Assembly (NCBI GenBank): GCA_963840785.1
Contig: CAWJAF010000003.1
Coordinates: 23,682-87,681 of the forward strand
From: an uncultured Pseudomonadota bacterium
GTDB taxonomy: Bacteria > Pseudomonadota > Gammaproteobacteria > Burkholderiales > JALYOK01
DNA length: 64,000 nucleotides
Direction of reading: 5' to 3'
Shown here: piece by piece, positions 1 through 64,000 of the stretch
Numbering within the stretch: the first letter of the stretch is position 1
Layout: the number at the start of each line of letters is the position of its first letter
Position numbers and translations under genes: made by a program
The notes under the pieces: generated by a model
The model's input: the letters and a program-made list of their open reading frames with translations, nothing else
Databases searched by the model: none
Told to the model about the DNA's origin: nothing

Positions 1-687
1 GGCAAAACGGCCAAGGACTTCGGAATAGAACGCACCTTGCGGATTGTCTATCGAGACAGCCGTACCTTCTGCGGCTTTCCAACCCGAGGTCTCAAGTTCG
101 CCGAAACGACGAACACCTTCGCTCATTTCAGTTTGGTCGATAATTTCCAACAACACCGGAGTCGAGAACTCCTTTTCGGCACGATTGAAATAGCGACGTA
201 CATTAGCCTTTAGATTTTTGGAACGCTGGTCCCAAAATTCCGTAAAGCTGAGGCCAGAATCGATTCCTATGGTATGGGCGTTCAGTGAAACGATATTTAC
301 CAGTTCCGATCGCGAAAAATCCGGCGAGAAACGGGGATCCACGGCGTAAAGTTCTATTGTCCAGGAGAATCCTGGCAATTGACGCAACAAGCTCTCTAAC
401 TGTCTTGCTTCGGATAACAATACGGCAGTAGCCTGAGCTTGAGACGGCCGAAAAGAGGACCAGCGCCCAAGGCCGTCTGGCTGCAATATCAAAGCGCCGG
501 ACACAACGCCGTTAGTGCGGTGGATACAGAGTTGCTCTTTGCCGTTGGCAAAAAAATCTAGCAATGGGCCAATAAATCGACTGTCGAAAAAGGGGTGGCC
601 GCCGTAGAGTGCCGCATTCAATTGATCCCACTCTTTCGCAAACCTCGGAAATTCGGCCTTCGCTACGTACATTTCCCACGCCATCAT
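1..687 (-). CDS. CelD/BioF2-like GNAT acyltransferase; start is inside the window, 3' end runs off the left edge
   Basis: Absent from the ORF track because there is no stop in the window. My reverse-strand translation from ATG 687-685 stays open to base 1: MMAWEMYVAKAEFPRFAKEWDQLNAALYGGHPFFDSRFIGPLLDFF...FTEFWDQRSKNLKANVRRYFNRAEKEF...RRFGELETSGWKAAEGTAVS. The pattern recalls CelD-like GNAT enzymes of polysaccharide loci (memory, not searched). Its ATG overlaps the TGA of the upstream gene (ATGA). Confidence 0.55.
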   Translation of the reverse strand, partial: MMAWEMYVAKAEFPRFAKEWDQLNAALYGGHPFFDSRFIGPLLDFFANGKEQLCIHRTNGVVSGALILQPDGLGRWSSFRPSQAQATAVLLSEARQLESLLRQLPGFSWTIELYAVDPRFSPDFSRSELVNIVSLNAHTIGIDSGLSFTEFWDQRSKNLKANVRRYFNRAEKEFSTPVLLEIIDQTEMSEGVRRFGELETSGWKAAEGTAVSIDNPQGAFYSEVLGRFA

Positions 688-1904
688 TTCGCTCCCTTCG
701 CCGAGGAGCGCAATACCGTCTGCAGCGAAACAATCATCCAATTCAATTCAGCGTCCGTCAGCGATTGGTGGCACGGTAAATGAAGCAGATGAAGTCGATA
801 GTCTTGGGCGATCTGGCAGTCGGATATTGCCATTTCGTCCCATCGCCATACCGGAATTCCTAACTGCTTCAGCCAGTAAAAATGTGGATTGACGCGCTCG
901 ATATACAGGGGAAACATATACGGCACGCAGTTCTCCGGAAGTTTCGCGAAGGGAACATAGCAGTTTGGTAGTGCGCTAACCGCGTTGGCCCAACGATCAT
1001 AATTCTGCCGCCTACGACGGATAACTTCGTCGATCGAAGATAAGCGGACGACAGCCCGAGAGCTGCAAAGCGCACGGATTTCTTTATCCGCCTTTACATA
1101 CAGCAAGGAGGGGTATGAATATTCTGAGATCTGTTCGCCGCCTTCAACCACCGGTTTATTGCCAAGAGCCTTTACTTGTTTGTCAATCAAGGCTGTTTCA
1201 AAGCTCATTTTATTGAAAGAAAGACATTTCTCGATCGTATGCTTAGCGCCGCGTATTTCTCGTGCGAGGCCACCGGAATGCGTGGTCACGCTATCAAGAA
1301 TTTGCTCATCGCGAGAATAAAGCAATCCGCCATCGGCGCCAGGGAAGAATTTGTAAGGGCTAGCAATCGTAAATTCACCGTAGATACCAGTACCGGCCGC
1401 TCGAAAGCGTTGCGTGAATAAGACGTGCGAACAGTCTTCAATCAGCACAATCTGCCGCTTTTCGCACCATCGCTTCAAATCGCCGAAATTCTGTGGAAAT
1501 CCGAAAAAATGTACCGCCAACAGGGCGCTGATAGGCTTGCCATAGTTCTCGATTAAAACATCCAACTTGTCCAAATCCGGTGCAAGATCTGCTTTTAGTG
1601 GGTACAGCTGAATATCCGCCCCAAGCATTACGGCGGGATCAAGCATCGAGATACAGTGATAAGCCGGCGCAAGCAGTGCGCCTGTGGATCCGACACCTGT
1701 CAATCGATACGCTTCTCCCAACGCATATCTTCCACGGGCGAAGTGCCGATACTGGCCGATTGTTTTGGACTTAAATAGTTGTGAATACGACTCGACGGAA
1801 GACGGGAATTTGAACCGATTTGGCAGCGGCGACACCCGTGGTTTTGGGAAACCGCAGGGATCGGATTTAAATTGAATAAGTTTCAAGGTGGCCTGTTTAG
1901 TCAT
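684..1904 (-). CDS. DegT/DnrJ/EryC1/StrS-family PLP-dependent (sugar) aminotransferase-like enzyme
   Basis: ORF 684..1982. The internal ATG at 1904 gives a family-typical length of about 406 aa. Motifs: RGRYALGEAYRLTG, LLAPAYHCISMLDP, IVLIEDCSHVLF, and SPYKFFPGADGG (the S-x-x-K...GxGG PLP-lysine region). The start codon choice is uncertain; no clear SD at either candidate. Confidence 0.7.
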   Translation of the reverse strand: MTKQATLKLIQFKSDPCGFPKPRVSPLPNRFKFPSSVESYSQLFKSKTIGQYRHFARGRYALGEAYRLTGVGSTGALLAPAYHCISMLDPAVMLGADIQLYPLKADLAPDLDKLDVLIENYGKPISALLAVHFFGFPQNFGDLKRWCEKRQIVLIEDCSHVLFTQRFRAAGTGIYGEFTIASPYKFFPGADGGLLYSRDEQILDSVTTHSGGLAREIRGAKHTIEKCLSFNKMSFETALIDKQVKALGNKPVVEGGEQISEYSYPSLLYVKADKEIRALCSSRAVVRLSSIDEVIRRRRQNYDRWANAVSALPNCYVPFAKLPENCVPYMFPLYIERVNPHFYWLKQLGIPVWRWDEMAISDCQIAQDYRLHLLHLPCHQSLTDAELNWMIVSLQTVLRSSAKGAK

Positions 1905-2333
1905 TGTATTTTTTGTCGAGAACCACATGAATCTAATGGCCGCGGCGACAATAATACTGGATGTAGGCGGGATAGCGCGCATACGTCACGTACTAATTCG
2001 ATTTCCACAAACGCTGGGCGACTTGAATTGCAGGGTCTTGCGGGACCGAACGGAATCGCACACACCTGAACCATAGTAACGAAAGACGACGCACCTTGGA
2101 CTGGTTTCGCGAAGTTTACGTAGTAAGGCATACGGTTAACTCCACGATAGATTCTTAAGAATTCTGAGATATTTGTAATTATATATCCATTATTTCATAT
2201 GATTAAGTTAGTTATATAAAATATATATTAAGATGTGGTAACATCGATTGCAACGACGCTCAATGTTGCTCGCACTATTATCAATCCGGAGGCGTTACCA
2301 AAAAACGACAGCAACAACACGACTGCACACAAC

Positions 2334-3608
2334 ATGAAAATGACCGATCGACCTGACCTCGAGATCGAAACGCTGCGCGCTGAAAATCAGCGCTTGATGG
2401 AACAGCATGCGTTCATGACGCAGGCCTTGCAGGGTTCCGACACAGCGCTTCTGAACCAAATCGATGAACATCAAAAGGCCATGGAAGCGCTGGGGCACTC
2501 CAAAACCCATTTGCGCAAGGTGATCGATTTGGTGCCTCATGCAATTTTCGCCAAGGACGCTGAAGGCCGTTACCTATTGGTGAACCGCGCGATGGCGGCG
2601 GCGTGTAGCTCGTCGGTTGAGGAAATGGAAGATGCGCTGGATACCGATTTTTTCAATAAAGCTGTCGAAGTGGAGCGCTTCCGTGCCGCCGATCGCGCAG
2701 TAATCGCAACAGGGCAGCGGCAAATCATTCCCATCGAAACTATTCGTTTCATGAATGGCGCAGTTCGTTTCTTCAATATCATCAAGATTCCGTTCACTTT
2801 CGGCGACATCCCCGCCGTTCTGGGCGTGGCGACCGACATTACCGAACGCGAACAAGCACGCCTAGAACTAGCCACACTCAACGATGATTTAGAAGAACGC
2901 GTGCGCCAACGCACGGCTGAACTCGAAGCTGCAAACAAAGAACTTGAATCATTCTCCTATTCCGTTTCTCACGATTTGCGCTCGCCGCTGCGTGGTGTCG
3001 ACGGCTGGAGCCTCGCATTGCTTGAAGACTATGGCGACATCCTTGACGAACAAGCCAAGGGTTATTTAAATCAAGTTCGTGCGGAAATTCAGCGCATGTC
3101 CGTTTTAATCGACGACATGCTCAAACTGTCGCGATTGAGTCGTGACGAAATGCGTCGTGAACCCGTCGATTGCACTGCCCTAGCGAATTCGTTCGCAGAA
3201 CGCGTACAGTCGACCAGCCCGGAGCGTCCCGTGCAATGGCGCATTGCGCAGGGAGTCAATACCAGCGCGGATCTTAGTTTGTTGCGGCAAGTGTTTCAAA
3301 ATTTAATCGAAAACGCGTGGAAATTCACCGCGAAGCAAGACGACGCCGTGATTGAATTTGGCGTCGCGGACGCGGAAGGCGAAAAAGCCTACTTCGTAAA
3401 AGATAACGGCGCCGGCTTCGACATGGCCTACTCGGCAAAATTGTTTGGTGCGTTTCAACGACTGCATCGCGTCGCCGATTATCCCGGTACCGGTGTCGGC
3501 CTCGCGACCGTGCAACGCATTGCGCGTCGCCACGGCGGCCGTGTTTGGGCGGAAGGCGAAGTTGGCAAAGGCGCAACATTTTGGTTTACCTTGGGAGAAA
3601 AAGTATGA
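2334..3608 (+). CDS. PAS-domain sensor histidine kinase
   Basis: ORF 2235..3608. Coiled-coil/PAS-like N-terminus, H-box FSYSVSHDLRSPLRGV, and HATPase boxes QVFQNLIENAWKF, VKDNGAGFD, GTGVGLATVQRIARRHGG. The first ATG is at 2334; the ORF-track start at 2235 is GTG. Confidence 0.85.
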   Translation: MKMTDRPDLEIETLRAENQRLMEQHAFMTQALQGSDTALLNQIDEHQKAMEALGHSKTHLRKVIDLVPHAIFAKDAEGRYLLVNRAMAAACSSSVEEMEDALDTDFFNKAVEVERFRAADRAVIATGQRQIIPIETIRFMNGAVRFFNIIKIPFTFGDIPAVLGVATDITEREQARLELATLNDDLEERVRQRTAELEAANKELESFSYSVSHDLRSPLRGVDGWSLALLEDYGDILDEQAKGYLNQVRAEIQRMSVLIDDMLKLSRLSRDEMRREPVDCTALANSFAERVQSTSPERPVQWRIAQGVNTSADLSLLRQVFQNLIENAWKFTAKQDDAVIEFGVADAEGEKAYFVKDNGAGFDMAYSAKLFGAFQRLHRVADYPGTGVGLATVQRIARRHGGRVWAEGEVGKGATFWFTLGEKV

Positions 3609-4048
3609 GCGAAGGCACAATATTGTTGGTGGAAGATAATCCCAGCGACGTCGGACTAGCGCGCCGCGCGTTGGAGAAAAAGCGCATTATGAATCCGCTG
3701 GTCGTTGCGCAAGATGGCCAGGAAGCGCTTGATTATTTATTTGGCACAGGCCAATACGTCGGCCGAAATCTGAGCGAATTGCCTTCGGTTATTTTGCTCG
3801 ACATCAATTTGCCCAAGCTCGATGGGTTGTCGGTGCTACGCAAGATCCGCGAGGATGAACGCACCAAATTCGTTCCGGTCATTATGTTGACGACTTCGAA
3901 AGAAGAGCAAGATCTGGTCACCAGTTACGATCTCGGCGCAAACAGTTATATCCGCAAGCCGGTGGACTTTACGCAGTTCGCTGAAGCGGTCGGTCAACTC
4001 GGGCTCTATTGGCTGGTGCTCAATCAGTCGGCCACACCCAAGCACTAA
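3605..4048 (+). CDS. Single-domain CheY-like response regulator receiver
   Basis: ILLVEDNPSDVGLARRAL, VILLDINLPKLDG and YIRKPVDFTQF are typical REC motifs. ATG 3605 overlaps the kinase stop (ATGA). Confidence 0.85.
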   Translation: MSEGTILLVEDNPSDVGLARRALEKKRIMNPLVVAQDGQEALDYLFGTGQYVGRNLSELPSVILLDINLPKLDGLSVLRKIREDERTKFVPVIMLTTSKEEQDLVTSYDLGANSYIRKPVDFTQFAEAVGQLGLYWLVLNQSATPKH

Positions 4049-6180
4049 TGACGCCACTCAAAGTCCTTTTAGTTGAGGACTCCGACAGCGACGCCGGCTT
4101 GGTCATGCGATCGTTGCGACGCGGTGGTTTCGATGCGAGCTACGAGCGTGTCGAAGTTGGGCCGGATATGGCGAAAGCGCTCGAATTCGATGGTTGGGAT
4201 ATTGTGATCTCCGATTACAACCTCCCCGAGTTCGACGCACCAGGCGCGCTCGCGATTTTGAAAGCATCCAAACGCGACCTACCCTTCATTGTCGTGTCAG
4301 GCAATATCGGCGAAGACTCCGCCGTGAGCCTGATGAAAAGCGGCGCTCATGACTACATACTAAAAGATAGCCTGTCGCGCTTGCCGCTCGTGGTCAAGCG
4401 TGAATTGGCGGAAGCCGAAACGCGCCGTCAACTCAAACAAAGTGAGGCGCATTTGCGCTTAGCGGCGCAAGTGTTCGAAAGCAGTCGCGAGGCGATTGTA
4501 ATCACCGATGCCGCACGTCGCATCGTCTCGGTGAATCACGCCTTCACTGAAATTACCGGACATGCTTTGGACGATGTTCGCAATCAATCAATTGCCGTTC
4601 TCAATTCGTCAGGCGAGGATCTCGATCTGCTTCGCGCCATTTGGTCACAAGTCGCAGAAAAAGGATTTTGGCAAGGTGAAGTTACTACTAAGCGAAAGCT
4701 TGGTACGGATTATCCTATCCGCCTCTCAGTCACCGCTGTTAGCGATGACGCGGGCGCGCCGCAGAATTATGTTTTAGTAGCCACCGATATTACCGAACAA
4801 AAGCAGGCCGTCGAGCGTATCAATTATTTAGCGCACTTTGACGTCTTGACGGATTTACCGAATCGGGTGGCCCTTCACGCTCGCGTCGCGCAGATCCTCG
4901 CGCAAGCAGAAAATTCCGGCACCCACGTATCGATACTATTTGTCGATTTAGATCGCTTCAAAGCAATCAACGATTCGCTAGGCCACCACGCCGGTGACGC
5001 AGTGTTGAAAGGCGTTGCCGCACGATTGAAGCTTTGCATGCGCGCGGCCGATGTGGTGTCTCGGCTAGGTGGCGATGAATTCGTCGTCGTCCTGCCGCAA
5101 ACCAACGAAGTTGGCGCAAAAGAGGTCGCCAATAAGATTCGCGAGGCGCTCAGTGTGCCGTATGTTTTCGATGGCCAAAACCTCACAGTGACGCCCACTA
5201 TCGGCATCAGCGTTTATCCAGATGATGGTGACGATGCCGACACGTTGATTCGTAATGCGGATTCAGCGCTCTATCACGCCAAAGATAGTGGCCGCAATAA
5301 TTACCTGTTCTTCACCCAACGCATGAACCTCGCCGCAATCGAACGCATGGTGCTTGAAAACGGCATGCGTACAGCACTCGATCGCAATGAGTTCGTGTTG
5401 TATTACCAACCGCAAATCGACATCATGACGGGTCGATTGGTTGGAATGGAAGCGTTAATTCGTTGGCAACATCCAGAGCGAGGCTTACTCTCGCCCAGCC
5501 GCTTCATTCCGTTAGCGGAAGAAAGCGATCTGATCGTCGCCATGGGCGATTGGGTTCTACGGGAGGCATGCTCTCAAAACGCGGCTTGGCACAAAGCTGA
5601 ACTGACGCAAATACCGGTCTCGGTGAATTTATCCGCTCGGCAATTGCTCAATCGCTCGCTATCAAAAAGCATTCTCGATATCCTGCGTGACACGGGACTT
5701 TCGGCGCAATATTTGGAACTTGAATTAACCGAAACTATGTTGATGGACAACGCCGGAACACCGGTGAATGTCATCGCGGAACTTGCCGGACAGGGCGTAT
5801 CGTTTGCGATCGACGATTTCGGCACTGGCTACTCAAATCTCGGATATTTGCAGCGCTTTCCACTGCACCGGCTAAAAATTGACCAGTCATTTATTCGCGG
5901 TGTCACGACAAATCATGGGGACGCCGCTATCGTTCGCGCCGTGTTGGGCCTGGCGCGAAATCTTGGACTAAAGGTTCTGGCAGAGGGCGTAGAAAAAATC
6001 GATCAGCTAGAATTTTTGCGCGCGGAAGGTTGCCAAGAAGTTCAAGGATACTTAATCGGCAAACCCGTCCCTGCCGATCAGTTTGCATCGTTACTTCGCC
6101 GGGTACCACCGGTTATTGACGTGTATCGCCCGACGCTCGAAAGCGCTGGGGAAACCGAACTGCGCGCCGCAAATCTTTAG
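4048..6180 (+). CDS. REC-PAS-GGDEF-EAL hybrid response regulator (c-di-GMP turnover)
   Basis: VLLVEDSDSDAG receiver. PAS region. RAADVVSRLGGDEFVVVL carries an RxxD I-site plus an intact GGDEF. EALIRWQHP, DDFGTGYSNLGYL and QGYLIGKP are EAL motifs. ATG 4048 overlaps the upstream TAA by 1 nt. Confidence 0.9.
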   Translation: MTPLKVLLVEDSDSDAGLVMRSLRRGGFDASYERVEVGPDMAKALEFDGWDIVISDYNLPEFDAPGALAILKASKRDLPFIVVSGNIGEDSAVSLMKSGAHDYILKDSLSRLPLVVKRELAEAETRRQLKQSEAHLRLAAQVFESSREAIVITDAARRIVSVNHAFTEITGHALDDVRNQSIAVLNSSGEDLDLLRAIWSQVAEKGFWQGEVTTKRKLGTDYPIRLSVTAVSDDAGAPQNYVLVATDITEQKQAVERINYLAHFDVLTDLPNRVALHARVAQILAQAENSGTHVSILFVDLDRFKAINDSLGHHAGDAVLKGVAARLKLCMRAADVVSRLGGDEFVVVLPQTNEVGAKEVANKIREALSVPYVFDGQNLTVTPTIGISVYPDDGDDADTLIRNADSALYHAKDSGRNNYLFFTQRMNLAAIERMVLENGMRTALDRNEFVLYYQPQIDIMTGRLVGMEALIRWQHPERGLLSPSRFIPLAEESDLIVAMGDWVLREACSQNAAWHKAELTQIPVSVNLSARQLLNRSLSKSILDILRDTGLSAQYLELELTETMLMDNAGTPVNVIAELAGQGVSFAIDDFGTGYSNLGYLQRFPLHRLKIDQSFIRGVTTNHGDAAIVRAVLGLARNLGLKVLAEGVEKIDQLEFLRAEGCQEVQGYLIGKPVPADQFASLLRRVPPVIDVYRPTLESAGETELRAANL

Positions 6181-6320
6181 CAAATTTTATTTGCTTAGTT
6201 ACTTCAAAAAAACAACGTATTAAGTTGAGTTTCTGAGACGAACTAAATTTGCCAAGCCTTGTCATCGTCCGAGGAATGCGTTAGCTTTGCCCCACCAGCG
6301 TTCATGAAGGGGAATAAATC

Positions 6321-6758
6321 GTGGTTAGACAATTAATTTCATTGCGTTCATTGTTAATCGCCTTGATGTTATTCGGTTGTTGCAGCGTGGTTCGTGCGGA
6401 TGGCCCCATTAAAGTCGTCTATCACGTGATGGATACCGAAGCTCAAGGGATGTTAGCGATGGGAAATATTCGCAATCATTTGCGCGAAGACCCAAGCGTG
6501 AAAATCACTTTGGTGGCCTTGTTTAAGGGAATCAATTTGCTGATGGAAGGTACCACGGACAAAAACGGCAATCCTTACGCGTTAGCAATTGAGGAGCTGG
6601 CCGGCAAAGGTGTGCAATTTGAAATCTGCCAAAACAGCATGACTTTTTTCAAAGTAACCGCGGATCAAGTGTTGCCGCAGGTGAAAATTGTGCCGTCGGG
6701 TGTGGCCGAGATAGCGCGCTTACAGGCGCAAGAACATTACGTTTATATCAAACCATAA
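6321..6758 (+). CDS. Secreted DsrE/DsrF-like (COG1416-type) small protein
   Basis: Signal peptide ending VVRA/DG. IKVVYHVMD...KGVQFEICQNSM...VKIVPSGVAEIARLQAQEHYVYIKP resembles the DsrE-like family as I remember it. SD AAGGGGA lies before GTG 6321. Confidence 0.55.
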   Translation: MVRQLISLRSLLIALMLFGCCSVVRADGPIKVVYHVMDTEAQGMLAMGNIRNHLREDPSVKITLVALFKGINLLMEGTTDKNGNPYALAIEELAGKGVQFEICQNSMTFFKVTADQVLPQVKIVPSGVAEIARLQAQEHYVYIKP

Positions 6759-6843
6759 ATACCATCGCGCCAGAGACCACATGGGTACTGGCTCTTGGCG
6801 AGATATGCCTGTAACTCCAGGCTGGTAGGGCGTTCTGGCTTAG

Positions 6844-7845
6844 TTAGCTTTCAATTTTCAAAATAATCTTGCCGACGTGTTGGCTCGATTCCATTAAGCG
6901 ATGCGCATCGGCGGCCTGCGCTAAGGTAAAGGTTGCGCTCACGACCGGCGCGATTTTCCCCGCCTCTAGCAATGGCCATACTTTTTCTTTGACGGCATTC
7001 GCAACCATGGTTTTGAAATTCTCATCGCGCGCCCTCAACGTCGAACCGGTGATGGTCAATCTGCGACGCATGATCAACCCTAGATCAGCGTTCGCCTGCA
7101 TGCCGCGCTGAAACGCAATTAAAACAATGCGGCCCTCTTCCGCCAAGGCGTTGAGTTCGCGCGGAATATAATCGCCGCCGACCATATCGAGAATGACATT
7201 CACGCCGCGACCGTCAGTCAGTTTTTTGACAACGTCGACGAAATCTTCTTTGTTGTAGTTAATCGCTTTCTCCGCACCGAGCTTTTCACAGGCGGCGCAT
7301 TTTTCGTCGCTACCCGCAGTAACAAACACCCGATGGCCGAGCGCTTTCGCCAATTGAATCGCGGTGGTACCGATGCCGCTTGAACCGCCCTGCACTAATA
7401 ACGTCTCACTCGCCTTTAAGCCTGCGCGCATCCAAACGTTGCTCCACACCGTCATGAAAGCTTCCGGCAACGCGGCGGCTTTGACCCAATCGTAACCGGC
7501 AGGAATCGCAAAACAACTACCGCTATGTGCAGTGCAATATTGCGCGTAGGCTCCGCCGGAAACCAGCGCGCAAACCTTATCGCCGACTTTCCGATTGGTC
7601 ACGCCCTCGCCTAACGCTGCGATCGTTCCAGAAACCTCCAGTCCCAAAATATCCGACGCGCCGGACGGCGGCGGATAGGCGCCTTGACGTTGATAGCAGT
7701 CGGCACGATTTATGCCCGCCGCAGAAACTTTGATCAACACTTCACCGGCCTTTGGAAGCGGCAATGCCCGCTCAATCAAATTCAACACTTCGGGACCACC
7801 GGGCGCTGCAAATCCAACGCAATGCATTTTTTGCGGCAAATTCAT
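6844..7845 (-). CDS. NAD(P)H:quinone oxidoreductase, medium-chain dehydrogenase/reductase (Qor/PIG3-like)
   Basis: EVLIKVSAAGINRADCYQRQGAYPPP, LVQGGSSGIGTTAIQLAKALG (Rossmann motif) and GKIILK at the C-terminus. Confidence 0.85.
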   Translation of the reverse strand: MNLPQKMHCVGFAAPGGPEVLNLIERALPLPKAGEVLIKVSAAGINRADCYQRQGAYPPPSGASDILGLEVSGTIAALGEGVTNRKVGDKVCALVSGGAYAQYCTAHSGSCFAIPAGYDWVKAAALPEAFMTVWSNVWMRAGLKASETLLVQGGSSGIGTTAIQLAKALGHRVFVTAGSDEKCAACEKLGAEKAINYNKEDFVDVVKKLTDGRGVNVILDMVGGDYIPRELNALAEEGRIVLIAFQRGMQANADLGLIMRRRLTITGSTLRARDENFKTMVANAVKEKVWPLLEAGKIAPVVSATFTLAQAADAHRLMESSQHVGKIILKIES

Positions 7846-8042
7846 GGGAACTCACGAAAAAGAGAAGATAAGCAGATACTAACGAAACGCAAAAGTGATA
7901 GCAAACGATAACCGTTGTCGGCGCCGCAAAGACCACTAACGTTAGTGCACTCAGCCGCGAATCTTCTATAATTTTTTATGAACGATTTCTCGCAGGATCG
8001 GTCAATGCTTTGACAATATCGTGATAAGGGAAGGGTGATCCT

Positions 8043-9995
8043 ATGTCGCATGATAACAATTCACACTCAAGCGAGCGCCACGGTAATTTTTTGCAATCGC
8101 TTTCCACCTATGCGCGCGAACATCGCGCCGCTCACTGGTTCGGTTCGTTTTCTGAATTCCTTGAAAATATCGCCCCAAAAGATCCGCTCGGCGTAGCGAG
8201 ATCCAGCCACGAATACATGTGGGACATGATTCGCTGGCAAGGCATGGAAACGGCCGACGACGGCCAAGTTCGCTACAAACTTTTTTCCGATGAATTATTC
8301 GGCGTCGACGACGCATTGGCGCGGCTTGCGGATTATTTTAAGGCCGCGAGCGCCGGCTCCGAAGTCGGCCGACGCTTGTTATTGTTACTCGGTCCGCCAT
8401 CGGGCGGTAAATCAAGCATGGTAATCATGCTAAAACGTGGTCTCGAAGAATATAGCCACACCGATGCTGGCGCCATCTATGCGATTCAAGGTTGTCCGGT
8501 GAACGAATCCCCGTTGCATTTGGTTCCGCACACCATGCGCGCCAACTTCCGCGAAACCTACGGCGTGGAAATTCACGGCGAAACCTGTCCCCATTGCCGT
8601 GCGCGCTTGGAAAATGATTTCGCCGGCGATTTCATGAAAATTCCGGTGGAGCGCACCTTCATCGCCGAAGCCGATCGCATGGGCATCGGCACTTACGCGC
8701 CGCATGACCCTACCACTGCCGACCTCGCGGATTTGGTCGGCTCCGTCGATCTCTCCAAAGTCGCGGAGTACGGCGACGAGGGCGATCCGCGCGCTTGGTC
8801 TTGGTCCGGCGCGGTGTATGCGGCGAGCCGCGGCTTGTTGGAGATGATCGAGATATTAAAGGTCAAACGCGAGTTTCTTTATTTGTTGTTGACGCTGACG
8901 CAAGAGAAAAACGTCAAAGTCGCTCGCTTTCCGTTGATTTATCTCGATGAAACGATTTTGGCGCACACCAATCTCGCCGAGTTCAGAAAATTTTTGCAGG
9001 AAAGCGAAAACGAAGCGCTACTCGATCGCATGGTGATCATCCAAGTGCCTTACACTTTGAGCTATCGTGAAGAAGCGCGCATCTATAAGAAGCTGACGTC
9101 GAGCGCCCAAGCCTTCAAAGAAGTCCATCTCGATCCGCACGTGTTACACGTCGCCGCGGTGTTCGCCATTCTCACGCGCCTGTCGGAAAACGAGCAAAAA
9201 GAAGCCGAGTTCGCCAAGCGCGTGCGCGTATATGCGAACGAAGATGTCGATGGCGTGAATCGCTCCGAGGCCGAGCGTCTCAAAGCAAAATCACCGGACG
9301 AAGGTTTGTCCGGCGTGTCGCCGCGCTTTGTGATTAATGCCTTATCTAATGCGATTATCCAAAGCGATCGTAAGAGTTTGAGCACCATGGATGTGTTGTT
9401 GGCGCTGAAAGATTCGATCGAATCCGACGCGCGCATGGACGCAAAGAAAAAGCGCAAGTGGGTCGATTTTCTCGTCATCGCGCGCAAAGATTTTTACAAT
9501 CGCTGGGTGAAAGAGGATGTCCACAAAGCATTGTTTGTTTCCTTCGAACAAGAGGCGCAGGACTTGCTCAACAAATATCTCGACGAAGTCGAAGCAGCAC
9601 TCGACAACCGAACCGTCAAAGACCCGATCACCAACGAAGAGCGCAAGCCGGACGAACGCTTTTTACGCTCAGTCGAAGAAAAAATTAGCATTTCCGACTC
9701 CGGTAAACAATCGTTCCGCCAAGAAGTCGTGCGCAAAGCGATGGGCGCATTCAAGCGCGGCGAGAAATTCAGCCTCGACAGCCACGGCCAATTGCACGAT
9801 GCCGTCGAGCAATATCTGTTCGAGCAACGCCGAGACGTACTGCGCTTAGTAAGTTCGTCCACGCGGCCTGACGAAGAAGCCAAGCAAAAAATCTCCGTGG
9901 TCGAAAAGCGTTTGGTGGATGAGTACGGCTACGATCAGCATAGTGCGCGTGAAGCGTTGAACTACGTGACGACTTTATTGGCGCAAGAGTGTTAA
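8043..9995 (+). CDS. prkA: PrkA/YeaG-family serine protein kinase (AAA-like N-terminal domain)
   Basis: 650 aa. Walker A LLLLLGPPSGGKSS. Typical PrkA length, and synteny with the DUF444 and SpoVR genes downstream. Confidence 0.9.
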   Translation: MSHDNNSHSSERHGNFLQSLSTYAREHRAAHWFGSFSEFLENIAPKDPLGVARSSHEYMWDMIRWQGMETADDGQVRYKLFSDELFGVDDALARLADYFKAASAGSEVGRRLLLLLGPPSGGKSSMVIMLKRGLEEYSHTDAGAIYAIQGCPVNESPLHLVPHTMRANFRETYGVEIHGETCPHCRARLENDFAGDFMKIPVERTFIAEADRMGIGTYAPHDPTTADLADLVGSVDLSKVAEYGDEGDPRAWSWSGAVYAASRGLLEMIEILKVKREFLYLLLTLTQEKNVKVARFPLIYLDETILAHTNLAEFRKFLQESENEALLDRMVIIQVPYTLSYREEARIYKKLTSSAQAFKEVHLDPHVLHVAAVFAILTRLSENEQKEAEFAKRVRVYANEDVDGVNRSEAERLKAKSPDEGLSGVSPRFVINALSNAIIQSDRKSLSTMDVLLALKDSIESDARMDAKKKRKWVDFLVIARKDFYNRWVKEDVHKALFVSFEQEAQDLLNKYLDEVEAALDNRTVKDPITNEERKPDERFLRSVEEKISISDSGKQSFRQEVVRKAMGAFKRGEKFSLDSHGQLHDAVEQYLFEQRRDVLRLVSSSTRPDEEAKQKISVVEKRLVDEYGYDQHSAREALNYVTTLLAQEC

Positions 9996-10001
9996 AGCGG
10001 C

Positions 10002-11160
10002 GTGAGTCCATTGCAGAAATATCGCCGCCGAATCACCGTGGTACGACTTATTTTCGCGCGGCGCGCGCGATTGGTTGCGTCATAACGAAAAAGTCCGCGA
10101 CGCCGTTAAACAAAGCCTGCCGGATCTGGTCAGCGGCCCCGATGCGCTAACGAATACACAAGATCGTACCGTCGTTGTACCAGTGAAATTATTGGAGCAC
10201 GCGCGCTTTCGTCTCGCCGATGCAGACGAGCAAACCGGCGTCGGACAGGGCAAAGGCGAACCCGGCGATATCTTGCGCCCAGGCCAAGATCCAGGCGGTG
10301 GCGACGAAACCGGACAAGGCGGCAACGGCCAAGGCGAATTCCAATTAGCGATGGAATTTCAAATGGACGAAATCGTCGATTGGTTGTGGGAAGAATTAAA
10401 GTTACCGGATCTCAAGCCAAAACAAAGTCCGTCGCTTAACGAAGCAGACTGGGTGCGCGAAGGCTGGGATAAGCATGGCCCGCGCGCGCGCCTGGATCGG
10501 CGCCGTACGATGAAAGAAGCAATTAAGCGCCGCGCCGTGCAACCGGGTGCTGCGCCATTCACCAACGACGATTTGCGCTTTCGCCAAATCACGCAAAAGC
10601 CGAAACCGTCAAATCATGCCGTGGTTATTTTCGGCTTGGATGTTTCCGGCAGCATGGCGGAAACCCAGCGCAAACTCGCCAAGACATTTTTCTTTTTCGC
10701 CTTGCAAGGCGTGCGCCGCGAATATGCGCACGTCGAAACGGTATTCCTCGCCCACACCGACGATGCCTGGGAATTTTCCGAGCAGGAATTTTTTAAAGCC
10801 AGCGGAACAGGTGGCACCGTCGCTTCGTCGGTGTTTCGCTTGAGCCTGGATATTTTCAATGACCGCTTCGCTGCCAATCGCTATAACCGTTACTTGTTTT
10901 ACGCTTCCGACGGTGAAAATTTTCGCGAGGATCGCACGCCCGCGACCGCGTTGCTGACCGAGCTGGCGCAACAAATCAACTACATCGGCTATGCGCAAAC
11001 CGGCATGATCGGCCCCGGCGCGGCACAAACGGAACTCGCACAAATTGCGAGTGAACTGCAACGCGAAGGCTTGCCGATCAGTTACGCCTATCTATCGCGC
11101 CACGAAGATATTTGGAATGCGATTCGGACGTTTTTTCAAGAGCAGGCAGCCGCCGCGTGA
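10002..11160 (+). CDS. yeaH: YeaH/YhbH (DUF444) family protein; the 5' end needs a frame change or a non-canonical start
   Basis: Body ORF 10075..11160 (TTG start) carries RHNEKVRDAVKQSLPDLV, a Gly-rich acidic loop and a vWA-like VVIFGLDVSGSM. The conserved-looking WYDLFSRGARDWL lies in frame upstream of the TTG but has no ATG/GTG/TTG; an in-frame TGA sits at 10003-10005. A GTG at 10002 in the neighbouring frame reads MSPLQKYRRRIT. Confidence 0.8.
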
Positions 11161-12530
11161 CGACACTAAATTCGTATGCCGAGCAAATCGAAGCACTGGC
11201 GCAAAAGTTGGGCCTCGACTATTATGCCGTCGATTTCGAAATGGCGCCGCCGAGTTTCATGTTGGAAATTGCGTCGTACGGCCTGCCCGTGCGCATGCCG
11301 CACTGGTCGTTCGGCGTGCGCTACATCCATCAGATGATTCGCCAAACTATGGGCCACTCGCACATTTTCGAAGTGATGTTTCCAGGCGATCCGTGCCATG
11401 CGTATTTGGTCAACACCAACTCCATGGCGGAGAATGCGTTGGTCACCGCGCACGTGTTGGGTCACGCGGATTTCTCGAAAAATAATCAACTGTTCGCACG
11501 GCATCAAGAGATGGCGGGCGGCCATATTTTGGAACAAGCGGCGGCGCATGCGAATCGTATCGAACAAGCATTCGCCAAACATGGCATCGCAAAAGTAGAA
11601 GCTGTGATGGACGCCGCGCTGGCGCTCGAACCGCACGTCGACACGAATCACGATCTACATCGCGCGCGCTACGCCGCAAAAGCAATCAAGCCAGAAGCCG
11701 CACCACAAGCCGAGTTTCAGGCACGCTTTGCCACGTTGCCCGGTGGGAGCGGCGTTTCACGCGCCCTGCCCGCAGCACCACTCCCCATGGCTGTTCCACC
11801 GCATGCCGAATATGATTTGCTGTGGTTCATCGCCAACTATGCGCCCGAGTTGGACGAATGGGAACGCGATATTTTTCTCGCCGTGCGCGAAGAATCATTT
11901 TATTTTTATCCTGTGTTCGCGTGCCAAATTATGAACGAAGGATGGGCATCTTACTGGCACGCGCGACTGTTGCGGGAAGCGGATTTTCTGCCGCAAGAAT
12001 TGTATTTGAGCGCGATCAAAGCCCACTCCGATGTCGTGCGCCCGATCGCCGGCGAACAGCAAATCGCGCTCGCAGTGAATCCGTATCACTTAGGTTTCTC
12101 GATGTGGGAACACATCGTCGAGGAACAAGGCATCGACGCTGCGCGTCGCATTTGCCGCGAAGAAGACGACTTCGGATTTGTTCGCAATCATTTGAATGCC
12201 GATCTCGCCGACAAGCTAGGACTGTTCGTTTACCAAGCCAAACAAGACGGCGAAGTCAAAGTGCTGAACCGCGACATCAACGCCGTGCGCGAATCGATCA
12301 TAGGCAATAAATTCAACTACGGCTCGCCGCGCATCGCCGTTACGGAAATGAAAAATGACGGCAGCTTAGTATTGAAACACGATCACGGCGATGATGGTCG
12401 CGGCTTGGACATCGAGCGTGCGAATCAAGTGTTGAAATATGTCGCGCGCGTTTGGCGGCGGCCAGTTACGCTGCAAACGGTCGATGCCAAAGGTCAGCCA
12501 CGAGAACTAAGCGCAAATCGATCCCATTAA
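11157..12530 (+). CDS. spoVR: SpoVR/YcgB family protein
   Basis: GTG 11157 overlaps the yeaH stop (GTGA). LPVRMPHWSFG, AHVLGHADF and NEGWASYWHARLL are SpoVR hallmarks. Confidence 0.9.
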   Translation: MTTLNSYAEQIEALAQKLGLDYYAVDFEMAPPSFMLEIASYGLPVRMPHWSFGVRYIHQMIRQTMGHSHIFEVMFPGDPCHAYLVNTNSMAENALVTAHVLGHADFSKNNQLFARHQEMAGGHILEQAAAHANRIEQAFAKHGIAKVEAVMDAALALEPHVDTNHDLHRARYAAKAIKPEAAPQAEFQARFATLPGGSGVSRALPAAPLPMAVPPHAEYDLLWFIANYAPELDEWERDIFLAVREESFYFYPVFACQIMNEGWASYWHARLLREADFLPQELYLSAIKAHSDVVRPIAGEQQIALAVNPYHLGFSMWEHIVEEQGIDAARRICREEDDFGFVRNHLNADLADKLGLFVYQAKQDGEVKVLNRDINAVRESIIGNKFNYGSPRIAVTEMKNDGSLVLKHDHGDDGRGLDIERANQVLKYVARVWRRPVTLQTVDAKGQPRELSANRSH

Positions 12531-12787
12531 GTTCTGTAGCAATTGCCGACTATTTTAGTAAAGCGGAGGGAATCGCATGCGGATTTACATAAATCGCGAC
12601 CTTCGAACCTAGCGGGTTGAGCACGTTATCATAAAAATGAACTTCAAATTGCTGCACAATTAAATGACGTGCCCGTCCACTCAATCGGGCCTAGCTCATT
12701 GAGTGGGCCAGCCTACCGCCCCCCCAGTCTGTCACGCGCGTAAGCATTCCATTTGAAATGTAACTACAAACGTAGTATACCTTCTGT

Positions 12788-13066
12788 ATGGAATTTGAGT
12801 GGGACGCCAAATAAGCCGCTTCGAATCTTCGTAAACACTATGTGAGTTTTGAAGACGCCGCTCGAGTATTCCTTGATCCGAACCGTATCGAAACTTTCGA
12901 CGGTCGAGATGCCTACGGCGCAGATCGCTGGAAAACCGTAGGTCTGGTCGAGCCCGCTTTGTTGGCCGTTGTTTACACCATTCGCGGCAATGACGGCGAG
13001 ATTATTCGATTGATATCAGCCAGAAAGGTAGATGCCCATGAGCGCGCGCAATACCGTGAAGTTTAA
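12788..13066 (+). pseudogene. brnT: BrnT-type (DUF497) ribonuclease toxin with an in-frame TAA at codon 9
   Basis: ATG 12788 reads MEFEWDAK-TAA(12812-12814)-AASNLRKHYVSFEDAARVFLDPNRIETFD... in a single frame. The ORF track only picks up the GTG restart at 12842. Confidence 0.7.
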
Positions 13067-13355
13067 ACTAGACCCCAAGAAACCGGTTCCGTTGAGCACT
13101 GCGCAACAAAAGCGTCTGGCTGTCGTGGCAGCCATGCCGGATACCGACATTAGCTACAGCGATATTCCGCGGCAACAAGGTGCGATCCAATGGAAAAGGC
13201 CGGGCGCCTTGGTGTCCTCTGAAAATAAGCAACAGGTCACGCTACGACTGGATGCGGATGTATTGAGTTTCTTTAAAGAAACCGGCAAGCGTTATCAAAG
13301 TCGGATTAACGCGGCGTTACGTGAGTACGTCAAAGCGCACCGTAAATCGGCGTAG
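13038..13355 (+). CDS. brnA: BrnA-type antitoxin (C-terminal RHH/CopG-like)
   Basis: Overlaps the toxin 3' end. QVTLRLDADVLSFFKETGKRYQSRINAALREYV is the BrnA signature as I recall it. ATG 13038 sits 9 nt after AAAGG. Confidence 0.75.
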   Translation: MSARNTVKFKLDPKKPVPLSTAQQKRLAVVAAMPDTDISYSDIPRQQGAIQWKRPGALVSSENKQQVTLRLDADVLSFFKETGKRYQSRINAALREYVKAHRKSA

Positions 13356-13777
13356 ATACGAGATAGCCTTCCCCCATTGCCCGAGCTGAACTCGACCTCC
13401 CGCGCCCGGCGGAGCGTCAACTATTGGGCGCCTAGATCAGTTCCAGCGGCGGCTTTGTAGCAACTTTCCAAATCGAGCTGTATGTCTGCAAAGCTGCCGA
13501 CTGGCGACGTCCTTTTGCACCGCATCAGACGGAAATTGGCTGTCGTTGCCTGATAACAGGAAATTTTGCATAGCTTTTGAATAGCTGCTTTGAAGATTAA
13601 TGTCCGATCCGATTTCTACAATTTATTGCGTTTCGCTTTGATGCTTGAATTCAAGGGAGATGCGGGTTGAATCCAAACCATTTCTCCGATGGCCTAATAT
13701 CTAACCCTCCAGATGCTTGAAAGTGCCCGTCCTGCTTGCCGCTTAAGGCATGTCCATTGTTCGCCTAACACATCAGC

Positions 13778-13807
13778 TTGCCAGGTGATACTTAGTTGCG
13801 CTAGAGT
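13778..13807 (+). promoter_or_regulatory. Candidate sigma70-type promoter for the monooxygenase operon
   Basis: TTGCCA (13778-13783), an 18-nt spacer, then TAGAGT (13802-13807), about 100 nt upstream of the pmoC-like ATG. Read by eye only. Confidence 0.25.
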
Positions 13808-13834
13808 GCCAGTATTGCTTTGTAATTCAATTTG

Positions 13835-13855
13835 TTGTGTTGCGTCGCAACACAA
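13835..13855. promoter_or_regulatory. Perfect 10-bp-arm palindrome in the pmoC-like leader (operator or 5'-UTR hairpin)
   Basis: TTGTGTTGCG-T-CGCAACACAA, 55 nt upstream of ATG 13910. Confidence 0.4.
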
Positions 13856-13909
13856 ACGCAAGTTACCAAAGCAAACGACGCAATAATTAATCTTCCTGAG
13901 GAGAAGTTC

Positions 13910-14707
13910 ATGTCGATTGCAGCAACAAGTCTAATAGGCGGATCGGCCCAAGCTGGCGCGGAACGTCAAGCGGGGCACTACGTAAAATTCAATCTATTTC
14001 TATTGACGATCGCGCTATTGACGATCATGTTCGTCTGTTATCGCCTTTATCAGCAAGCTTACGGCTGGTCGGCAGGGCTGGATGTGACGCAACCGGAATT
14101 CGAAAAATATTGGATGACCTTAGTGAAGATACAGTTGCCGGTGCTATTCGGACTGTCTGCTCTATGCTGGGGTTACCTCTGGGTGACACGCGAACGCAAT
14201 ATGGCGGCACTGGATAAACGCGTTGAGCTGCAGCGCTACTTCACCTTTACCATGTGGTTGGTCGCCTACACGTTCGCGGTCTATTGGACGACGAGTTTTT
14301 TTGGCGAAGGCGATGGCGTATGGCACCAAACCGTTATTCGCGATACCAGCTTCACTCCGAGCCATGTCGTGCTGTTCTATGCCTGCATACCCACCTACAT
14401 TTTCTTCGGCGTCGGTAGCTTTATTTACGCTATGACACGTTTGCCGGCCTTCTCCAGAGGCATTTCTGTCGCTCATGTCCTTGGAGTGCTTGGGCCTTTC
14501 CTAATTTTGCCTAACCTTGGATTCAACGAATGGGGGCATGCCTATTGGCTCACAGAGGAAATTTTCTCCCATCCGCTGCACTGGGGATTCGTAGTGCTAG
14601 GCTGGAACGCCCTCGCCCTGCCGGGCGTCGCGATACAGATTTTGCAACGCTTAATCGTACTGTTCCGCGATTTGTTCGGCGTAACGATTGCGAAAGCCTC
14701 GCAGTAG
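13910..14707 (+). CDS. pmoC: Copper membrane monooxygenase subunit C (PmoC/AmoC family)
   Basis: GEGDGVWHQTVIRDTSFTPSH (Asp/His/His metal-site stretch) and EEIFSHPLHWGFV are family hallmarks. SD GAGGAG lies 6 nt before ATG 13910; the ORF-track TTG at 13832 is probably too far upstream. Confidence 0.9.
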   Translation: MSIAATSLIGGSAQAGAERQAGHYVKFNLFLLTIALLTIMFVCYRLYQQAYGWSAGLDVTQPEFEKYWMTLVKIQLPVLFGLSALCWGYLWVTRERNMAALDKRVELQRYFTFTMWLVAYTFAVYWTTSFFGEGDGVWHQTVIRDTSFTPSHVVLFYACIPTYIFFGVGSFIYAMTRLPAFSRGISVAHVLGVLGPFLILPNLGFNEWGHAYWLTEEIFSHPLHWGFVVLGWNALALPGVAIQILQRLIVLFRDLFGVTIAKASQ

Positions 14708-14788
14708 ACTAAATACGCGCCGCATTGACGGCGCGAAAATTACAAATGCGTGGGCGCAATGCCCGCGCAAAAAAACTAGGAGGAGAAA

Positions 14789-15601
14789 ATGTTAGCGATC
14801 AATCGACAAGTGCTTGATGCATCCGGCTTGCCACCCGAGGCTGCGCGCCTTTCCCGTATCTGGGAATGCTTCGTTGTAGCTGGGGTAATCCTTCTGTTCA
14901 TGGGCGCTATTCATTTGCATGTGTTGCTCACAGTCGGCGACTGGGATATGTTTATCGATTGGAAGGATCGCCAGTATTGGGTGTTGGTCACGCCGGTCTC
15001 GATGATCATGATTCCCGTCGCGCTGCAAGCGGTGTTCTGGCATTACTTTCGCTTGCCGATCGGCGCAACCGTCGGCGCCGTCGTGTTGTTTCTTGCGACC
15101 TGGATAACGCGGTACGTTGGGTGGCACCTATGGGGCCATTTCCCGTTTAGCATGAACATCCCAGCGACAATGCTGGCCGGGGCGTTGGCCTTGGACGCGA
15201 TCCTGTTGATTGTGCGTAATCCGTTACTCGTGGCAACTTTCGGCGGTTTTGCCTTCGCCATGCTGTTCTACCCGAGTAACTATGCATCGCTAGCACCTTA
15301 TTACGTGCCGATCGAGCATCAGGGCATGATCGCCTCCGCTGCCGATATGATCGGCTATGTGTTTCCGCGCGCCGGTACGCCCGAGTACATCCGCATTATC
15401 GAGCGCGGCACGCTGCGAACATTTGAAGGTACCTCGGTTTGGGTATCGACCGCATTCGCCGGATTCATTTGTATTTTCATGCATATGATTTGGTGGCGTA
15501 TCGGGATCGCATTCTCGACGCAAAAATTTGTGCCTACCTCCAAGGGAATAAAGGCCATGATGGGTTTACACGACGACAAGCCCGTCCCACAAGCTAGCTA
15601 G
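14789..15601 (+). CDS. pmoA: Copper membrane monooxygenase subunit A (PmoA/AmoA family)
   Basis: GDWDMFIDWKDRQYWVLVTP and RAGTPEYIRIIERGTLRTF are hallmarks. Multi-TM protein. SD AGGAGGAG. Confidence 0.9.
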   Translation: MLAINRQVLDASGLPPEAARLSRIWECFVVAGVILLFMGAIHLHVLLTVGDWDMFIDWKDRQYWVLVTPVSMIMIPVALQAVFWHYFRLPIGATVGAVVLFLATWITRYVGWHLWGHFPFSMNIPATMLAGALALDAILLIVRNPLLVATFGGFAFAMLFYPSNYASLAPYYVPIEHQGMIASAADMIGYVFPRAGTPEYIRIIERGTLRTFEGTSVWVSTAFAGFICIFMHMIWWRIGIAFSTQKFVPTSKGIKAMMGLHDDKPVPQAS

Positions 15602-15611
15602 AGAAAACGCC

Positions 15612-16874
15612 ATGATAAAGAAATTATTCTGTGCGGTGCTAGCACTGCTAACGCTTGCGTTCGTCCCCGAGCAACCTGCCGAAGCGCACGGTGAGCGTGC
15701 GCAGGAACCCTACCTGCGTACCCGCACCGCCCATTGGTATGACGTAAAATGGACGGCTCAATCCGTCGGCGTTAACCAAGACCTAATCGTCTCCGGCAAA
15801 TTCCGATTGTTCAGCGATTGGCCCGACGCGGTTGACCTACCCGCAACCGTTTTCGTTAGCAATGCGACGCCAGGGCCGGTTTTCGCGCGCGTCGAATCGT
15901 CTCTCAACGGCGTGCCGGCAAGGCAATCGTTTCGCGATCTGGAGATTGGCCGCGACTACGAATACAAAATGGTTTTGCGCGGGCGGGTGCCTGGGCGCTA
16001 TCACGTTCACCCGATGATCGCAGTGAAAGGTTCCGGCCCGCTCGTCGGTCCCGGTGCGTGGGTTGATATTACCGGAAACGAAAAAGACTTTAAGTTTCCG
16101 ATGCAAGCGATTTCCGGCGAAGTTATCGAAGACTTGCAAACCTGGGGCGTAAGAAACGCGGTGACTTGGCAAGTGATGTGGTTTGTAATCGCGGCAGCGT
16201 GGCTGATTTGGTGGTTGCGAAGGCCGTTGTTGATTCCGCGTTATTTAGTTTTGCAAAAAGGCCGCGAAGATTTGTTGATCACAAAACTCGATCTTAAAGT
16301 CGCGGTGGTGCTGTTATTAGGCGTGGTCATCCTCGCCTTTGGAAGTTATAACTGGGCAAGCAATCAGTGGCCGAAAACCGTGCCGCTACAAGCGGGCACG
16401 ATGAAGACACCGCCATTACCGTTTGAACGCTCGCCCGTGAATGTCGTCGTTAAGGAAGCCCTCTACGACGTGCCCGGTCGATCAATGCGTGTGGCCATGA
16501 GCGTCAACAATATCAGCGACAAGCCTCTACGAATCGGGGAATTTGCGACCGCGAGTTTGCGCTTCGTCAACGGCAATCTGGACGTCGCGAAGGCCAATGT
16601 CGACCCGAATTTTCCGCGCGAGTTAGTGGCTCGCAAAGGTTTAATATTAAGTGACGATAGCGTCATCGAACCCGGCCAAACCAAGGAAATCAAGTTCGAG
16701 GCAACCGATGCCGCTTGGGAAATCGAGCGATTGACCAGCTTTCTGACCGACGTCGACAGCAAGTTCGGCGGATTGTTGTTTTTATTCGACAACATGGGCA
16801 AACGCTATATCGCGGAAATTGGAGCGCCCATTTTGCCCGTGTTTCGCGACGTAAAGCTCGCGGCAAATAATTGA
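15612..16874 (+). CDS. pmoB: Copper membrane monooxygenase subunit B (PmoB/AmoB family)
   Basis: Signal peptide ending AEA, then HGERAQEPYLRTRTAHWYDVKW. GRYHVHPMIAV gives the HxH motif. Two internal TM helices and a C-terminal cupredoxin-like region. Confidence 0.9.
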   Translation: MIKKLFCAVLALLTLAFVPEQPAEAHGERAQEPYLRTRTAHWYDVKWTAQSVGVNQDLIVSGKFRLFSDWPDAVDLPATVFVSNATPGPVFARVESSLNGVPARQSFRDLEIGRDYEYKMVLRGRVPGRYHVHPMIAVKGSGPLVGPGAWVDITGNEKDFKFPMQAISGEVIEDLQTWGVRNAVTWQVMWFVIAAAWLIWWLRRPLLIPRYLVLQKGREDLLITKLDLKVAVVLLLGVVILAFGSYNWASNQWPKTVPLQAGTMKTPPLPFERSPVNVVVKEALYDVPGRSMRVAMSVNNISDKPLRIGEFATASLRFVNGNLDVAKANVDPNFPRELVARKGLILSDDSVIEPGQTKEIKFEATDAAWEIERLTSFLTDVDSKFGGLLFLFDNMGKRYIAEIGAPILPVFRDVKLAANN

Positions 16875-17458
16875 TGTTGGTTCGTCGAGGCGAGTGCCGC
16901 TGGCTGCTTTGTGCACTCGCCTTTCTGGCAACATTTGGCATAACGAGCGCTAACGCCCACGGCGGCCTAGCAATGGACGCCGACTTCTGCAAATTGCGTG
17001 TCGGCCGCTACCTCATGCATTTTGTTGGTTATCAACCGGATAGCTCGAACGCGACCAAAGAGTTCTGCGAAGACATTCCGGAAACCGGCGCGACGATCAT
17101 CGTGCTCGATTATATTGATGACGCCTTGCGCGATCTCCCGACGGAAGTTCGGGTGATTCGGGATACGGGTGACGAATCGAATCTCGAGGCCGTAAGCGTG
17201 TTTCATTTGCCCGCGAAGGTCTATCCCAGCGGTTCGCTTTCTCTCGAACATAATTTCAAGGAAGGTGGCCGCTACGTCGGCTTGGTCACCGTCCATGGGC
17301 CGGAGAAATACGTGTCGCGGTTCCCTTTTTCCGTGGGCAAGCCTAGCTTTAAGTGGCTGCAAATTGTCGGCGCCATTGTGGTGATAGCAGCCGGAGCGGC
17401 GCTGTATTGGTTTGCGCAGCGACAGCGTGCCCGTCAAACGGGACGTGGAGCCGCGTAG
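16874..17458 (+). CDS. Anchored periplasmic protein with PmoD/AmoD-like architecture (signal peptide, ~140-aa domain, C-terminal TM)
   Basis: ATG 16874 overlaps the pmoB TGA (TGATG). Signal peptide ends SANA/HGG. FCKLRVGRYLMHF is a Cys...Met-His cluster. C-terminal helix WLQIVGAIVVIAAGAALYWF followed by an RQRARQ patch. Homology to PmoD is not verified. Confidence 0.5.
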   Translation: MLVRRGECRWLLCALAFLATFGITSANAHGGLAMDADFCKLRVGRYLMHFVGYQPDSSNATKEFCEDIPETGATIIVLDYIDDALRDLPTEVRVIRDTGDESNLEAVSVFHLPAKVYPSGSLSLEHNFKEGGRYVGLVTVHGPEKYVSRFPFSVGKPSFKWLQIVGAIVVIAAGAALYWFAQRQRARQTGRGAA

Positions 17459-18304
17459 ATTCCAAGCGCGATTCGATGTTTCGCACTGACGTTTCTTGCG
17501 TGCGTTATATCGGCCTGCAGTGATAGCGATCAAATAAATCACACCATTCAGCCTGCCAACTTCACATACACTGGCGATGAGCGGGATGGTCACTGCGATC
17601 CCAAGCTCAAGCCAGGGCGCGGCGGTCTAACAAACGGCGAACGTAGTGCGAAAGGCGTTCGCTATAACGTCCGCGCGCCGCTAAATTACGATCCGACCCA
17701 TCGCCACGGACTGATCATGGTTTACGCCCCCGCCGCAACAAGCGCCGTACAAACCGAACGGCTGATGCATTTCACGCAACAGGCAACAGGTGCCGGATTC
17801 ATTGTCGCCTACGCGGATCATGTAACGCTCGGGTTGCCCGCTGCGCGAGAACTCGCAACGATTCCACAGCGCATAAGCGAAAAATGGTGCGTCGACGCGA
17901 AACGGATTTTTCTGACCGGGCATTCCGATGGCGGAACCATATCGCATATCGCGTCATTGCTACCCGAGAATCGCGATACCGTTCAAGGCATTGCGCCAAG
18001 CGCCGCCGGTGTTGTCGCCGCCGATCTGCAAACCTACGGATGCCGTAAGCCCTCGCCGGTGTTGATTATGCATAGCAAAAACGATTCGTTGTTTGCAGGT
18101 TTCGGCACCCAAACTGCGCAATGGTGGGCGCACTGTAATCGCTGCGACATCACCCGGAAGGAACCTTTAGCAAATGGCTGTATTGCGTATCAGGGATGCG
18201 CCACCGGAGCGCCAACATGGTATTGTGAAGGCGACGCTGGTCATCGCACTTGGCCGGACAGAAATGGGACGCTAATCGATTTTTTCGGCAAACAAATGAA
18301 CTGA
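17459..18304 (+). CDS. Lipoprotein alpha/beta-hydrolase esterase (PHB-depolymerase/LpqC-like), probably ATT-initiated
   Basis: ORF track starts at 17717, but the frame is open from 17459 and reads (I/M)PSAIRCFALTFLACVISAC/SDSD, a lipoprotein signal with lipobox ISAC. GGAG lies 8 nt before ATT 17459. Nucleophile elbow GHSDGG and C-terminal GDAGHRTWP. Confidence 0.65.
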   Translation: MPSAIRCFALTFLACVISACSDSDQINHTIQPANFTYTGDERDGHCDPKLKPGRGGLTNGERSAKGVRYNVRAPLNYDPTHRHGLIMVYAPAATSAVQTERLMHFTQQATGAGFIVAYADHVTLGLPAARELATIPQRISEKWCVDAKRIFLTGHSDGGTISHIASLLPENRDTVQGIAPSAAGVVAADLQTYGCRKPSPVLIMHSKNDSLFAGFGTQTAQWWAHCNRCDITRKEPLANGCIAYQGCATGAPTWYCEGDAGHRTWPDRNGTLIDFFGKQMN

Positions 18305-18312
18305 CCATATCT

Positions 18313-18705
18313 ATGAATTTTCGACTAACTGCGGTTATTAATCGAATTCTGATCGCCTGCATTGTGACCCTGTCGCTGCTCAGCGCTAGCGAATCTTACG
18401 CCCACGCAAAGCTGGTCAAATCCGATCCTGGGCGCCGCGCTGTGATCAAAACATCACCGAAAGAAATTCGCCTTTGGTTTAACGAGAAACTCGAGGCGGC
18501 CTATTCCTCCGCGACGTTATCCGAAGGCAGCGGAAAAACGATAGCCACCGCGCCAGCGACCATTACCAACGACGATCCAAAGCGCATGACTCTCACTATC
18601 GATAAACTTCTGCCCGGTGTCTACCGCGTTAAATATCGCGTTCTATCGGTCGACGGCCATGTAGTGGACTCTAGCTTCACGTTCACCGTCCAACCGGCGC
18701 AATGA
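18313..18705 (+). CDS. copC: CopC-domain periplasmic copper-binding protein
   Basis: Signal peptide ends SYA, then HAKLVKSDPGRRAVIKTSPKEIRLWFNEKLE...YRVLSVDGHVVDSSFTFTV, the classic CopC fold signature with an N-terminal His. Confidence 0.85.
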   Translation: MNFRLTAVINRILIACIVTLSLLSASESYAHAKLVKSDPGRRAVIKTSPKEIRLWFNEKLEAAYSSATLSEGSGKTIATAPATITNDDPKRMTLTIDKLLPGVYRVKYRVLSVDGHVVDSSFTFTVQPAQ

Positions 18706-20648
18706 TCGAATGGGTCGGCCCCATTGCGCGTTGGCTGCATCTAATTTCCGGCGCACTCGCGTTCGGCGCCATGTGGTGGCTCACGCGCGGGACATTAACG
18801 GCGAACCGGCAAAATAATATTTGGCGCAGCCTGCCATGGCTACTGATATTGTTTATTGGCACGGCGCTCGTCGTGCTTGCCGGCCACACGGCCCAGGCGC
18901 TGGGCACAACAGGTTTTTCGATCAGCCTCAGCGAAGTTTCAAGGTTCGCATTTCAAACCCAATTTGGAAATGTTTGGTTGGGTCGCCTGATCGTCGCAGC
19001 GCTCCTGCTGATTTATTTGTTTGCCACTCGTTCACGCGCAGTAATCGCCACACTCATTGTCGTTGGCATTTTGCAGGCTTCGCTCGCGCTCGCAGGCCAC
19101 GGCGTGGCATCGGACGCGCCCATTCTGGCGCAAGTTTGCCATGCCGCTCATGTGCTCGCAGCGAGCGCTTGGCTCGGCGGACTGGCAACAATGCTCAGTG
19201 GAATGGCCACAACCCGGTTGTTGGATAACGTGACGCGCTCAGCGAAAGACATGCGTGTGTTTTCCGAATTCGCCCTGTCCTGCATGATCGTCATCGTGAT
19301 GAGCGGCATCGCGATTGCCGCGCTGCAAATTCAGAGTTGGCCTGGACTATTCGGAACCAATTACGGCGAACGATTACTCATTAAAATCGCGTTACTGCTT
19401 GCCGCGCTCGCGATTGCCGCACATCTGCGTTGGCGCACCCTCAAGACGATTGATGTAAGCCTCGCCGACCCGACAAAACGCCGCAACCTCGCGCAATGGC
19501 TTGCCGTTGAGCTCATTTTCGCCATTGCCATTATCTGGATGGCCGCATCCCTCGCCGTCACACCACCCGCGCAACACGAGCAAATCAACTGGCCCTTCGC
19601 ATTTCGAATTGCGCCGGAGGTGACCTGGCCGAAACCAGATCTGCAAGCGCAATTCTGGTGGGGCCTGGCGATCATTGCGGCAGGTATTGCTTGGATGGGG
19701 TGGTCCTGGCGACAATTCGGCCTGCATCGGCGCGACGTCCTTCTCGGCATTGCCGTTGCCGGACTGGGCGTTTGGATTGCCATTCCGGCACTGAGCGTCC
19801 CGGCTTTTCCGGATACCTATCGACGCAGCAGCGTGCCTTACCAATCCATTTCAATCGGCCAAGGCCAGCGCCTCTTCGCGCAACATTGCGTGAACTGCCA
19901 CGGCATCGATGCCACCGGCAATGGCGCGCTGGCGAAAAGTCTGCCGAAGCCGCCGGCCGACCTGACCGCACCCCATACTGGCGATCACACTGCCGGCGAT
20001 ATGTTCTGGTGGCTGACGCACGGCATGGCCAACACCGGTATGCCCGCGTTTCCGCAACTGAGCGAAGAAGATCGTTGGGACCTGGTGAATTTCGTACACA
20101 CCCTGGCCACCGGCTACGAAGCACGTGTCATTCGCGAACGCATCGTGCCCATGCGCCCATGGTTAGGGGCGCCGGATTTCAACTATGTCGCGAATGATGG
20201 CTCGAGCGGTTCGCTAAAACACTTTCGCGAACGAGGATCGGTCTTGTTGATACTATTCAGCGAGAAATCCAGCGCACGGCTCGAACAACTTAGCGAAGTC
20301 AGTTCAACGCTTGCTAAATTCCGCACTCAGATCATCGCCGTTCCGCTAGAATCTGCACCCATATCGACGACAAAGTTTGCGTTTCCCATCATCTCCGAAG
20401 GCGGCGAAGACATTGCACGTAGTTACCAGTTACTGCGCCGAACCATCGAGAATCCTCGATTGGGCGAGCGAGCGCCGCGACCGACTCACATGGAGTTTCT
20501 GATCGATCGCTATGGGTACCTGCGTGGGCGCTGGTTGCCCGAGGACACCGAGCCCGGCTGGCGCGACAAGCGCAATCTAGTTGCTCAAGTGGAACAACTC
20601 GCACGCGAACCGCGCGTTAAACCGCCGCCAGACGAACACTTACATTAA
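18702..20648 (+). CDS. copD: CopD-family membrane protein fused to a mono-haem cytochrome c domain and a ~190-aa C-terminal domain
   Basis: ATG overlaps the copC stop (ATGA). About 10 TM segments of CopD type. Then QRLFAQHCVNCHGIDATGNG...HGMANTGMPAF (CxxCH plus Met). The tail GSVLLILFSEKSSARLEQL looks thioredoxin-fold-like but has no Cys pair. Confidence 0.8.
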   Translation: MIEWVGPIARWLHLISGALAFGAMWWLTRGTLTANRQNNIWRSLPWLLILFIGTALVVLAGHTAQALGTTGFSISLSEVSRFAFQTQFGNVWLGRLIVAALLLIYLFATRSRAVIATLIVVGILQASLALAGHGVASDAPILAQVCHAAHVLAASAWLGGLATMLSGMATTRLLDNVTRSAKDMRVFSEFALSCMIVIVMSGIAIAALQIQSWPGLFGTNYGERLLIKIALLLAALAIAAHLRWRTLKTIDVSLADPTKRRNLAQWLAVELIFAIAIIWMAASLAVTPPAQHEQINWPFAFRIAPEVTWPKPDLQAQFWWGLAIIAAGIAWMGWSWRQFGLHRRDVLLGIAVAGLGVWIAIPALSVPAFPDTYRRSSVPYQSISIGQGQRLFAQHCVNCHGIDATGNGALAKSLPKPPADLTAPHTGDHTAGDMFWWLTHGMANTGMPAFPQLSEEDRWDLVNFVHTLATGYEARVIRERIVPMRPWLGAPDFNYVANDGSSGSLKHFRERGSVLLILFSEKSSARLEQLSEVSSTLAKFRTQIIAVPLESAPISTTKFAFPIISEGGEDIARSYQLLRRTIENPRLGERAPRPTHMEFLIDRYGYLRGRWLPEDTEPGWRDKRNLVAQVEQLAREPRVKPPPDEHLH

Positions 20649-20669
20649 TTTTTCACCTATGGATCAAAA

Positions 20670-21101
20670 ATGAAACTTTCGTCTCTTTGTAAAAATACCG
20701 CACTCGCGATTGCCACCGTGTTTGCGCTCAACGCCAGCAATGCGCAAGCCCACAGCGACGATTATTTCGATGCCAATCCGTCGCCTCACGGCGGCCAAGT
20801 TCGCATGTCCGGTGCCTATCATTTTGAATTGCTGATGGATGAAAAAGAAATCGTCGTTTACGTGACCGATCATGGCAATCAACCCATCGCCAGCACCGGC
20901 GCGACCGGGACGCTGGAGATTAAGACCGGAAGTAAAAAAACTGTTATTGAGCTTGCGCCCGGCGAGGGAAACATTCTCAAGGCGAACGCCCCTTGGCCGG
21001 GAACGCCGTCGCCGGATTTGAATGCGCAACTCAGCGTAACTTTCCCTAACAAAAAACCCGCCAAGGCAAAATTTACGCCGTTCGCGAAGCGACGTAAGTA
21101 A
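20670..21101 (+). CDS. Small secreted protein of unknown function (mature N-terminal His)
   Basis: Signal peptide ends AQA/HSDD. HGGQVRMSGAYHFELLMDEKEIVVYVTDHGNQP. Lys-rich tail. Confidence 0.6.
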   Translation: MKLSSLCKNTALAIATVFALNASNAQAHSDDYFDANPSPHGGQVRMSGAYHFELLMDEKEIVVYVTDHGNQPIASTGATGTLEIKTGSKKTVIELAPGEGNILKANAPWPGTPSPDLNAQLSVTFPNKKPAKAKFTPFAKRRK

Positions 21102-21199
21102 GCATCGCCAAGACGCGCTACCCGCTTGCTTCTCCAAGCAGACCATGCCAGCAGCCAACATCCATGGGCCTCCTGGCGAGAGTGGCCAAAGCAATGCGC

Positions 21200-21229
21200 T
21201 TGACACATTAGACTAGACTGTCTAGTCTA
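21200..21229 (+). promoter_or_regulatory. -35 box plus a perfect palindromic operator upstream of the TetR gene
   Basis: TTGACA (21200-21205) is followed by TAGACTAGAC-T-GTCTAGTCTA (21209-21229), ending 26 nt before the TTG start at 21255. Confidence 0.55.
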
Positions 21230-21254
21230 GCGACCGACACGTGAGGATAATTCG

Positions 21255-21872
21255 TTGGTTCGTCAAAAACAATCCGCTGAGCTAGAAACCATCAACGGCA
21301 GCAAGCGCAAACTGGTGTGCGATGCCGCCATTCGTGTGTTTATCGAAGACGGCTATAGCGCGAGCATGGAAAGCATTGCTGCGCGCGCCGGCGTCGCCAA
21401 GCAAACGCTGTACAACCAATTTGGCAACAAAGAAAGTTTGTTTGCAGAAGTGATTCGCCAGAGCGTCGACGATATTACTGTTTCGCTCGGCGAACCGAGC
21501 GCGGATTTGCGCCGCTCCTTGCTACGTTTCGCCGCGGCATTTCGTGCCAAGGCACTGTCGCCCTATGGACTGGGAATGCATCGCGCGCTGATTGCTCAGG
21601 CGCCAAGATTTCCAAAATTGGCGCGGATCGCCCACGAGAAAGGCGCCGCCAATGCGCGCGATACCCTCGCGAAATTTTTACAGCAAGCGATGGATACGGG
21701 AAAATTGCGCAAAACCGATTCGCAATTTGTCGCGGAGTTATTGCTCGGCATGCTCGCAGGCTTCGAGCGCGTACGCTTGTTGTACGGCGTCAAAACCGAT
21801 CCAACATCGCTGAATGAAAAACAGAAATGCGTTGCCATCGTTGATTGTTTTTTAAACGGTTTGGCAGCTTAG
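21255..21872 (+). CDS. TetR/AcrR-family transcriptional repressor
   Basis: N-terminal HTH KLVCDAAIRVFIEDGYSASMESIAARAGVAKQTLYNQFGNKESLF. TTG start preceded by GAGGAT. Confidence 0.85.
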   Translation: MVRQKQSAELETINGSKRKLVCDAAIRVFIEDGYSASMESIAARAGVAKQTLYNQFGNKESLFAEVIRQSVDDITVSLGEPSADLRRSLLRFAAAFRAKALSPYGLGMHRALIAQAPRFPKLARIAHEKGAANARDTLAKFLQQAMDTGKLRKTDSQFVAELLLGMLAGFERVRLLYGVKTDPTSLNEKQKCVAIVDCFLNGLAA

Positions 21873-21923
21873 GATTTAAAACTAAAGCGGTACAAAACAT
21901 AAATCGTTGAGGAGAAGTAGATC

Positions 21924-24900
21924 ATGCGTTCGTACATTGAATTTATCGTCAAATTTCGTTGGATTGTCATTGCGCTGGTTGCGGCAGCGACGATATTTTT
22001 GAGTATGCGTGGATCCTCCTTGACGGTGATTATCGATCCGAACAGCATTGTTCCCAGGTCGCATCCATTCGTTGCGACCACACTCAAAGTAGAAGAAGTC
22101 TTCGGTTCGCGTTACGTCGCGGTAATTGGCATTACACCGAAGACCGGCGACGTCTTTCAAAAAAGTGTGCTGGAAAAAGTTCAGCGCATCACCGCCGAAT
22201 TGCGTACAACGCCGCGCATCGTTAAAACCAATTTGCTATCAGTCTCGGCGCGCCGCGCGAAAGATATCGTCGGCACCGCAGAAGGCATGTCGGTAAAACA
22301 GATGATGACGGAAGTGCCGACAACGCCGGAAGGAATGGCCGAATTAAAAAAGGCATTACAGCGAAATACCGCCTACATGAATTCAGTCGTTTCGAACGAT
22401 TGGAAGACCATCACCATCCTTGCCGAAGTGCGCGACGCGAAGCCGGAAGAAAAGAAGTTAAAGATGGGCGGATTCTCATACATCGCCGCAAAGATTAATG
22501 CGATCGCCGATAAGGAAAGAGACGAAACCGTGGACATTGCGGTGACCGGCTATCCCGCGTTCTTGGCAATGATCGAGAAATATTCCGGGCGGATGAAATG
22601 GATGTTGCTCGCGGCACTAGTGATTATCGGTCTCATCCACTATGAGGCATTCCGCACCATTCAGGGTTTGATTCTGCCATTGCTCACGCCGCTCGTCGCG
22701 GTGGAGTGGAGTAAAGGCTTCATGGGATTGGCCGACGTGCCCCTTGATATTTTTAACATGTCGACGCCGATATTAATTTTAGCGGTCGGTGCCGGACACG
22801 CGGTGCAAATGTTGAAACGCTATTACGAGGAATATAACCGGCTCAATCCTAATCCGGAGCCCGCAGTCGGCCTGCCGCCGATTGCTGGAAGTACTTCGTC
22901 GAATCTGTTCGCATGGATCGGGATTTGGATTTTGTGCGCCCTTCCCTACGCATACTTCGCTTGGAACGGCGCGCCGGCTGGCCCTTGGATGCCCCTTTCT
23001 ATACTGCTTGCGTTGTTGCCGTGGATTTATTGCTATTGGATTCGTCCCTATAAGCTCGCCAGCGCGCAATCGATTCAAGCGAGCAGGCAAGCGGTTACCG
23101 ATTCGATCCTAAAGATCGGCCCGGTGATGATCACGGCCGGCTTGGTTGCCGCATGCGGATTTTTCTCGCTGTATGTGTTCGACATTATTTCAATCAAAGT
23201 GTTCGGCATATTCTCCGGGATCGGTATTCTGAGCGTGCTTATTGTCGAATTGACGCTCATTCCGGCGGTGCGCTCCGTGTTGCCCCCACCGCGCGAAAAA
23301 GAAGCCCGCATGGAACGTGAAGAGCGTTTCTGGGATCGCCTGACGAATTTCTATTCCAATACCTTGTTGGGCCCCAAACGTGATCGCATCTTTGTTGTCG
23401 CGGGTGTCGCCGTGATCATCGCCCTATTCGGCATGAACCGCCTCGCCGTTGAAAGTTCACTGAAAAAATACTTCGATCCGGAACTGCCGTTACTGCAAAG
23501 CGATGCTAAGCTGAACGAGCGCATGGCGGGCACGAATAACATTTATCTGTTGATCGAAGGTGACAAGGTCGATGCCATTAAAGATCCCGCCGTGTTAAAA
23601 GCGATGGATCAATTACAGGAATTCGTCGCCAAGCAACCGAACATCGGCAAGGTCATTTCGATCGCCGAATTCATTAAACGCATGAATCAATCGATGAATG
23701 GCGACGATCCCGCGTTCTTCAAAATTCCTGATAAGCAAGAAACCATCGCTGAATATCTGTTGCTTTATTCGATGTCGGGCGAGCCAGGGGATTTTGATCC
23801 CTATGTCGACTATGACTATCGCTTAGCCAATATGGTGGTATTCAGTCATAGCGACAGCACGTTAGAAATGCGTAAATTTTGGGAACAAACAAAAGCTTTT
23901 GCCGAGAAAACGTTCCCGCCGAACATCAAAGTGAACGTCGGCGGCAGCGTTGCGCAAAGTGCGGCGATTACCGAAGTGATTGTGAAGGATAAAATCCTGA
24001 ACGTTCTTCAGATCGCGTCAGTTGTGTTTGTGGTCGCGTCGTTGGTATTCCGTTCGCTGGCTGCGGGGCTGTTGGTCATTACGCCTTTGCTGCTCTCGGT
24101 AATCATTAACGTCGGCTTGATGGGCTTATTGGGCTTGCGCTTAAATGTTCCAACCGCGTTAACCTCCGCGCTCGCGATCGGCATCGGTGCCGACTATGCG
24201 ATTTATATGTTGTTCCGCCTGCGCGAAGAACTGGCCAAAGGCATCGACGAAGAACAAGCATTCCGTAACGTGATGCGCACCGCGGGAAAAGCCTGTTTGT
24301 TCGTTGCTTCTGCGGTCGCCGGTGGCTATGCGGTTCAGGCATTCTCGCGCGGCTACTATCCGCACACCTGGAACGCGCTATTGATTGGCACCGCGATGTT
24401 GGTCAGCGTAACGGCGGCGTTAACCGTTATGCCTGCGTTAGTTTTAAAATTCCGTCCTAAGTTTATTTTTAATGGAGCTAAAAATATGAAGTTATCCCCC
24501 GCTGCGGCTACTACAATTGCCGTTGCCGTTGTCGCCGTCTTGTCCTTTGGCCACACGAAATCCGCCTATGCGATCACGCCGGTCGAAATCATGGAGAAAA
24601 ACTTCATGGTTGCAAAAATCGCCGATACGACAACGCAGACCACGATGACCTTGACGAATAAATCGGGACAAAAGCGCGTGCGCAAAACTGCCGGCGTCAC
24701 CAAGCTCGAGCCGAATGGCATCGACAATAAGCGCATGACGCGGTTTCTTGAGCCGGCGGACGTGAAAGGCACGGTCTCATTGTTAAGCGAGCATTCGGAC
24801 AAAGACGACGATATTTGGATTTACCTGCCCAGCATCAAAAAAGTGCGCCGCCTCGTTTCCAGCAACAAAAAAGATAGCTTTGTCGGAACCGATTTTTCAT

Positions 24901-25298
24901 ACGGCGATGTGATCGGCCATAAGGTAAACGAATGGACTCACAAATTGATCAAGGAAGAAGACGTTGACGGTAAAATGGCCTATGTCATCGAATCCTTGCC
25001 GCGTGATGCGGCAATCAAAGCCAATTCGGGTTATTCAAAGCGCATGAATTGGATTCAAAAGGATAACTTCGTAACCCTCAAGGGAATGCAATACGACGAG
25101 GCGGGCGAATTGGTCAAGGAATCTCGCTTTGGGCGTTTCAGGAATGTCGATGCCGCTAAAGGCAAGTGGCTGACCGGCGAGCTAACAGTAAAAAATGTCC
25201 AAACCGAGCACACTACACACATTTATACTGACGATCTCAAATACAATATCGGCGTTAAAGACGATTACTTCACCACCCGTTACATGGAACAACAATAG
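21924..25298 (+). CDS. RND-superfamily (MMPL-type) exporter whose ORF continues in frame into a LolA-like domain
   Basis: 1124-aa ORF. The first ~850 aa has two 6-TM bundles with large periplasmic loops typical of MMPL/RND exporters. There is no stop before the LolA-like part. Confidence 0.8.
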   Translation: MRSYIEFIVKFRWIVIALVAAATIFLSMRGSSLTVIIDPNSIVPRSHPFVATTLKVEEVFGSRYVAVIGITPKTGDVFQKSVLEKVQRITAELRTTPRIVKTNLLSVSARRAKDIVGTAEGMSVKQMMTEVPTTPEGMAELKKALQRNTAYMNSVVSNDWKTITILAEVRDAKPEEKKLKMGGFSYIAAKINAIADKERDETVDIAVTGYPAFLAMIEKYSGRMKWMLLAALVIIGLIHYEAFRTIQGLILPLLTPLVAVEWSKGFMGLADVPLDIFNMSTPILILAVGAGHAVQMLKRYYEEYNRLNPNPEPAVGLPPIAGSTSSNLFAWIGIWILCALPYAYFAWNGAPAGPWMPLSILLALLPWIYCYWIRPYKLASAQSIQASRQAVTDSILKIGPVMITAGLVAACGFFSLYVFDIISIKVFGIFSGIGILSVLIVELTLIPAVRSVLPPPREKEARMEREERFWDRLTNFYSNTLLGPKRDRIFVVAGVAVIIALFGMNRLAVESSLKKYFDPELPLLQSDAKLNERMAGTNNIYLLIEGDKVDAIKDPAVLKAMDQLQEFVAKQPNIGKVISIAEFIKRMNQSMNGDDPAFFKIPDKQETIAEYLLLYSMSGEPGDFDPYVDYDYRLANMVVFSHSDSTLEMRKFWEQTKAFAEKTFPPNIKVNVGGSVAQSAAITEVIVKDKILNVLQIASVVFVVASLVFRSLAAGLLVITPLLLSVIINVGLMGLLGLRLNVPTALTSALAIGIGADYAIYMLFRLREELAKGIDEEQAFRNVMRTAGKACLFVASAVAGGYAVQAFSRGYYPHTWNALLIGTAMLVSVTAALTVMPALVLKFRPKFIFNGAKNMKLSPAAATTIAVAVVAVLSFGHTKSAYAITPVEIMEKNFMVAKIADTTTQTTMTLTNKSGQKRVRKTAGVTKLEPNGIDNKRMTRFLEPADVKGTVSLLSEHSDKDDDIWIYLPSIKKVRRLVSSNKKDSFVGTDFSYGDVIGHKVNEWTHKLIKEEDVDGKMAYVIESLPRDAAIKANSGYSKRMNWIQKDNFVTLKGMQYDEAGELVKESRFGRFRNVDAAKGKWLTGELTVKNVQTEHTTHIYTDDLKYNIGVKDDYFTTRYMEQQ
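24486..25298 (+). other. LolA-like 'outer membrane lipoprotein-sorting protein' module with its own SD, ATG and signal peptide, in frame with the RND ORF
   Basis: GGAG lies 8 nt before ATG 24486. MKLSPAAATTIAVAVVAVLSFGHTKSAYA/ITPVEIMEKNF. Also DIWIYLPSIKKVRRL and DGKMAYVIESLPRD...YSKRMNWIQKDNF. Confidence 0.7.
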
Positions 25299-25311
25299 CG
25301 ATTGGAGCCCT

Positions 25312-26691
25312 GTGCAAATATCTAATTCCTATGTCGACTTGATTCGACACGCGCTGCGTAGTTTGTTTGGACTTGGAATGATCGTCGGATCGTCGATTGC
25401 GCTTTGCGCCGATGAGGGCGAACCGCCGATGGCACCTGCTGAACCGACGATGGTTCCCGCAGAAAACGCGGATGTTCCGCGTACTGGCTTTGCCGGCATG
25501 AAGCAGGAACTCCACGACTGGGGCATCACCGGCTCGTTGCGCGGCGCCTATTGGTATTCCAATCGCCGCTCGGACGACGAAAAACATATCCCTAATGTTT
25601 CAGCTTGGTTGAAGCTTGATCGTAAACTGATAAAAGATTGGGGCATTTTCGTCGAAGGTTATTTGAACCGTGAAGATCCGTTCGATACGCGCAAAAACAC
25701 CAGCCGTTTTCGCGAAGCTTATGTCGAAGGCCGCAGCGGCGATTGGGATTTTCGTTTCGGCAAGCAGATCATTGCGTGGGGACGCGCTGATCGTTTTAAT
25801 CCAACCGATAATCTGACGCCGCGTGATTTTACGTTGCTAGCGCCGGAAACAGATGAAGATCGATTCGGGTCAGTCTCCGCCAAAGTCAGTTGGAATATCA
25901 ATTCATCGACGAGCCTAACGGGAGTCTGGCTACCGATGTTCCGCCCGCACGCCTTCGCCGTTCCCGATCAGCCTGGTATCTCGGTTGATAAAGATACGCC
26001 TGACGGCGCGCGGCAATGGGCGTTAAAACTTGATCAATCGGGCAAATCCATCGATTGGTCGGTTTCCTATTTTGATGGCTTTGATCTCACGCCGGACATC
26101 AGTTTTGGCGGCATCGCCACGAACGGAAATCTCATCGCGAAATTTCGCAACAACCGCACCCGCGTTCTGGGCGCAGACGCAGCAACAACGCTCGGCGCCT
26201 ATCGCCTCGCCACGGAAATCGCGTTCACCCGCACCGAAGATAACGGCGGCGGCAATCCCGACATCAAAAATTCTCATTGGTATGGCGTCTTTGGTGTTGA
26301 GCGTTCGTTCGAAGATAATTTAACCATTAACACGCAACTGTTCGGGCGGCGAGTTAGCCACTATTCCAATCCCGAGGACATCGCCAATCCAGCGATACAA
26401 CCGTTCGCCGTGCAAAACGCGATCATTAACAATCAGTACGACAAGCTCCAATATGGATTGACTTTGCGCGTCGCGAAAAAATGGTTCAACGAAACCTTGG
26501 AAGGCGAACTCGCCGGCAGCGTGCTGCTGAATCGCGCGGGTTATTTGATTCGACCGAAAATGGTCTACGCCTACAGCGATAGCATTAAGCTAATCGGCGG
26601 ATTCGAATATTTTGGTGGATCCGAAAAAACTTCCTATGGCAGCCAAAATAAAAATCGCGGTGTATTTGCGGAAATGCGTTATTTCTTTTAG
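25312..26691 (+). CDS. Putative outer-membrane beta-barrel protein partnered with the RND/LolA-like pair
   Basis: GTG 25312 after GGAG. Signal peptide. Alternating beta-strand-like pattern. C-terminus AEMRYFF ends in Phe, a typical OMP beta-signal. Possibly DUF1302-like (unverified). Confidence 0.6.
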   Translation: MQISNSYVDLIRHALRSLFGLGMIVGSSIALCADEGEPPMAPAEPTMVPAENADVPRTGFAGMKQELHDWGITGSLRGAYWYSNRRSDDEKHIPNVSAWLKLDRKLIKDWGIFVEGYLNREDPFDTRKNTSRFREAYVEGRSGDWDFRFGKQIIAWGRADRFNPTDNLTPRDFTLLAPETDEDRFGSVSAKVSWNINSSTSLTGVWLPMFRPHAFAVPDQPGISVDKDTPDGARQWALKLDQSGKSIDWSVSYFDGFDLTPDISFGGIATNGNLIAKFRNNRTRVLGADAATTLGAYRLATEIAFTRTEDNGGGNPDIKNSHWYGVFGVERSFEDNLTINTQLFGRRVSHYSNPEDIANPAIQPFAVQNAIINNQYDKLQYGLTLRVAKKWFNETLEGELAGSVLLNRAGYLIRPKMVYAYSDSIKLIGGFEYFGGSEKTSYGSQNKNRGVFAEMRYFF

Positions 26692-26913
26692 CTAAGAAAT
26701 GTTGCGGCGCTAAGGCATCAAGATTTTCGATTCGCTCGCTGCACGATATTTTTCCGTGTCTACCGCAGGTTCGGCGCACTCGCTGCGCTACAGTAATAAG
26801 GCAATGCCTGTAGAAGCCCATTAACACTTGTTCTACAGGCATACTCTGCCACAAGGCAAGCAGGATGTGGCTTGTGGCAGAGCAAGATAAACCCAGGCCG
26901 ATATTTTTATGCG

Positions 26914-28590
26914 CTAGCGCCAACCACGTTCACGCCAAAATGTGACCACCGTTTCGCCCCACGTATCGTCGCGCTGAATGGTCGCCGTTTGTGTTGGATG
27001 ACCGTCGGCCGCCTTGACAAGTATGATCGCCGTGGAATTTTTTGTTGGATTGAGAGCGCGTGGGTCAATTGCCGTAAATTGCGTTTGTATCTCCGTCATT
27101 TTGGCGATCAATTCGTTGAGTTTTTTCGAATCGCCGGCCGCAGCAGCAGCCATCAATTCTTGTTGCATCGCTTGCATCTTCGGCATCTGTGTTTTCATAT
27201 TTTTTTCGATCGCGTCGGCACTTTTCATCACTTCGCGGCCTTCCGACATTTTCTTGATAACGATTTCAGCCGACTCTTTGCTGGTAAACACGGCGCGTTC
27301 CCGCGTGCTGGCAAAATAGCGGAACCGTAAACTGTCAGAAGACTTAATTTCAAATTGTCCGGGTTGCGGCGAAAGCTCAGGAACCAACCCCGAGGTGAAA
27401 TCATCCGCGAATCCAGTACGATCACGCGGCCGCCATTTTTGCATGGCCGTCCAGCGAGAGCTATCGACACCTTGCAACAAACGTTCAGCCGAATCCCTGA
27501 CTGCCGGCGACGGATCGTCGACCATTTCCATCGCGAATTCAATTTCATCCGGGGATTCAGCGTAACCTAACATCAGCAGCGCCTGGCGTTTCAGCATGGG
27601 TAAATCAGCGTGGGCAAGCTCGAGTAACGATTCGCGTTCGATTTGCTCACCACTGCGATGCATCATGCGAATTAGATCGTACAAACCGACTTCGATGTTG
27701 CTTGCCAATCTATTGCACTGCTCGCCAGCCGTGCTTTCGCATGTTTGTTCCCATTGTGCAATTAAGTCTTCCAACGGCTCGTCAGAAATTGCAGCGCCGG
27801 TGATAATCGCAATCGAGCCGGGGCTCGTCACAAAGCCGGTTTTGCGTGCGCCGCCGCGGTTTTTGACAATCTTGCCGCCCTTCTTCGCCAACTTCTTTGC
27901 ATCCTTTGGCGTCGGTACGGCATTGGGGCCCGTTGAACCCTGCCAGCCGCAACTTAATGCGAGGTCCTTAGTTTGTTGCCGCAAATAATCGATACCGGCT
28001 TTATATGCTTCGGAATCGTTTCGTGCGAAAAACTCCAAGCTATCCCATTTGCTTTGCTTACCGGCAGCATTTAATTCCTTGCAGGTTTTTTCGTGATATT
28101 GCTCGTGGATGTAGGGATACCGCGCCAGGGCCTCGCAGGTTTTCTTTTGCGACTTCATATATTCCTCCTCTGTTTGAGGAGCCACAACTGGATCGCCATT
28201 GCTGTCCTTTACCGGATTGCCTTTCGCATCGTATTGAAACGCTCCGATGGTACATCCCGGGCTGCGAAAGTCTGTGCCCAATTCCGCATGGGCGCCATTG
28301 GCGGTACCGGCATTATTCTTAGGTGCTTTCGGATTGAATTGCTGCTGCATCAATTCGGCAGCGCGACTCTGCATCGTTTCGATATCGTTGATATTCGACG
28401 GCATGTAGTCGTTCCAACTAAAAAACAGTTTCTGCAGAAACTCTTGCTCGATGATTTCTTTCACCATCGCCGGAAGATTTTTGCAGGCACAACTTGGTGG
28501 CATGCCGTCTTTGGTTTTATCCGCAGCAGATGTCAACGTCGTGAAAGTTAGCAACGTCAGCACAACAATAGCGATCCCAATCCGCTTCAT
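26914..28590 (-). CDS. Secreted Cys-rich protein of unknown function with HEAT-like repeats
   Basis: 558 aa. Signal peptide ends TSA/ADK. 10 Cys in the first ~300 aa of the mature protein. DDPSPAVRDSAERLL is HEAT-like. ATG overlaps the upstream stop (ATGA). Confidence 0.6.
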   Translation of the reverse strand: MKRIGIAIVVLTLLTFTTLTSAADKTKDGMPPSCACKNLPAMVKEIIEQEFLQKLFFSWNDYMPSNINDIETMQSRAAELMQQQFNPKAPKNNAGTANGAHAELGTDFRSPGCTIGAFQYDAKGNPVKDSNGDPVVAPQTEEEYMKSQKKTCEALARYPYIHEQYHEKTCKELNAAGKQSKWDSLEFFARNDSEAYKAGIDYLRQQTKDLALSCGWQGSTGPNAVPTPKDAKKLAKKGGKIVKNRGGARKTGFVTSPGSIAIITGAAISDEPLEDLIAQWEQTCESTAGEQCNRLASNIEVGLYDLIRMMHRSGEQIERESLLELAHADLPMLKRQALLMLGYAESPDEIEFAMEMVDDPSPAVRDSAERLLQGVDSSRWTAMQKWRPRDRTGFADDFTSGLVPELSPQPGQFEIKSSDSLRFRYFASTRERAVFTSKESAEIVIKKMSEGREVMKSADAIEKNMKTQMPKMQAMQQELMAAAAAGDSKKLNELIAKMTEIQTQFTAIDPRALNPTKNSTAIILVKAADGHPTQTATIQRDDTWGETVVTFWRERGWR

Positions 28591-29969
28591 TTTTTATCCT
28601 CCAAATTTCTTGCTGGGTTAAACAGGCCCGTCAACTCTAAATTGAATTGGCTCTGCGCATTAGTCGGCTCAAGCCGCAGTGCTTCTCGAAAAGACGCGCG
28701 CGCGAATTCAACATTGTCATCCGCCAGATGGGCCATCCCTAAATTATTCCATGCGCGGCTTGAATGCGGCACATTGCGTAGCGCCTCCTGCCAAAGACGA
28801 ACCGGATTGCTCCAAACCGCAGCGCGCCATGCGCATAAAGCACTTAACGCAATCACCCCGAATAAAATGCAATAGTAACGCATACGCAGGCCATTGAAAG
28901 TCGCGAACCAACGACCCGCGCCAGCTCCCAACGCGATCGCCGGGCCTACCCAGGCGAGACAAAGCGGCGATTCGCTGATTGAATCCAATTTTGCGATAAA
29001 CGAGTGAGTGGGAAGCAACGCAATCAATGGCCACAGTAATCCTATCGTTAGCATCGGTCGCGTGTGACGCATCGCGACGGCAATCGTCGTCCAAGCAAAG
29101 ATCGCTGCCGCGCCAAGAACGGCAGCGACATAACTCGTCGACGGCAGCGCATGCTCGATCGAGAGCGCCCAGGGCCGCAGCAGCAATGACGCAGTCAAGG
29201 GCAACGCGGTGAGATTCCGGTACAACGATTCTAACGGTGAGCGCAGATCAAGTGAGTAGGCCAGCAATTCGCGGTAGCGTGAAAGGGCCAGCGCATACAC
29301 GGCCAGCGCGAACGTCGCAACGATGTATGGCAATGTCCGCCGCAATGCCGCGCCAATCTGATGAGAACTATTCGGCTTGGCCCATTCCCATAACAACAGA
29401 AGCAATGGAAAAATTAATGCGACCTCTTTCGCGGCGCAAGCGGCAAAATAAAGCACGATGGAAATGCCAATCATGACCTTGCGGTATGCGGGATTGCGCG
29501 CAGCACATTCGTAAAAAACTAGCGCCCACACCAAACACGCCGTCATAAGCGCCGAAGATCGACCACTGACATAAGCAACCACCGCGCCATGCGCAGGTTG
29601 CAAGGCGAAAATCAGCGCGGCCAGCATCGCACCGATCTGGTTGGACACAACGGATCTTGCGAGTCGCCACACGCCAATCGTTGAAATTACGTGAATTAGG
29701 AGATTGCTGCCAAACCAACCCGATGTCGATTTACCCCATAGGGCAAAGTCAATCGCGTAGGTCAGTCGTGTTAGCGGCCGGATGCCATGGGCGAGCCGTT
29801 CCCAGAGCAGCGGACCCATGGCCGTCGCGGGATCATTCAAAATATTGGGATAGTCGTCGTACTGAAAACGGCCGAATAAAATTCCGCCCCAACCGATAGC
29901 GATGGAAACGAATAGCAACCAAGCAAATGGATGGTCGATTTTCCTGATCAGTTGCACAGCACGTTTCAT
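28587..29969 (-). CDS. GT-C-fold membrane glycosyltransferase-like protein (PMT/TMTC-like) with C-terminal TPR
   Basis: About 10 TM segments. First-loop motif GRFQYDDYPNILNDP (the DD motif of PMT/TMTC-type enzymes). C-terminal TPR: AWNNLGMAHLADDNVEFARASFREALRLEP. Confidence 0.6.
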   Translation of the reverse strand: MKRAVQLIRKIDHPFAWLLFVSIAIGWGGILFGRFQYDDYPNILNDPATAMGPLLWERLAHGIRPLTRLTYAIDFALWGKSTSGWFGSNLLIHVISTIGVWRLARSVVSNQIGAMLAALIFALQPAHGAVVAYVSGRSSALMTACLVWALVFYECAARNPAYRKVMIGISIVLYFAACAAKEVALIFPLLLLLWEWAKPNSSHQIGAALRRTLPYIVATFALAVYALALSRYRELLAYSLDLRSPLESLYRNLTALPLTASLLLRPWALSIEHALPSTSYVAAVLGAAAIFAWTTIAVAMRHTRPMLTIGLLWPLIALLPTHSFIAKLDSISESPLCLAWVGPAIALGAGAGRWFATFNGLRMRYYCILFGVIALSALCAWRAAVWSNPVRLWQEALRNVPHSSRAWNNLGMAHLADDNVEFARASFREALRLEPTNAQSQFNLELTGLFNPARNLEDKK

Positions 29970-30048
29970 CGATTCAATGGTTAATGCCCGAAGATGCTCA
30001 TGAATACTGCCTCACCGACCTGCCTTGCTTGAAAGCAAGTATCCATGC

Positions 30049-30077
30049 GCGTTCCCCGCACACGCGGGGATGAACCG
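30049..30077 (+). CRISPR. Solitary type I-E-like CRISPR repeat (no array)
   Basis: GCGTTCCCCGCACACGCGGGGATGAACCG, 29 nt. It matches the I-E consensus shape GTTCCCCGC-N4-GCGGGGAT-AACCG. I found no second copy at spacer distance on either side. Confidence 0.45.
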
Positions 30078-30153
30078 GTCGGTACGAAGTCGCGGTAAAT
30101 GAAGCGGACATACCTGCCGGTGTAACCCTTACGCGGATGTGCTGACAATTGTC

Positions 30154-30450
30154 CTACTTCCGGCCTATCCAATACCCCGGCCGGCGACTATGATTAGCAA
30201 TCGCGATGACGCGAATCTCGTCGCCTTGAATATGGTAGATCAGCGAGTAGGGGAAACTGTGAAGCGCCCGTATTCGTGTGTTGTGAACGGCTTGCTCACC
30301 CATAAAGGGGAATTCGCATAACAAACGATACGCCTGATCAAGTGTGTTGGCGAAATCTTCTGCAGCAACAAATCCACCATCGCTAAAATACCAATCGGTA
30401 ACAGCGTTGGCGTCGGTTTGCGCTTCGTCGCTAAGACTGACTTACATCAC
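30154..30450 (-). pseudogene. ParE/RelE-family toxin lacking a usable start (GTG-ATG-TAA immediately upstream in frame)
   Basis: My reverse translation reads VSLSDEAQTDANAVTDWYFSDGGFVAAEDFANTLDQAYRLLCEFPFMGEQAVHNTRIRALHSFPYSLIYHIQGDEIRVIAIANHSRRPGYW, stopping at 30156-30154. In the same frame just upstream is GTG ATG TAA (30450-30442). Not in the ORF track. Confidence 0.6.
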
Positions 30451-30661
30451 CTTTGGCGGCGGCTATTTTTGCGTGGAGCTTATCCGTGACTTCGTCGGCA
30501 GGAATCCATTTTGTCCGCCCTGCATCCATATCCGCCACCCGACGCTCGATTTCTTCGTCCCATGCTTTTGCAATGGTCTCCGGCGAATCTTCCGGTTCGC
30601 CATCAAGGCTGACAAGCAGACGATGGGCCAGCTCGCCACGCTCCTTCAGTGGCAATCGCAA
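30431..30661 (-). CDS. Antitoxin, 'addiction module component' family
   Basis: LPLKERGELAHRLLVSLDGEPEDS...WDEEIERRVADMDAGRTKWIPADEV is typical of this antitoxin family. TTG 30661 lies 9 nt after GGAGA. The rest of ORF 30431..30847 is probably not translated. Confidence 0.6.
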   Translation of the reverse strand: MRLPLKERGELAHRLLVSLDGEPEDSPETIAKAWDEEIERRVADMDAGRTKWIPADEVTDKLHAKIAAAKGDVSQS

Positions 30662-30715
30662 TGCTTGAATTCTCCGCGATGAAATGTGCCGAAAGGTTAT
30701 GGTAGCACCGCCCGC

Positions 30716-31108
30716 ATGAACGACGCTAATCCCATCGCGATTTCTGCGCTTCAGCATTACGCCTACTGTCCGCGTCAATGCGCGCTGATTCACGTGGAGC
30801 AAGTATTTGACGACAATATTTACACGGCGCGTGGCCAGGCTGTGCATCGGCTTGTCGATACGCCGGGGTACGAAATCAAGGATGGGGTCAAGGTGGAGCG
30901 CGCACTGCCCCCTTGGTCAGATCGGCTTGAGCTGATTGGCAAGACCGATGCCGTGGAATTTCATCCCGATGGCGCGGTGTTTCCAGTCGAGTTCAAACAC
31001 GGTCGCAAGCGTGAAAAAATTCACGACGATGAACAACCCCGCAGCAAGCTGCGGGGTATCAATCCGCAAACCGCATTTGTTTTCGTGGCGAGCCACGGGC
31101 GAATCTAA
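30716..31108 (+). pseudogene. cas4: Cas4/RecB-like PD-(D/E)XK nuclease, truncated after ~107 codons
   Basis: MNDANPIAISALQHYAYCPRQCALIHVEQVFDDNIYTARGQAVH...DAVEFHPDGAVFPVEFKHGRKREKIHDDEQ is Cas4-like. Similarity stops at 31036. The remainder of the ORF is unrelated and ends at 31108. The C-terminal Cys cluster is missing. Confidence 0.6.
31037..31056. repeat. GC-rich inverted repeat at the Cas4 truncation point
   Basis: CCCCGCAGC-AA-GCTGCGGGG begins at the first base after Cas4-like similarity ends. Confidence 0.5.
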
Positions 31109-31203
31109 CTCGACGAGATTGATTATCGCCTTTGGTGGATCGAACAAAACATCGTACGGCCGCCAAGATCAAAATCGCGGAATTTTCGCTGAAGCAAGGT
31201 GTT
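31095..31203 (+). pseudogene. Relic 3' end of a paralogue of the barrel gene 25312..26691
   Basis: Reads STRLIIAFGGSNKTSYGRQDQNRGIFAEARCFF-Y, versus the C-terminus of 25312..26691, SIKLIGGFEYFGGSEKTSYGSQNKNRGVFAEMRYFF-stop. Codon-by-codon DNA alignment shows mostly third-position changes. The stop TAG has become TAC. Confidence 0.7.
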
Positions 31204-31458
31204 TCTTTTACGCAAAGGTTTCACCGGAGGATGCCCAAGAGCCGCACCCAGCGCGCCGCTTCGAGCATATGCTGCCACGAACCAATATCCATGAGGCTTC
31301 TGGATCATACCCACAAAATATTTCAATTTCCCATAGCGAAAGCACGGCCATTTAACTTGCTTTTGCACCCCTCGCCGTGTACGCTTGCGGCGAGATTCGA
31401 ATTTCGAGAATCGCGGCTCAAGTCGGCCGATTTCACCCAATATAAACGAGGAGTTTCC

Positions 31459-32619
31459 ATGAAGAAGACTCGCGCTGACATTAGCGCTCCTGAAACCGTC
31501 ACGGCAGAAGCCAAGTCTACGCGCCGTAGATTTTTGTCGGCGGCGACGGCGGGTGTGGCGGGCGCCGCCACCCTCGGTTTCCCGATGATTAGCAAAGCGC
31601 AAGCGCCGATCAAATTGCGTTGCCAAGCAGGCTGGCCGACCAAAGACGCGTTTTACGAATTTTCGCAAATCTTCGTGAAGAAAATTTCCGACATGACCGC
31701 CGGCAAATTGGTGTTCGAATTGCTGCCGGCTGGTTCCGTCGTTAAACCATTCGATATGTTAGACGCCGTGCATTCCGGCACGCTAGATTCCGCCCACGGC
31801 GCGTGCGGATATTGGTATGGTAAGAACACGGCATATTCGCTATTCGGCACCGGCCCCGCGATCGGCATGGACGCGCAGATGCTGCTTGGCTGGGTTGAGC
31901 AAGGTGGCGGTCAAGCGCTGTACGATGAGTTGGTCGGCAAAATTCTGAAATACAACGTCAAGGGTTTCCTGAACGTACCGATGTGGAATCAACCGCTCGG
32001 TTGGTTCAAGAAGGAAGTGAAAACGGCGGCGGATTTTAAAGGTTTGAAATACCGCACCATCGGTCTTGCGGTGGATCTCTATAAGGAAATGGGTGCATCG
32101 GTCGTCATGTTGCCGTCTGCCGAAATCGTTCCAGCGCTCGAGCGCGGCCTGATCGACGCGGCGGAATTTAATAACCCAACATCGGATCGCACCCTCGGCT
32201 TCGACGATGTGTCGAAAGTCTGCATGGTGCAAAGCTTTCATCAGCCGATGGAGTGCCAAGAAATCATTATCAACAAGAAAAAATACGATGCGCTGCCGAA
32301 AGAGTTTCAGGCGATTATCGCCAACGCTGCCGGCGCGATGTCGTCGGAAATGAGCTACAAAGCCATGAACAACAATTCACGCGACATGGCGGAACTCAAA
32401 GCGAAGGGGGTTAATTTCATCCGTACGCCGACCGAAATTCTCCAGGCGCAATTGAAAGCATGGGATGCGGTTATTGCAAAGCGCTCGGCAGAAAATCCCT
32501 TTTTCGTGAAAGTATTGGAATCCCAAAAGAAATGGATTCAACGCGTCGGCCCGTGGCGCTACGCCATCGAGCCGAGCCAGGAAATGGCGTACAACCATTT
32601 CTTCGGCAAGAAGGGCTAG
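31459..32619 (+). CDS. dctP: TRAP transporter substrate-binding protein (DctP family) with a twin-arginine signal
   Basis: ATG 31459 after GAGGAG. STRRRFLSAATAGVAGAATLGFPMISKAQA is a Tat signal. DctP-like body. The upstream part of ORF 31132..32619 is non-coding. Confidence 0.85.
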   Translation: MKKTRADISAPETVTAEAKSTRRRFLSAATAGVAGAATLGFPMISKAQAPIKLRCQAGWPTKDAFYEFSQIFVKKISDMTAGKLVFELLPAGSVVKPFDMLDAVHSGTLDSAHGACGYWYGKNTAYSLFGTGPAIGMDAQMLLGWVEQGGGQALYDELVGKILKYNVKGFLNVPMWNQPLGWFKKEVKTAADFKGLKYRTIGLAVDLYKEMGASVVMLPSAEIVPALERGLIDAAEFNNPTSDRTLGFDDVSKVCMVQSFHQPMECQEIIINKKKYDALPKEFQAIIANAAGAMSSEMSYKAMNNNSRDMAELKAKGVNFIRTPTEILQAQLKAWDAVIAKRSAENPFFVKVLESQKKWIQRVGPWRYAIEPSQEMAYNHFFGKKG

Positions 32620-32639
32620 TTAACGTTCGTTCAATCAAG

Positions 32640-32675
32640 CGCCCGGCATTATCACTTTGATGCCGGGCGTTTCGT
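32640..32675 (+). terminator. Intra-operon hairpin/attenuator after the TRAP binding-protein gene
   Basis: CGCCCGGCAT - 10-nt loop - ATGCCGGGCG, a perfect 10-bp stem, followed by TTTCGT. Confidence 0.6.
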
Positions 32676-32687
32676 ATCGGAAATTCC

Positions 32688-33278
32688 ATGCAGCGTTTTT
32701 TATTTTTTATTGATCGCATCAGCACTTGGGTCGGCAAATCCTTCGCGTGGTGCATCGTACTGCTTACCGCTGTCGTCGCCTACGACGTGGTCATGCGCAA
32801 ATTGGGCGACCCAACGGTTTGGGCATTCGACCTGTCGTGGATGCTTTACGGCGCGCTGTTTTTGATGGCAGGCGCGTACACGCTGTCGCGCAACGGTCAT
32901 GTGCGCGGCGATGTGCTGTACGGATACTTCCCGCCACGGATGCAGGCCGGTTTGGATTTAGTGTTGTATTTCGCTTTCTTCGTGCCGGGAATCTTGGCGC
33001 TTGCCTACGCCGGCATCGGTTATGCAGAAACTTCTTGGGTTCAAAAGGAAACCTCATACAACTCGGCCGACATCATTATTTACCCGGTGAAAGTATTGAT
33101 CCCCATCGCGGGCATGCTGGTATTTCTGCAGGGCATCGCGGAAATCATTCGCTGCGTGCAATGTCTGCGCACCGGTCAATGGCCTGGGCGCGCACACGAT
33201 GTTGAGGAAGTCGATGTCGAAGAACTGAAACAAATGATCGGCGTTAAAGATAGCGATATCGCTGGAGCCAAACCGTGA
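32688..33278 (+). CDS. dctQ: TRAP transporter small permease (DctQ family)
   Basis: 196 aa, 4 TM, positioned between the DctP and DctM genes. Confidence 0.85.
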   Translation: MQRFLFFIDRISTWVGKSFAWCIVLLTAVVAYDVVMRKLGDPTVWAFDLSWMLYGALFLMAGAYTLSRNGHVRGDVLYGYFPPRMQAGLDLVLYFAFFVPGILALAYAGIGYAETSWVQKETSYNSADIIIYPVKVLIPIAGMLVFLQGIAEIIRCVQCLRTGQWPGRAHDVEEVDVEELKQMIGVKDSDIAGAKP

Positions 33279-34708
33279 GTAAAGGCATTTGGATCGGCAT
33301 CGTTTCTTTAGCGGTCGTCGTCTTTGGCGTGTTCGCGGTATTTTTATCGGCGGATCAAATCACCAGCGGACATTACGGTTTGCTGATGCTCGCGCTGATT
33401 GTCGCCGCAATCATGTTGGGTTTTCCGACGGCGTTTACCTTGATGGGCCTGGGCATGATCTTCGGCTTCATCGCCTATCAAATTTCCAATCCCGGCGAAC
33501 CCTGGGCTAACAACCAAATCTTCCCGCTGATCGTGCAACGCACCTTCGGCGTGATGAACAACGACGTGCTGATTTCCGTACCGCTGTTCATCTTCATGGG
33601 GTACATCATCGAGCGCGCGAACTTGATCGACAAATTGTTCCGCAGCGTGCAGTTGGCGATGAAGAACACGCCCGGCGCGCTCGCCGTCGCAACCATCGTG
33701 ACCTGCGCGATCTTCGCCACAGCGACCGGGATCGTGGGCGCCACGGTCACGCTGATGGGCTTGCTCGCGTTGCCCGCGATGTTGCGTGCCGGCTACGATG
33801 TGAAGCTTTCGGCCGGGACGATCGCCGCGGGTGGCTGCCTCGGCATTCTCATTCCGCCATCAGTAATGTTGATTCTATACGGCGCGACGGCCGGCGTGTC
33901 CGTTCCGAAGCTTTACGCTGCCGCGTTTTTTCCGGGACTGATGTTGACGGCGCTTTACATCATTTATGTCATGGTGCGCGCTATCATCAATCCTAAGATC
34001 GCGCCAAAACTCAGCGCCGAAGACTTGAAAACGCCATGGCCGGAAATTCTCGTCAACCTGGCGAAATCGTTTTTGCCACTGGCGTTGTTAATCGGCTTCG
34101 TATTGGGCAGCATCATCGCCGCCTGGGCAACCGCCACGGAAGCAGCGGGCATCGGCGCGGCGGGTGGCATCGTTCTTGCGATGGCCTATCGCCAATTGAC
34201 TTGGGAACGCTTTAAGGAAGCCGTGTTCCTCACCGCGCGCGCATCGGCGATGGTGTGCTGGCTGCTAGTGGGATCGGGCGTTTTTTCGGCAGCATTCGCG
34301 TTGTTGGGCGGCCAAGGGCTGATCGAGGATTGGGTCAAGGCCATGGACCTGACACCGATGCAGTTCATGCTGCTATCCCAAGTGATTATCTTTCTACTTG
34401 GCTGGCCACTGGAATGGACCGAGATCATCGTCATTTTCATGCCGATTTTCTTGCCGCTGATTGCGCACTTTCAAATCGATCCGTTGTTCTTCGGCATTAT
34501 GGTTGCGCTGAATTTGCAGACAGCATTCCTGTCCCCGCCCGTGGCGATGGCGGCGTTTTATTTAAAGGGGGTTGCGCCACCGCATGTGACGCTGAATCAA
34601 ATTTTCGCGGGGATGATGCCCTTCATGGTCATCCAAGTGTTCGCCATGTTCCTGCTTTATATGTGGCCGGATATTGCGCTGTGGCTACCCGCTCAACAGT
34701 ACAAGTGA
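33275..34708 (+). CDS. dctM: TRAP transporter large permease (DctM family)
   Basis: 477 aa polytopic protein. Start overlaps the dctQ stop. Typical DctM length and composition. Confidence 0.85.
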   Translation: MSKGIWIGIVSLAVVVFGVFAVFLSADQITSGHYGLLMLALIVAAIMLGFPTAFTLMGLGMIFGFIAYQISNPGEPWANNQIFPLIVQRTFGVMNNDVLISVPLFIFMGYIIERANLIDKLFRSVQLAMKNTPGALAVATIVTCAIFATATGIVGATVTLMGLLALPAMLRAGYDVKLSAGTIAAGGCLGILIPPSVMLILYGATAGVSVPKLYAAAFFPGLMLTALYIIYVMVRAIINPKIAPKLSAEDLKTPWPEILVNLAKSFLPLALLIGFVLGSIIAAWATATEAAGIGAAGGIVLAMAYRQLTWERFKEAVFLTARASAMVCWLLVGSGVFSAAFALLGGQGLIEDWVKAMDLTPMQFMLLSQVIIFLLGWPLEWTEIIVIFMPIFLPLIAHFQIDPLFFGIMVALNLQTAFLSPPVAMAAFYLKGVAPPHVTLNQIFAGMMPFMVIQVFAMFLLYMWPDIALWLPAQQYK

Positions 34709-34716
34709 TCAGATCA

Positions 34717-35687
34717 ATGAAGCCAAAAGTTTTAGTCACCCGTGAAATTTTTCCCGAGACGCTTGTTTACCTGCGCGAGCATCTGGATGTCGAAGACAAT
34801 CAATCGGACAACGTGTTAAGTGCTGCCGAATTGGCTGGCGCGGCTTGCTGACAAAGTAGGCGTGATGTCGTCGGGCTCCGATAAAGTCGATGCAGCATTG
34901 CTCGCAATAGTTCCGCATCTCAAAGCGGTATGTAACATCGGCGTGGGTTACAACAATGTCGACGTCAATGCGGCCACGCAGCACAAGATCATGGTCACGA
35001 ATACGCCCGGCGTGCTGGATGAAACCGTCGCCGATACCGCGTTCGCCTACGTGCTCGCCACGGCGAGCCGTATGACCGAGTCGGAGCAATTTTTGCGCAA
35101 TGGCCAAGTGGACAAAAAATACGCTGACGCATAATGCTCGGCCGCGACGTGCATCACGCCACGCTGGGCATTGTCGGCATGGGCCGCATTGGTCAAGCCG
35201 TCGCACGGCGCGCGCGCGGCTTCGACATGGACGTGATTTATTACAATCGCAATCGCGTTGCGGACGACATTGAAAAAGCCTGCAATGCAAAATACGTCAG
35301 CAAACACGACCTGATGAAGCAAGCGGATTTCATTGTGTTGCTAGTTCCGTACACGCCGGAAAATCATCATTTGATCGGCGCAACGGAAATCGCGTTAATG
35401 AAATCTGATGGCGGTGCTGATCAACATCGCGCGCGGCGGCATCGTCGATGAATTGGCGCTTGATCGACGCCTTGAAGAATCGCAAAATATTCGGTGCCGG
35501 TGTCGATGTATTCGAGAACGAGCCGAACTTTCGCAAGGAATTTTTGGAGCTCTCCAATGTAGTATTATTGCCGCATCTTGGCAGCGCCAGCGAAAACACC
35601 CGCCGCGCAATGGCAAATCTCGCGGCCAAGAACTTAGTCGCCGCGCTCACCACGGGCAACCCACCTAATCAAGTGAATAAATTGTAA
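34717..35687 (+). pseudogene. D-isomer-specific 2-hydroxyacid dehydrogenase (glyoxylate/hydroxypyruvate reductase-like) broken by four frame changes
   Basis: Five ORF-track pieces spell one enzyme: MKPKVLVTREIF.. / ..VGYNNVDVNAATQHKIMVTNTPGVLDETVADTAF.. / ..[18 protein letters not shown].. / [14 protein letters not shown] / IDALKNRKIFGAGVDVFENEP..LPHLGSAS. Frames run 1>2>1>2>0, with breaks near 34837, 35128-35134, 35410 and 35462. Confidence 0.8.
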
Positions 35688-35700
35688 TACCCTTTACCTA

Positions 35701-35735
35701 TTGTCATTCTGAGCGAAGCGAAGAATCTGCTTTTG
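35701..35735. repeat. REP-like small palindromic element
   Basis: GTCATTCTGAGCGAAGCGAAGAATCTGC, with an ATTCT/AGAAT stem. This motif class is commonly dispersed in intergenic regions. Confidence 0.35.
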
Positions 35736-35805
35736 ACATCATGCGAAAACTAGCAAAATACAGTTCTGCGCGCTCGCTCTACCCTTCCGCATTAAGGAGC
35801 ACATC

Positions 35806-36693
35806 ATGGCACTAAAAGTTGGTTTCGTTGGCCTGGGCATCATGGGCCGTCCGCAAGCATTGAATCTCATCAAGGGCGGCTATTCCGTCGCGGTTTACGC
35901 GCGCCGCGTAGAATCAATGCAACCGTTGAAAGACGCCGGGGCAATCACCTGCGCGTCGCCAAAAGAAGTTGCTGCGCAATGCGACGTCATCATCACCATG
36001 GTCGCCGACACGCCGGATGTCGAGAACGTTATCTTCGGCGAAGGCGGCATTATTCACGGCGCAAAGTCCGGCTCGGTCGTTATCGACATGAGCACCATCT
36101 CCCCGGTCGCAACCAAGACTATGGCCGAGCGTTTGAAAGCAAAAGGCGTTGACATGATCGATGCACCGGTTTCCGGCGGCGAAGTCGGCGCAGTAAACGG
36201 CACGCTCACGATCATGTGCGGTGGCAAACAAGCCGTGTTCGACAAAGTCAAACCTATCCTCGAATGCATGGGCAAAACCATCACCTTGGTTGGCGATACC
36301 GGCGCCGGACAAGTGGCAAAAGCATGCAATCAAATCGTCGTCGGCGTCAGCATTGAAGCCGTCAGCGAAGCCATGGCGCTAGCGCGGCGCATGGGTGTCG
36401 ATCCCGGCAAAGTACGTGAAGCATTGATGGGTGGATTCGCCGGTAGCAAAATCATGGAAATCCACGGCAAGCGCATGATCGACTATGACTTCAAGCCCGG
36501 CTTCAAAACCAAGCTGCACCAAAAAGACATGAAGATCGTGATGGAAACCGCCGCTTCAATCGGCTTGAATTTGCCTGGTGCAGCACTGTTCGCGCAGCAT
36601 CTCAATGCGCTGATGGGCAGCGGCGACGGCGAGATGGATTCATCGGCCGTGTTGAAAGTGATTGAGCGCGCGAGCTCTGCGAAATCCGCATAA
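35806..36693 (+). CDS. 3-hydroxyisobutyrate / tartronate-semialdehyde reductase family NAD(P) dehydrogenase
   Basis: VGFVGLGIMGRPQALNLIKGGY Rossmann fold. MSTISP, DAPVSGG and KACNQI motifs. Confidence 0.85.
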   Translation: MALKVGFVGLGIMGRPQALNLIKGGYSVAVYARRVESMQPLKDAGAITCASPKEVAAQCDVIITMVADTPDVENVIFGEGGIIHGAKSGSVVIDMSTISPVATKTMAERLKAKGVDMIDAPVSGGEVGAVNGTLTIMCGGKQAVFDKVKPILECMGKTITLVGDTGAGQVAKACNQIVVGVSIEAVSEAMALARRMGVDPGKVREALMGGFAGSKIMEIHGKRMIDYDFKPGFKTKLHQKDMKIVMETAASIGLNLPGAALFAQHLNALMGSGDGEMDSSAVLKVIERASSAKSA

Positions 36694-36735
36694 CCGTCTT
36701 AGAAAGCACTGACGTTACCGTCAATCACGTCAGAA

Positions 36736-37806
<1,071 letters not shown>

Positions 37807-37813
37807 TTACCCT

Positions 37814-39652
37814 CTAGTTTAGGCCGGGAACGCGGTCCAGGCTCGCCAAAAATTTTTCCGGGGCTTGATAGCCGATCACTTTTGCACTTCGCAACTCGGT
37901 GCCTTTTGGATCGAAGAAAATGATTCCGGGCGGGCCAAACAACCCAAATCGCTTTAGCAATTCGCCGTGTTCATCCGAGTTACTCGTGACGTCCGCCTGA
38001 AGAAGGATGGCATCTTTGAGCTTGGCCTGAACTTGGCTATCGGTAAAGGTGTTGTGTTCCATCTCTTTGCACGATATGCACCAGTCAGCATAAAAATCCA
38101 AGATCACTGGCTTGCCCGCAGCGGCGCGAAGTTGGCTATCCAGTTCAGCCACACTGGCGACGCGTTTGAAGTCTAATGACTTATTTACTGGAGACGCGGC
38201 ATTGGCCATCTTGAATCCACCGAGTGGCTGCAGTAGGTCGCGGTTGCCGGATAAGGCACCAACTAACATCGCGATCCCAGCGATTAACGACAATACGCCC
38301 GCGCCCTTGCCAAAACGCAATATGCCGCTTGCACCTTGCGGTAGCGGATCGATTGCGGACAGGTAAATCGCGCACATCACCAACAATGCGCCGATCAACA
38401 GCATGGTGGCGGTCATCGGCATAACCGGCATGACTAACCAGATCGCAACGCCGAGTAACAGTACGCCGAAAACTTTTTTCACTGCGTCCATCCAACCACC
38501 CGCGCGCGGCAGTAATGCACCCGCTGAGGTCCCTATTAACATCAATGGGACACCAATCCCCAAAGCCATGGCAAATAACGCCGATCCTCCTAACACAACA
38601 TCGTGACTTTGGCCGATATACAGCAACGCGCCTGCGAGCGGCGGCGCAACGCAGGGACCAACGATGACGGCCGACAGCGCCCCCATTGTGAACGCGCCGA
38701 ATGTGCTGCCTCCCTTAACTTTGTTACTCGCATCATTAAATTTGCTCTGAATAGAATTCGGTAATTGTAATTCGTAGAAGCCGAACATTGACAGCGACAG
38801 AATTACGAAGACCAACGCGAATCCGCCCAGTACCCAAGGGTTTTGTAGCGCCACCGAAAGCAGCTTGCCGGACAGACCCGCGGCAACTCCGGCGAGCGCA
38901 TAGGTAATGGCCATACCTAACACGTACGACAAGCTCAAAATGAACGCGCGCGATTTTTCGATCTTTTCGCCGCTGCCCACAATGATGCCGGAGAGAATCG
39001 GAATCATCGGGAACACGCAGGGCGTGAATGCGAGTAGCAATCCCGCAACAAAGAATGCCGCGATGACGGTAAAGAAACCGCCGCCTTTGAACATGCCCGC
39101 AATCTTATCGGTCTCCGACGCACTTTCCGCGGATGCGGCGGAATCGCCAGTGGGGCCGACGGTCTGCGCCTGGGCAGATGAGATGATCGAACCCTCGACC
39201 GCGATATTCGCGTTTATGTGTTCCAATCCGCTCCACTTAAACGACTTAGTGATCGGCCGATAACACAATCCTTGTTCGCTGCAGCCGCGATAGGTCGCAG
39301 TGATGTCGGCGGTTGCGATTGTAGAAGCATCGCCGTCTACTCTGACCTCGCCTTGAACTCGATTGTGAAAAATCGCGACCTCGCCGAAATTCGGATCGGA
39401 CTTCGTCTCGCCTTGCGGAAGAATCAGTCGCGACGGCATTTCGTTCGAACCATTCTTGACCACGATTTTCAGATGGTCGCGATACAGGTAATGGTGTGGC
39501 GCGGCTTCAAAAGTAGCGATGAGTTTGTTGTCGCCTGTTCGCTGGACACTGAACTTGAATGCATCATCCGGCTGCAAGAAGCTATCTTCGCCTACTTCCG
39601 CCACGGCGAGCAACGGACACAATGCCAATAACATAAACAAAATTCGTTTCAT
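37814..39652 (-). CDS. dsbD: Thiol:disulfide interchange protein DsbD (periplasmic N-domain, TM core, C-terminal thioredoxin domain)
   Basis: ATG 39652 after GGAGA gives MKRILFMLLALCPLLAVA. TM core with AFTPCVFPMIPIL and VGPCVAPPL. C-terminal DFYADWCISCKEME. The 118 codons upstream in the ORF track overlap the neighbouring gene and are not coding. Confidence 0.9.
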   Translation of the reverse strand: MKRILFMLLALCPLLAVAEVGEDSFLQPDDAFKFSVQRTGDNKLIATFEAAPHHYLYRDHLKIVVKNGSNEMPSRLILPQGETKSDPNFGEVAIFHNRVQGEVRVDGDASTIATADITATYRGCSEQGLCYRPITKSFKWSGLEHINANIAVEGSIISSAQAQTVGPTGDSAASAESASETDKIAGMFKGGGFFTVIAAFFVAGLLLAFTPCVFPMIPILSGIIVGSGEKIEKSRAFILSLSYVLGMAITYALAGVAAGLSGKLLSVALQNPWVLGGFALVFVILSLSMFGFYELQLPNSIQSKFNDASNKVKGGSTFGAFTMGALSAVIVGPCVAPPLAGALLYIGQSHDVVLGGSALFAMALGIGVPLMLIGTSAGALLPRAGGWMDAVKKVFGVLLLGVAIWLVMPVMPMTATMLLIGALLVMCAIYLSAIDPLPQGASGILRFGKGAGVLSLIAGIAMLVGALSGNRDLLQPLGGFKMANAASPVNKSLDFKRVASVAELDSQLRAAAGKPVILDFYADWCISCKEMEHNTFTDSQVQAKLKDAILLQADVTSNSDEHGELLKRFGLFGPPGIIFFDPKGTELRSAKVIGYQAPEKFLASLDRVPGLN

Positions 39653-39689
39653 AATTTCTCCTAATGCAAAGGATTCAAGTTCATTCAAA

Positions 39690-40862
39690 TTAAAACTTTT
39701 TACTGATTCCGACTTGCCACCATTTGGCGGTGAAGTTTTCGATGCCGGGACTGCCGTCGCCACCGAGACGCCAGGAGCTGCGCTGCTGATACCAGTCGTA
39801 TTTAAAATCGATAGTCCAATCGTGAGCAAATACTTTTGCGACTTTAAATCCCAGCGTGACGGCGCCGAAAGCAGAAAGGCGGGAGTCAGCGGAAAAATTC
39901 GTCGCCGTCGCCGCACCGACAAAATCCAGCGGCGGATCGCGATAGAAATTTGCGGCGCGTTGTGTGTAGTAGCGTATCGAGGGTCGCAAAGTCCAACCAG
40001 TACCAACCGGCTGATACCAAGCAGTTTCTATCGTGTGCGCGGCAATACCCCAATCGTTTTTGAAGTATCGATAACTCGTATGCAACGCCCCACCGACGCC
40101 GGCAAAAAAATGGTTGTAGCGCGTCAGCCACGCCCACGCGGTCCGTGAGTTCGGACGCTTATCAAAATCCTTATAGGGATCGGAAAAGTATCCTTTACCG
40201 ATCGAAACCGTGAGATTCGATTGGATCAAATCGTTGGGCGTGAGTACCTGAGTAATGCCGATTAAGCCATCGGTCGTCCGACGTTTTTCCTGCAAAGTAG
40301 CATTATTGGAAGAACCGATTTCGTCGTCCGAATAACCAACACCCGCGGCATACGTCGTGTTGTTGTTCGCACTCGACAATCGCCCATCTAAACTAATCGC
40401 GTTGGATTCATAGTCATGCTCTTTCGATCCGGCAATACCGACGCCGATAGCGGCACGATCGAGAAACGCCGTGACTTTTAAATCGCCGGCTTTGCGGTAA
40501 TCACGAATGCCCACACCTGACGCGCCGGATAAGGTGTTGTATGCACGCGGCGATGCGCCCGACATCGAGTCCAAAACGAACGCGCCTTCAATGGAATAAT
40601 TCTCCTTGATCGGTGTCAAAAAAAACATCGCCGGACTGCTTACTTTCATGCGTTCGCCGGTCTGCTGATTTTCTTTGTATTGAAGAAACTTAAAACCGAT
40701 CGTGGTTTTTTCGGGCACTGCTTCAGCCTTCGCAACTGGCGTTGCCACAATGCCCGGCAATGCCAATGCCGCCGCCATCAGCGAATTGGCCAATAACGAG
40801 CCGCTATTCGTCGCTGCCCTAGCTTGAACTGGCAACCCCTTAGATTTTTTCTTTAGTTGCAT
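39690..40862 (-). CDS. DUF3570-family predicted outer-membrane protein
   Basis: Signal peptide ends AKA/EAV. Beta-rich and Tyr/Gly-rich. Ends WWQVGISKKF (terminal Phe). Contains DSMSGAS (40571-40551). Family call is from memory. Confidence 0.65.
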   Translation of the reverse strand: MQLKKKSKGLPVQARAATNSGSLLANSLMAAALALPGIVATPVAKAEAVPEKTTIGFKFLQYKENQQTGERMKVSSPAMFFLTPIKENYSIEGAFVLDSMSGASPRAYNTLSGASGVGIRDYRKAGDLKVTAFLDRAAIGVGIAGSKEHDYESNAISLDGRLSSANNNTTYAAGVGYSDDEIGSSNNATLQEKRRTTDGLIGITQVLTPNDLIQSNLTVSIGKGYFSDPYKDFDKRPNSRTAWAWLTRYNHFFAGVGGALHTSYRYFKNDWGIAAHTIETAWYQPVGTGWTLRPSIRYYTQRAANFYRDPPLDFVGAATATNFSADSRLSAFGAVTLGFKVAKVFAHDWTIDFKYDWYQQRSSWRLGGDGSPGIENFTAKWWQVGISKKF

Positions 40863-41068
40863 CCGCAACCTCCACCGCCCACCCCAGATCCACCCGATGC
40901 GGATTCTTTACTGAAATAGGTGTGTTGATCAAAGCGTGTTTCCAACGAATCGGTATCAAGCGCCATAATCGGCTTGGCTAGATTGCCCTTTTGCCAAGGA
41001 TTTACAGGCTGCAGCGAACATGCTGACAAAAGCGTAAGGCACAACAATATGAGACTGGATCGAATCAT
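40853..41068 (-). CDS. DUF4266-family small lipoprotein
   Basis: Lipobox LLSAC. 71 aa. Ends ASGGSGVGGGGCGCN. Overlaps the DUF3570 gene start. Confidence 0.65.
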   Translation of the reverse strand: MIRSSLILLCLTLLSACSLQPVNPWQKGNLAKPIMALDTDSLETRFDQHTYFSKESASGGSGVGGGGCGCN

Positions 41069-41089
41069 CGCGTCGGTTCCTAACTAGAT

Positions 41090-41617
41090 TTATTTAGCCT
41101 GCAACAACTGCTTAATTTTCGCTTCTAGTTCTGCCGCTTCACCGTCTTTAAATCCACGATGAACAAGATTCACTTTGCCGGTACGATCGATGAGGTAAGA
41201 ACTCGGCATGCCTTGAAGATCGTAGGTGTTGGCGACTTTGCCTTCAGGGTCGAGCAACACGGTAAATTCCGCGGGTGTGGTCGCAAGAAAACTATCGGCG
41301 TCCGCTTTCGTCGCATCGACGTTCACACCGACGACTTCGAAGCCATCTTTTCCATATTTTTTTTGCAATTCATTGAGCCAAGGGAAGGTCTTTTTACAAG
41401 GCCCGCACCAGGACGCCCAAAAATCGAGATAGACGACTTTGCCCTTGTAGTTCGATAGCTTGACGCTATCTTGCTTCAAGCTCGGCAACTGAAAATCCGG
41501 CGCCTGCTTACCTTGATCGACCGCGAAGGCCGCGACCGGCAAAGCAAAGACCGCGACAAGGGCCAATTTTCTAACACTGGCTTTTGCGAAGATTGAAACA
41601 CTTGAATTAAATATCAT
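41090..41617 (-). CDS. TlpA/ResA-like periplasmic thiol:disulfide oxidoreductase
   Basis: Signal/anchor, then [21 protein letters not shown] (CxxC). ATG overlaps the upstream gene's TGA. Confidence 0.85.
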
Positions 41618-43548
41618 CGATATCTCCTGGCATAAATTAAATTCTGATTATTGAAATGAATGCCGTTCTTGTCCGCGTTTGGCATACGGCGATACCTCAA
41701 ATTCATTCGCCGCCGCGCCAAAATCGTTGTCAGACTAAATAAGAACAGCGCCGCTAAGATCGGATCGAAACTTTGGCTCGATTGAATCGAGCAACCACCG
41801 GCGCCGACGTTTGTCGCAGGCGTGGAAGTTGTTGGAGGTCCTGCGACGGCGGAACCGCTGCCGCTCAACGGTACCGTAAGCGTGGTGCCCGTTGCATTCG
41901 TCGTCACGATTAGGTTCGCAGTTTCGTGCCCCGGCAGCGGTCGGCAAAAATTTGATTGACACATCGCACGAAGCCGACGCTGGCAAGATGCCGCACACGC
42001 GTTAGCAGCACTGTTGTCGACGCTGTATTCGTCGGCGTTAGCTCCGGCAATTCCGATCGAAGCGATGGTCAACACTTCCGTCGCGCTGCTGTTGGTAATC
42101 GTCAATATTTTCGCAGCACTGGTTGTGTTGAGGTCTTGATTGCCAAAGTCGATACTTGGTACGCTCAGCGTGGGTGTCGGGAGCGCGACAGCGACGCCAG
42201 TGCCGGAGAGATCAATTCGCTGCGTCGCATTCACGACGTTCCCGGCGTCATCAGTAATTGTGATCGTCGCGCTTTTCGCGCCAACCGAGGCTGGATTGAA
42301 TGCCACGATAACAGTGCAGCTCGCACCGATCGCGATCGCGCCGCTTGCGCAAGTGCCGGTGCGCAGGAATTCCGTGCCATTGCTGTCTTGGATATTTGAA
42401 ATCGTTAAGGGTTTGGTGCCACCGTTACTCAACGTAACTGTTTTCGTCGTGCTTGCGGTGCCGATAGTTTGATCGCCGAACGATGGCAACGTCGACGGCG
42501 AAAATGTTGCCGCGGGCGTCGGCGTCGATGCAGCAAGGCCCAGGCCACTCAAATTAATGGTCGCGGGACTCGCCGTGCCGTTATAGGCGATCGACAACGC
42601 ACCCGCTTTTGCGCCTGCCGATCCGGGCGTAAACATGACACTGAGCGTACAAGTTTGACCGGCGGCTACAGACGTTCCCGCTTTGCAGGCCGTAGGGGAT
42701 GTCTGGTCTAACGTAAAGTCCGCCGGCAGTGTAAATGCGGAAAACGTCAAAGCTGCAACACCGCTATTGGTCAACGTGACGTTGCCGCTAGTCGCGGCAC
42801 TGGAAGCGCTGACCGTGGTATTGGGGAAAGTCAATCCGCCCGAAGGCGCATTCAGGCTCACGCTCGCCGAACCGCTGATGGTGCCGGAAACGGCCACATT
42901 TTGGCTGCCGCCATTGTAGGCGATGGCCAACGTACCGGTTTTTGCGCCCGCGACGCCTGTGAGCAAGGAAACAGCAATCGTACAGTTCGCGTTCGAAGCA
43001 ACGGCTGCGGTGCAATTATTCGCAACTCCGAAATCCGCAGCGGCAAGACCAGTCGCCGATGTGACGGACAGATCCGTGAGGCCGGTATTGGATATTGTGA
43101 TTGTCTTCGTTGGCGCGGGGCTCGCGCCGAACGCTGTCGTCGCGAAAGCCAGCGTTGTAGCCGAAGCAGAGAGAATGGCGCCGGCTGTAGGATTAGCGAT
43201 ATACGCGGCCATGTCCGAAAGTTCAGCATCTGTGAGAGCGGTACCGCCGAATGTTGGATTCACCCCACTATTCACCGGGCCAAAATGTGCCATGGTACCG
43301 ACACCACCATTGATTGCCGCCTTGGTATTTGCCCAATTGGTCCCATTAAGTATCTTGTTTAGATTCAGGGCTGGATTTGTTCCATGACACGTCGACGTCG
43401 CACAATCGTCGAGAGCAGAAATGTTGTATATGTTCGGCGTATTGACATAAAGTGCTTTGCCATTCGCCAAATTTGCAGCGACAGCGCTTTGGCTCGGGGC
43501 CAAACTACATCCCAACAAACTAGCTATCAAAATTCGAGAAAAAGACAT
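41614..43548 (-). CDS. Large secreted protein A: cytochrome c-like N-module with CX4CH, four choice-of-anchor-D-like Ig repeats, GGC/TM/RRR tail
   Basis: LLGC lipobox-like signal. GKALYV...[13 protein letters not shown]...TMAHF...[16 protein letters not shown]. Repeats carry two Cys each. Tail [33 protein letters not shown] (41805-41707), followed by 30 odd residues up to the tlpA overlap. A local frame excursion occurs at 41922-41994. Confidence 0.7.
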
Positions 43549-43763
43549 CCTTGCTCCTTGTACATGGAACCTCCAGTCCTATAACCAGCCGAGTGTGAGT
43601 TCGTTTATTTTTTGATTGACTGGACGGCTTGCTAAAAAGCCCATTACCCGGTTCCAACTCTTGTCAGAAAACCAAATACCTAGGTCAAACTTTTCGATTC
43701 ATTCACATTTATCGATTGCAATGATTAAGGGTGCGCAGTTAATACACCGCGCACCCTCGATTG

Positions 43764-46700
43764 CTATTGCTGGCGTTTACGAACTACCAGACCTAATCCT
43801 GACAATAAGAACAACGCGATTAGCGCAAGATCGGCCTCGCCATGTTTCAACATCACGCAACCACCGCCGCCACTACCGGAATTAGTGGTAGGTGTTCCGC
43901 CGGTATCGGCTGCTGCGGCATGACCCTTTAGCTTGACCAGTTCGGTCGTGCCGTCAGAATCATTGTTGACTTCAAGATCGTCCTCGTGATCGCCTATCGC
44001 CGTGGGTTTGTATGTAACCTTGATCGTGCATGACGCGCTCGGCGCAAGCGCGGTGCCGCATGAGTTCGTCACGACGGCAAAGTTGTCACCTTGCTTAACG
44101 GCGATCTTGCCGAGTTTCAGGTCCGCTGTACCAACGTTTTTCAGCGTTATTTCCAACTGCGCGCTGATTTGCCCAGCCTTGGTGGTCTCAAACTCTAACG
44201 AAATGGCCGGTATGCTCAGGATCGGCGTCCCAGCCGTTGCTGTCACACCTTTGCCTGTTAGTGCCACCGAATCCATTCCGTCGCCAGCGTCCGTCGAGAT
44301 GTCAACCGTTGCGCTGCGACTACCGGCGACGGTTGGTTTAAACGTGACATTGATCGTGCAAGTGGCGCCCGCAGCAAGCGCCGTTCCGCAGCCGTTGGTT
44401 TGGCTGAAGTCCGCCGTTCTGCGTGCCTGCAATCGCAATCGACTTCACTTGCATTGCACCGTTGCCGGTGTTTTTCAATGTAATGATTTGTGCGGCAGAT
44501 GCGGAACTAATCACTTGGTCGGCGAACGCAAGCGATGCCGGCGACACCGACAGTATTGGCGTAGCAACTGCGACACCGGTTCCGGTCAGCGTGATCGTGT
44601 CCGGGCCACCGATGGCGTCCGACATGATCGTAACAGTGCCGGTTCTCGCGCCAGCAACTGTTGGTGTGAAGGTAACGGAAATCAAGCAAGGCACGCCGAC
44701 TAGCACTTGCGTGCCGCAAGTGTTAGTTTGCGCAAAATCGCCACTTGCAACGATGCTAGTGATATGCAGCGTTGCCGTACCGCTGTTCGACAACGGTGAC
44801 TGTCTTGACGCCGCTCGTCACGCCCACGGTTTGATTACCAAACGCGAGACTTGCCGGCGTTAGTGAAACATCCGGTGCCGCAACTGCGATGCCGGTACCT
44901 TCAAGTGCCGTTGCCAACACGCTCGAGTTCGACGCCACGTTCAACGAAGCGGTGCGCAGCGCCGCCACGGTGGGCTTGAACGTTACGCTGATCGTGCAGC
45001 TTGCGCCGGCGGCTAGTGTTGCGACACAGGTGCTTGTTGCTTTCGAGAAATCAGCCGAGTTCGTTCCACCAATCGTAATGCTGCTGATATTTAATGCAGC
45101 CGACGCGCTCGTATTCTTGAGCGTCACCAATTGCGCCGCGCTGGTGGTATTGATGGTTTGGTTGCCAAAGCTTAACTTCGCTGGCAGCAACGTGGCCGTG
45201 GGTAACGGCGCTGTGGTGCCGGTGCCGGTCAATGCGATACTTCTCGGGCTGCCACCTGCGTTATCGGTAATGGTCAACGCGCCGGTTCGAGCACCTGCCA
45301 CCGTGGGCTTGAATGTGACCGTGATGGTGCAGTTCGCTGCCGGAGCAACAGAGCTGCCGTTGGCGCAGGTACCGCCAGACTTGGCGTAATCACCGCTGAC
45401 AACTATCGTCGACAACACTAACGCTGTGTTGCCGGTATTGCTAACGGTAACGGTCTGCGCGGCGCTCGTGGTATTGATCTGGACGTTGCCAAAGGTCAAG
45501 CTGGCAGGCAGCGGACCCACGACAGGAGCTGCCGCAGCGACACCACTACCGGTTAGGGCGATGGCATGCGGGCTACCGGTCGCGTTGTTGGTAATGGTGA
45601 TCGATCCCGTCTTGCTCGCAACCGTTGTCGGTGTAAACGTGACGTTGATGGTGCAGCCCAATCCGGTGCCGAGGCTGGCGCCGCAGTTGTTGCTTTGCGC
45701 GAACTCACCTGACGCTGCGATAGTGCTAATCGTCAGCGCAGCGTTGCCGGAGTTGGTCAACGTGATCGTCTTCGCCGCGCTGGTCACGTTAATCATTTGG
45801 CTGCCGAATGCGAGGCTCGTGGGCGTGAGGCTGACTTGCGGCGTCGCAACCACGGTGCCCGTGCCACTTAAGGCGATATTTGCAGCCGGCGCATTCGATG
45901 TAATTGCAACCGAACCGGCGCGCGCACCGGCGGCCGATGGCGTAAAGGTGACCGCGATAGTGCACGTCGCGTTCGCCGCAACGGTTGCACCGTTGGCGCA
46001 AGTTCCCGATTTGGCGAAATCAGCGCCATTCGTACCACCCACGCTAATGGTTGTCAGCACGAGATTCGCTATGCCGGTATTTTTCAGCGTGACGGTTTGT
46101 GCCGGGCTCGGTGAGCCGACGGTGACATTGCCGAAAGCCAAGCCAGTATTGGGCGTCAGCGTAATCGCAGGTGCAGCCGCTGCAACGCCTGTGCCCGAGA
46201 GCGAGACTGCATGCGGACTTCCGGCGGCGTTATCGGACACGGAAATCGTTCCGGTTTTCGCGCCGAGCGTCGTGGGCTTAAAGCTCACACTGATACTGCA
46301 ACTTAGGCCCGCGCCGAGACTCGCACCGCAAGCATTAGTTTGCGCAAAATCGGCGGACGATGAAGCAATGCCGCCGATCGTAAGCACGCCGGTACCGGTA
46401 TTTTTCAGCGTGACGACTTGCGTTGCGCTGGTGGTATTAATCTGTTGATTGCCTAAGGCAAGCGGCGACGGTGTTAGCGACACACCCGGTGTTGCCGGCG
46501 CGGTGCCAGTGCCGGAAAGCGGCAGCGTGTGTGGGTTGCCGCTCGCGTTATCGGCAAAGGAAAGGCTTGCGCTGCGCGCGCCGACTGCGGCGGGCGTAAA
46601 GGTAACGTTAACCGTACATGATGCGGCAGCGGCCAAGGTCGCGCCGCAGGTCGTTGTTCCTTTGGTGAAGTCGGTTGCGTTCGTGCCGGTTACGGTCATG

Positions 46701-47155
46701 CTCGTGATATTGAGCGTCGCCGTTCCAGAATTTTTTAGCGTCCCGATCAATGCTGCGCTCGTTGCACCCTGCACCACACTGCCAAAGGCAAGGCCGGTCG
46801 CCGGTGTCAGGGTCGCGATTGGCGCGGCGGGCGGGCCACACTGAGCTGAGATGTACGCAGCCATGTTGTCTACATCGACACTGGTCAGGAGGTTCAAGCC
46901 ATAAAACGTCTTAAGTGACGCCATTTCGGCGATACTATTGAACGCCAACACAATGCTCGCGTTGGTTGTTCCTTTGCAAATATTGTTTGTATTCTGAAAC
47001 GCAGTGGTGCCGTGACATCCCGATCCTAAACATCCCATGCCAGGTTTGGTTTTGCCTTCAAAAAGCGGTTGACCCAATGTGGCATCGCCCGCAGCAAACA
47101 CGCAGACGCTAATCAAAAACAGAAAAACTCCAATTACAGCGCGTAAATAATTCAT
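43764..47155 (-). pseudogene. Large secreted protein B (~1130 codons): CX4CH N-module plus nine Ig-like repeats plus GGGGC/TM/RKR tail, split by two frameshifts
   Basis: ORFs 44756..47155, 44338..44793 and 43764..44438 are consecutive pieces of one repeat protein. The junctions read KTVTV|SNSGTATL (near 44794) and IAIAGTQN|ADFSQTNGCGT (near 44415). N-terminus has GQPLFEGKTKPGMGCLGSGCHGT...DVDNMAAYISAQ. C-terminus is SGSGGGGCVMLKHGEADLALIALFLLSGLGLVVRKRQQ. Confidence 0.75.
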
Positions 47156-47654
47156 GGCCTACCCCTTCTAAACGTAGTTGTCCTATCGCGAAACCGTTCC
47201 AAGCCATGGCTGAATCTAGAAAGCGGTTTTGAGAACCCGCCGGAGATGAACTCTGATGCCTTAGGTGTTGCTCGAAAAATACCGTTATCGAGCCCGCAAC
47301 TAAGGTGAGAACATTTGTTATTGTGTGAATATTATTTGCACAATATACAATAATTATTATTTATGTGCAATTTATTTACACGTTGTTTTTTAGCGTTCGT
47401 AGCGATTGATTCCGACCGCGAGAATGAATTACCCGGAAATTGAGTTAAATATGGAGAGCCGCTCAATGCAAATCATGAGCGCTTTTACCTACTATGGATG
47501 GGTGTGCTTGCAAGTAACACTTAACTGCCAATCCTGGATACCGGGCCCCGCTCATTTTCGTGCTCGGTCAATTTCTGGGTGACTGCGCCTTTATTGACTA
47601 AATTCAGAACCTCGCAGAAATTTCTGCCTTTAAATAAATGTGTTGCGTCGAATT

Positions 47655-47672
47655 AATTGTTGTGTAACAATT
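47655..47672. promoter_or_regulatory. Palindromic candidate operator upstream of gene 47733
   Basis: AATTGTT-GTGT-AACAATT, perfect 7-bp arms, about 60 nt before ATG 47733, followed by CTGCACAA. Confidence 0.4.
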
Positions 47673-47732
47673 CTGCACAAATAATGATAATTCTGGGAGT
47701 GCTGCGAACTAACGAGCGCATTTACCATTGCC

Positions 47733-48629
47733 ATGAAACAGAAATCTGCTGGGCTGGAAATATCAACTGAGGTCTCATTTCGAGCGCTCCGAAAAATTTT
47801 TCGCCCTATCGTCAAATACATGATTGCCCGTGGCATTACCTTCCCGGCAGTAACTCAGCTCCTGAAATCCCTTTACGTTGAAGTCGCTAACGAAGAATTC
47901 CCATTGGCGGATCGGCGCGCAACTGACAGCCGCGTAAGCATGTTGACCGGAATCCACCGAGGTGAAGTGAAACGACTGACGGAGGATGGCGCAGCCGAAA
48001 GCGAAACTACGCCTAGCTCCGTTTCGTTGGGCGCCCAAGTTGTTGCGCGCTGGATCAGCGACCCGTTGTATCTAGACTCCCACGCGAATCCCGTTCCGCT
48101 GCCTCGTCATGCCAGCGATGGGGGTGACGCGTCCTTCGAATCACTTGTCGCCACTATTCGCCGGGATATTCGGTCGCGGCCGATGCTTGATGAATGGCTC
48201 CGCCTTGGGGTTGTAGCGTTAGATAATCAGGATCGGGTTTGCCTAAAGACAAAAGCATTTGTGCCGGAAAAGGGTAGTGAGGAAAAAGCATTTTATTTTG
48301 GCCAAAACCTACATGATCATATTTCCGTGAGCGTAAATAATATGCTAGGCGAACAGGATTCACTGCTTGAACGTAGCGTGTACTACCATCGTTTGACGCC
48401 AGCGTCGATCGAAACGCTAAAAAAACTCGCTACCGAACTAGGGATGCGCTCGGTTCAGGAGGTCAATCGTCTTGCGTCTCAACTAGATCGCCTCGACGGT
48501 GGGCGGCCCGACGCAAACCAGCGCATGAATTTTGGGATTTACTTCTTTCGAGGTGCGAGCGATGACATCGCACCGCCGCCGATTGAACCGGCCAAGATAA
48601 AACCGAATCCGCGCAGCAAGGGAAAATAA
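47733..48629 (+). CDS. Cytoplasmic protein of unknown function with an HTH-like segment (possibly DUF6502-like)
   Basis: 298 aa, no signal peptide. TDSRVSMLTGIHRGEVKRL resembles a helix-turn-helix. Family name is from memory and unverified. Confidence 0.5.
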   Translation: MKQKSAGLEISTEVSFRALRKIFRPIVKYMIARGITFPAVTQLLKSLYVEVANEEFPLADRRATDSRVSMLTGIHRGEVKRLTEDGAAESETTPSSVSLGAQVVARWISDPLYLDSHANPVPLPRHASDGGDASFESLVATIRRDIRSRPMLDEWLRLGVVALDNQDRVCLKTKAFVPEKGSEEKAFYFGQNLHDHISVSVNNMLGEQDSLLERSVYYHRLTPASIETLKKLATELGMRSVQEVNRLASQLDRLDGGRPDANQRMNFGIYFFRGASDDIAPPPIEPAKIKPNPRSKGK

Positions 48630-48637
48630 GGAAAATT

Positions 48638-50158
48638 TTGAAGTCGACGAATCGAAACCACATGGTGCTTTTTCTTAAGTTGTGCAATCGACAATTGCCT
48701 AGCCATTTCGGAATTACGCTAATCCTCTTAATCGGAAGTCTGCTCTCGGGGTGTGGCGGCGGCGTGGGTGGAACAGGCGGTGGAGGTGACGGCGGCGGGG
48801 GCAGTGGCGGCGGTGGCGTAGGCGGAACAGGTATTGTCTCAATGGGAACGGTAAAAAAAACGGAACCTGCAACTATCACCGTCAATAATACCGCCTACCA
48901 GATCACAGCAGAAACTAAAGTAACCCTCGACGGGAAAGGCGCGCCGGTGACGGATCTACAACCGGGTATGGTCGTCGAGGTGGACGCTTATAAATATACG
49001 GATACACAAATCACCGAGGCCGAAGTCATCACCTATAAAAATACGCTGACCGGGCCAATCAGTTCAATTAACGGAAATTGCGGTTCCATGGTAGTTCTAG
49101 GACAAATTATCGAGGCCGATACGCATACACTGCCGACACTGGTTAACGGATTATGCGACTACAGCATTGGTGAAATTGTTGAAGTTAGCGGCTACGTTAG
49201 CGATACCGTGTTGAACGCTATTCGTGCAACGTTTATTCGCATTAAGGCCGCTTCGCAAAAGGTCAACATGTCAGGGAATATCGCCAGCGTGTCGGCAGCC
49301 CAGAAAACATTTGTGATTGGCGCATTGACAATTGACTATGCAAATGCGGAGTTTGAGCCGTCTAACGCGGTGCCCGCGGTCGGTAGATTTGCAAGAGTGA
49401 GCGGCATTGCAACGGGCTTTGATACAGTCGCTGCGACCGAAGTTGAGATGAATCCAGAAGGCTTGGGCGGTAACGCGGGGAATGAAGCGGAGGTTACCGG
49501 GTTTGTCAGCAATCTGAGTGGGACAACGTTCACGGTGAACGGGCAAGCAATTAACGCAAGCAAAGCAAAAATCTCACCTGAAACCGCGACGCTTGCGAAT
49601 AGTGTGAAAGTGGAAGTACACGGCAAGCTCAACACGCAATCGGAGATCGACGCGAGCGAAATTGAAGTGAAATCAACATCTCCAATCAGTATTCAATCCA
49701 ATGTTGAAGCAATCAGTGCAAATGGATTGACGCTTTCGGGTATCGCCATTCTCGTGAACGATTCGACCCTATTCCAGGACGAAAGCGGCAATACGTCGAA
49801 ACTAAAATTAGCTGACATTCGCCCTAACGATCAAGTAACGATTTCCTGTTACCGAGACGCAAACGGAAATCTCGTGGCTCGAAAAGTTGAACTGAAAACT
49901 CCAAGCACGAAATTCACCGTCGAAGGCGATGTCGTAAGCGTGCAACCTAGCGGCTATTCGTTCTCGATACTTGCAGGCCTCGATATCACTGTCGTCATTG
50001 GAAACCTCACCGAGATAAAGAGTCATAATGGGCGATTGCTCAGCCCTGAAGAATTTCTTGCGCTTCTGAATCCGGGTTCGAGAGTAAAAGCCGAAGGTGT
50101 TCTAGGTTCAGCAAAATCACTTGACGCGACATCGGGTAAGGTCGAAATAAAGGATTGA
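48638..50158 (+). CDS. Lipoprotein with a poly-Gly linker and ~6 DUF5666-like beta repeats
   Basis: TTG 48638 after AAGGA. Lipobox LLSGC, followed by GGGVGGTGGGGDGGGGSGGGGVGGTG. Repeated G-x-[IV]-x-S-[IV]...F-x-[IV]-x-G units. Confidence 0.6.
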   Translation: MKSTNRNHMVLFLKLCNRQLPSHFGITLILLIGSLLSGCGGGVGGTGGGGDGGGGSGGGGVGGTGIVSMGTVKKTEPATITVNNTAYQITAETKVTLDGKGAPVTDLQPGMVVEVDAYKYTDTQITEAEVITYKNTLTGPISSINGNCGSMVVLGQIIEADTHTLPTLVNGLCDYSIGEIVEVSGYVSDTVLNAIRATFIRIKAASQKVNMSGNIASVSAAQKTFVIGALTIDYANAEFEPSNAVPAVGRFARVSGIATGFDTVAATEVEMNPEGLGGNAGNEAEVTGFVSNLSGTTFTVNGQAINASKAKISPETATLANSVKVEVHGKLNTQSEIDASEIEVKSTSPISIQSNVEAISANGLTLSGIAILVNDSTLFQDESGNTSKLKLADIRPNDQVTISCYRDANGNLVARKVELKTPSTKFTVEGDVVSVQPSGYSFSILAGLDITVVIGNLTEIKSHNGRLLSPEEFLALLNPGSRVKAEGVLGSAKSLDATSGKVEIKD

Positions 50159-50197
50159 GGATTTAAACGCGCTCGATTCAGGCACAATGCGACGCCA

Positions 50198-51133
50198 ATG
50201 ACAACGCTTTTTCGATTTAGCTTCCACGCCATGGCGAGCGAAAACGAACTCCAGCTCTATGTGAATGACCGCCCGGAAGCAGCCCGCGTAGCGGAACTCG
50301 CGTCCGAGGAAGTGCGGCGCATTGAACGAAAATTTTCCCGCTATCGAGACGATAGCCTCCTCACCCAAATCAATCAGGCCGCCGGCCGACATGCCGTACC
50401 TATCGATACCGAAACTGCCGCGCTGCTCGCCTATGCTGATGCGTGTTTTAAGAAAAGCAATGGTCTGTTCGATCTAACTTCGGGTGTGTTGCGGCGCTGC
50501 TGGAATTTTAAGGCAGCCCGTTTACCGGATCCCCAGCACCTCCGCGTAACGTTAGCATTAGTTGGGTGGGACAAAGTCCAATGGTCGACAACAGAAATCT
50601 ATCTGCCAACGCTCGGGATGCAACTCGATTTTGGCGGAATCGGCAAAGAGTATGCGGCCGATCGGGCCGCTGCCCTATGTCTTAACGAAGGGATCAATAG
50701 TGGGTTAGTAAATCTCGCCGGTGATATCCGAATTCTTGGCCCTCACCCAGACGGCTCGCCATGGCGAATCGGCATTAAGCACCCGCGCCAACCTGGCGCT
50801 ATTATCGCAAGCATTGATCTAAGATCAGGTGCGCTTGCAACTAGCGGCGACTATGAGCGATATTTTGAAATAGCGGGGCGACGTTATTCGCACATCTTAA
50901 ATGCGAAGACCGGCTACCCCGTCAGCGAATTACAAGCCGTGTCGGTGACCGTGCCATTGTGTAGCGTCGCCGGTAGTCTATCAACAATCGCCATGCTTAA
51001 AGGGCGGAAAGGGCCTCGATTTTTGCGATCGGAAAACGTTGGTTTCATTGCTGTTGATCAAGATGGAAAGATTAAATCCAACCTTGGATCGATGCTTGGT
51101 TTGCGTCATCACGACGAGTTTTCGTTGATTTAG
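50198..51133 (+). CDS. apbE: ApbE-family FAD:protein FMN transferase homologue without a recognisable signal peptide
   Basis: FHAMASENELQLY, FSRYRDDSLLTQIN, DFGGIGKEYAADRA, ATSGDYERYF and HILNAKTG are ApbE motifs. An in-frame TGA at 50156-50158 prevents any longer N-terminus. Confidence 0.85.
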   Translation: MTTLFRFSFHAMASENELQLYVNDRPEAARVAELASEEVRRIERKFSRYRDDSLLTQINQAAGRHAVPIDTETAALLAYADACFKKSNGLFDLTSGVLRRCWNFKAARLPDPQHLRVTLALVGWDKVQWSTTEIYLPTLGMQLDFGGIGKEYAADRAAALCLNEGINSGLVNLAGDIRILGPHPDGSPWRIGIKHPRQPGAIIASIDLRSGALATSGDYERYFEIAGRRYSHILNAKTGYPVSELQAVSVTVPLCSVAGSLSTIAMLKGRKGPRFLRSENVGFIAVDQDGKIKSNLGSMLGLRHHDEFSLI

Positions 51134-51171
51134 AATATCAGCAGCGCTCGCTACGGCGGGTAACGCATTTT

Positions 51172-52395
51172 CTATGGTGCGCTCGATAAGGATGCTGACC
51201 GCTGTCTGTTCATACGCAAATACCACGAGGACAGAACGACACCAAGGAAGGCCATCAACCCGGCAAATATTCCTAGTCCAACAAAACCGAAATAGATCAA
51301 TAACTGCACGCCACCCGACGCGGCAAGTAGCCAGCCGATGCTAGCCAACGTGATGTTGAAGCCGAGCACGGCGCCGCGGACTTCATTCGGCACTTCCGAT
51401 AGCGTCGCGACATAAAGCGGCCGGCCAAGCGCGTTGAAAAACGAATAGGCAAATCCGAGCACAATCGAAAACGTCACACTGACCGGCCATAGCAGCAATG
51501 GGATCACCAATGCGCCGGTGACCAGCAGCGATCCGGCGAACAACAGCATGCGCCGTTGGAAACGATCCGCAAGCTGGCCGCCGAGTAAGTTTCCGAGCAA
51601 ATTTCCAATCGCAACTAGCATCAACACCCACGCCAAATGCGAGAAAGACAGTGCATAATTTTGTTGGAAAAATGTGGCGAGATAAATGGCGACCGTGGCA
51701 AAGCACACGCGCTCCATTGAACCGGCGCCGAGCAAAATCATCAGTCGTGGATTGAGAATACTTTTGAACGAAACATGCTCGCGTCCGACAGCGACGTGAC
51801 GAGGTAGATCCGTCGGGACCAACCAGATGAGGCTCAGTAACGATAAAAATGCCAGCACAGCATGGACTTGAAACGCGCCACGCCAACCGGCGAAGGAACC
51901 GATATACGTGAGCAACGGCACGCCTAACACCATCGAAATCGATTGACCGGTGATCACCCAGCCGAGTGCGCGCCCGCGCAATTTGGCCGGCACATGATCG
52001 GAAACACATGCGAATACCGCGCCCAAGAATCCGCCACCGGCCAATCCGGCGACGACATGCCATGAAGTCGCCGCCCAGTAACTTTCAGCGAAAGAAAAGC
52101 CAACTCGCGTGATTGCCAACACCAACATTGAGCCGATGAGAATCGGCTTGCGCCCCACCCGATCGGACAAGCTTCCCGCGACCCACGATGTGATTCCCCA
52201 TGCGATCGCCGCGAAGGAAATCAAATGGGCGATTGCGGCAAGATCGCGCCCGACATCGCTGGCGATGACTTGCAAAAATGGCGCGAGCGAATTGCCCGAT
52301 GTCGTGACAATAAACGTACCGGCACAACAGGCAAACAGCAATGCGACCAGGCGAAGTTTCGATAACGTCGGCGCGGCTGGATGATCAGAAGAAAT
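51172..52395 (-). CDS. MFS transporter, start probably ATT at 52395
   Basis: 12-TM MFS pattern with DRVGRKP in loop 2-3. The ORF-track TTG 52341 starts inside TM1. The frame is open upstream (SSDHPAAPTLSKLRLVALLF) with ATT 52395 lying 7 nt after AAGG. No ATG or GTG is available. Confidence 0.7.
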   Translation of the reverse strand: MSSDHPAAPTLSKLRLVALLFACCAGTFIVTTSGNSLAPFLQVIASDVGRDLAAIAHLISFAAIAWGITSWVAGSLSDRVGRKPILIGSMLVLAITRVGFSFAESYWAATSWHVVAGLAGGGFLGAVFACVSDHVPAKLRGRALGWVITGQSISMVLGVPLLTYIGSFAGWRGAFQVHAVLAFLSLLSLIWLVPTDLPRHVAVGREHVSFKSILNPRLMILLGAGSMERVCFATVAIYLATFFQQNYALSFSHLAWVLMLVAIGNLLGNLLGGQLADRFQRRMLLFAGSLLVTGALVIPLLLWPVSVTFSIVLGFAYSFFNALGRPLYVATLSEVPNEVRGAVLGFNITLASIGWLLAASGGVQLLIYFGFVGLGIFAGLMAFLGVVLSSWYLRMNRQRSASLSSAP

Positions 52396-52577
52396 GGGAA
52401 CGCCTTACTTCGAATGGAATCGCCAGTGTACGCGGCGAGAAGATTAATTTCTAGTTAGAAAAGACTCTGCCCTGCGATCCGCTCCACGCTTGCCTTGCAG
52501 CACACCACGCGTGAAGAACCGCTATGGCAGACACTCTTCAGGCAGACATCGATTTGATTCAAGTTAAAAGCAAATCG

Positions 52578-54659
52578 CTAAAATTCAGTCCATTCTTCGT
52601 TGATTTGAGCCGGTACCGGTTCGGTGCGAACAGTTGAGGGCTGGCGTTGCCGAGTCGAAACACTCGGATTTGCGGCATGCACTTTGTTCAACGTAACCAT
52701 TGGCACTTCGGATGCGCGGCCGTCAACCTTAAAGCGGCCGACGGTGCTGACCAACGCGTTGGCTTGATCCTTGAGGGATTCGGTTGTTGCCGTGGCCTGT
52801 TGCACCATTGCGGCGTTTTGCTGATTGGCGTCGTCCATTTGAATCACGGCACGATTGACTTGGCCAATGCCATCGCTTTGTTCGCGCGAAGCGGCAGCAA
52901 TCTCGTTCATCAATGCGGCGACGCGCTTGGTGCTAATCAGGGATTCTTGAATCGTCTTTAACGTATCGTCTACAGAACGCACGCCGACCGAGACTTTTTC
53001 ACGAGTTTGCGCGACCAGACCTTTAATCTGTTTCGCCGCATCGGCTGAATGGTGCGCGAGGTTTCTCACTTCCGCCGCGACCACCGCAAAACCGCGGCCC
53101 TGCTCGCCGGCTCGCGCCGCTTCGACCGCCGCATTCAACGCCAAGATATTAGTTTGAAATGCAATGTTATCAATCAGCGAAATAATCTCGCCAATTTTCG
53201 CTGTACTCGCTTCAATTTCAGACATCGTAGTCGTAAGGTGCTTCATCGACGCGCGCCCTTCCTCTGCGGTCCGGGCAGAATCCTGCGATAACTCGTTCGC
53301 GTCACTGGCCGATTCCGCATTGCGCTGGACAGTGGCGGTGAGTTCTTCGAGGCTCGCGGACGTCTGCTCGATAGTTGAGGCTTGAGATTCTGTGCGCTGC
53401 GACAGATTTTCGTTCGCATCGGAAATTTGATTCGATGCGAGGTAAACATGTTCAGCCGCGCGATTAATTTCCAGTGTTAGCTCCGTTAATCGCATCTTGG
53501 TATCCCGCAAAGTATTGGTCAATGAACCAATTTCATCGCTCGCACGCGAGTCGATTTTTCCGGTCAAGTCGCCTTCGGCAACACGGCCCAATGCTTTTTT
53601 CAAGAATCCAATGCCCGATTTGACCGTGTAATAAAACGCAAAAAATAGGTAGAGCGCCAAGAGTAAACACAAAAAAGCAACCCCTTGGATTAGTATGTCT
53701 TGCTGTCGGTATTGTTTGATCCGCTTACTGATTAATGTATCGAGGCGCGGCAAGGCGCGTTCGGAGGCCTTGCTCAACTGATCAAATGCTGCGGTGCCCG
53801 ATTTGAAATAAGCCTCGGCAGTGATCACCGACAAGCCTCCAGCGCTCGTTATTGACGGCATGTCGTTGAGAAATTGTGAGACATCCGCGAGACCTTTTAA
53901 TGTTTCATCAAACGCTACTTTCAATTCGCTGGATTCCGCTATCGCAGTTTCAACACTGCCGCGAAGTTCAACATATCGTTCTCTGGCTAGACTCTCCAAA
54001 ACTACAAGCTTCGCCCGTTCGTCTGGCGTCAGTTCCGTGCGCATCACGAATCCGATCCCAACGCCACGAGCAATAGCGACGCGTTCAGACAATTTCGGCA
54101 AATTATTGGTGACGATATCCATCAAAAGATAGGATGCCGTATCGGAATCGAGAAGAAGATTGGATTTTAATGTGACCAAACTGATTAAACTTTGAATTTC
54201 TTTGACTATCTCCGTATGCTCGTCAAACATGCCTTCGGAATCCTGCGAATCGTCATTGACAGTGAGCGCATTGAGTTTGTTGTGCACCTTACCCCATTGC
54301 GCGGCCGAGCCGTAACTTAGGCCGAGTTCATTTTCCATCAAGTTGACTTCCGCGATGGTGGCGCGAATTTTTTTCTGAATGTCGTCGCGAATTGGCTTTT
54401 TCTGCTCGTAGCCCTTCGCAATCAAATAGGTTAAGTCGCGATGACCTTGGACGAGTCGTCCTAAAATAGTTAAGGGACGCAGATAACGAAGCCCATCGCG
54501 CTCGGCGGACATAAACTCGATCTGTTTTTGTGTTTCGGTAAAGTATAGAAATGCCGTGTACGCCAACGGCAGTAACATAAACAAGCTAACTAACAGGAAC
54601 TTTTGGACCAGGGAGAGCCGCCGCATCAACAGGATGCCCGGTGCAATCAGCGCTTTCAT
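52578..54659 (-). CDS. Methyl-accepting chemotaxis protein (large N-terminal sensor, HAMP, MA domain)
   Basis: Two TM segments flank a ~290-aa sensor region. HAMP. Signalling hairpin IAFQTNILALNAAVEAARAGEQGRGFAVVAAEVRNLA. Confidence 0.9.
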   Translation of the reverse strand: MKALIAPGILLMRRLSLVQKFLLVSLFMLLPLAYTAFLYFTETQKQIEFMSAERDGLRYLRPLTILGRLVQGHRDLTYLIAKGYEQKKPIRDDIQKKIRATIAEVNLMENELGLSYGSAAQWGKVHNKLNALTVNDDSQDSEGMFDEHTEIVKEIQSLISLVTLKSNLLLDSDTASYLLMDIVTNNLPKLSERVAIARGVGIGFVMRTELTPDERAKLVVLESLARERYVELRGSVETAIAESSELKVAFDETLKGLADVSQFLNDMPSITSAGGLSVITAEAYFKSGTAAFDQLSKASERALPRLDTLISKRIKQYRQQDILIQGVAFLCLLLALYLFFAFYYTVKSGIGFLKKALGRVAEGDLTGKIDSRASDEIGSLTNTLRDTKMRLTELTLEINRAAEHVYLASNQISDANENLSQRTESQASTIEQTSASLEELTATVQRNAESASDANELSQDSARTAEEGRASMKHLTTTMSEIEASTAKIGEIISLIDNIAFQTNILALNAAVEAARAGEQGRGFAVVAAEVRNLAHHSADAAKQIKGLVAQTREKVSVGVRSVDDTLKTIQESLISTKRVAALMNEIAAASREQSDGIGQVNRAVIQMDDANQQNAAMVQQATATTESLKDQANALVSTVGRFKVDGRASEVPMVTLNKVHAANPSVSTRQRQPSTVRTEPVPAQINEEWTEF

Positions 54660-55018
54660 CGGAGTTACCTCGATAAATTATTAATATATTTCTACATTAT
54701 ATTGATTTATTGTGTTTTTTCATAATATTGTTTTGGACTTTTTGACGGAATGCAATAGAAGCCACCATTTTCAACCTCGGGAAGCTCTGAATCAGTTTGA
54801 GTTCTAAAGGAGGCAAGGCGCGAACAAAAAATATCGACGCAGCATATGTATGATATGTAAGATATTTTTTGTGAGCAACGCAGGATCATGACGAAATTGG
54901 ACTTGTTCAGAGCTCCCCTAAGTCAAAACCCGCATGAATACTAAATCCCAGCACCGCATGGCTGCAGACCCGCACCACTATTGGCGTTCCAATGCATTGC
55001 GAAAAAACAATCGTAAAT

Positions 55019-56185
55019 TCAGTAGGTTCGCGGCAAACCTAAGACATGCTCAGCGACGTAAGCAAGGATGAGATTGGTAGAAATAGGTGCGACCTGATAA
55101 AGGCGGGTTTCACGAAATTTGCGTTCGACATCGTATTCGGCGGCAAAACCAAAGCCGCCGTGAGTTTGCAGGCAAACATTCGCGGCCTCCCACGACGCAT
55201 CCGCAGCAAGGAGTTTGGCCATATTCGCTTCCGCACCGCAGGGCACACCGGCATCGAACATTGCCGCCGCTTTGAAACGCATTAAATTCGCTGCTTCAAC
55301 GTTGACGTGGGCGCGGGCGATAGGAAACGCGACGCCCTGGTTTTGGCCGATGGGCCGATCGAACACGACGCGATCCTTAGCGTAGCGCGTGGCCTTTTCG
55401 ATGAACCAATGGCCGTCGCCGACGCATTCCGCCGCGATTAAAATGCGCTCGGCGTTCATGCCGTCCAGAATGTAGCGAAAGCCCCTGCCTTCTTCGCCGA
55501 TTAAATTTTCCGCCGGGACGTCGAAGTTGTCGAAAAACACTTCGTTGGTTTCGTGGTTCGGCATATTGCGAATCGGCTTCAGGGTCATGCCTTTTTTCTC
55601 GGCATCCTTAAGTTCGAGCAAAAACACGGATAAACCTTCGGATTTTTTCTTCACTTCGGCCAGCGGCGTAGTACGTGCCAACAGCAACATCAAGTCAGAA
55701 TGTTGCACGCGCGAGGTCCAAACTTTTTGGCCATTGACGATGTAGCGATCGCCCTTTTTTACGGCAGTGGTTTTGAGCTTTGTCGTATCGGAACCGGTGG
55801 TTGGCTCGGTGACCGCAAAGGATTGCAAGCGCAGCTCGCCTTTGGCGATCCGCGGCAAATAGCGCTGCTTTTGTTCGTCAGAGCCGTGCCGCAGCACCGT
55901 ACCCATCACATACATTTGTGCGTGACAAGCGCCGGAATTCGCGCCGGAACGATTCACTTCCTCAAGAATAATCGACGCTTCTGTGATACCCAAACCTGAA
56001 CCGCCATATTGCTCGGGTATCAGCGCGGACAACCAACCGGCTTCTGTTAACGCCTTAACGAACGCTTCCGGATAAGCGCGAGCCTCATCGAGTTTTTGCC
56101 AATAATCTGAGCCGAAATCCGCGCAGAGCGAACGCACGCCGCGGCGAATTTCGTCGTGCTCTGAATGTGAAGATTTTTTTAACAT
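55019..56185 (-). CDS. Acyl-CoA dehydrogenase
   Basis: AVTEPTTGSD, GQKVWTS and C-terminal LQTHGGFGFAAEYDVERKFRE. ATG 56185 preferred over the TTG at 56206. Confidence 0.9.
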   Translation of the reverse strand: MLKKSSHSEHDEIRRGVRSLCADFGSDYWQKLDEARAYPEAFVKALTEAGWLSALIPEQYGGSGLGITEASIILEEVNRSGANSGACHAQMYVMGTVLRHGSDEQKQRYLPRIAKGELRLQSFAVTEPTTGSDTTKLKTTAVKKGDRYIVNGQKVWTSRVQHSDLMLLLARTTPLAEVKKKSEGLSVFLLELKDAEKKGMTLKPIRNMPNHETNEVFFDNFDVPAENLIGEEGRGFRYILDGMNAERILIAAECVGDGHWFIEKATRYAKDRVVFDRPIGQNQGVAFPIARAHVNVEAANLMRFKAAAMFDAGVPCGAEANMAKLLAADASWEAANVCLQTHGGFGFAAEYDVERKFRETRLYQVAPISTNLILAYVAEHVLGLPRTY

Positions 56186-56214
56186 GAGTCCGCCACGATA
56201 CTGCAATTAAAGAA

Positions 56215-57228
56215 TCATTTTCCCGCACTTGCCTGTTGCATTGCCACAATAGTGTCGCGACCGACAATTTTTTCAAAGTTCGGATAGATCGCTTGAAATG
56301 CTTGTCTCCAAGCTTTGCGTTCGGCATCGGAAAGTACATAAACCTCTGTTTTCTTGTGAGCGCGAATCCCGGCAAGCGCGCGATCGTTTTCCTGCTGCGC
56401 GACCTGGCGTTCATAGGCAGTCGCCTCTTTCATGGCTTGCTCAAGCAGGCTGCGGATGTCAGCCGGTAAACCGTCCCAGAATTTTTTGTTGAAGATGACG
56501 CCATAGCCGATATAACCGTGATCGGAAATAGTGAGATGTTTTTGTACCTCATACATTTTCTGCGTAAAGATATTCGAAAGCGTATTTTCGCCGCCATCAA
56601 CGGTGCCGGTTTGCAGCGCCGTATAGACCTCGCCGAACGCCAGTACCTGCGGGCTCGCGCCGAGTGCGCGCATTTGCGCATCAAGCACTTTCGATGACTG
56701 AATACGTAGCTTCTGACCTTTCAAATCCGCCACGGTTTTGACTGGTTTGTTAGAATGAATTTGCTTGTAGCCATTGTCCCAAAACGCAACGCCGTGGATG
56801 CCTTTGCTTTCGAGTTTAGCGAACAAGCCCGTGCCGACCGGTCCATCCATGACGCGATAAAGCGCGGCTTTGTCCGGAAAAATATACGGCAAATCAAACG
56901 CCTCAAATTCCCGTGTACCCAGCGGCCCAAACTTCGAAAGGGAAGGTGCGAGCATTTGCACCGCGCCAAGCTGCAACGCCTCGATTTCTTCTTTGTCTTT
57001 GTAGAGCTGGCTATTCGGATAGATCTGAACCTGAACACGTCCGTTGCTTAGTTTTTCCGCAAGGGCTTTGAATTTTTGCGCCGCCAGTCCTTTAGGCGTG
57101 TCGGGTGCAACGACGTGGCTGAATTTAATTTTGATCGGCGCCGCCGCATTCACAGCCGTAAGAAACGCAAAAACAAACAACCCGAAAACGCTGCGCAAAA
57201 ACATACGATTCCTTAGGAAATAGGTCAA
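56215..57228 (-). CDS. Orphan TRAP-type (DctP family) periplasmic solute-binding protein
   Basis: Signal peptide. IKIKFSHVVAPDTPKG and DLPYIF are DctP-like. No adjacent DctQM genes. Confidence 0.85.
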   Translation of the reverse strand: MTYFLRNRMFLRSVFGLFVFAFLTAVNAAAPIKIKFSHVVAPDTPKGLAAQKFKALAEKLSNGRVQVQIYPNSQLYKDKEEIEALQLGAVQMLAPSLSKFGPLGTREFEAFDLPYIFPDKAALYRVMDGPVGTGLFAKLESKGIHGVAFWDNGYKQIHSNKPVKTVADLKGQKLRIQSSKVLDAQMRALGASPQVLAFGEVYTALQTGTVDGGENTLSNIFTQKMYEVQKHLTISDHGYIGYGVIFNKKFWDGLPADIRSLLEQAMKEATAYERQVAQQENDRALAGIRAHKKTEVYVLSDAERKAWRQAFQAIYPNFEKIVGRDTIVAMQQASAGK

Positions 57229-57259
57229 ATTATACGCGAGGCAAATGCCGCGATTCCCG

Positions 57260-59884
57260 TCAAATCGGCGCGACGACTACGCGTTTACGTCCGGACTTTT
57301 TCGCTGTGTAAAGTGCCTTATCTGCCGCTTTCAGCGCATCTTGCCAAGTCGAACCATGCAATGGATAGCATGAAACACCAAGTGAAACACTCAAACTGCC
57401 GATAACTTGACCGCCCCATTGCACCGTCATCGATGCGATCAGCTGTCGCAATTCTTCGGCACGCACGCGACTGGCTTCCAGATTCGCGCCAGGCAAAATA
57501 ATCGTGAACTCCTCACCACCATATCGGCACGGAATATCTTCGTCACGCACGTGCTCAAGTATCAGGTTGCCGACTTGGCGCAACACGGCGTCACCCATAT
57601 CGTGGCCATAGGTATCGTTGACGCGCTTGAAGTGATCGAGGTCGAACATGATTATGCCAAGCTGAGTGCCATCGCGCGCGACACGTGCCACTTCACGGGA
57701 AATGGACTCTTCGAGATAGCGCCGATTAAACAGCCCTGTCAGACTATCGCGAACCGATTGATGACGCAAAGTCTGCTGCAAACGGAAGTTGCCTAACGCT
57801 AAACCCAAATATTCCGACACGGTATGGATTAACGGCAGCTTCGCCTCCAACAGATCACCGCTAGCGGCAGTCATCGCCCGAAGATGAATAAACCCGAGTG
57901 TTTCGCCGTGGGAATTCAGTGGCACACAAACATAGCTTTGAACGCCTTCCGCCGTCACGTGAGAACAGCCGACATCTTCCTCGCGACGGGTCGTAAAATG
58001 TAATTTGGACAACTTCAAGGCCCAGCAATCGTCGGGCCGGAACACCGTCTCGGCTTGATCGAATCGTCCCCAAGTGATACTCGCCTCGACCAAATCGCGC
58101 GACGAGCGCACGACGTAAAGTGCACCCGCCTTCGCACTGAACAATTGTTGCATCGCGTGAGAAATTATTTTGTTGTACTCCTCGATCGTACTCGCCGCCT
58201 GCAGCAACTCGCTCATCTCGTGCAACAACGCCATTTCCCTCGTTTGTTGCCGCAGTTTCTCCAGCGAAACCTGCAATTCGCGGTTCGATGCCTTCAATTG
58301 TTGCTGCGTTTCCTCATGGCGGGCAATTTCGCTGGTTAAATCCGCCGTACGTTCAAGTACGCGCCGCTCCAATTCGGCATTGAGTTGCTTAACTTCAAGT
58401 TCGGCCTGTTTGCGTGCTGTCACATTTGAAATCGACCCAACGATCCGAATGACTTTTCCGTGTTCGTTACGCACGGACTTGCCGCGCCGTGATATCCAGT
58501 GATAACTTCCATCCTTTGCTCGCAAGCGAAACTCATCCGCCAATGGATGATCGAACTTGACGTGACGATTCAGCGCATCAATCGTTCGTGAACGATCCTC
58601 CGGATGCAGCAACGCTTCGAAGGCGCCGCGTTCGTTCGGCAGATCCGCATTGGTATAACCAAGCAGGCCTTTAACTTTTGGCGATCCTGTAATCGTGTTT
58701 TTTTCTAGGTTGATCTCCCAAAGTCCATCGGTAGTCGCATCCAGTGCCAGATCGTAACGCGCTTCGCTTTCGCGCAACTTGTCGGTGCTTTGCTGTAGAG
58801 TTGCAGCCATTTGATTAAAGTCCGACGCCAGGCGTGCAACTTCGCCGGTTGTTTTGACTGTCGTACGGTGCGATAAATCGCCCCGTGAAAAACGCCGCAC
58901 GTCCGCACTTAATTGTTGGATGGGCGCAGCAATCCGGCGCGATATCCAGGCCGCCAACGCCAATGCTGCTAAGCCTGTCAATGCGGCGAACCACCAAAGT
59001 TGCCGCAACGATTCACGCGCCGGCGCGAGTGCAGTTTCGGTCGGAATGCCGACGTAGACCAACCATGGCGCATTCGAGGTTTTGGTAAAACTAATTAATC
59101 GACTTATACCATCCGCCGAGGCCCCTTCTAATTGTCCTTGTTTTTCTCGAAACATCGTCTGAATCAACGGCTGATTCAAAAGGTTTCGCGCGACCCATTT
59201 GCTCGGATCGAGGGATCGAGCAATCACCACACCGTTCTCATCTAACAGCGTTACTTCCGAGTTTGGCGGAATCTGCTCGTTTAACAGAAATGCTTGAAAA
59301 TTCTCGACCAGAATTGAAAGCGTCACCACGCACCTCATGACACCATTTTGATCCAGTACGGGACGCGCAAGGGCCAAGCTCATTTTTCCGGAAAGGCGAG
59401 AAATCACCGGCTCGCCAAAACCCAATGAGCGCTTGCTTATTGCTTCTTTAAAGTATTTTCGATCGGCAACGGAATAGGTCGTCGTCGTTACGCCAGGTTC
59501 GCCCACAACGTGTTTTACATCGCCGTTTACCGAGACAATCTGCAGCGCACTGATGTGGGCGGGTAACTTGGCTTTAAGCTCCCGGAGCTTGGTATTGATA
59601 TCATTGCTTGATTGCGGCCCAACCGCGACCATCACACCAATCGCATCCAAAAGCTGAGCAGCGCCTTCGATGAAATGATCCAATCGAGCACCTGTCATAC
59701 GCGCCTGCTCAGCCGCGCGATTCAGCGATTCGGCTCGATAGTGTGCCGACAGATCCTCGACACTCAAGAACGAAAACGTTGCGAACGGCGCAAGCGAAAC
59801 CAATGCCAATAGCAACAATTGACCGCGAAAGCTACGCAGGAATCTCGGTAAAAATGACAATTTCGATGAAGTCGCAAGTCTCAT
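57260..59884 (-). CDS. Cache-HAMP-PAS-GAF-GGDEF sensor diguanylate cyclase
   Basis: Two TM segments flank a Cache-like periplasmic domain. HAMP. PAS. Coiled coil. GAF-like region. HVRDEDIPCRYGGEEFTIIL carries an RxxD I-site plus GGEEF. Confidence 0.9.
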   Translation of the reverse strand: MRLATSSKLSFLPRFLRSFRGQLLLLALVSLAPFATFSFLSVEDLSAHYRAESLNRAAEQARMTGARLDHFIEGAAQLLDAIGVMVAVGPQSSNDINTKLRELKAKLPAHISALQIVSVNGDVKHVVGEPGVTTTTYSVADRKYFKEAISKRSLGFGEPVISRLSGKMSLALARPVLDQNGVMRCVVTLSILVENFQAFLLNEQIPPNSEVTLLDENGVVIARSLDPSKWVARNLLNQPLIQTMFREKQGQLEGASADGISRLISFTKTSNAPWLVYVGIPTETALAPARESLRQLWWFAALTGLAALALAAWISRRIAAPIQQLSADVRRFSRGDLSHRTTVKTTGEVARLASDFNQMAATLQQSTDKLRESEARYDLALDATTDGLWEINLEKNTITGSPKVKGLLGYTNADLPNERGAFEALLHPEDRSRTIDALNRHVKFDHPLADEFRLRAKDGSYHWISRRGKSVRNEHGKVIRIVGSISNVTARKQAELEVKQLNAELERRVLERTADLTSEIARHEETQQQLKASNRELQVSLEKLRQQTREMALLHEMSELLQAASTIEEYNKIISHAMQQLFSAKAGALYVVRSSRDLVEASITWGRFDQAETVFRPDDCWALKLSKLHFTTRREEDVGCSHVTAEGVQSYVCVPLNSHGETLGFIHLRAMTAASGDLLEAKLPLIHTVSEYLGLALGNFRLQQTLRHQSVRDSLTGLFNRRYLEESISREVARVARDGTQLGIIMFDLDHFKRVNDTYGHDMGDAVLRQVGNLILEHVRDEDIPCRYGGEEFTIILPGANLEASRVRAEELRQLIASMTVQWGGQVIGSLSVSLGVSCYPLHGSTWQDALKAADKALYTAKKSGRKRVVVAPI

Positions 59885-60192
59885 GTTTTGCCTTCAGGAA
59901 GTCGAACAAACATGAAAATTTGCATCGTCGCTCAGTCCCTTAATTTTCGTGTCGGCAACTTGCACTGTATGAATGATGGGAAGTATCAACTTGAAACGCC
60001 GATGTTACCCTAGCAGAGGTTAAGACTGAAAACAAGCCTTCGTATTAGACAAAACGACCGCCTGACTTGGCTAGCAGGTGTTTTTTCCGTAGACTCACTG
60101 GTTTGGTTTTGACACTTAAAATTTCTGGTAAGCCGGTCGCGCACCGAACGGTGCGAAGAAATAGATTCCACTTTGATACGGAGATATAACCT

Positions 60193-61473
60193 ATGCAATA
60201 CCTTGCTCTGACGACGCGGCTGTTAACCCCTTTCCTCGCATTTGCGCTCGCCACGCCCGCCCTCGCCGTCGACTCGATAAAGATCGGCATTGTCACATTC
60301 TTATCGGGCCCTGCGGCTGGCCCATTTGGTGTCCCGGCGAAAAGTTCAGCCGAAATGATGGTCGAGGCAATTAACGCAGGCAAAGTGCCCGGCCCGTACG
60401 CCAAAAAAGGATTCGGTGGCAAACCGATCGAGATCGTCGTGATCGACGAAGCCGGCGGCACTACCAAGCAAGTCGAAGAGTATCGCAATCTGGTGCAGCG
60501 CCAGAACGTCGACATGGTGATCGGCTATGTCTCGAGCGGCGATTGTCTGGCTGTCGCGCCGGTCGCCGAGGAATTGAAAAAATTTACGATCCTGTTCGAT
60601 TGCGGCTCGCCGCGTGTGTTTGAAGAAGCGAGTTACAAATATGTGTTCCGCACGGGCGCCCATGGTGCGATGGATAACATCGGTGCTGCGCTCTACATTA
60701 GCGAAAAAATTCCAGGCATTAAAAACTACGCCGGCATCAATCAAAACTACGCGTGGGGACAAGATTCCTGGGCCGATTGGGATGCCTCAATGAAAGCATT
60801 AAACCCAAACATCCAAGTCACAACCTCGCAAATGCCGAAGATCGGCGCTGGACAATACGGTGCAGAAATTTCGGCGCTGTTATCGAGCAATTCCGAAGTG
60901 ATTCACTCGAGCTTTTGGGGCGGCGATTTAGAGTCGTTCATCCTACAAGCCGGCCCGCGTGACCTATTCAAGAAAAGCATTCCGGTCTTCACCGCCGGCG
61001 AGCATGTGTTGAATCGCATCCCGGCACAAATGCCGGACGGTGCGATCATCGGCGCGCGCGGTACTCACGGGCCGTTCGCTCCTGATACGGAGTTGAATCG
61101 CTGGTTCAGAAAAGCATATTCGGACAAGTTTTTGCTGCAACCGATTCAAGCGTCTTACAAAATGGCGCAAGCATTGCTCGGCGTAAAAAGCGCCTATGAG
61201 AAAGCTCAAACAGCCGCTGGTGGTAAAGAGCCGAACCAAGATCAACTCATCGTGGCACTGGAAAATCATTCGTGGGAAGGCCCGAGCGGTAAAGTGACCA
61301 TGAATCTTGGCAAGGGCCATCAAGCCACCCAAGGTATTGCGTTCGGCCGCGTGAAAAAGGTAAACGGCAAAGTGACCTTGGTCGATATCAAAAATTATTC
61401 CGCGGAGAAAGTGAATCCGCCGGAAGGCGTGAAGAGCGTTGATTGGATTAAGTCGGGATTTAAGGCGAAGTAA
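60193..61473 (+). CDS. ABC transporter periplasmic binding protein, Leu/Ile/Val (LivK/amide-urea) type
   Basis: Signal peptide ends ALA/VD. IKIGIVTFLSGPAAGPFG is typical of the Peripla_BP_6 class. Confidence 0.85.
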   Translation: MQYLALTTRLLTPFLAFALATPALAVDSIKIGIVTFLSGPAAGPFGVPAKSSAEMMVEAINAGKVPGPYAKKGFGGKPIEIVVIDEAGGTTKQVEEYRNLVQRQNVDMVIGYVSSGDCLAVAPVAEELKKFTILFDCGSPRVFEEASYKYVFRTGAHGAMDNIGAALYISEKIPGIKNYAGINQNYAWGQDSWADWDASMKALNPNIQVTTSQMPKIGAGQYGAEISALLSSNSEVIHSSFWGGDLESFILQAGPRDLFKKSIPVFTAGEHVLNRIPAQMPDGAIIGARGTHGPFAPDTELNRWFRKAYSDKFLLQPIQASYKMAQALLGVKSAYEKAQTAAGGKEPNQDQLIVALENHSWEGPSGKVTMNLGKGHQATQGIAFGRVKKVNGKVTLVDIKNYSAEKVNPPEGVKSVDWIKSGFKAK

Positions 61474-61548
61474 GAGTGAAAGGTGATCGGTGACGGGTAA
61501 AAACGTGCTGTTCGCTTTTCGTTATCCTTCCGGTTGACTTCCTAATTC

Positions 61549-61625
61549 GTCATTCCCGCGAAGTCGGGGAATCCAGCGTCTTTCAATCAAATGACAATGG
61601 ATCCCCGCCTTTTAGGGGACGACGG
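61549..61625. repeat. Pair of REP-like GC-rich hairpins in the ABC operon intergenic spacer
   Basis: GTCATTCCCGCGAAGTCGGGGAATCCAG and GGATCCCCGCCTTTTAGGGGACGACGG are imperfect hairpins of the 'cattcccgcg...gggaatcc' class. Confidence 0.35.
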
Positions 61626-61652
61626 AGAAAACGCCTATTCGCTTAAAATCCT

Positions 61653-62549
61653 ATGAGCTCTCTCGCCAGCGTCTTTATTGACGGCATCATTTATTCCTCG
61701 TGGCTATTCATCATGGCCGCGGGCCTCACGCTGATTTACGGCGTGATGAAAATCCTCAACATGACCCACGGCAGCCTCTATGCTTTGGGCGCATACACGG
61801 CAGCGTCATTCGTCGGCTATTGGTTAAACCATGGCTATCCGCCGCTCGCGACGTACGGCATGTTGCTGATTGCGGCAATCGTCGTCGGCGTAGTCGTTGG
61901 GCCGCTGATCGAGCGCGGCATCTTGCGTTTCATGTACGGCAAGCACGAAGTAATTTTGCTATTGGTCACCTACGCGCTATTTTTGATTCTCGAAGATACC
62001 GTCAAATTGATTTGGGGAGTAGATTCCTATGCCGTCGCCGATCCCTACATCTTGCTTGGCAATTTCGAAATATTCGGCTTGAGTTATCCGATGTACAACG
62101 TACTGCTGCTCGGCGTCGCGGTGCTCGTCGGCGTCGGCTTAACCTGGCTCATCACACGAACCATCACCGGCAAACTCCTCACCGCGGTTATTCACGATCG
62201 CGAAATGGCAGCGTCGGTCGGCATTAACGTCGAACGTTTCTATACGTTAACCTTTACGCTTGGCGCGGTACTTGCCGCGCTAGGTGGCGCGTTCACCGCG
62301 CCAACGGTATCAATTGTGCCCGGCATGGGCGTTGAAGTCATTGTGCTGGCCTTCGCTGTGATTGTGATCGGCGGCCTGGGAAGCTTGCCTGGCGCGGCTC
62401 TTGGAGCATTGCTGGTCGGTATAGTGCGCTCGGCATCGGTGCATTACTGGCCGGAAGTAGAACTTTTCAGCATTTACTTTGTCATGGCGCTGGTGTTGAT
62501 CTTGAAACCAAAAGGTTTGTTCAGCGCGCCCGAAGCGAGAAAAATATGA
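61653..62549 (+). CDS. livH: Branched-chain amino acid-type ABC permease (LivH family)
   Basis: 298 aa, 8-TM LivH-like. Start/stop overlap with the next gene. Confidence 0.85.
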   Translation: MSSLASVFIDGIIYSSWLFIMAAGLTLIYGVMKILNMTHGSLYALGAYTAASFVGYWLNHGYPPLATYGMLLIAAIVVGVVVGPLIERGILRFMYGKHEVILLLVTYALFLILEDTVKLIWGVDSYAVADPYILLGNFEIFGLSYPMYNVLLLGVAVLVGVGLTWLITRTITGKLLTAVIHDREMAASVGINVERFYTLTFTLGAVLAALGGAFTAPTVSIVPGMGVEVIVLAFAVIVIGGLGSLPGAALGALLVGIVRSASVHYWPEVELFSIYFVMALVLILKPKGLFSAPEARKI

Positions 62550-63481
62550 ATAGCCGTTCGATGTTAATTTTCAGCGCGATCCTCGTTGCGCTCGTCGCAT
62601 TCGGCGGCGCGCTGCCCGATTGGGCAACGTTTCACATCACGCGCTCGCTAGGATTGGGACTGGTCGTCTTGGGCTTAATGCTAATGCTGCGCGCCGGCTT
62701 AGTGTCGTTCGGGCAAGCGCTGTATTACTGCCTCGGTGCGTATACCGCCGGAACATTGATGCATTTTTATCAAATCAAAGAAGCGTTAATTTTGATTCCA
62801 GCCGGCATGCTAACCGCCGCACTGCTGTCAGCAGTACTCGGGATATTGCTGGCAAATTACCGCGGCATCTTCTTCGGCTTATTGAGCCTCGCCTTTTCGA
62901 TGATTCTTTACGGTTTGATCGTAAAGAGTTCCAGCCTCGGGTCGACCGATGGCTTCACGTTGACGTCGCCGACTTTTTTCGGCATGGCGCTGGGCGAATC
63001 GTCCCGTTATGCGGTGTTCATCACTGCTTGCGTGTTGACGTTGATTTCTGTGTGGGGATTGGAACGTTACCTGCGCACGCCGCTAGGCAAGCTCGCGCCG
63101 GCGATTCGCGATAACGAGATCCGCGTCGAGTATCTCGGCCAATCGGTACGCAATGCGATCCACATCAAATACGTAATAAGTGCCGCGCTGGCGGGCCTCG
63201 GCGGCGCGCTCACCGCGCTAACCGTCGGCCACATCGATCCGGAAATGGCCTATTGGACTACCTCCGGCGAATTGGTTTTCATTCTGATTTTGAGCGGTTC
63301 GCAAAGCGTTATCGCGCCATTCCTCGGCGCGCTGTTGTTCGAATCGCTACGCACCTACGCCTATCAAGAATTCCCCTATGTATGGCAAATGGTGCTGGGC
63401 ATCTCAATGCTACTGGTGATCAGTTTTCTGCCCGACGGTATTTGGTCACTGTTCAAATCCCGCAAAGCAAAATCCGCATGA
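62546..63481 (+). CDS. livM: Branched-chain amino acid-type ABC permease (LivM family)
   Basis: 311 aa polytopic protein. ATGA overlaps on both sides. Confidence 0.85.
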   Translation: MNSRSMLIFSAILVALVAFGGALPDWATFHITRSLGLGLVVLGLMLMLRAGLVSFGQALYYCLGAYTAGTLMHFYQIKEALILIPAGMLTAALLSAVLGILLANYRGIFFGLLSLAFSMILYGLIVKSSSLGSTDGFTLTSPTFFGMALGESSRYAVFITACVLTLISVWGLERYLRTPLGKLAPAIRDNEIRVEYLGQSVRNAIHIKYVISAALAGLGGALTALTVGHIDPEMAYWTTSGELVFILILSGSQSVIAPFLGALLFESLRTYAYQEFPYVWQMVLGISMLLVISFLPDGIWSLFKSRKAKSA

Positions 63482-64000
63482 GTACCATTCTCGAAGCGCG
63501 CGGGCTGATGAAAACCTTTGGCGCGGTAACCGCTGCGAACGATATTTCCGCCAGCATCAATGAGCACAGCATCACTGGTTTGATCGGTACGAATGGTGCA
63601 GGCAAAACAACATTCGTAAACATGGTGACAGGGTATTTGAAACCGTCGGGCGGCAGCATTCATTTCGCCGGCCGCGACATCACAGCCGCTGGCGCCAAGG
63701 CAAATCACGCGCCTTGGCATCGCGCGCTCGTTTCAGATTCCCCAACTGTACGACACGCTCACGGTGCGAGAAAATTTAATCGTTGCACTTGGCATTGTGT
63801 TGCGCAATGCCAAGCTGTCATTTTTTTCTAATTTGCCCGCACAGGTTCCTGGTCACAACGCGACGATCGATACCGTTGCCAACAACCTGATGTCCCAATT
63901 CAATCTATTGGCTATGACGATCGCGTCGCGCGCGTGTTGCCGCAAGGCGTGCGTAAACAACTCGACATCGCCATGGCGATGGCCGGCAAACCGCAAGTGT
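63478..64000 (+). pseudogene. livG: LivG-type ABC ATPase, two frame changes, runs off the right edge
   Basis: Frame 1: MSTILEARGLMKTFGAVTAANDISASINEHSITGLIGTNGAGKTTFVNMVTG...DITAAGAK. Frame 2 from ~63701: QITRLGIARSFQIPQLYDTLTVRENLIVALG. Frame 1 again from ~63913: YDDRVARVLPQGVRKQLDIAMAMAGKPQV. Confidence 0.75.

What the first reader, a model, noticed from the sequence alone, without database searches (positions are those of the whole stretch)
26575..31203. A diverged second copy of the barrel gene's last ~30 codons marks the far side of a 4.4-kb patchwork insert
The end of gene 25312..26691 (SIKLIGGFEYFGGSEKTSYGSQNKNRGVFAEMRYFF-TAG) recurs at 31095-31203 as STRLIIAFGGSNKTSYGRQDQNRGIFAEARCFF-TAC. 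Differences are mostly synonymous-type and the stop is lost. Between the two copies lie genes of unrelated character: a GT-C/TPR protein with a secreted Cys-rich protein, a lone CRISPR repeat, a ParE-type TA pair and half a Cas4 gene. Two readings are possible. (a) An integrative element inserted into the 3' end of the barrel gene and supplied a replacement 3' end, displacing the original. (b) A paralogous barrel gene upstream of the TRAP operon was mostly deleted during successive insertions. Either way, this is a recombination scar defining an accessory segment.
Basis: partly seen in the sequence, partly recalled or inferred. Interest (0 to 1): 0.55.

Follow-up and report, generated by a model that had tools for sequence, protein, structure and literature searches.

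The report
Displaced gene tail marks old insertion
A 4.4-kb block of accessory and half-decayed genes was inserted into the last 26 codons of an outer-membrane barrel gene in an ammonia-oxidising bacterium, leaving a second, diverged copy of the gene's tail on the far side; this is a real but ordinary recombination scar.

Summary
The repeat is real. Window 26611-26691 (end of the DUF1302 barrel gene, "C1") recurs at 31131-31211 ("C2"): 60 of 81 nt identical, in-window blastn E 5e-10, and a family HMM matches only its last 26 positions. It covers 26 codons plus the stop position, not about 36.

In five related contigs the barrel gene sits 238-243 nt upstream of the TRAP gene dctP. C2's lost stop lies 247 nt upstream of dctP and is followed by the same spacer. 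So 26692-31130 is an insertion, and no relative has a second barrel gene.

The copies are not a fresh duplicate: pS 0.60 against pN 0.17. C1 looks chimeric: its first 17 codons carry the GSQN signature of its own clade, and its last 10 (VFAEMRYFF) match more distant lineages. C2 keeps the clade-typical IFAE..R..FF tail.

Best reading (about 0.5): incoming DNA with its own barrel tail crossed over inside the resident tail, as e14 does in E. coli icd. That supplied a new end and displaced the old one. No recombinase is present. The insert is a patchwork with host-like composition.

Main rival: one-ended, homology-anchored replacement of the resident gene.

Verdict: known kind, low-to-moderate interest.

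The parts
25312..26691 (+). DUF1302-family outer-membrane barrel gene (459 aa from GTG 25312; 437 aa from ATG 25378, the length of the matching database member P0245). It is the last gene of a TetR / MMPL-LolA-like / barrel cluster.
   Evidence: Pfam PF06980. 91% identical to P0001. P0245, the 437-aa member of that cluster, is identical in sequence to the translation from 25378 and comes from a 795-kb contig.
26611..26691 (+). C1: the functional tail of the barrel gene (26 codons plus TAG). It looks chimeric. Codons 1-17 are clade-typical (SEK...GSQNKNRG). Codons 18-26 (VFAEMRYFF) are of a type found in more distant lineages.
26651..26660 (+). AAAATCGCGG, a 10-nt block identical in C1 and C2 (C2 coordinates 31171-31180). 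It is the favoured crossover point because the ancestry of both copies appears to switch here. Other identical blocks are TTTGGTGGATC (26611-26621 / 31131-31141) and TTTCTTTTA (26682-26690 / 31202-31210).
   Evidence: The crossover position is inferred, not shown.
26692..26913 (.). Left spacer of the insert. It has no homologue downstream of any orthologous barrel gene and contains a 15-bp-stem hairpin at 26844-26882.
   Evidence: Homology to L004/L005/L013/L021 stops at the stop codon. Hairpin is I8.
26914..28590 (-). 558-aa protein of unknown family, with a hydrophobic N-terminus that looks like a signal peptide. It is the second gene of a conserved two-gene module.
   Evidence: Only a weak HEAT_2 hit and no NCBIfam hit. 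A 558-aa partner follows the GT-C/TPR gene in L022-L025. Nucleotide homology covers 26914-29958 at 73-76%.
28587..29969 (-). 460-aa membrane protein with a C-terminal TPR repeat (GT-C / GT39-like). It is the first gene of the module and overlaps its partner by 4 nt.
   Evidence: TPR hits. Some sources name homologues 'protein O-mannosyl-transferase' or 'glycosyltransferase family 39'. The module sits in two other contexts.
30051..30077 (+). Single palindromic 27-mer GTTCCCCGCACACGCGGGGATGAACCG that resembles a type I-E CRISPR repeat.
   Evidence: One copy in the window at up to 3 mismatches. No Rfam hit. The family resemblance is from memory.
30154..30447 (-). ParE-family toxin gene. The frame is complete but ATG is followed by TAA at codon 2, so it is probably inactive.
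   Evidence: Translation. PF05016 positions 1-88 of 89.
30431..30847 (-). ORF containing the antitoxin (Unstab_antitox domain at ORF residues 65-120). The real start is probably near 30660.
   Evidence: PF09720 E 7e-12.
30716..31037 (+). N-terminal half of a cas4 gene, truncated after ...KIHDDEQ.
   Evidence: TIGR00372 positions 1-98 of 180; PF01930 positions 3-81 of 160.
31038..31130 (.). 93-nt junction segment of unknown origin between the cas4 stump and C2. It starts with the hairpin CCCCGCAGCAAGCTGCGGGG.
   Evidence: The hairpin is unique in the window. No barrel homology by blastn or HMM.
31131..31211 (+). C2: the displaced barrel-gene tail (26 codons; stop mutated to TAC). It sits exactly where the orthologous gene end lies in relatives.
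   Evidence: Closest orthologous tail is L021 at 86%.
31212..31458 (.). Ancestral barrel-dctP spacer (247 nt), with a conserved hairpin motif at 31234-31308.
   Evidence: Alignments A1 and A2. Motif copies. Spacer is 238 nt in L005 and 243 nt in L021.
31459..34708 (+). TRAP transporter operon dctPQM, the ancestral right-hand neighbour of the barrel gene.
   Evidence: Pfam DctP. Synteny in L005-L008 and L021.

Best explanation
This is a 3'-end displacement scar. The ancestral order was TetR, MMPL/LolA-like exporter, DUF1302 barrel, a spacer of about 240 nt, then dctPQM.

A DNA molecule, most simply a circle, carried a homeologous 78-nt barrel-gene tail followed by accessory genes. It underwent one reciprocal crossover with the resident tail (Campbell-type insertion). 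After that event the gene is closed by a hybrid tail: resident codons up to about codon 17, then incoming codons 18-26 plus the stop. The reciprocal hybrid was pushed 4.5 kb downstream next to the old spacer: incoming codons 1-17, then resident codons 18-26 and the original downstream DNA. There it lost its stop and began to decay.

The favoured crossover is the 10-nt identical block AAAATCGCGG. The 11-nt block at the left edge is the alternative. Identical blocks of only 9-13 nt argue for a site-specific or short-homology event rather than efficient RecA recombination (inference from general knowledge).

The insert is now immobile and eroded: no recombinase, a ParE toxin with a stop at codon 2, half a cas4 gene, and a single repeat.

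Shown: the repeat, the insertion relative to relatives, the coding-type divergence of the copies, and the aberrant functional tail. Inferred: the circular intermediate, the crossover position, and the loss of an integrase.
For: 1. The repeat is significant.
2. Five relatives have the barrel gene directly next to dctP with a 238-243 nt spacer. L009-L011 keep a DctM remnant at the same place. C2 plus the spacer plus dctP is collinear with L021 at 80%.
3. Homology to orthologues downstream of C1 stops at the stop codon. Homology at C2 starts abruptly at 31131.
4. C1 against C2 gives pS 0.60, pN 0.17, dN/dS about 0.16. The copies therefore diverged as parts of working genes.
5. Window against L004 pS is 0.33 in the gene body and 0.85 in the last 26 codons, which is in the top 1.5% of windows. 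L004 against L021 is normal there (0.44 against 0.56), so the window's tail is the odd one.
6. A 62-nt identical run with L004 ends at 26615, 5 nt into the repeat.
7. In nt 51-78, C2, L004 and L021 differ by 2-6 nt. C1 differs from them by 9-11 nt and from L013/L014 by only 5.
8. GSQN is unique to the window/L004 cluster. VFAEMRYFF occurs in P0003. VFAEMRYYF occurs in P0005.
9. Both reconstructed parental tails are coherent natural types. The resident would be FGGSEKTSYGSQNKNRG+IFAEARCFF, 24 of 26 identical to L004. The incoming would be FGGSNKTSYGRQDQNRG+VFAEMRYFF, 23 of 26 identical to P0004.
Against: - No integrase or transposase lies in 26692-31130 or in the other window ORFs I scanned.
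- The switch test on 15 informative sites against L004 gives only p = 0.09. It becomes clean only if three C2-private changes are set aside after the fact.
- C2 as a whole is a coherent L021-like tail (87% identity; pS 0.31 to L021 against 0.73 to L004). So C2 need not be chimeric, and it may come from a different lineage than the present gene body.
- The window-L004 comparison has at least 8 other divergence switches of similar size in 5.5 kb. I estimate the chance of one falling this close to the repeat edge at about 3%, which is suggestive but not decisive.
- The insert has host-like GC and codon usage.
- Its core two-gene module sits in ordinary chromosomal contexts in other genomes.
- A strain with 99.5% identical TRAP genes (L001) is only about 80% identical in the 190 nt upstream of dctP. 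Further recombination has therefore overprinted the locus.
- Everything rests on 81 nt.
Confidence: 0.5

Rival explanations
1. One-ended, homology-anchored replacement (homology-facilitated illegitimate recombination, as proposed for Rhs and T6SS 'C-terminal displacement'). A linear fragment from a related genome carried barrel gene sequence with its tail, perhaps also TetR and MMPL, plus downstream accessory genes. It recombined homologously on the left. On the right it joined illegitimately 81 nt before the resident gene's stop. Most of the resident orthologue was deleted, and C2 is all that is left of it. This is the surviving form of the first reader's option (b).
For: - C2 starts abruptly with no homology to its left.
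- C2 is a coherent L021-type tail and is far from L004 at synonymous sites (pS 0.73), whereas the present gene body is close to L004 (pS 0.33).
- The cluster's left neighbours differ from those in relatives: amo/cop genes here against ApbA in L004, L005 and L008. Homology starts at 21196, next to a hairpin motif.
- Relatives show two different right-hand contexts, so the module is often reshuffled.
- No recombinase is needed.
- The mechanism is described in PMC5361080 and the references it cites.
Against: - It does not explain why the functional tail is itself chimeric (GSQN plus VFAEM). It also does not explain why synonymous divergence from L004 jumps within a few nt of the point equivalent to C2's left end. 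An extra earlier event in the donor would be needed.
- The dctP 5' region is no closer to L021 (pS 0.54) than the barrel body is (pS 0.61). The right flank is therefore not demonstrably L021-like.
Confidence: 0.3
2. A tandem paralogue or second full-length barrel gene once stood upstream of TRAP and was whittled down by successive insertions and deletions.
For: The coding-type divergence of the copies would fit two long-lived functional genes. The insert is a patchwork, which suggests several events.
Against: - None of the relatives examined has a second copy.
- Five have a single barrel gene directly abutting dctP.
- C2 sits at the orthologous distance from dctP (247 nt against 238-243 nt) and is followed by the orthologous spacer. 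It is therefore the orthologous end, not an extra gene.
Confidence: 0.07
3. A local duplication of the last 81 nt was created at the moment of insertion (a long target duplication or replication slippage). The downstream copy then drifted neutrally.
For: C2 shows some decay: the stop is lost, plus Y to C and V to A changes that are private to it.
Against: - pS 0.60 with dN/dS about 0.16 between the copies, where a drifting copy should approach 1.
- C2 carries R and D where C1 and its whole clade carry S and N. Those states match other lineages, so two specific reversions would be needed.
- C1's last 10 codons match foreign allele types at 6 of 6 sites where it differs from C2, L004 and L021.
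Confidence: 0.05
4. Assembly artefact: two strains joined at a shared sequence.
For: The neighbouring 2-hydroxyacid dehydrogenase gene is broken over at least 4 frames, which could hint at indel errors. Two cluster members that match window proteins exactly come from one 795-kb contig of unknown assembly type.
Against: A chimeric join would collapse a repeat, not create a 75%-identical pair 4.5 kb apart. All other genes around it are intact. The insert genes and junctions are internally consistent.
Confidence: 0.03

Closest known systems
e14 element / phage 21 in the E. coli isocitrate dehydrogenase gene (icd and the icdC pseudogene)
   Same: An insert sits inside the 3' end of a housekeeping-type gene. 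The gene is kept intact by an alternative, mostly synonymously different tail at the insert's left end. A displaced C-terminal fragment pseudogene lies at the right end (described in PMC13626634, citing Hill et al. 1989, PMC210168). Those features match here: C1, the insert and C2.
   Different: e14 encodes its own integrase and excises after SOS induction. Here no recombinase is present, and the insert is a patchwork of ordinary and decayed genes. The repeat is only 81 nt at 74% identity. The crossover appears to lie inside the repeat rather than at its gene-proximal edge.
C-terminal displacement in Rhs / T6SS effector loci by homology-facilitated illegitimate recombination
   Same: Incoming DNA is anchored on a conserved upstream part of a gene. 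It brings a new 3' end plus downstream genes. The old 3' end is shifted downstream as an orphan fragment (PMC5361080, which cites Jackson et al. 2009, de Vries & Wackernagel 2002 and Meier & Wackernagel 2003).
   Different: Those systems exchange functionally different toxin tips with cognate immunity genes under diversifying selection. Here the two tails encode the same conserved beta-barrel closing strand, and the cargo is unrelated to the gene.
Genomic islands integrated in the 3' end of tRNA/tmRNA genes
   Same: A direct repeat of the target gene's 3' part flanks the island and the gene is restored (general knowledge).
   Different: Those repeats are normally identical and an integrase gene is adjacent. 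Here the target is a protein-coding gene, the repeat is diverged and there is no integrase.

Membership tests
Integrative element that targets a gene's 3' end and supplies a replacement tail (e14/phage 21-icd type) | A direct repeat of the target gene's tail flanks the insert | tested here: met
   26611-26691 against 31131-31211, 60 of 81 nt identical, E 5e-10
Integrative element that targets a gene's 3' end and supplies a replacement tail (e14/phage 21-icd type) | Uninterrupted (empty) site in relatives | tested here: met
   L005-L008 and L021 have the barrel gene and dctP 238-243 nt apart. These are other species; no conspecific empty site was available.
Integrative element that targets a gene's 3' end and supplies a replacement tail (e14/phage 21-icd type) | The functional tail is insert-derived and the displaced copy is the native one | tested here: inconclusive
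   For: C1's last 10 codons are foreign-type, C2's are clade-type, and pS is 0.85 against 0.33. Against: C2 as a whole looks L021-like rather than L004-like. Only 81 nt are available.
Integrative element that targets a gene's 3' end and supplies a replacement tail (e14/phage 21-icd type) | Encodes a site-specific recombinase (integrase) | tested here: not met
   All coding space in 26692-31130 is accounted for and none of it is a recombinase. None was found in the other window ORFs I scanned.
Integrative element that targets a gene's 3' end and supplies a replacement tail (e14/phage 21-icd type) | Identical core sequence at both junctions | tested here: inconclusive
   Identical blocks are only 11, 10 and 9 nt. 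This is compatible with a core but also expected from conserved codons.
Integrative element that targets a gene's 3' end and supplies a replacement tail (e14/phage 21-icd type) | Excision or circular form | not testable with these tools
   Needs reads or PCR.
C-terminal displacement by homology-facilitated illegitimate recombination | Displaced 3' fragment downstream of an intact gene, starting at a junction with no homology to its left | tested here: met
   Homology to all orthologues and to the family HMM starts at 31131.
C-terminal displacement by homology-facilitated illegitimate recombination | The donor tract extends leftwards into the gene body (homologous anchor) with a different ancestry from the displaced fragment | tested here: inconclusive
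   The body is L004-like and C2 is L021-like. However, the tail of C1 is a third type, and the divergence switch lies at the repeat edge.
CRISPR array | Two or more repeats separated by spacers | tested here: not met
   One copy at up to 3 mismatches. No Rfam CRISPR-DR hit at E<=1.
DUF1302 (PF06980) outer-membrane protein family | Match to the family profile above the curated cut-off | tested here: met
   36.1 bits against a cut-off of 23.2. 774 homologues were found; most of the 120 listed carry PF06980.
Tandem paralogue pair of barrel genes | A second full-length gene at this position in relatives | tested here: not met
   No second tail or gene in any locus fetched up to (L001-L020).

The most novel reading that the evidence does not exclude
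The conserved last 26 codons of DUF1302 barrel genes, or the hairpin motif that brackets the TetR-MMPL-barrel module, may be a dedicated landing site for an undescribed family of small integrative elements in ammonia-oxidising Nitrosomonadaceae. Such elements would carry a spare barrel tail and defence-type cargo (toxin/antitoxin pair, cas4, a solitary CRISPR repeat). The copy here would have lost its recombinase.
Probability: 0.1. Interest if true: 0.45.

Novelty: new member of a known kind. Interest (0 to 1): 0.25.

Why it matters
The finding is mainly useful for annotation and genome history.
- It delimits a 4.4-kb accessory segment.
- It flags 31131-31211 as a pseudogene fragment rather than part of a long dctP ORF.
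- It shows that the end of the barrel gene is a recombinant tail.
- It documents that the region next to an amoCAB-copCD cluster in an ammonia oxidiser is a recombination hot spot, with at least three ancestries within 5 kb.

It does not reveal a new mechanism. Gene-tail displacement by insertion is well known from e14/icd and from Rhs/T6SS loci.

Tried and rejected
- **Longer repeat (31050 or 31095 onward).** Rejected. The family HMM aligns only profile positions 425-450. No orthologue aligns left of 31131 by blastn.
- **Composition and codon usage as a foreign signal.** No contrast. GC is 0.49-0.57 inside the insert and 0.48-0.60 outside. RSCU distances of 0.066 and 0.127 fall within the window range of 0.048-0.150.
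- **Structured RNA or tRNA as the target.** No tRNA and no Rfam hit.
- **Conspecific empty site.**
  - Exact-protein look-ups for the 459-aa barrel reading, the GT-C/TPR protein and DctP found nothing on record.
  - DctQ gave only short contigs, and L001 starts inside the spacer.
  - The genome scan gave only species-level relatives.
  - The metagenome scan gave nothing above 52% identity.
- **The L004 downstream region as 'another insert at the same site'.** Revised. The WYL/WCX regulator downstream of the barrel gene is shared by L004, L026, L061, L013 and L014. It is a second widespread arrangement, not a private insert.
- **Right flank specifically L021-like.** Not supported. dctP pS is 0.54 against 0.61 for the barrel body.
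- **Divergence switch at 26611-26614 as unique.** It is unique only with windows tuned to the data. With neutral window sizes it ranks fifth (at 60 nt) or lower.
- **Promoter and terminator scan.** Uninformative.

Full report
**Setting**

The window comes from a betaproteobacterial ammonia oxidiser. amoC, amoA and amoB lie at 13832-16874 and copC/copD at 18250-20648. GC is about 53%.

To their right lie these genes:
- a TetR regulator (21255-21872);
- an MMPL-type exporter fused to a LolA-like domain (21924-25298);
- a DUF1302 outer-membrane barrel gene (25312 or 25378 to 26691).

After 4.4 kb of other material comes a TRAP transporter operon, dctPQM (31459-34708).

Yes. 26611-26690 matches 31131-31210 at 75% over 80 nt, with blastn E 5e-10 against the whole window. 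It is the largest direct repeat in the region. The barrel protein finds the second copy by tblastn at E 6e-8. An HMM built from 113 family members hits the remnant frame at E 3.8e-9.

That HMM alignment covers only profile positions 425-450. No orthologue aligns to the left of 31131. The supported repeat is therefore 26 codons plus the stop position: C1 = 26611-26691 and C2 = 31131-31211.

The stop is TAG in C1 and TAC in C2.

**Is 26692-31130 an insert?**

Yes, relative to the ancestral order.
- In L005-L008 (77% protein identity) and L021 (85%), the barrel gene is followed after 238-243 nt by dctP.
- In the window, the position of C2's lost stop is 247 nt from dctP.
- C2, the spacer and the start of dctP align end to end with L021 at 80%. 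The spacer alignments A1 and A2 show the same.
- L009-L011 keep the last 53 codons of DctM right after the barrel gene, so the adjacency is old.
- Downstream of C1, similarity to every orthologous locus stops at the stop codon.
- No relative has a second barrel tail or gene.

**What kind of repeat is it?**

It is not a fresh duplication.
- The 21 differences fall 7/2/12 by codon position.
- Nei-Gojobori counts give pS 0.60, pN 0.17 and dN/dS about 0.16.
- The two tails therefore diverged while each closed a working gene.
- C2 has since picked up a few private changes: stop loss, Y to C and V to A.

**Which tail is native?**

The present gene body is sister to L004 and its cluster: 88% nt identity and pS 0.33. 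In the last 26 codons, pS against L004 is 0.85, in the top 1.5% of 26-codon windows. L004 against L021 is normal there. The window's functional tail is therefore the odd one.

A 62-nt run identical to L004 ends at 26615, 5 nt into the repeat. With neutral window sizes, however, at least eight switches of similar size exist in the 5.5-kb block. I estimate the chance of one falling this close to the repeat edge at about 3%, which is suggestive only.

Inside the repeat the picture splits in two.
- **First 50 nt.** C1 is L004-like and carries GSQN, a signature found only in that 90% cluster. C2 has the general RQD state.
- **Last 28 nt.** C2, L004 and L021 differ from each other by 2-6 nt and share ATY TTC GCY GAA GYA AGG. 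C1 (GTA TTT GCG GAA ATG CGT) differs from them by 9-11 nt and resembles L013/L014 with 5 differences.

All five other members of the cluster end IFAEVRYFF. Only the window ends VFAEMRYFF, a tail also seen in the 79%-identical P0003.

Recombining the halves gives two coherent natural tails:
- resident: FGGSEKTSYGSQNKNRG + IFAEARCFF, 24 of 26 identical to L004;
- incoming: FGGSNKTSYGRQDQNRG + VFAEMRYFF, 23 of 26 identical to P0004.

That is the signature of one reciprocal crossover between a resident tail and a homeologous tail on the incoming DNA, most likely in the 10-nt identical block AAAATCGCGG.

The statistics are weak, because only 15 sites are informative. The raw pattern is 111111222122211, with permutation p = 0.09.

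**A caveat that keeps a rival alive**

Taken whole, C2 is also a coherent L021-type tail. It is 87% identical to L021, with pS 0.31 to L021 and 0.73 to L004. It may therefore belong to a different lineage from the present gene body.

This fits a one-ended replacement. An incoming fragment carried the barrel gene plus accessory DNA, and perhaps the whole TetR-MMPL-barrel cluster. It recombined homologously on the left and joined illegitimately 81 nt before the resident stop. This is the mechanism proposed for Rhs/T6SS C-terminal displacement (PMC5361080).

Support for this rival:
- The left neighbours differ from relatives, with amo/cop genes here against ApbA there.
- A hairpin motif brackets the module on both sides.
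- Relatives show two right-hand contexts, TRAP or a WYL/WCX regulator.

Against it:
- It does not explain the chimeric C1.
- The dctP 5' region is no closer to L021 than the barrel body is (pS 0.54 against 0.61).

I put the reciprocal-crossover reading at about 0.5 and the replacement reading at about 0.3.

**What is in the insert?**

| Coordinates | Strand | Content | Evidence |
|---|---|---|---|
| 26692-26913 |. | Spacer with a hairpin | |
| 26914-29969 | - | Two-gene module: GT-C/TPR membrane protein plus a 558-aa protein of unknown family | |
| 30051-30077 | + | One palindromic 27-mer resembling a type I-E CRISPR repeat (from memory); one copy, no Rfam hit | |
| 30154-30447 | - | ParE-type toxin, complete frame with TAA at codon 2 | |
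| 30431-30847 | - | ORF holding the antitoxin | |
| 30716-31037 | + | N-terminal half of cas4 | |
| 31038-31130 |. | 93 nt of unknown origin | |

The two-gene module recurs at 73-76% nt identity in two other chromosomal contexts. In L022/L023 it lies next to cbtBA. In L024/L025 it lies next to a PhdYeFM-type pair.

There is no recombinase. GC and codon usage match the flanks. The donor was therefore compositionally similar, or the insert is old. Its eroded state argues for age and for more than one event.

**Later overprinting**

Contig L001 is 99.5% identical to the window across dctPQM. It is only about 80% identical in the 190 nt upstream of dctP. So there is another recombination boundary at the dctP start in one of the two strains.

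**Comparison with known cases**

The layout matches e14/phage 21 in E. coli icd: a functional gene with an alternative tail, an insert, then the icdC tail pseudogene (PMC13626634). The defining integrase is absent here, so I do not file this as a member of that class. The outcome also matches HFIR-type C-terminal displacement, although the cargo is not a toxin/immunity pair.

**Verdict**

This is a real, well-delimited recombination scar of a known kind. Novelty: new member of a known kind. Interest: 0.25.

Noticed in passing
window 34717-35684: The 2-hydroxyacid dehydrogenase gene downstream of dctM is split over at least four reading frames relative to the intact L005 orthologue (five tblastn pieces, 77-95% identical). 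It is either a pseudogene or a run of indel errors. The neighbouring genes are intact.
   Followed up: partly
window 21147-21177 and 31234-31308; L004 5707-5777 and 11403-11477; L005 1846-1900: A hairpin motif of about 55 nt (stem GCCAGGAGCC/GGCTCCTGGC type, loop AATATCCATG) lies both upstream of TetR and downstream of the barrel gene. Synteny with relatives breaks at or next to it. It may be a REP-like recombination hot spot or a terminator. The stem shows paired changes between species.
   Followed up: partly
L004 11650-15429; L061 2840-3376; L014 about 4100-4700; L013 3151-3228: A second widespread right-hand context exists. The barrel gene is followed by a WYL/WCX-type HTH regulator instead of TRAP; in L004 a HigB/HigA-like pair follows. 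The two contexts do not track the barrel gene phylogeny.
   Followed up: partly
L001 1-200 against window 31265-31458: A strain with 99.5% nt identity across dctPQM is only about 80% identical in the 190 nt upstream of dctP. This is a sharp recombination boundary at the gene start.
   Followed up: partly
L009 11394-11549 (also L010, L011): In this lineage the TRAP operon has been deleted. Only the last 53 codons of dctM remain between the barrel gene and the dehydrogenase gene.
   Followed up: no
window 35702-35733; L013 2813-2844; L014 3741-3772; L009 12571-12604: A short repeated element (GTCATTCTGAGCGAAGCGAAGAATC...) recurs in intergenic spots of several genomes. In L013 and L014 it lies directly after the barrel stop codon.
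   Followed up: no
window 13832-20648: amoCAB followed by two unassigned ORFs and copC/copD lies immediately left of the TetR-MMPL-barrel cluster. Relatives have ApbA there instead, so the left border of the cluster is also rearranged.
   Followed up: partly
window 30442-30447: The ParE toxin frame is full length against Pfam, but its ATG is followed at once by TAA. The toxin has probably been silenced, while the antitoxin reading frame shows no internal stop.
   Followed up: yes
window 41614-43548 and 44756-47155 (- strand): Two large proteins are built from repeated ASH/Cep192-like Ig domains (up to six repeats). I did not examine them further.
   Followed up: no
L022 8001-11044; L024 8001-11071: The GT-C/TPR plus 558-aa pair is a conserved, translationally coupled module (4-nt overlap). 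It sits in a different chromosomal neighbourhood in each genome seen. In L024 it is again next to a toxin/antitoxin-like pair.
   Followed up: partly

Follow-up and report, generated by a model that had tools for sequence, protein, structure and literature searches.

The C-terminal sorting signal JDVT-CTERM was described by Haft (bioRxiv 10.1101/2023.06.07.544157; J Bacteriol 2024) together with its predicted protease, the CPBP-type protein MrtJ (NF033192). The signal is defined by one invariant cysteine, an Asp-Pro pair nine residues past it that the description calls "nearly invariant", a transmembrane helix and a cluster of arginines. Among the proteins that carry it, those encoded in DUF4266/DUF3570/TlpA neighbourhoods are homologous from end to end, and a proteome typically contains a single client. 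In the same survey no protease gene lay within 4 kb of 19 of the 36 clients, and a distant mrtJ is therefore common (bioRxiv 10.1101/2023.06.07.544157). The closest experimental parallel comes from the MYXO-CTERM system, in which MrtX, a related CPBP glutamic intramembrane protease, was found to cleave its clients in a Cys-dependent manner, with surface sorting as well (Guo, Haft and Wall, mBio 2025, PMC11980579). From a different direction, Meheust et al. (eLife 2021, PMC8238504) describe a flavinylation gene cluster in which DUF3570 is a demonstrated substrate of ApbE and a CXC motif is a known feature of DUF4266.

The locus considered here lies in a stretch of 64,000 nucleotides (the window) and includes two neighbouring reverse-strand genes whose products, proteins A and B, end in similar tails. 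A sequence-only reading of this DNA had proposed that the tails are an unrecognised sorting or lipidation signal. It had the location and the composition right: the tail of A occupies 41805-41707 and that of B 43871-43767, all the sequence features it listed are present, and the core ALFL[FL]S is common to both. Each tail is tripartite, with GAGGC, a hydrophobic helix of 15 residues and RRR in A, and GGGGC, the hydrophobic helix LALIALFLLSGLGLVV and RKR in B; the whole tail of B reads GGGGC-VMLKHGEAD-LALIALFLLSGLGLVV-RKRQQ at the end of an ORF at 43764-44438. There is a single cysteine per tail (Cys586 in A), followed at +9 and +10 by Asp and Pro in A and by Asp and Leu in B. The assignment to a tripartite class resembling MYXO-CTERM, with an invariant cysteine, was likewise correct.

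The claim of novelty did not survive the comparison with the NCBIfam CTERM models that the same reading had proposed as a check. The curated model for JDVT-CTERM, NF033191, has a cut-off of 27 bits, and both tails exceed it in HMM searches. Scored in context, A reaches 38.5 bits and B 30.5; scored as isolated tails, they reach 41-43 and 34.5 bits, respectively. The E-values are 7.8e-10 for A and 2.4e-7 for B, and the isolated tails give values from 1e-8 to 1e-11. The tail of a further protein, P0003, scores 25.6 bits, below the cut-off. Neither tail is matched at E<=10 by the models for MYXO-CTERM (TIGR03901) or GlyGly-CTERM (TIGR03501), and the match of B to the PEP-CTERM model reaches 14.4 bits, under the cut-off of 16, and covers the helix and basic part only. 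The signal, the predicted protease and the gene neighbourhood are all previously published and covered by curated models. Taken as a whole, the best explanation, which we regard as quite probable, is that the tails of A and B are the known JDVT-CTERM protein-sorting signal, and that A and B are paralogous, exported members of the JDVT-CTERM client family accompanying a DsbD/TlpA/DUF4266/DUF3570/ApbE module for extracytosolic electron transfer.

Hydrophobic C-termini can resemble one another by composition, and B does have weak sub-threshold matches to the LPXTG and PEP-CTERM models, in the generic part where these describe a helix with basic residues, as would be expected if the likeness of the two tails were fortuitous and without common function. 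We consider this almost out of the question, given the E-values of the isolated tails. In addition, an HMM built from homologous tails finds only two matches in the six-frame translation of all 64 kb, the ORFs of A and B themselves, and there are no further carriers in the window. Chance is also refuted by conservation: the 120 best homologues of A include 51 with a tail of the form G-x-G-G-C...D-P...RRR, and dozens of genomes have such a tail adjoining mrtJ.

The likeness to the described JDVT-CTERM/MrtJ systems extends from the tail (Gly-rich stretch, one Cys, Asp or Asp-Pro nine residues on, Leu-rich helix, Arg cluster) to the body of the clients, with cytochrome c-like and choice-of-anchor D domains, and to the TlpA-DUF4266-DUF3570 neighbourhood. 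MYXO-CTERM shares the tripartite plan and the invariant cysteine. Its tails, in contrast, often contain a second cysteine (GCGC) and have a helix free of charged residues and proline; a single genome encodes dozens of proteins with it, and it is restricted to Myxococcota. In the GlyGly-CTERM/rhombosortase and PEP-CTERM/exosortase systems, too, secreted Gram-negative proteins end in a short motif followed by a helix and basic residues, but these signals, unlike the tails of A and B, have no invariant cysteine.

Protein A (41614-43548, reverse strand; 644 aa) consists of a Sec signal peptide, a cytochrome c-like domain, four choice-of-anchor D Ig-like domains (NF012200, 179.5 bits over four stretches), the JDVT-CTERM signal and a cytoplasmic extension. 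The cytochrome c-like domain contains a CX4CH motif, and its matches to cytochrome c models are weak. The N-terminal signals of the client proteins were recognized by eye as hydrophobic stretches; an LLGC within the signal peptide of A was considered as a lipobox and rejected, since it is not conserved among orthologues. A protein in public data (P0001) is identical to A.

Protein A continues beyond its Arg cluster with a basic extension of 30 codons and a stop (41614-41706), as opposed to two residues after RKR in B. The sequence-only reading took this extension for read-through of a lost stop codon, and that is true only of its last six codons (YARRYR): the codon at 41632-41634 is TAT where relatives have a TAG stop, and the added codons cross the Shine-Dalgarno sequence of tlpA (AGGAGA) up to the ATGA in which the TGA stop of A overlaps the tlpA start. 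The same sequence recurs without a difference over 2839 nt in L008, a Logan assembly made independently. For the most part the extension is ancestral. An orthologue of A with 73% identity (P0002) has a homologous extension of 24 residues, and clients adjoining a real mrtJ have 1-29 residues beyond the basic cluster, which places the 30 of A at the top of the range.

Protein B (43764-47155, reverse strand) is a paralogue of A and likewise has a Sec signal peptide, a cytochrome c-like domain with a CX4CH motif, and choice-of-anchor D Ig-like repeats. It is colinear with intact orthologues of 1121-1126 aa in four syntenic relatives (L001-L004) and in L007, and is cut into three ORFs by +1 frameshifts near 44798 and 44419. 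The two frameshifts put the tail of B out of frame with its N-terminus in this assembly, where only A keeps an intact reading frame joining body to tail. A generally error-prone assembly is a possible source of them; the other genes examined in the window look intact.

Downstream of A the cluster continues on the reverse strand, and it is syntenic across diverged relatives. The gene whose start codon overlaps the stop of A encodes a TlpA/ResA-family periplasmic thiol-disulfide oxidoreductase (41090-41617). It is followed by a DUF4266 lipoprotein (40853-41068; PF14086, 85.3 bits), a DUF3570 protein (39690-40868; PF12094, 243 bits) with two SGAS flavinylation motifs at residues 103 and 114, and the transmembrane thiol-disulfide electron transporter DsbD (37814-39652; 612 aa from the likely start; NF001419, 591 bits). 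An ORF for a thioredoxin-reductase-like flavoprotein ends the cluster (36736-37800), and its syntenic counterpart in L001-L004 has Pyr_redox_2. On the forward strand, a divergent operon (47733-51133) encodes a DUF6502 protein, a DUF5666 lipoprotein and the flavin transferase ApbE. A scan of the cluster for promoters and terminators gave fewer sites than shuffled controls. Natural in-frame fusions of a client to TlpA exist, and a Gly-rich-Cys ending would be common to DUF4266 and a cleaved client. The gene set, the two [S/T]GA[S/T] motifs in DUF3570 and the C-terminal CXC of DUF4266 all resemble the flavinylation cluster of Meheust et al. (PMC8238504), where the passages on these genes make no mention of the JDVT-CTERM cytochrome/Ig-repeat client that is found here directly upstream of tlpA.

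The two lipoproteins had been drawn into the proposal of a new signal, which would be served by a novel enzyme and would have the C-terminus of DUF4266 and the N-terminus of the divergent lipoprotein as related parts. All four proteins do have a superficially similar Gly-rich-Cys composition, and no known sorting enzyme is encoded within the window. The DUF4266 protein does end in GGGGCGCN, but this is the family's own CXC ending rather than a related signal: it lies inside PF14086, a model matched along its full length and up to the final residue of the protein, it recurs as G-x-G-V-G-G-G-G-C-G-C-N in 24 of 25 orthologues, and it has no transmembrane helix, no Arg cluster and no match to any CTERM model. 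The DUF5666 lipoprotein (48638-50158, forward strand) does have a cysteine followed by GGGVGGTGGGG, and this amounts to an ordinary lipobox (LLSGC) and a Gly-rich linker. With the curated model for a published signal matching both tails, novelty is refuted and the proposal as a whole is very improbable.

The locus departs from the JDVT-CTERM norm in several respects. There is no mrtJ in the 64 kb, the clients are two in tandem rather than the typical one, the Pro of the Asp-Pro pair is replaced in B, A has its 30-residue extension, and B is frameshifted; the first three of these count against the canonical model, as do the sub-threshold score of the P0003 tail and the listings without Nitrosomonadaceae described below. 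The sequence-only reading was right that the window contains no exosortase, rhombosortase or CPBP-type protease. Two MrtJ HMMs, which give 80-151 bits on positive controls, have a best E-value of about 1 over the 64 kb, and the models for exosortase, rhombosortase and rhomboid proteases match none of the multi-TM ORFs scanned. A CPBP motif screen of the window, superseded by the HMM searches, also gave nothing relevant.

Elsewhere in the Burkholderiales, Massilia included, the equivalent cluster contains one client, with mrtJ directly upstream of it. For example, in L005 (Massilia pinisoli) and L006 only 19 nt separate mrtJ from the client downstream of it, and TlpA-DUF4266-DUF3570-ApbE-DsbD come next; the mrtJ product scores 94.3 and 90.3 bits, respectively, with NF033192 (cut-off 75). 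The site that mrtJ occupies in L006 and L009 corresponds here to the intergenic stretch that separates B from the divergent DUF6502 gene (47156-47732), and no MrtJ remnant is present there. The four syntenic relatives (L001-L004) and two short contigs (L089 and L091) have the same two tandem clients, B and A, and mrtJ was not found at these loci. Genome contigs were also scanned for mrtJ loci with one peptide pattern taken from an MrtJ alignment. Among the 80 of 126 loci listed, about 53 have a nearby tail-bearing ORF and about 20 have TlpA-DUF4266-DUF3570 genes, and none is from a Nitrosomonadaceae genome; nor is any Nitrosomonadaceae named among the 120 of 2197 protein matches listed. This leaves two options for the lineage, a protease encoded elsewhere or one that has been lost.

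If it has been lost, the ammonia-oxidiser clade would carry an orphaned signal, and the tails would be permanent, uncleaved anchors that hold the clients at the periplasmic face of the inner membrane beside TlpA and DsbD. We consider this possible but rather unlikely. Besides the empty conserved upstream site and the lack of mrtJ in the window, in the relatives and among the listed loci, it would account for two features of the tails themselves. The Pro of the Asp-Pro pair, essentially invariant in clients adjoining mrtJ, is kept by no B orthologue (DA, DI or DL) and is also exchanged in some orthologues of A (DV or DI), and the cytoplasmic extensions, 21-30 residues long, are poorly conserved. 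However, extensions of up to 29 residues are also found in clients that adjoin mrtJ, and a distant mrtJ is common in the published survey. Furthermore, the absence established here covers the 64-kb window, and the wider genome scan is that of a single peptide pattern. Gly-Gly-Cys and the Asp at +9 stay invariant throughout the clade's A and B orthologues, even where overall identity has fallen to about 46-50%. This speaks for continued selection on the signature, and a plain membrane anchor would have no need of these residues.

The same invariance leaves room for a variant in which the tails of the clade, in the absence of MrtJ, are recognized by another enzyme, or in which the cysteine takes part in thiol chemistry with TlpA, DsbD and the CXC of DUF4266 instead of undergoing lipidation and cleavage. 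The client-TlpA fusions and the shared Gly-rich-Cys endings are compatible with a link to thiol chemistry, but we regard this variant as improbable.

On the preferred reading, that of a JDVT-CTERM signal still in use, the processing steps are inferred from the published model, which is built on comparative genomics and analogy, and from the MrtX experiment. After Sec-dependent export, the C-terminal helix would keep the client anchored in the inner membrane, its Arg cluster and extension facing the cytoplasm. The invariant cysteine would then be modified, probably by lipidation, and an MrtJ-type glutamic intramembrane protease would cleave just past it. The mature client would thereby be freed for placement in the envelope or at the surface, where it may act with the thiol/flavin redox module.

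The tails therefore reveal no new sorting system. What the locus adds is that JDVT-CTERM clients are now placed in an ammonia-oxidising bacterium, and that Haft's client family is linked with the electron-transfer module (DsbD/ApbE/DUF3570/DUF4266) described by Meheust et al. A clade with a duplicated client and a missing adjacent mrtJ also offers a natural test of whether the JDVT tail depends on MrtJ.

The Gly-Gly-Cys, hydrophobic helix and Arg tails of proteins A and B are encoded in a conserved minus-strand cluster (36736-47155), which comprises a trxB-like gene (36736-37800), dsbD (37814-39652), DUF3570 (39690-40868), DUF4266 (40853-41068), tlpA (41090-41617), protein A (41614-43548, 644 aa) and protein B (43764-47155). 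The sequence-only reading took the tails to be an unrecognised signal, a claim overturned by NF033191, the model for the JDVT-CTERM sorting signal, and by the published definition of that signal. In context, the scores are 38.5 bits for A and 30.5 bits for B, against a curated cut-off of 27 bits, and the isolated tails score 41-43 and 34.5 bits, respectively. The tail of A (41805-41707) has a single Cys with Asp-Pro nine residues on, the defining JDVT-CTERM feature in the same terms used by Haft (bioRxiv 10.1101/2023.06.07.544157). The tail of B, at the end of the last B ORF (GGGGC-VMLKHGEAD-LALIALFLLSGLGLVV-RKRQQ, 43871-43767), keeps the Asp at +9, with Leu in place of Pro at +10. At E<=10, the MYXO-CTERM and GlyGly-CTERM models did not match either tail, and the LPXTG and PEP-CTERM models gave only sub-threshold matches, to the helix-plus-basic part of B. 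Haft also predicted the sorting enzyme, MrtJ (NF033192), a CPBP/Rce1-like glutamic intramembrane protease, and placed some full-length-homologous JDVT proteins in conserved DUF4266, DUF3570 and TlpA gene neighbourhoods. Given the model matches, definition, protease and neighbourhood, both tails belong to a recognised signal rather than a new one. For MrtX, the sister enzyme, Cys-dependent cleavage of MYXO-CTERM was later demonstrated (PMC11980579).

The paralogous proteins A and B share one layout: a signal peptide, a cytochrome c-like N-terminal domain (weak Pfam matches and a weak resemblance to cytochromes c6, c552 and c555) with a heme-binding-type CX4CH motif (CATSTCH at 43384-43404 in A, CLGSGCH at 47012-47032 in B), and choice-of-anchor D Ig-like domains, four in A and about 10 in B. 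Among the 120 top-ranking homologues of A, 51 end in the same G-x-G-G-C...D-P...RRR tail. Among these 51, CX4CH occurs in 26 and the usual CX2CH in 19, at similar N-terminal distance (positions 28-53), an unusual mixture in one family. In some Burkholderiales (proteins P0097 and P0101, and locus L084:8613-9923) the ORF of a JDVT-CTERM client, that is, a tail-bearing protein, runs in frame into a TlpA thioredoxin domain; here the JDVT helix would pair with the TlpA signal anchor as a hairpin, and a cut at the sorting signal would split the fusion into two proteins.

Compared with P0007, an intact 1126-aa orthologue, B is colinear with two frame changes, with single-base insertions (+1) near 44798 and 44419, and thus its tail is cut off from its own N-terminus in the present assembly. 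Each of the three pieces still codes for homologous sequence, and the other window genes examined appear intact; the frame changes reflect either recent pseudogenisation of B or a local misassembly of this repetitive gene.

The 30 residues of A beyond its tail, up to a TGA overlapping the tlpA ATG, had been ascribed to read-through of a lost stop codon. This explanation holds for the end of the extension only. In a DNA comparison, the TAG stop of locus L001, where the extension has 21 residues, aligns with TAT at 41632-41634, and therefore read-through is limited to the last six codons (YARRYR), which stop loss adds across the tlpA Shine-Dalgarno (AGGAGA) to the ATGA overlap. The remainder has counterparts elsewhere: P0002, a 73%-identical orthologue of A, carries a homologous extension of 24 residues that ends in ...QHLI and is followed 14 nt on by the tlpA start, and bona fide mrtJ-adjacent clients have 1-29 residues past the basic cluster (28 at locus L012, 29 at L047 and 22 at L006). 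Assembly error as the source of the stop loss is ruled out, because the window and a Logan assembly made independently (L008) do not differ over 2839 nt.

All of the motifs quoted in the sequence-only reading were found in the window, including two proposed relatives of the tails, neither of which survives as a sorting signal. The DUF4266 ending falls inside the PF14086 model, has the form G-x-G-V-G-G-G-G-C-G-C-N in 24 of 25 orthologous loci, and has no CTERM model match (E<=10). It corresponds to the conserved CXC motif that Meheust et al. (PMC8238504) describe for the small secreted protein of a DsbD/ApbE/DUF3570/thioredoxin-like cluster. In the divergent DUF5666 lipoprotein, the N-terminal LLSGC-GGGVGGTGGGG is simply a lipobox with a glycine linker after it. 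The window DUF3570 protein has two SGAS flavinylation motifs (aa 103-106 and 114-117), which agree with ApbE flavinylation sites demonstrated for its family, and apbE lies in a divergent operon (50198-51133).

The region at 13832-20648 contains, in order, amoC-amoA-amoB, two small unassigned ORFs and copC-copD, which marks the source, on gene content, as an ammonia-oxidising bacterium. CopD carries a fused cytochrome c domain, and AmoA scores 278 bits, slightly below the NCBIfam AmoA_BACT cut-off of 290. Elsewhere, a 1124-aa MMPL-type transporter fused to a LolA-like/DUF1329 domain is followed by a DUF1302-like protein, the ORFs overlapping by about 100 nt (21924-26691), and a PrkA, DUF444 (YeaH-like) and SpoVR-like three-gene cluster occupies 8043-12530. 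Two adjoining minus-strand ORFs, of 558 aa (26914-28590) and 460 aa (28587-29969), have no counterpart among NCBIfam models and, among Pfam models, only one weak TPR match, in the latter ORF, which has 8 hydrophobic segments by simple hydropathy count.

The position of mrtJ is clear in other lineages. The same cluster occurs in Massilia pinisoli (L005) and in a betaproteobacterial MAG (L006/L009), where its first gene is a small one whose NF033192 score (94.3 and 90.3 bits, respectively) exceeds the cut-off of 75 bits; the only client begins 19 nt downstream. A genome scan with a MrtJ alignment found 126 loci; the 80 listed are from Burkholderiales, Salinisphaera, Granulosicoccaceae and others, with a tail-bearing ORF nearby in about 53 and TlpA-DUF4266-DUF3570 genes in about 20. 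The 64-kb window has two JDVT tails and no mrtJ detectable by two MrtJ HMMs in six-frame translation (best E about 1; controls 80-151 bits), and no mrtJ remnant was seen in the 577-bp counterpart of the mrtJ position (47156-47732). The multi-TM ORFs (AmoC, AmoA, CopD, the MMPL-type transporter, a TRAP permease, DsbD, an MFS transporter, ABC permeases and the 8-TM/TPR protein) did not match exosortase or rhombosortase models; with the MrtJ searches, this bears out the earlier statement that the window has no exosortase, rhombosortase or CPBP-type protease. Loci L001-L004 share the B-A-tlpA order, likewise lacking mrtJ, with A 50% identical and B intact at 1121 aa. In L089/L091, A is 46% identical; one sample supplied both short contigs, one with the A-like gene and the other with the B-like gene, and mrtJ was found on neither. 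Because the protease was within 4 kb of the client in only 17 of 36 cases in Haft's survey (10.1101/2023.06.07.544157), an mrtJ far from the cluster, elsewhere in the genome, is plausible.

Gly-Gly-Cys and Asp(+9) are conserved without exception in the A and B orthologues of this clade. The next residue varies (DP, DV or DI in A; DA, DI or DL in B), and the helix has its own ALFLLS-like motif, whereas mrtJ-adjacent clients have DPxLWLL. This pattern fits co-evolution with a lineage-specific protease, and equally allows partial relaxation following protease loss. That the JDVT tails here are uncleaved membrane anchors seems rather unlikely. Read against the observed family assignment, anatomy, synteny and mrtJ position in other lineages, the published model would have the C-terminal helix keep the protein in the inner membrane, the tail Cys become modified and a MrtJ-type protease cut after the Cys; the mature cytochrome/Ig-repeat protein would then relocate and act with the thiol/flavin redox module. 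Only two points are not routine: this ammonia oxidiser has its clients in tandem, and it lacks an mrtJ next to them.

Follow-up and report, generated by a model that had tools for sequence, protein, structure and literature searches.

Two neighbouring genes, here called A and B, encode paralogous proteins in which a signal peptide is followed by a class-I-type cytochrome c domain with a CX4CH motif, a stalk of Ig-like repeats and a C-terminal JDVT-CTERM sorting signal. In the 64-kb stretch of DNA analysed here (the window), they are co-located with all five components of the DsbD-type flavinylation system, namely DsbD, a thioredoxin-like protein, DUF4266, DUF3570 and ApbE, a system present in hundreds of genomes (Méheust et al. 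2021, PMC8238504). The shared cluster suggests that A and B are a hitherto undescribed partner of this system. On balance, they are probably tethered one-electron haem carriers fed by a thiol-to-flavin relay. The features concerned are collected in Table 1.

Table 1 Positions in the window of genes A and B, their sites and the surrounding cluster
Feature	Position	Strand	Basis
TrxB, thioredoxin reductase	36736..37800	-	TIGR01292, 394 bits (cut-off 343)
DsbD (N-terminal, transmembrane and thioredoxin domains)	37814..39652	-	PF02683 1.2e-98; PF11412 5.9e-25
DUF3570, putative ApbE flavinylation substrate, predicted 16-strand outer-membrane barrel	39690..40868	-	PF12094 6.3e-72
DUF4266 small lipoprotein, end GGGCGCN (CXC)	40853..41068	-	PF14086 5.5e-24
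TlpA/ResA-like periplasmic thioredoxin (WCGPC)	41090..41617	-	Pfam AhpC-TSA, Redoxin, Thioredoxin; NCBIfam ResA subfamily 2.1e-36
Gene A, 644 aa	41614..43548	-	signal peptide, CX4CH head, 4 choice-of-anchor-D Ig repeats, JDVT-CTERM, short tail
A JDVT-CTERM signal (GGC..DP..hydrophobic..RRR)	41707..41805	-	NF033191, 38.5 bits (cut-off 27), residues 582-614
A N-module, class-I-type cytochrome c domain	43180..43476	-	residues ~25-123; PF13442, PF00034, AF2 model, family alignments
A Met86, candidate distal haem ligand	43291..43293	-	invariant alignment column M66
A putative haem-attachment motif C49-ATST-C54-H55 (CATSTCH)	43384..43404	-	translation; columns invariant in family
Gene B, ~1130 aa stitched	43764..47155	-	signal peptide, CX4CH head, 9 Ig repeats, JDVT-CTERM; 2 frameshifts
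B JDVT-CTERM signal	43767..43874	-	NF033191, 30.5 bits (cut-off 27), residues 189-223 of ORF 43764-44438
B N-module, same cytochrome c-like family	46832..47095	-	residues ~21-108; identity to A, family profile match
B Met78, candidate distal haem ligand	46922..46924	-	sits in invariant Met column
B putative haem-attachment motif C42-LGSG-C47-H48 (CLGSGCH)	47012..47032	-	translation
DUF6502 protein, opens divergent unit	47733..48629	+	PF20112 7.6e-27; syntenic in L004, L005
Lipoprotein, six DUF5666 repeats	48638..50158	+	PF18914 4.7e-42, 6 stretches; syntenic in L004, L005
ApbE FAD:protein FMN transferase	50198..51133	+	PF02424 8e-76

A preliminary description of this DNA had placed a CX4CH motif in a class-I cytochrome c-like context at the start of both proteins, and translation gives exactly these motifs. 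Canonical CXXCH is absent from A and B, whose motifs align to it with a two-residue insertion. A scan for C-x2-CH and C-x4-CH in every window ORF of 100 aa or more gave only three motifs, those of A and B and that of a CopD fusion with a canonical cytochrome c, which argues against a chance occurrence. The class-I context is likewise borne out, at marginal scores for single sequences. The isolated A module lies just over the Pfam thresholds (27.8 bits for PF13442, cut-off 27; 22.1 for PF00034, cut-off 21.3), full-length A reaches 20.8 bits, under the Pfam cytochrome c cut-off, and the B module alone has no Pfam match. Against a family profile made without B-type sequences, the B module scores 64.5 bits, and the two N-modules are 34% identical (E = 3e-7), confirming that A and B are paralogues. 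In alignments, Met86 of A falls on the MP.F Met of both QcrC and the window's CopD-cytochrome c, and the AF2 model of the A module (pLDDT 81.5) contains the N- and C-terminal helices.

The N-module family is rare, with 37 matches among 1.84 billion representatives, and an exhaustive HMMER search was needed to find its members; a word-indexed homology search returned no matches with the A module alone and two proteins with the family alignment. The metagenome scan used a nine-sequence alignment. All Pfam and NCBIfam matches of the family are to cytochrome c families, PF13442 being matched by 26 of the 36 members scanned (E ≤ 0.01). Compared with solved class-I cytochromes, the family profile matches QcrC at 1.7e-8, c4 at 4e-7 and c6 at 1e-6, its Cys, His and Met columns coinciding with theirs. 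By phmmer, a single module reached PDB cytochromes only at sub-significant E of 0.05-0.2. The first Cys, the Cys-His pair (H35) and the downstream Met (M66) are invariant columns in 36 aligned domains. The preliminary description had proposed a survey of CX4CH conservation as a check, and homologues do keep Cys-x4-Cys-His together with the downstream Met: among 85 non-identical domains, 66 carry CX4CH, 13 CXXCH and 6 CX5CH, none is without a motif, and the Met lies 29-31 residues after the His in 69. Members with CXXCH share up to 61% identity with CX4CH members, and one of them (L029) combines a CVACH head with the same Ig and JDVT architecture and the same neighbours. Given the class-I profile matches, the invariant Cys, Cys-His and Met and the close CXXCH relatives, the A and B N-modules very likely bind haem.

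The modules resemble class-I c-type cytochromes (c6, c4, c551/c552, QcrC, CcoP; PF13442, PF00034) in their length of ~90 aa, the GxxLY N-terminal helix, the Cys...Cys-His arrangement, the axial Met ~30 residues on and the C-terminal helix L[TS]DxE..AAYI, with profile matches of 1e-8 to 1e-6. They differ in the spacing of the cysteines, which is four or five residues where class I has two, in a loop of 6-14 residues before the first Cys, and in their fusion to a stalk of Ig repeats with a sorting signal at its C terminus, whereas class-I cytochromes are soluble or subunits. The spacing of four had been called unusual; it is indeed uncommon, but CX4CH is already an accepted haem-binding motif (PMC11492766). 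The same widened motif occurs in multihaem cytochromes such as tetrahaem c3 and TIGR01904 ('CxxxxCH/CxxCH domain c-type cytochrome'), to which one family member has a weak match. Those proteins are bis-His multihaem cytochromes whose folds have no relation to class I, whereas the heads described here would be monohaem, presumably with His/Met ligation, and CX4CH is their norm. CX5CH, carried by one clade of the family, is absent from the list of described motifs in PMC11492766. A specialised haem lyase, of the kind that serves MccA or NrfA, was also considered and dropped, as neither the cluster nor the related loci contain such a gene.

Downstream of the head, NCBIfam choice_anch_D (NF012200) matches A with 179.5 bits and B with 476.8 bits (cut-off 45), and Pfam ASH, HYDIN_VesB_CFA65-like_Ig and Cep192_D4 also match the repeats, in agreement with their earlier assignment to the choice-of-anchor-D/HYDIN-like class. 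There is one C-x(9-11)-C pair per Ig repeat, and the four pairs in A and nine in B reproduce the repeat numbers first given. A haem head on an Ig stalk had been put forward as a novel architecture. The head-and-stalk layout is supported by the sequences, but it is not unique: dozens of environmental proteins share it, labelled 'choice-of-anchor D domain-containing protein' and in one case 'mono/diheme cytochrome c family protein', while some heads are mislabelled 'trimeric autotransporter adhesin'. To call the proteins giant overstates their lengths (Table 1).

The C termini of A and B match the JDVT-CTERM model above its cut-off, each with a single Cys and an Asp at +9. In A, Asp-Pro stands nine residues past the Cys, fitting the published motif description, in which a hydrophobic helix and a cluster of Arg follow (Haft, bioRxiv 10.1101/2023.06.07.544157); the B signal reads GGC-VMLKHGEA-DL...RKR, with Leu where Pro is expected. 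JDVT proteins that are full-length homologues had already, and independently, been placed beside DUF4266, DUF3570 and TlpA in that preprint, which makes no mention of haem or cytochrome. The cognate protease of the signal is MrtJ, of the CPBP family, usually encoded next to its substrate, and in nine related loci the gene next upstream of a family member encodes an MrtJ-like CPBP protease. The present locus departs from the JDVT-CTERM/MrtJ system in encoding two JDVT proteins, against the usual one per genome, and in that no MrtJ-like protease was found within the 64-kb window. At the other end, A, B and P0008, the orthologue of A in the syntenic locus L004 (70% identity), have a signal-peptidase-I AxA site in common. 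An N-terminal lipoprotein signal of A (LLGC) was considered and dropped, being absent from P0008 and B.

The short 3' tail of gene A overlaps the start of tlpA, and L004 shows synteny across the entire cluster. In L018, too, a DUF5666-repeat lipoprotein gene precedes a family member. A promoter/terminator scan returned fewer sites than in shuffled sequences and is therefore uninformative. The published system is marked by a pair of [S/T]GA[S/T] motifs on DUF3570 and by a CXC at the C terminus of DUF4266 (PMC8238504). The window agrees with it: DUF4266 ends in CXC, and SGAS occurs twice in DUF3570 (residues 103-106 and 114-117, window sequence DSMSGASPRAYNTLSGASG), each time in the long strand 3-4 loop of the predicted barrel. 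The AF2 model of DUF3570 (pLDDT 83.1) is all-beta, and Foldseek matches it to FadL, OmpG, CymA and OprD at ~1e-9; the protein thus models as an outer-membrane barrel. The published account, which sets out a scheme with DsbD, thioredoxin and DUF4266, names no electron acceptor or cytochrome partner and no outer-membrane barrel, and FMN attachment to DUF3570 has been demonstrated only for the Chlorobium luteolum protein (PMC8238504). The cluster analysed here is unlike that system in that TrxB is also linked and two putative tethered cytochromes are transcribed in the same direction.

Adjacency of a family member to the DUF3570 set was seen in ~13 of 28 informative loci. The cytochrome gene is immediately followed by TlpA-DUF4266-DUF3570(-ApbE) in L004, L006, L007, L010, L013, L014, L029, L031, L036, L037 and L040, and is preceded by this block in L043 and L044. 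L010 and L014, which have the block with ApbE, are relatives of a Nevskia sp. protein (WP_439641799.1), a candidate for a cultured carrier. About half of the family is not beside the set (L001-L003, L011, L012, L025, L028 and others), and most described DUF3570 clusters have no such cytochrome (PMC8238504), so the link between the cytochrome and the flavin system is accessory.

We propose the following model for A and B as tethered haem carriers. Both proteins would be exported through Sec, each with one N-terminal class-I-type cytochrome domain, in which the two cysteines would form thioethers and the haem would be ligated by His55 (A) or His48 (B) on the proximal side and by Met86 (A) or Met78 (B) on the distal side. 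The head would stand on a stalk of four (A) or nine (B) disulfide-containing Ig-like domains. By analogy with MYXO-CTERM, cleavage of the JDVT-CTERM by a CPBP-type protease would leave the protein lipid-tethered to the envelope, probably at the cell surface, and myxosortase is a precedent for JDVT-type anchoring (PMC11980579). Electrons would pass from NADPH through TrxB, thioredoxin, inner-membrane DsbD and periplasmic TlpA to the DUF4266 CXC lipoprotein, then to two ApbE-attached FMNs on the DUF3570 barrel, from there to the haem heads of both proteins, and last to an external or periplasmic one-electron acceptor. The flavin step would turn two-electron thiol chemistry into one-electron steps for haem. 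The order thiol, flavin, haem is chemically sensible, since electrons go from two-electron to one-electron carriers and down the potential gradient. Against the path, a single haem at the tip of a stalk of 15-35 nm cannot carry electrons along it, and for transfer the head would have to swing back to the membrane.

TlpA and DsbD could be mere maturation helpers, a point that we counted against the electron path. A and B would then be haem-tipped adhesins or redox sensors, with a biogenetic link to TlpA/DsbD and with no electrons passing from DUF3570/ApbE to the haem; the thiol reductants would keep the CX4CH cysteines reduced for ligation and proofread the 4-9 Ig-domain disulfides. Such a role is consistent with the placement of TlpA in a ResA/CcmG-like subfamily, whose cluster mates are called 'cytochrome c biogenesis protein CcmG' in IMG, with the Cys pair in every Ig repeat and with choice-of-anchor-D and ASH repeats, which are typical of adhesin-like surface proteins; the absence of the DUF3570 set beside half of the family points the same way. 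However, it is the entire TlpA-DUF4266-DUF3570-ApbE block that adjoins the cytochrome genes, beyond TlpA alone, and the adjacency is kept with canonical CXXCH heads (L029, L043), which should need no special reduction. The block also occurs in hundreds of genomes without the cytochrome (PMC8238504) and is therefore no dedicated maturation kit. We consider this alternative unlikely.

Less probable still is that the N-module is a haem-free relic, a degenerate cytochrome fold in which C-x4-C serves as a structural or redox disulfide and as a substrate of the TlpA/DUF4266 relay. The spacing is non-canonical and variable (4 or 5), an insertion of 6-14 residues separates the GxxLY helix from the first Cys, and the neighbours include thiol-disulfide proteins. 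The fold search fits such a relic as well, and also weighs against the haem-carrier reading: when the apo model of the A module was compared with PDB structures by Foldseek, nothing significant was found, with cytochrome c'', SoxX and c6 on top at E > 2. A disulfide would leave unexplained, however, why a His follows the second Cys in all 85 domains and why a Met stands ~30 residues further on. The canonical CXXCH at the same columns of close relatives also speaks against a relic, as does the established use of CX4CH for haem c attachment (PMC11492766).

B had been read as a single intact ORF, which it is not in this assembly. Its first ORF (44756-47155, minus strand, 799 aa) is broken by frameshifts near 44800 and 44430, with reading resumed in ORFs 44338-44793 and 43764-44438; the junctions were located by tblastn of the intact 1017-aa L004 orthologue, mapping across the three frames. 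In A, a compensated pair of 1-nt indels garbles ~25 codons in the fourth Ig repeat. The frameshifted B and the locally garbled A were counted against our best explanation. That B is a pseudogene and A damaged in this genome, leaving the locus without current function, is hardly to be expected: the uncompensated frameshifts of B and the indel pair of A stand against intact L004 orthologues, and the exact A sequence is not on record while those of the neighbours are, but the source is a metagenome-type contig and all indels are single-base in a highly repetitive gene, a pattern that assembly or polishing errors typically leave. The frame of A is regained 75 nt on, at the second indel, and 22 near-identical cluster members, L004 and L005 all have intact orthologues.

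In the porin-cytochrome conduits MtrCAB and Cyc2, a redox cofactor at an outer-membrane barrel and a surface cytochrome let electrons cross the outer membrane. By functional analogy, the tethered haem carriers proposed here may form part of a trans-envelope conduit, in which an NADPH-driven dithiol relay would feed the FMN barrel DUF3570, a 'flavoporin', and through it the surface monohaem cytochromes, bypassing quinones and multihaem cytochromes. This extension, which includes two stalk lengths and a CX4CH haem site, or in relatives the previously undescribed CX5CH, is tentative, and we regard it as possible rather than probable. Such a conduit would differ from MtrCAB and Cyc2 in that the barrel cofactor would be covalent FMN instead of haem, the donor a dithiol relay instead of quinol or multihaem proteins, and the surface protein single-haem; there is no sequence relationship.

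Within one class-I-type family, CXXCH, CX4CH and CX5CH stand in for one another at a single site although no specialised lyase gene is close by, which has implications for the range of substrates that the general haem c maturation systems accept. CX4CH has already been counted in motif surveys, and standard domain annotation overlooks these heads, calling the proteins choice-of-anchor D. The JDVT-CTERM sorting system gains a defined cargo class with a putative cofactor. For the DUF3570 system of hundreds of genomes (PMC8238504), the conserved, adjoining and putatively tethered cytochrome offers a concrete and testable downstream partner; if the conduit reading is true, it would be the first acceptor identified for that system.

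Genes A and B of the window each carry a head reminiscent of cytochrome c (table below). The CX4CH motifs that a preliminary description had located in these heads translate exactly as CATSTCH in A and CLGSGCH in B, and the two modules, which belong to proteins described there as paralogous, are homologous (34% identity, E=3e-7). Reading them as cytochrome c-like is backed by Pfam and NCBIfam matches, by comparison of a family profile with solved class-I cytochromes, and by conserved ligand columns. Module A alone barely exceeds the Pfam thresholds (PF13442, 27.8 bits against 27; PF00034, 22.1 against 21.3), and module B alone has no Pfam match; B scores 64.5 bits against a family profile made without any B-type sequence. 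PF13442 matches 26 of 36 family members, and the NCBIfam matches of the family are c-type cytochrome families in every case. The family profile matches actinobacterial QcrC (1.7e-8), c4 (4e-7) and c6 (1e-6) among solved class-I cytochromes, aligning the first Cys and the Cys-His to CXXCH with two residues inserted, and the invariant Met of the family with the Met in their MP.F ligand region. The register is identical in an alignment to the CopD-fused canonical cytochrome c of the window.

Features of the window discussed in the text
Feature	Position	Strand	Remarks
ORF A	41614-43548	minus	644 aa; signal peptide, then ~90-aa module
ORF B	44756-47155	minus	799 aa; signal peptide, then ~90-aa module
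Codons of C60 and C106 in the B head	~46976-46978, ~46838-46840		NNICKG, SAQCGP
TlpA/ResA-like thioredoxin	41090-41617	minus	downstream of A
DUF4266 lipoprotein	40853-41068	minus	downstream of A; C-terminus GGGCGCN
DUF3570	39690-40868	minus	downstream of A
DsbD	37814-39652	minus	downstream of A
TrxB	36736-37800	minus	downstream of A
DUF6502, six-DUF5666-repeat lipoprotein, ApbE	47733-51133	divergent	upstream of B
amoCAB/pmoCAB-type operon	13832-16874, with 16871-18304, 18702-20648	plus (13832-16874)	Pfam AmoC, AMO, Monooxygenase_B
PrkA-DUF444-SpoVR triad; MMPL/RND transporter-LolA-like fusion beside DUF1302 outer-membrane protein	8043-12530, 21924-26691		

An AF2 model of the head (pLDDT 81.5) contains the N- and C-terminal helices that the fold predicts; a Foldseek search of this apo model against the PDB returned nothing significant, the best matches being cytochrome c'', SoxX and c6. 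We take the heads to form an uncommon subfamily within the class-I-type cytochrome c domains, homologous to that class and expected to work like it, in which the attachment site is widened. Since neither A nor B carries the canonical CXXCH, we class them as a variant subfamily and not as standard members. Judged from sequence, they very probably bind haem. The B head has two extra cysteines, C60 and C106, kept in the family proteins P0001 and P0002 and missing from A-type heads, which may form an additional disulfide.

When the A+B profile was run exhaustively with HMMER against 1.84 billion representatives, only 37 proteins reached E<=1e-3, almost all with C-x4-C-H at the equivalent place. 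Invariant columns in the 36-domain alignment are a Gly of the N-terminal helix, the first Cys, the Cys-His, another Gly and a single Met. Addition of 36 metagenome loci gave 85 non-identical domains, of which 13 have CXXCH, 6 have CX5CH and none lacks a motif; CX4CH is found in 66, and the motif is thus conserved in the homologue survey proposed in the preliminary description. A Met lies 29-31 residues C-terminal to the His in 69 of the 85. CXXCH and CX4CH members share up to 61% identity, and at one locus (L029) the head reads CVACH in an Ig and JDVT protein otherwise identical in build, with unchanged neighbours. CX4CH is a described but uncommon haem c motif (PMC11492766), and CX5CH is missing from the motif list of that paper.

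Several members depart from this plan. A CX5CH clade (CSENTQCH, CSDNTSCH) comprises loci L001, L002, L003, L021 and L032/L033 and proteins P0020 and P0024, and P0036 is a separate instance of the five-residue spacing (CASSSSCH). The 920-aa P0007 has an N-terminal CX4CH domain and a canonical CXXCH domain (residues 779-862) just ahead of its JDVT-CTERM, placing a putative haem domain at either end of the stalk. P0003 (L008, 8001-9608; GCA_015232395.1) and P0004 begin with SLH-like repeats and continue with CX4CH domains, three or four of them in tandem, another cell-surface architecture for the same head, with no flavin block nearby. Family proteins are annotated as 'choice-of-anchor D', 'trimeric autotransporter adhesin' and, once, 'mono/diheme cytochrome c family protein'; the head has mostly been overlooked by automated annotation.

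The stalks proved to be of the Ig-like class suggested earlier, matching choice_anch_D (NCBIfam; 179.5 bits in A, 476.8 in B) and Pfam ASH, HYDIN_VesB_CFA65-like_Ig and Cep192_D4, with a C-x(9-11)-C pair in every repeat (four in A, nine in B). Both C-termini also bear a JDVT-CTERM sorting signal (NF033191; A 38.5 bits, B 30.5 bits, cut-off 27), a feature absent from the preliminary description. Gene B is broken in the present assembly: its intact 1017-aa orthologue from the syntenic metagenome locus L004 spans three reading frames there, with uncompensated single-base frameshifts near 44800 and 44430. Mapping over the three frames places the true gene at 43764-47155 (~1130 aa). Relative to its own L004 orthologue, gene A has two single-base indels (-1/+1) that compensate each other; they lie 75 nt from one another within 41735-41998 and scramble part of the fourth Ig repeat. 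These indels could reflect early gene decay; assembly errors in a repetitive gene seem more likely, because the source is a metagenome-type contig.

The entire arrangement around A and B, downstream and divergent genes included, is syntenic in L004. DsbD, the thioredoxin-like protein, DUF4266, DUF3570 and ApbE make up the 'DsbD system' of Méheust et al. (PMC8238504), who showed that ApbE flavinylates DUF3570 at two [S/T]GA[S/T] motifs, left the function and acceptor of the system open, and made no mention of a cytochrome partner. Both motifs are present in the DUF3570 of the window (MSGASP, LSGASG). The JDVT-CTERM preprint of Haft noted that some full-length-homologous JDVT proteins adjoin DUF4266, DUF3570 and TlpA genes and guessed at joint working, without mentioning haem or cytochrome. 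Among the related loci, the TlpA-DUF4266-DUF3570(-ApbE) block lies directly 3' of the cytochrome gene in 11. It precedes the gene in 2 more (L043, 7698-7946, and L044), the CAACH head directly following ApbE and being fused to a fibronectin-III-like region (FN3) and another domain in place of Ig repeats. Roughly half of the ~28 informative loci are without the block; in two of these, a multihaem cytochrome (c7/MtrC-like; L025, 4976-6253) or a multicopper oxidase (L012, 6221-8293) is encoded a few kb away from the family gene.

In 9 loci, a CPBP protease resembling MrtJ, the partner of JDVT-CTERM, is encoded immediately upstream of the family gene, and L007 combines this protease with the flavin block; no MrtJ was found within the 64-kb window. 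In L007 (901-3933), an Rce1-like CPBP protease of MrtJ type and a cytochrome-Ig-JDVT protein are called as one 1010-aa product (P0009), either a genuine fusion or an overlooked gene boundary.

An AF2 model of DUF3570, built from 35 homologues, is all-beta with 16 long strands (pLDDT 83.1), and its Foldseek matches include the outer-membrane barrels FadL, OmpG, CymA and OprD/Occ (~1e-9). The C-terminus (...GISKKF) is typical of barrels. The prediction for DUF3570 is an outer-membrane beta-barrel of 16 strands, a topology not described in PMC8238504. In the model the long connections all run from an odd to an even strand and, with periplasmic termini, would face outwards. One of them, the 16-residue stretch joining strands 3 and 4, contains the two SGAS motifs, from which we infer that the FMNs would sit either in the barrel lumen or at its outer side.

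Elsewhere in the window, the copper membrane monooxygenase operon is followed by two small ORFs without Pfam match and then by the CopD-canonical class-I cytochrome c fusion. The 90% cluster of its AmoA has only 6 members and names no species, which suggests that the host may belong to the little-known oxidisers of ammonia, methane or alkanes.

We propose that electrons would pass from NADPH through TrxB, thioredoxin, DsbD, TlpA and DUF4266 to the two FMNs of DUF3570; the haem heads on A and B would take them up next and hand them to an acceptor. DUF4266, with its CXC, would be an outer-membrane lipoprotein, judging by its lipobox, and the flavin would convert between two-electron and one-electron chemistry. 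Going by the usual potentials of such groups, the order thiols, flavin, His/Met haem would run downhill. If the JDVT signal works as MYXO-CTERM does with myxosortase (PMC11980579), both proteins would end up tethered by lipid at the surface, an assumed location, holding heads on stalks of two lengths. The main rival is that TlpA and DsbD only mature cysteine-rich cargo. The proposed path has weak points: a lone distal haem would have to swing physically to reach its donor, and only about half of the family is associated with the flavin block.

Both the anchor and the flavin system belong to kinds already known. As far as we have searched, what is new is the recognition of a CX4CH/CX5CH family with a single putative haem, the combination of this head with an Ig stalk and a JDVT anchor, and the conserved adjacency of its genes to the DUF3570 system. 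The observation of the preliminary description is confirmed, its cytochrome interpretation is supported, and A and B emerge as candidates for the cytochrome partner that an orphan electron-transfer system based on flavin may have.
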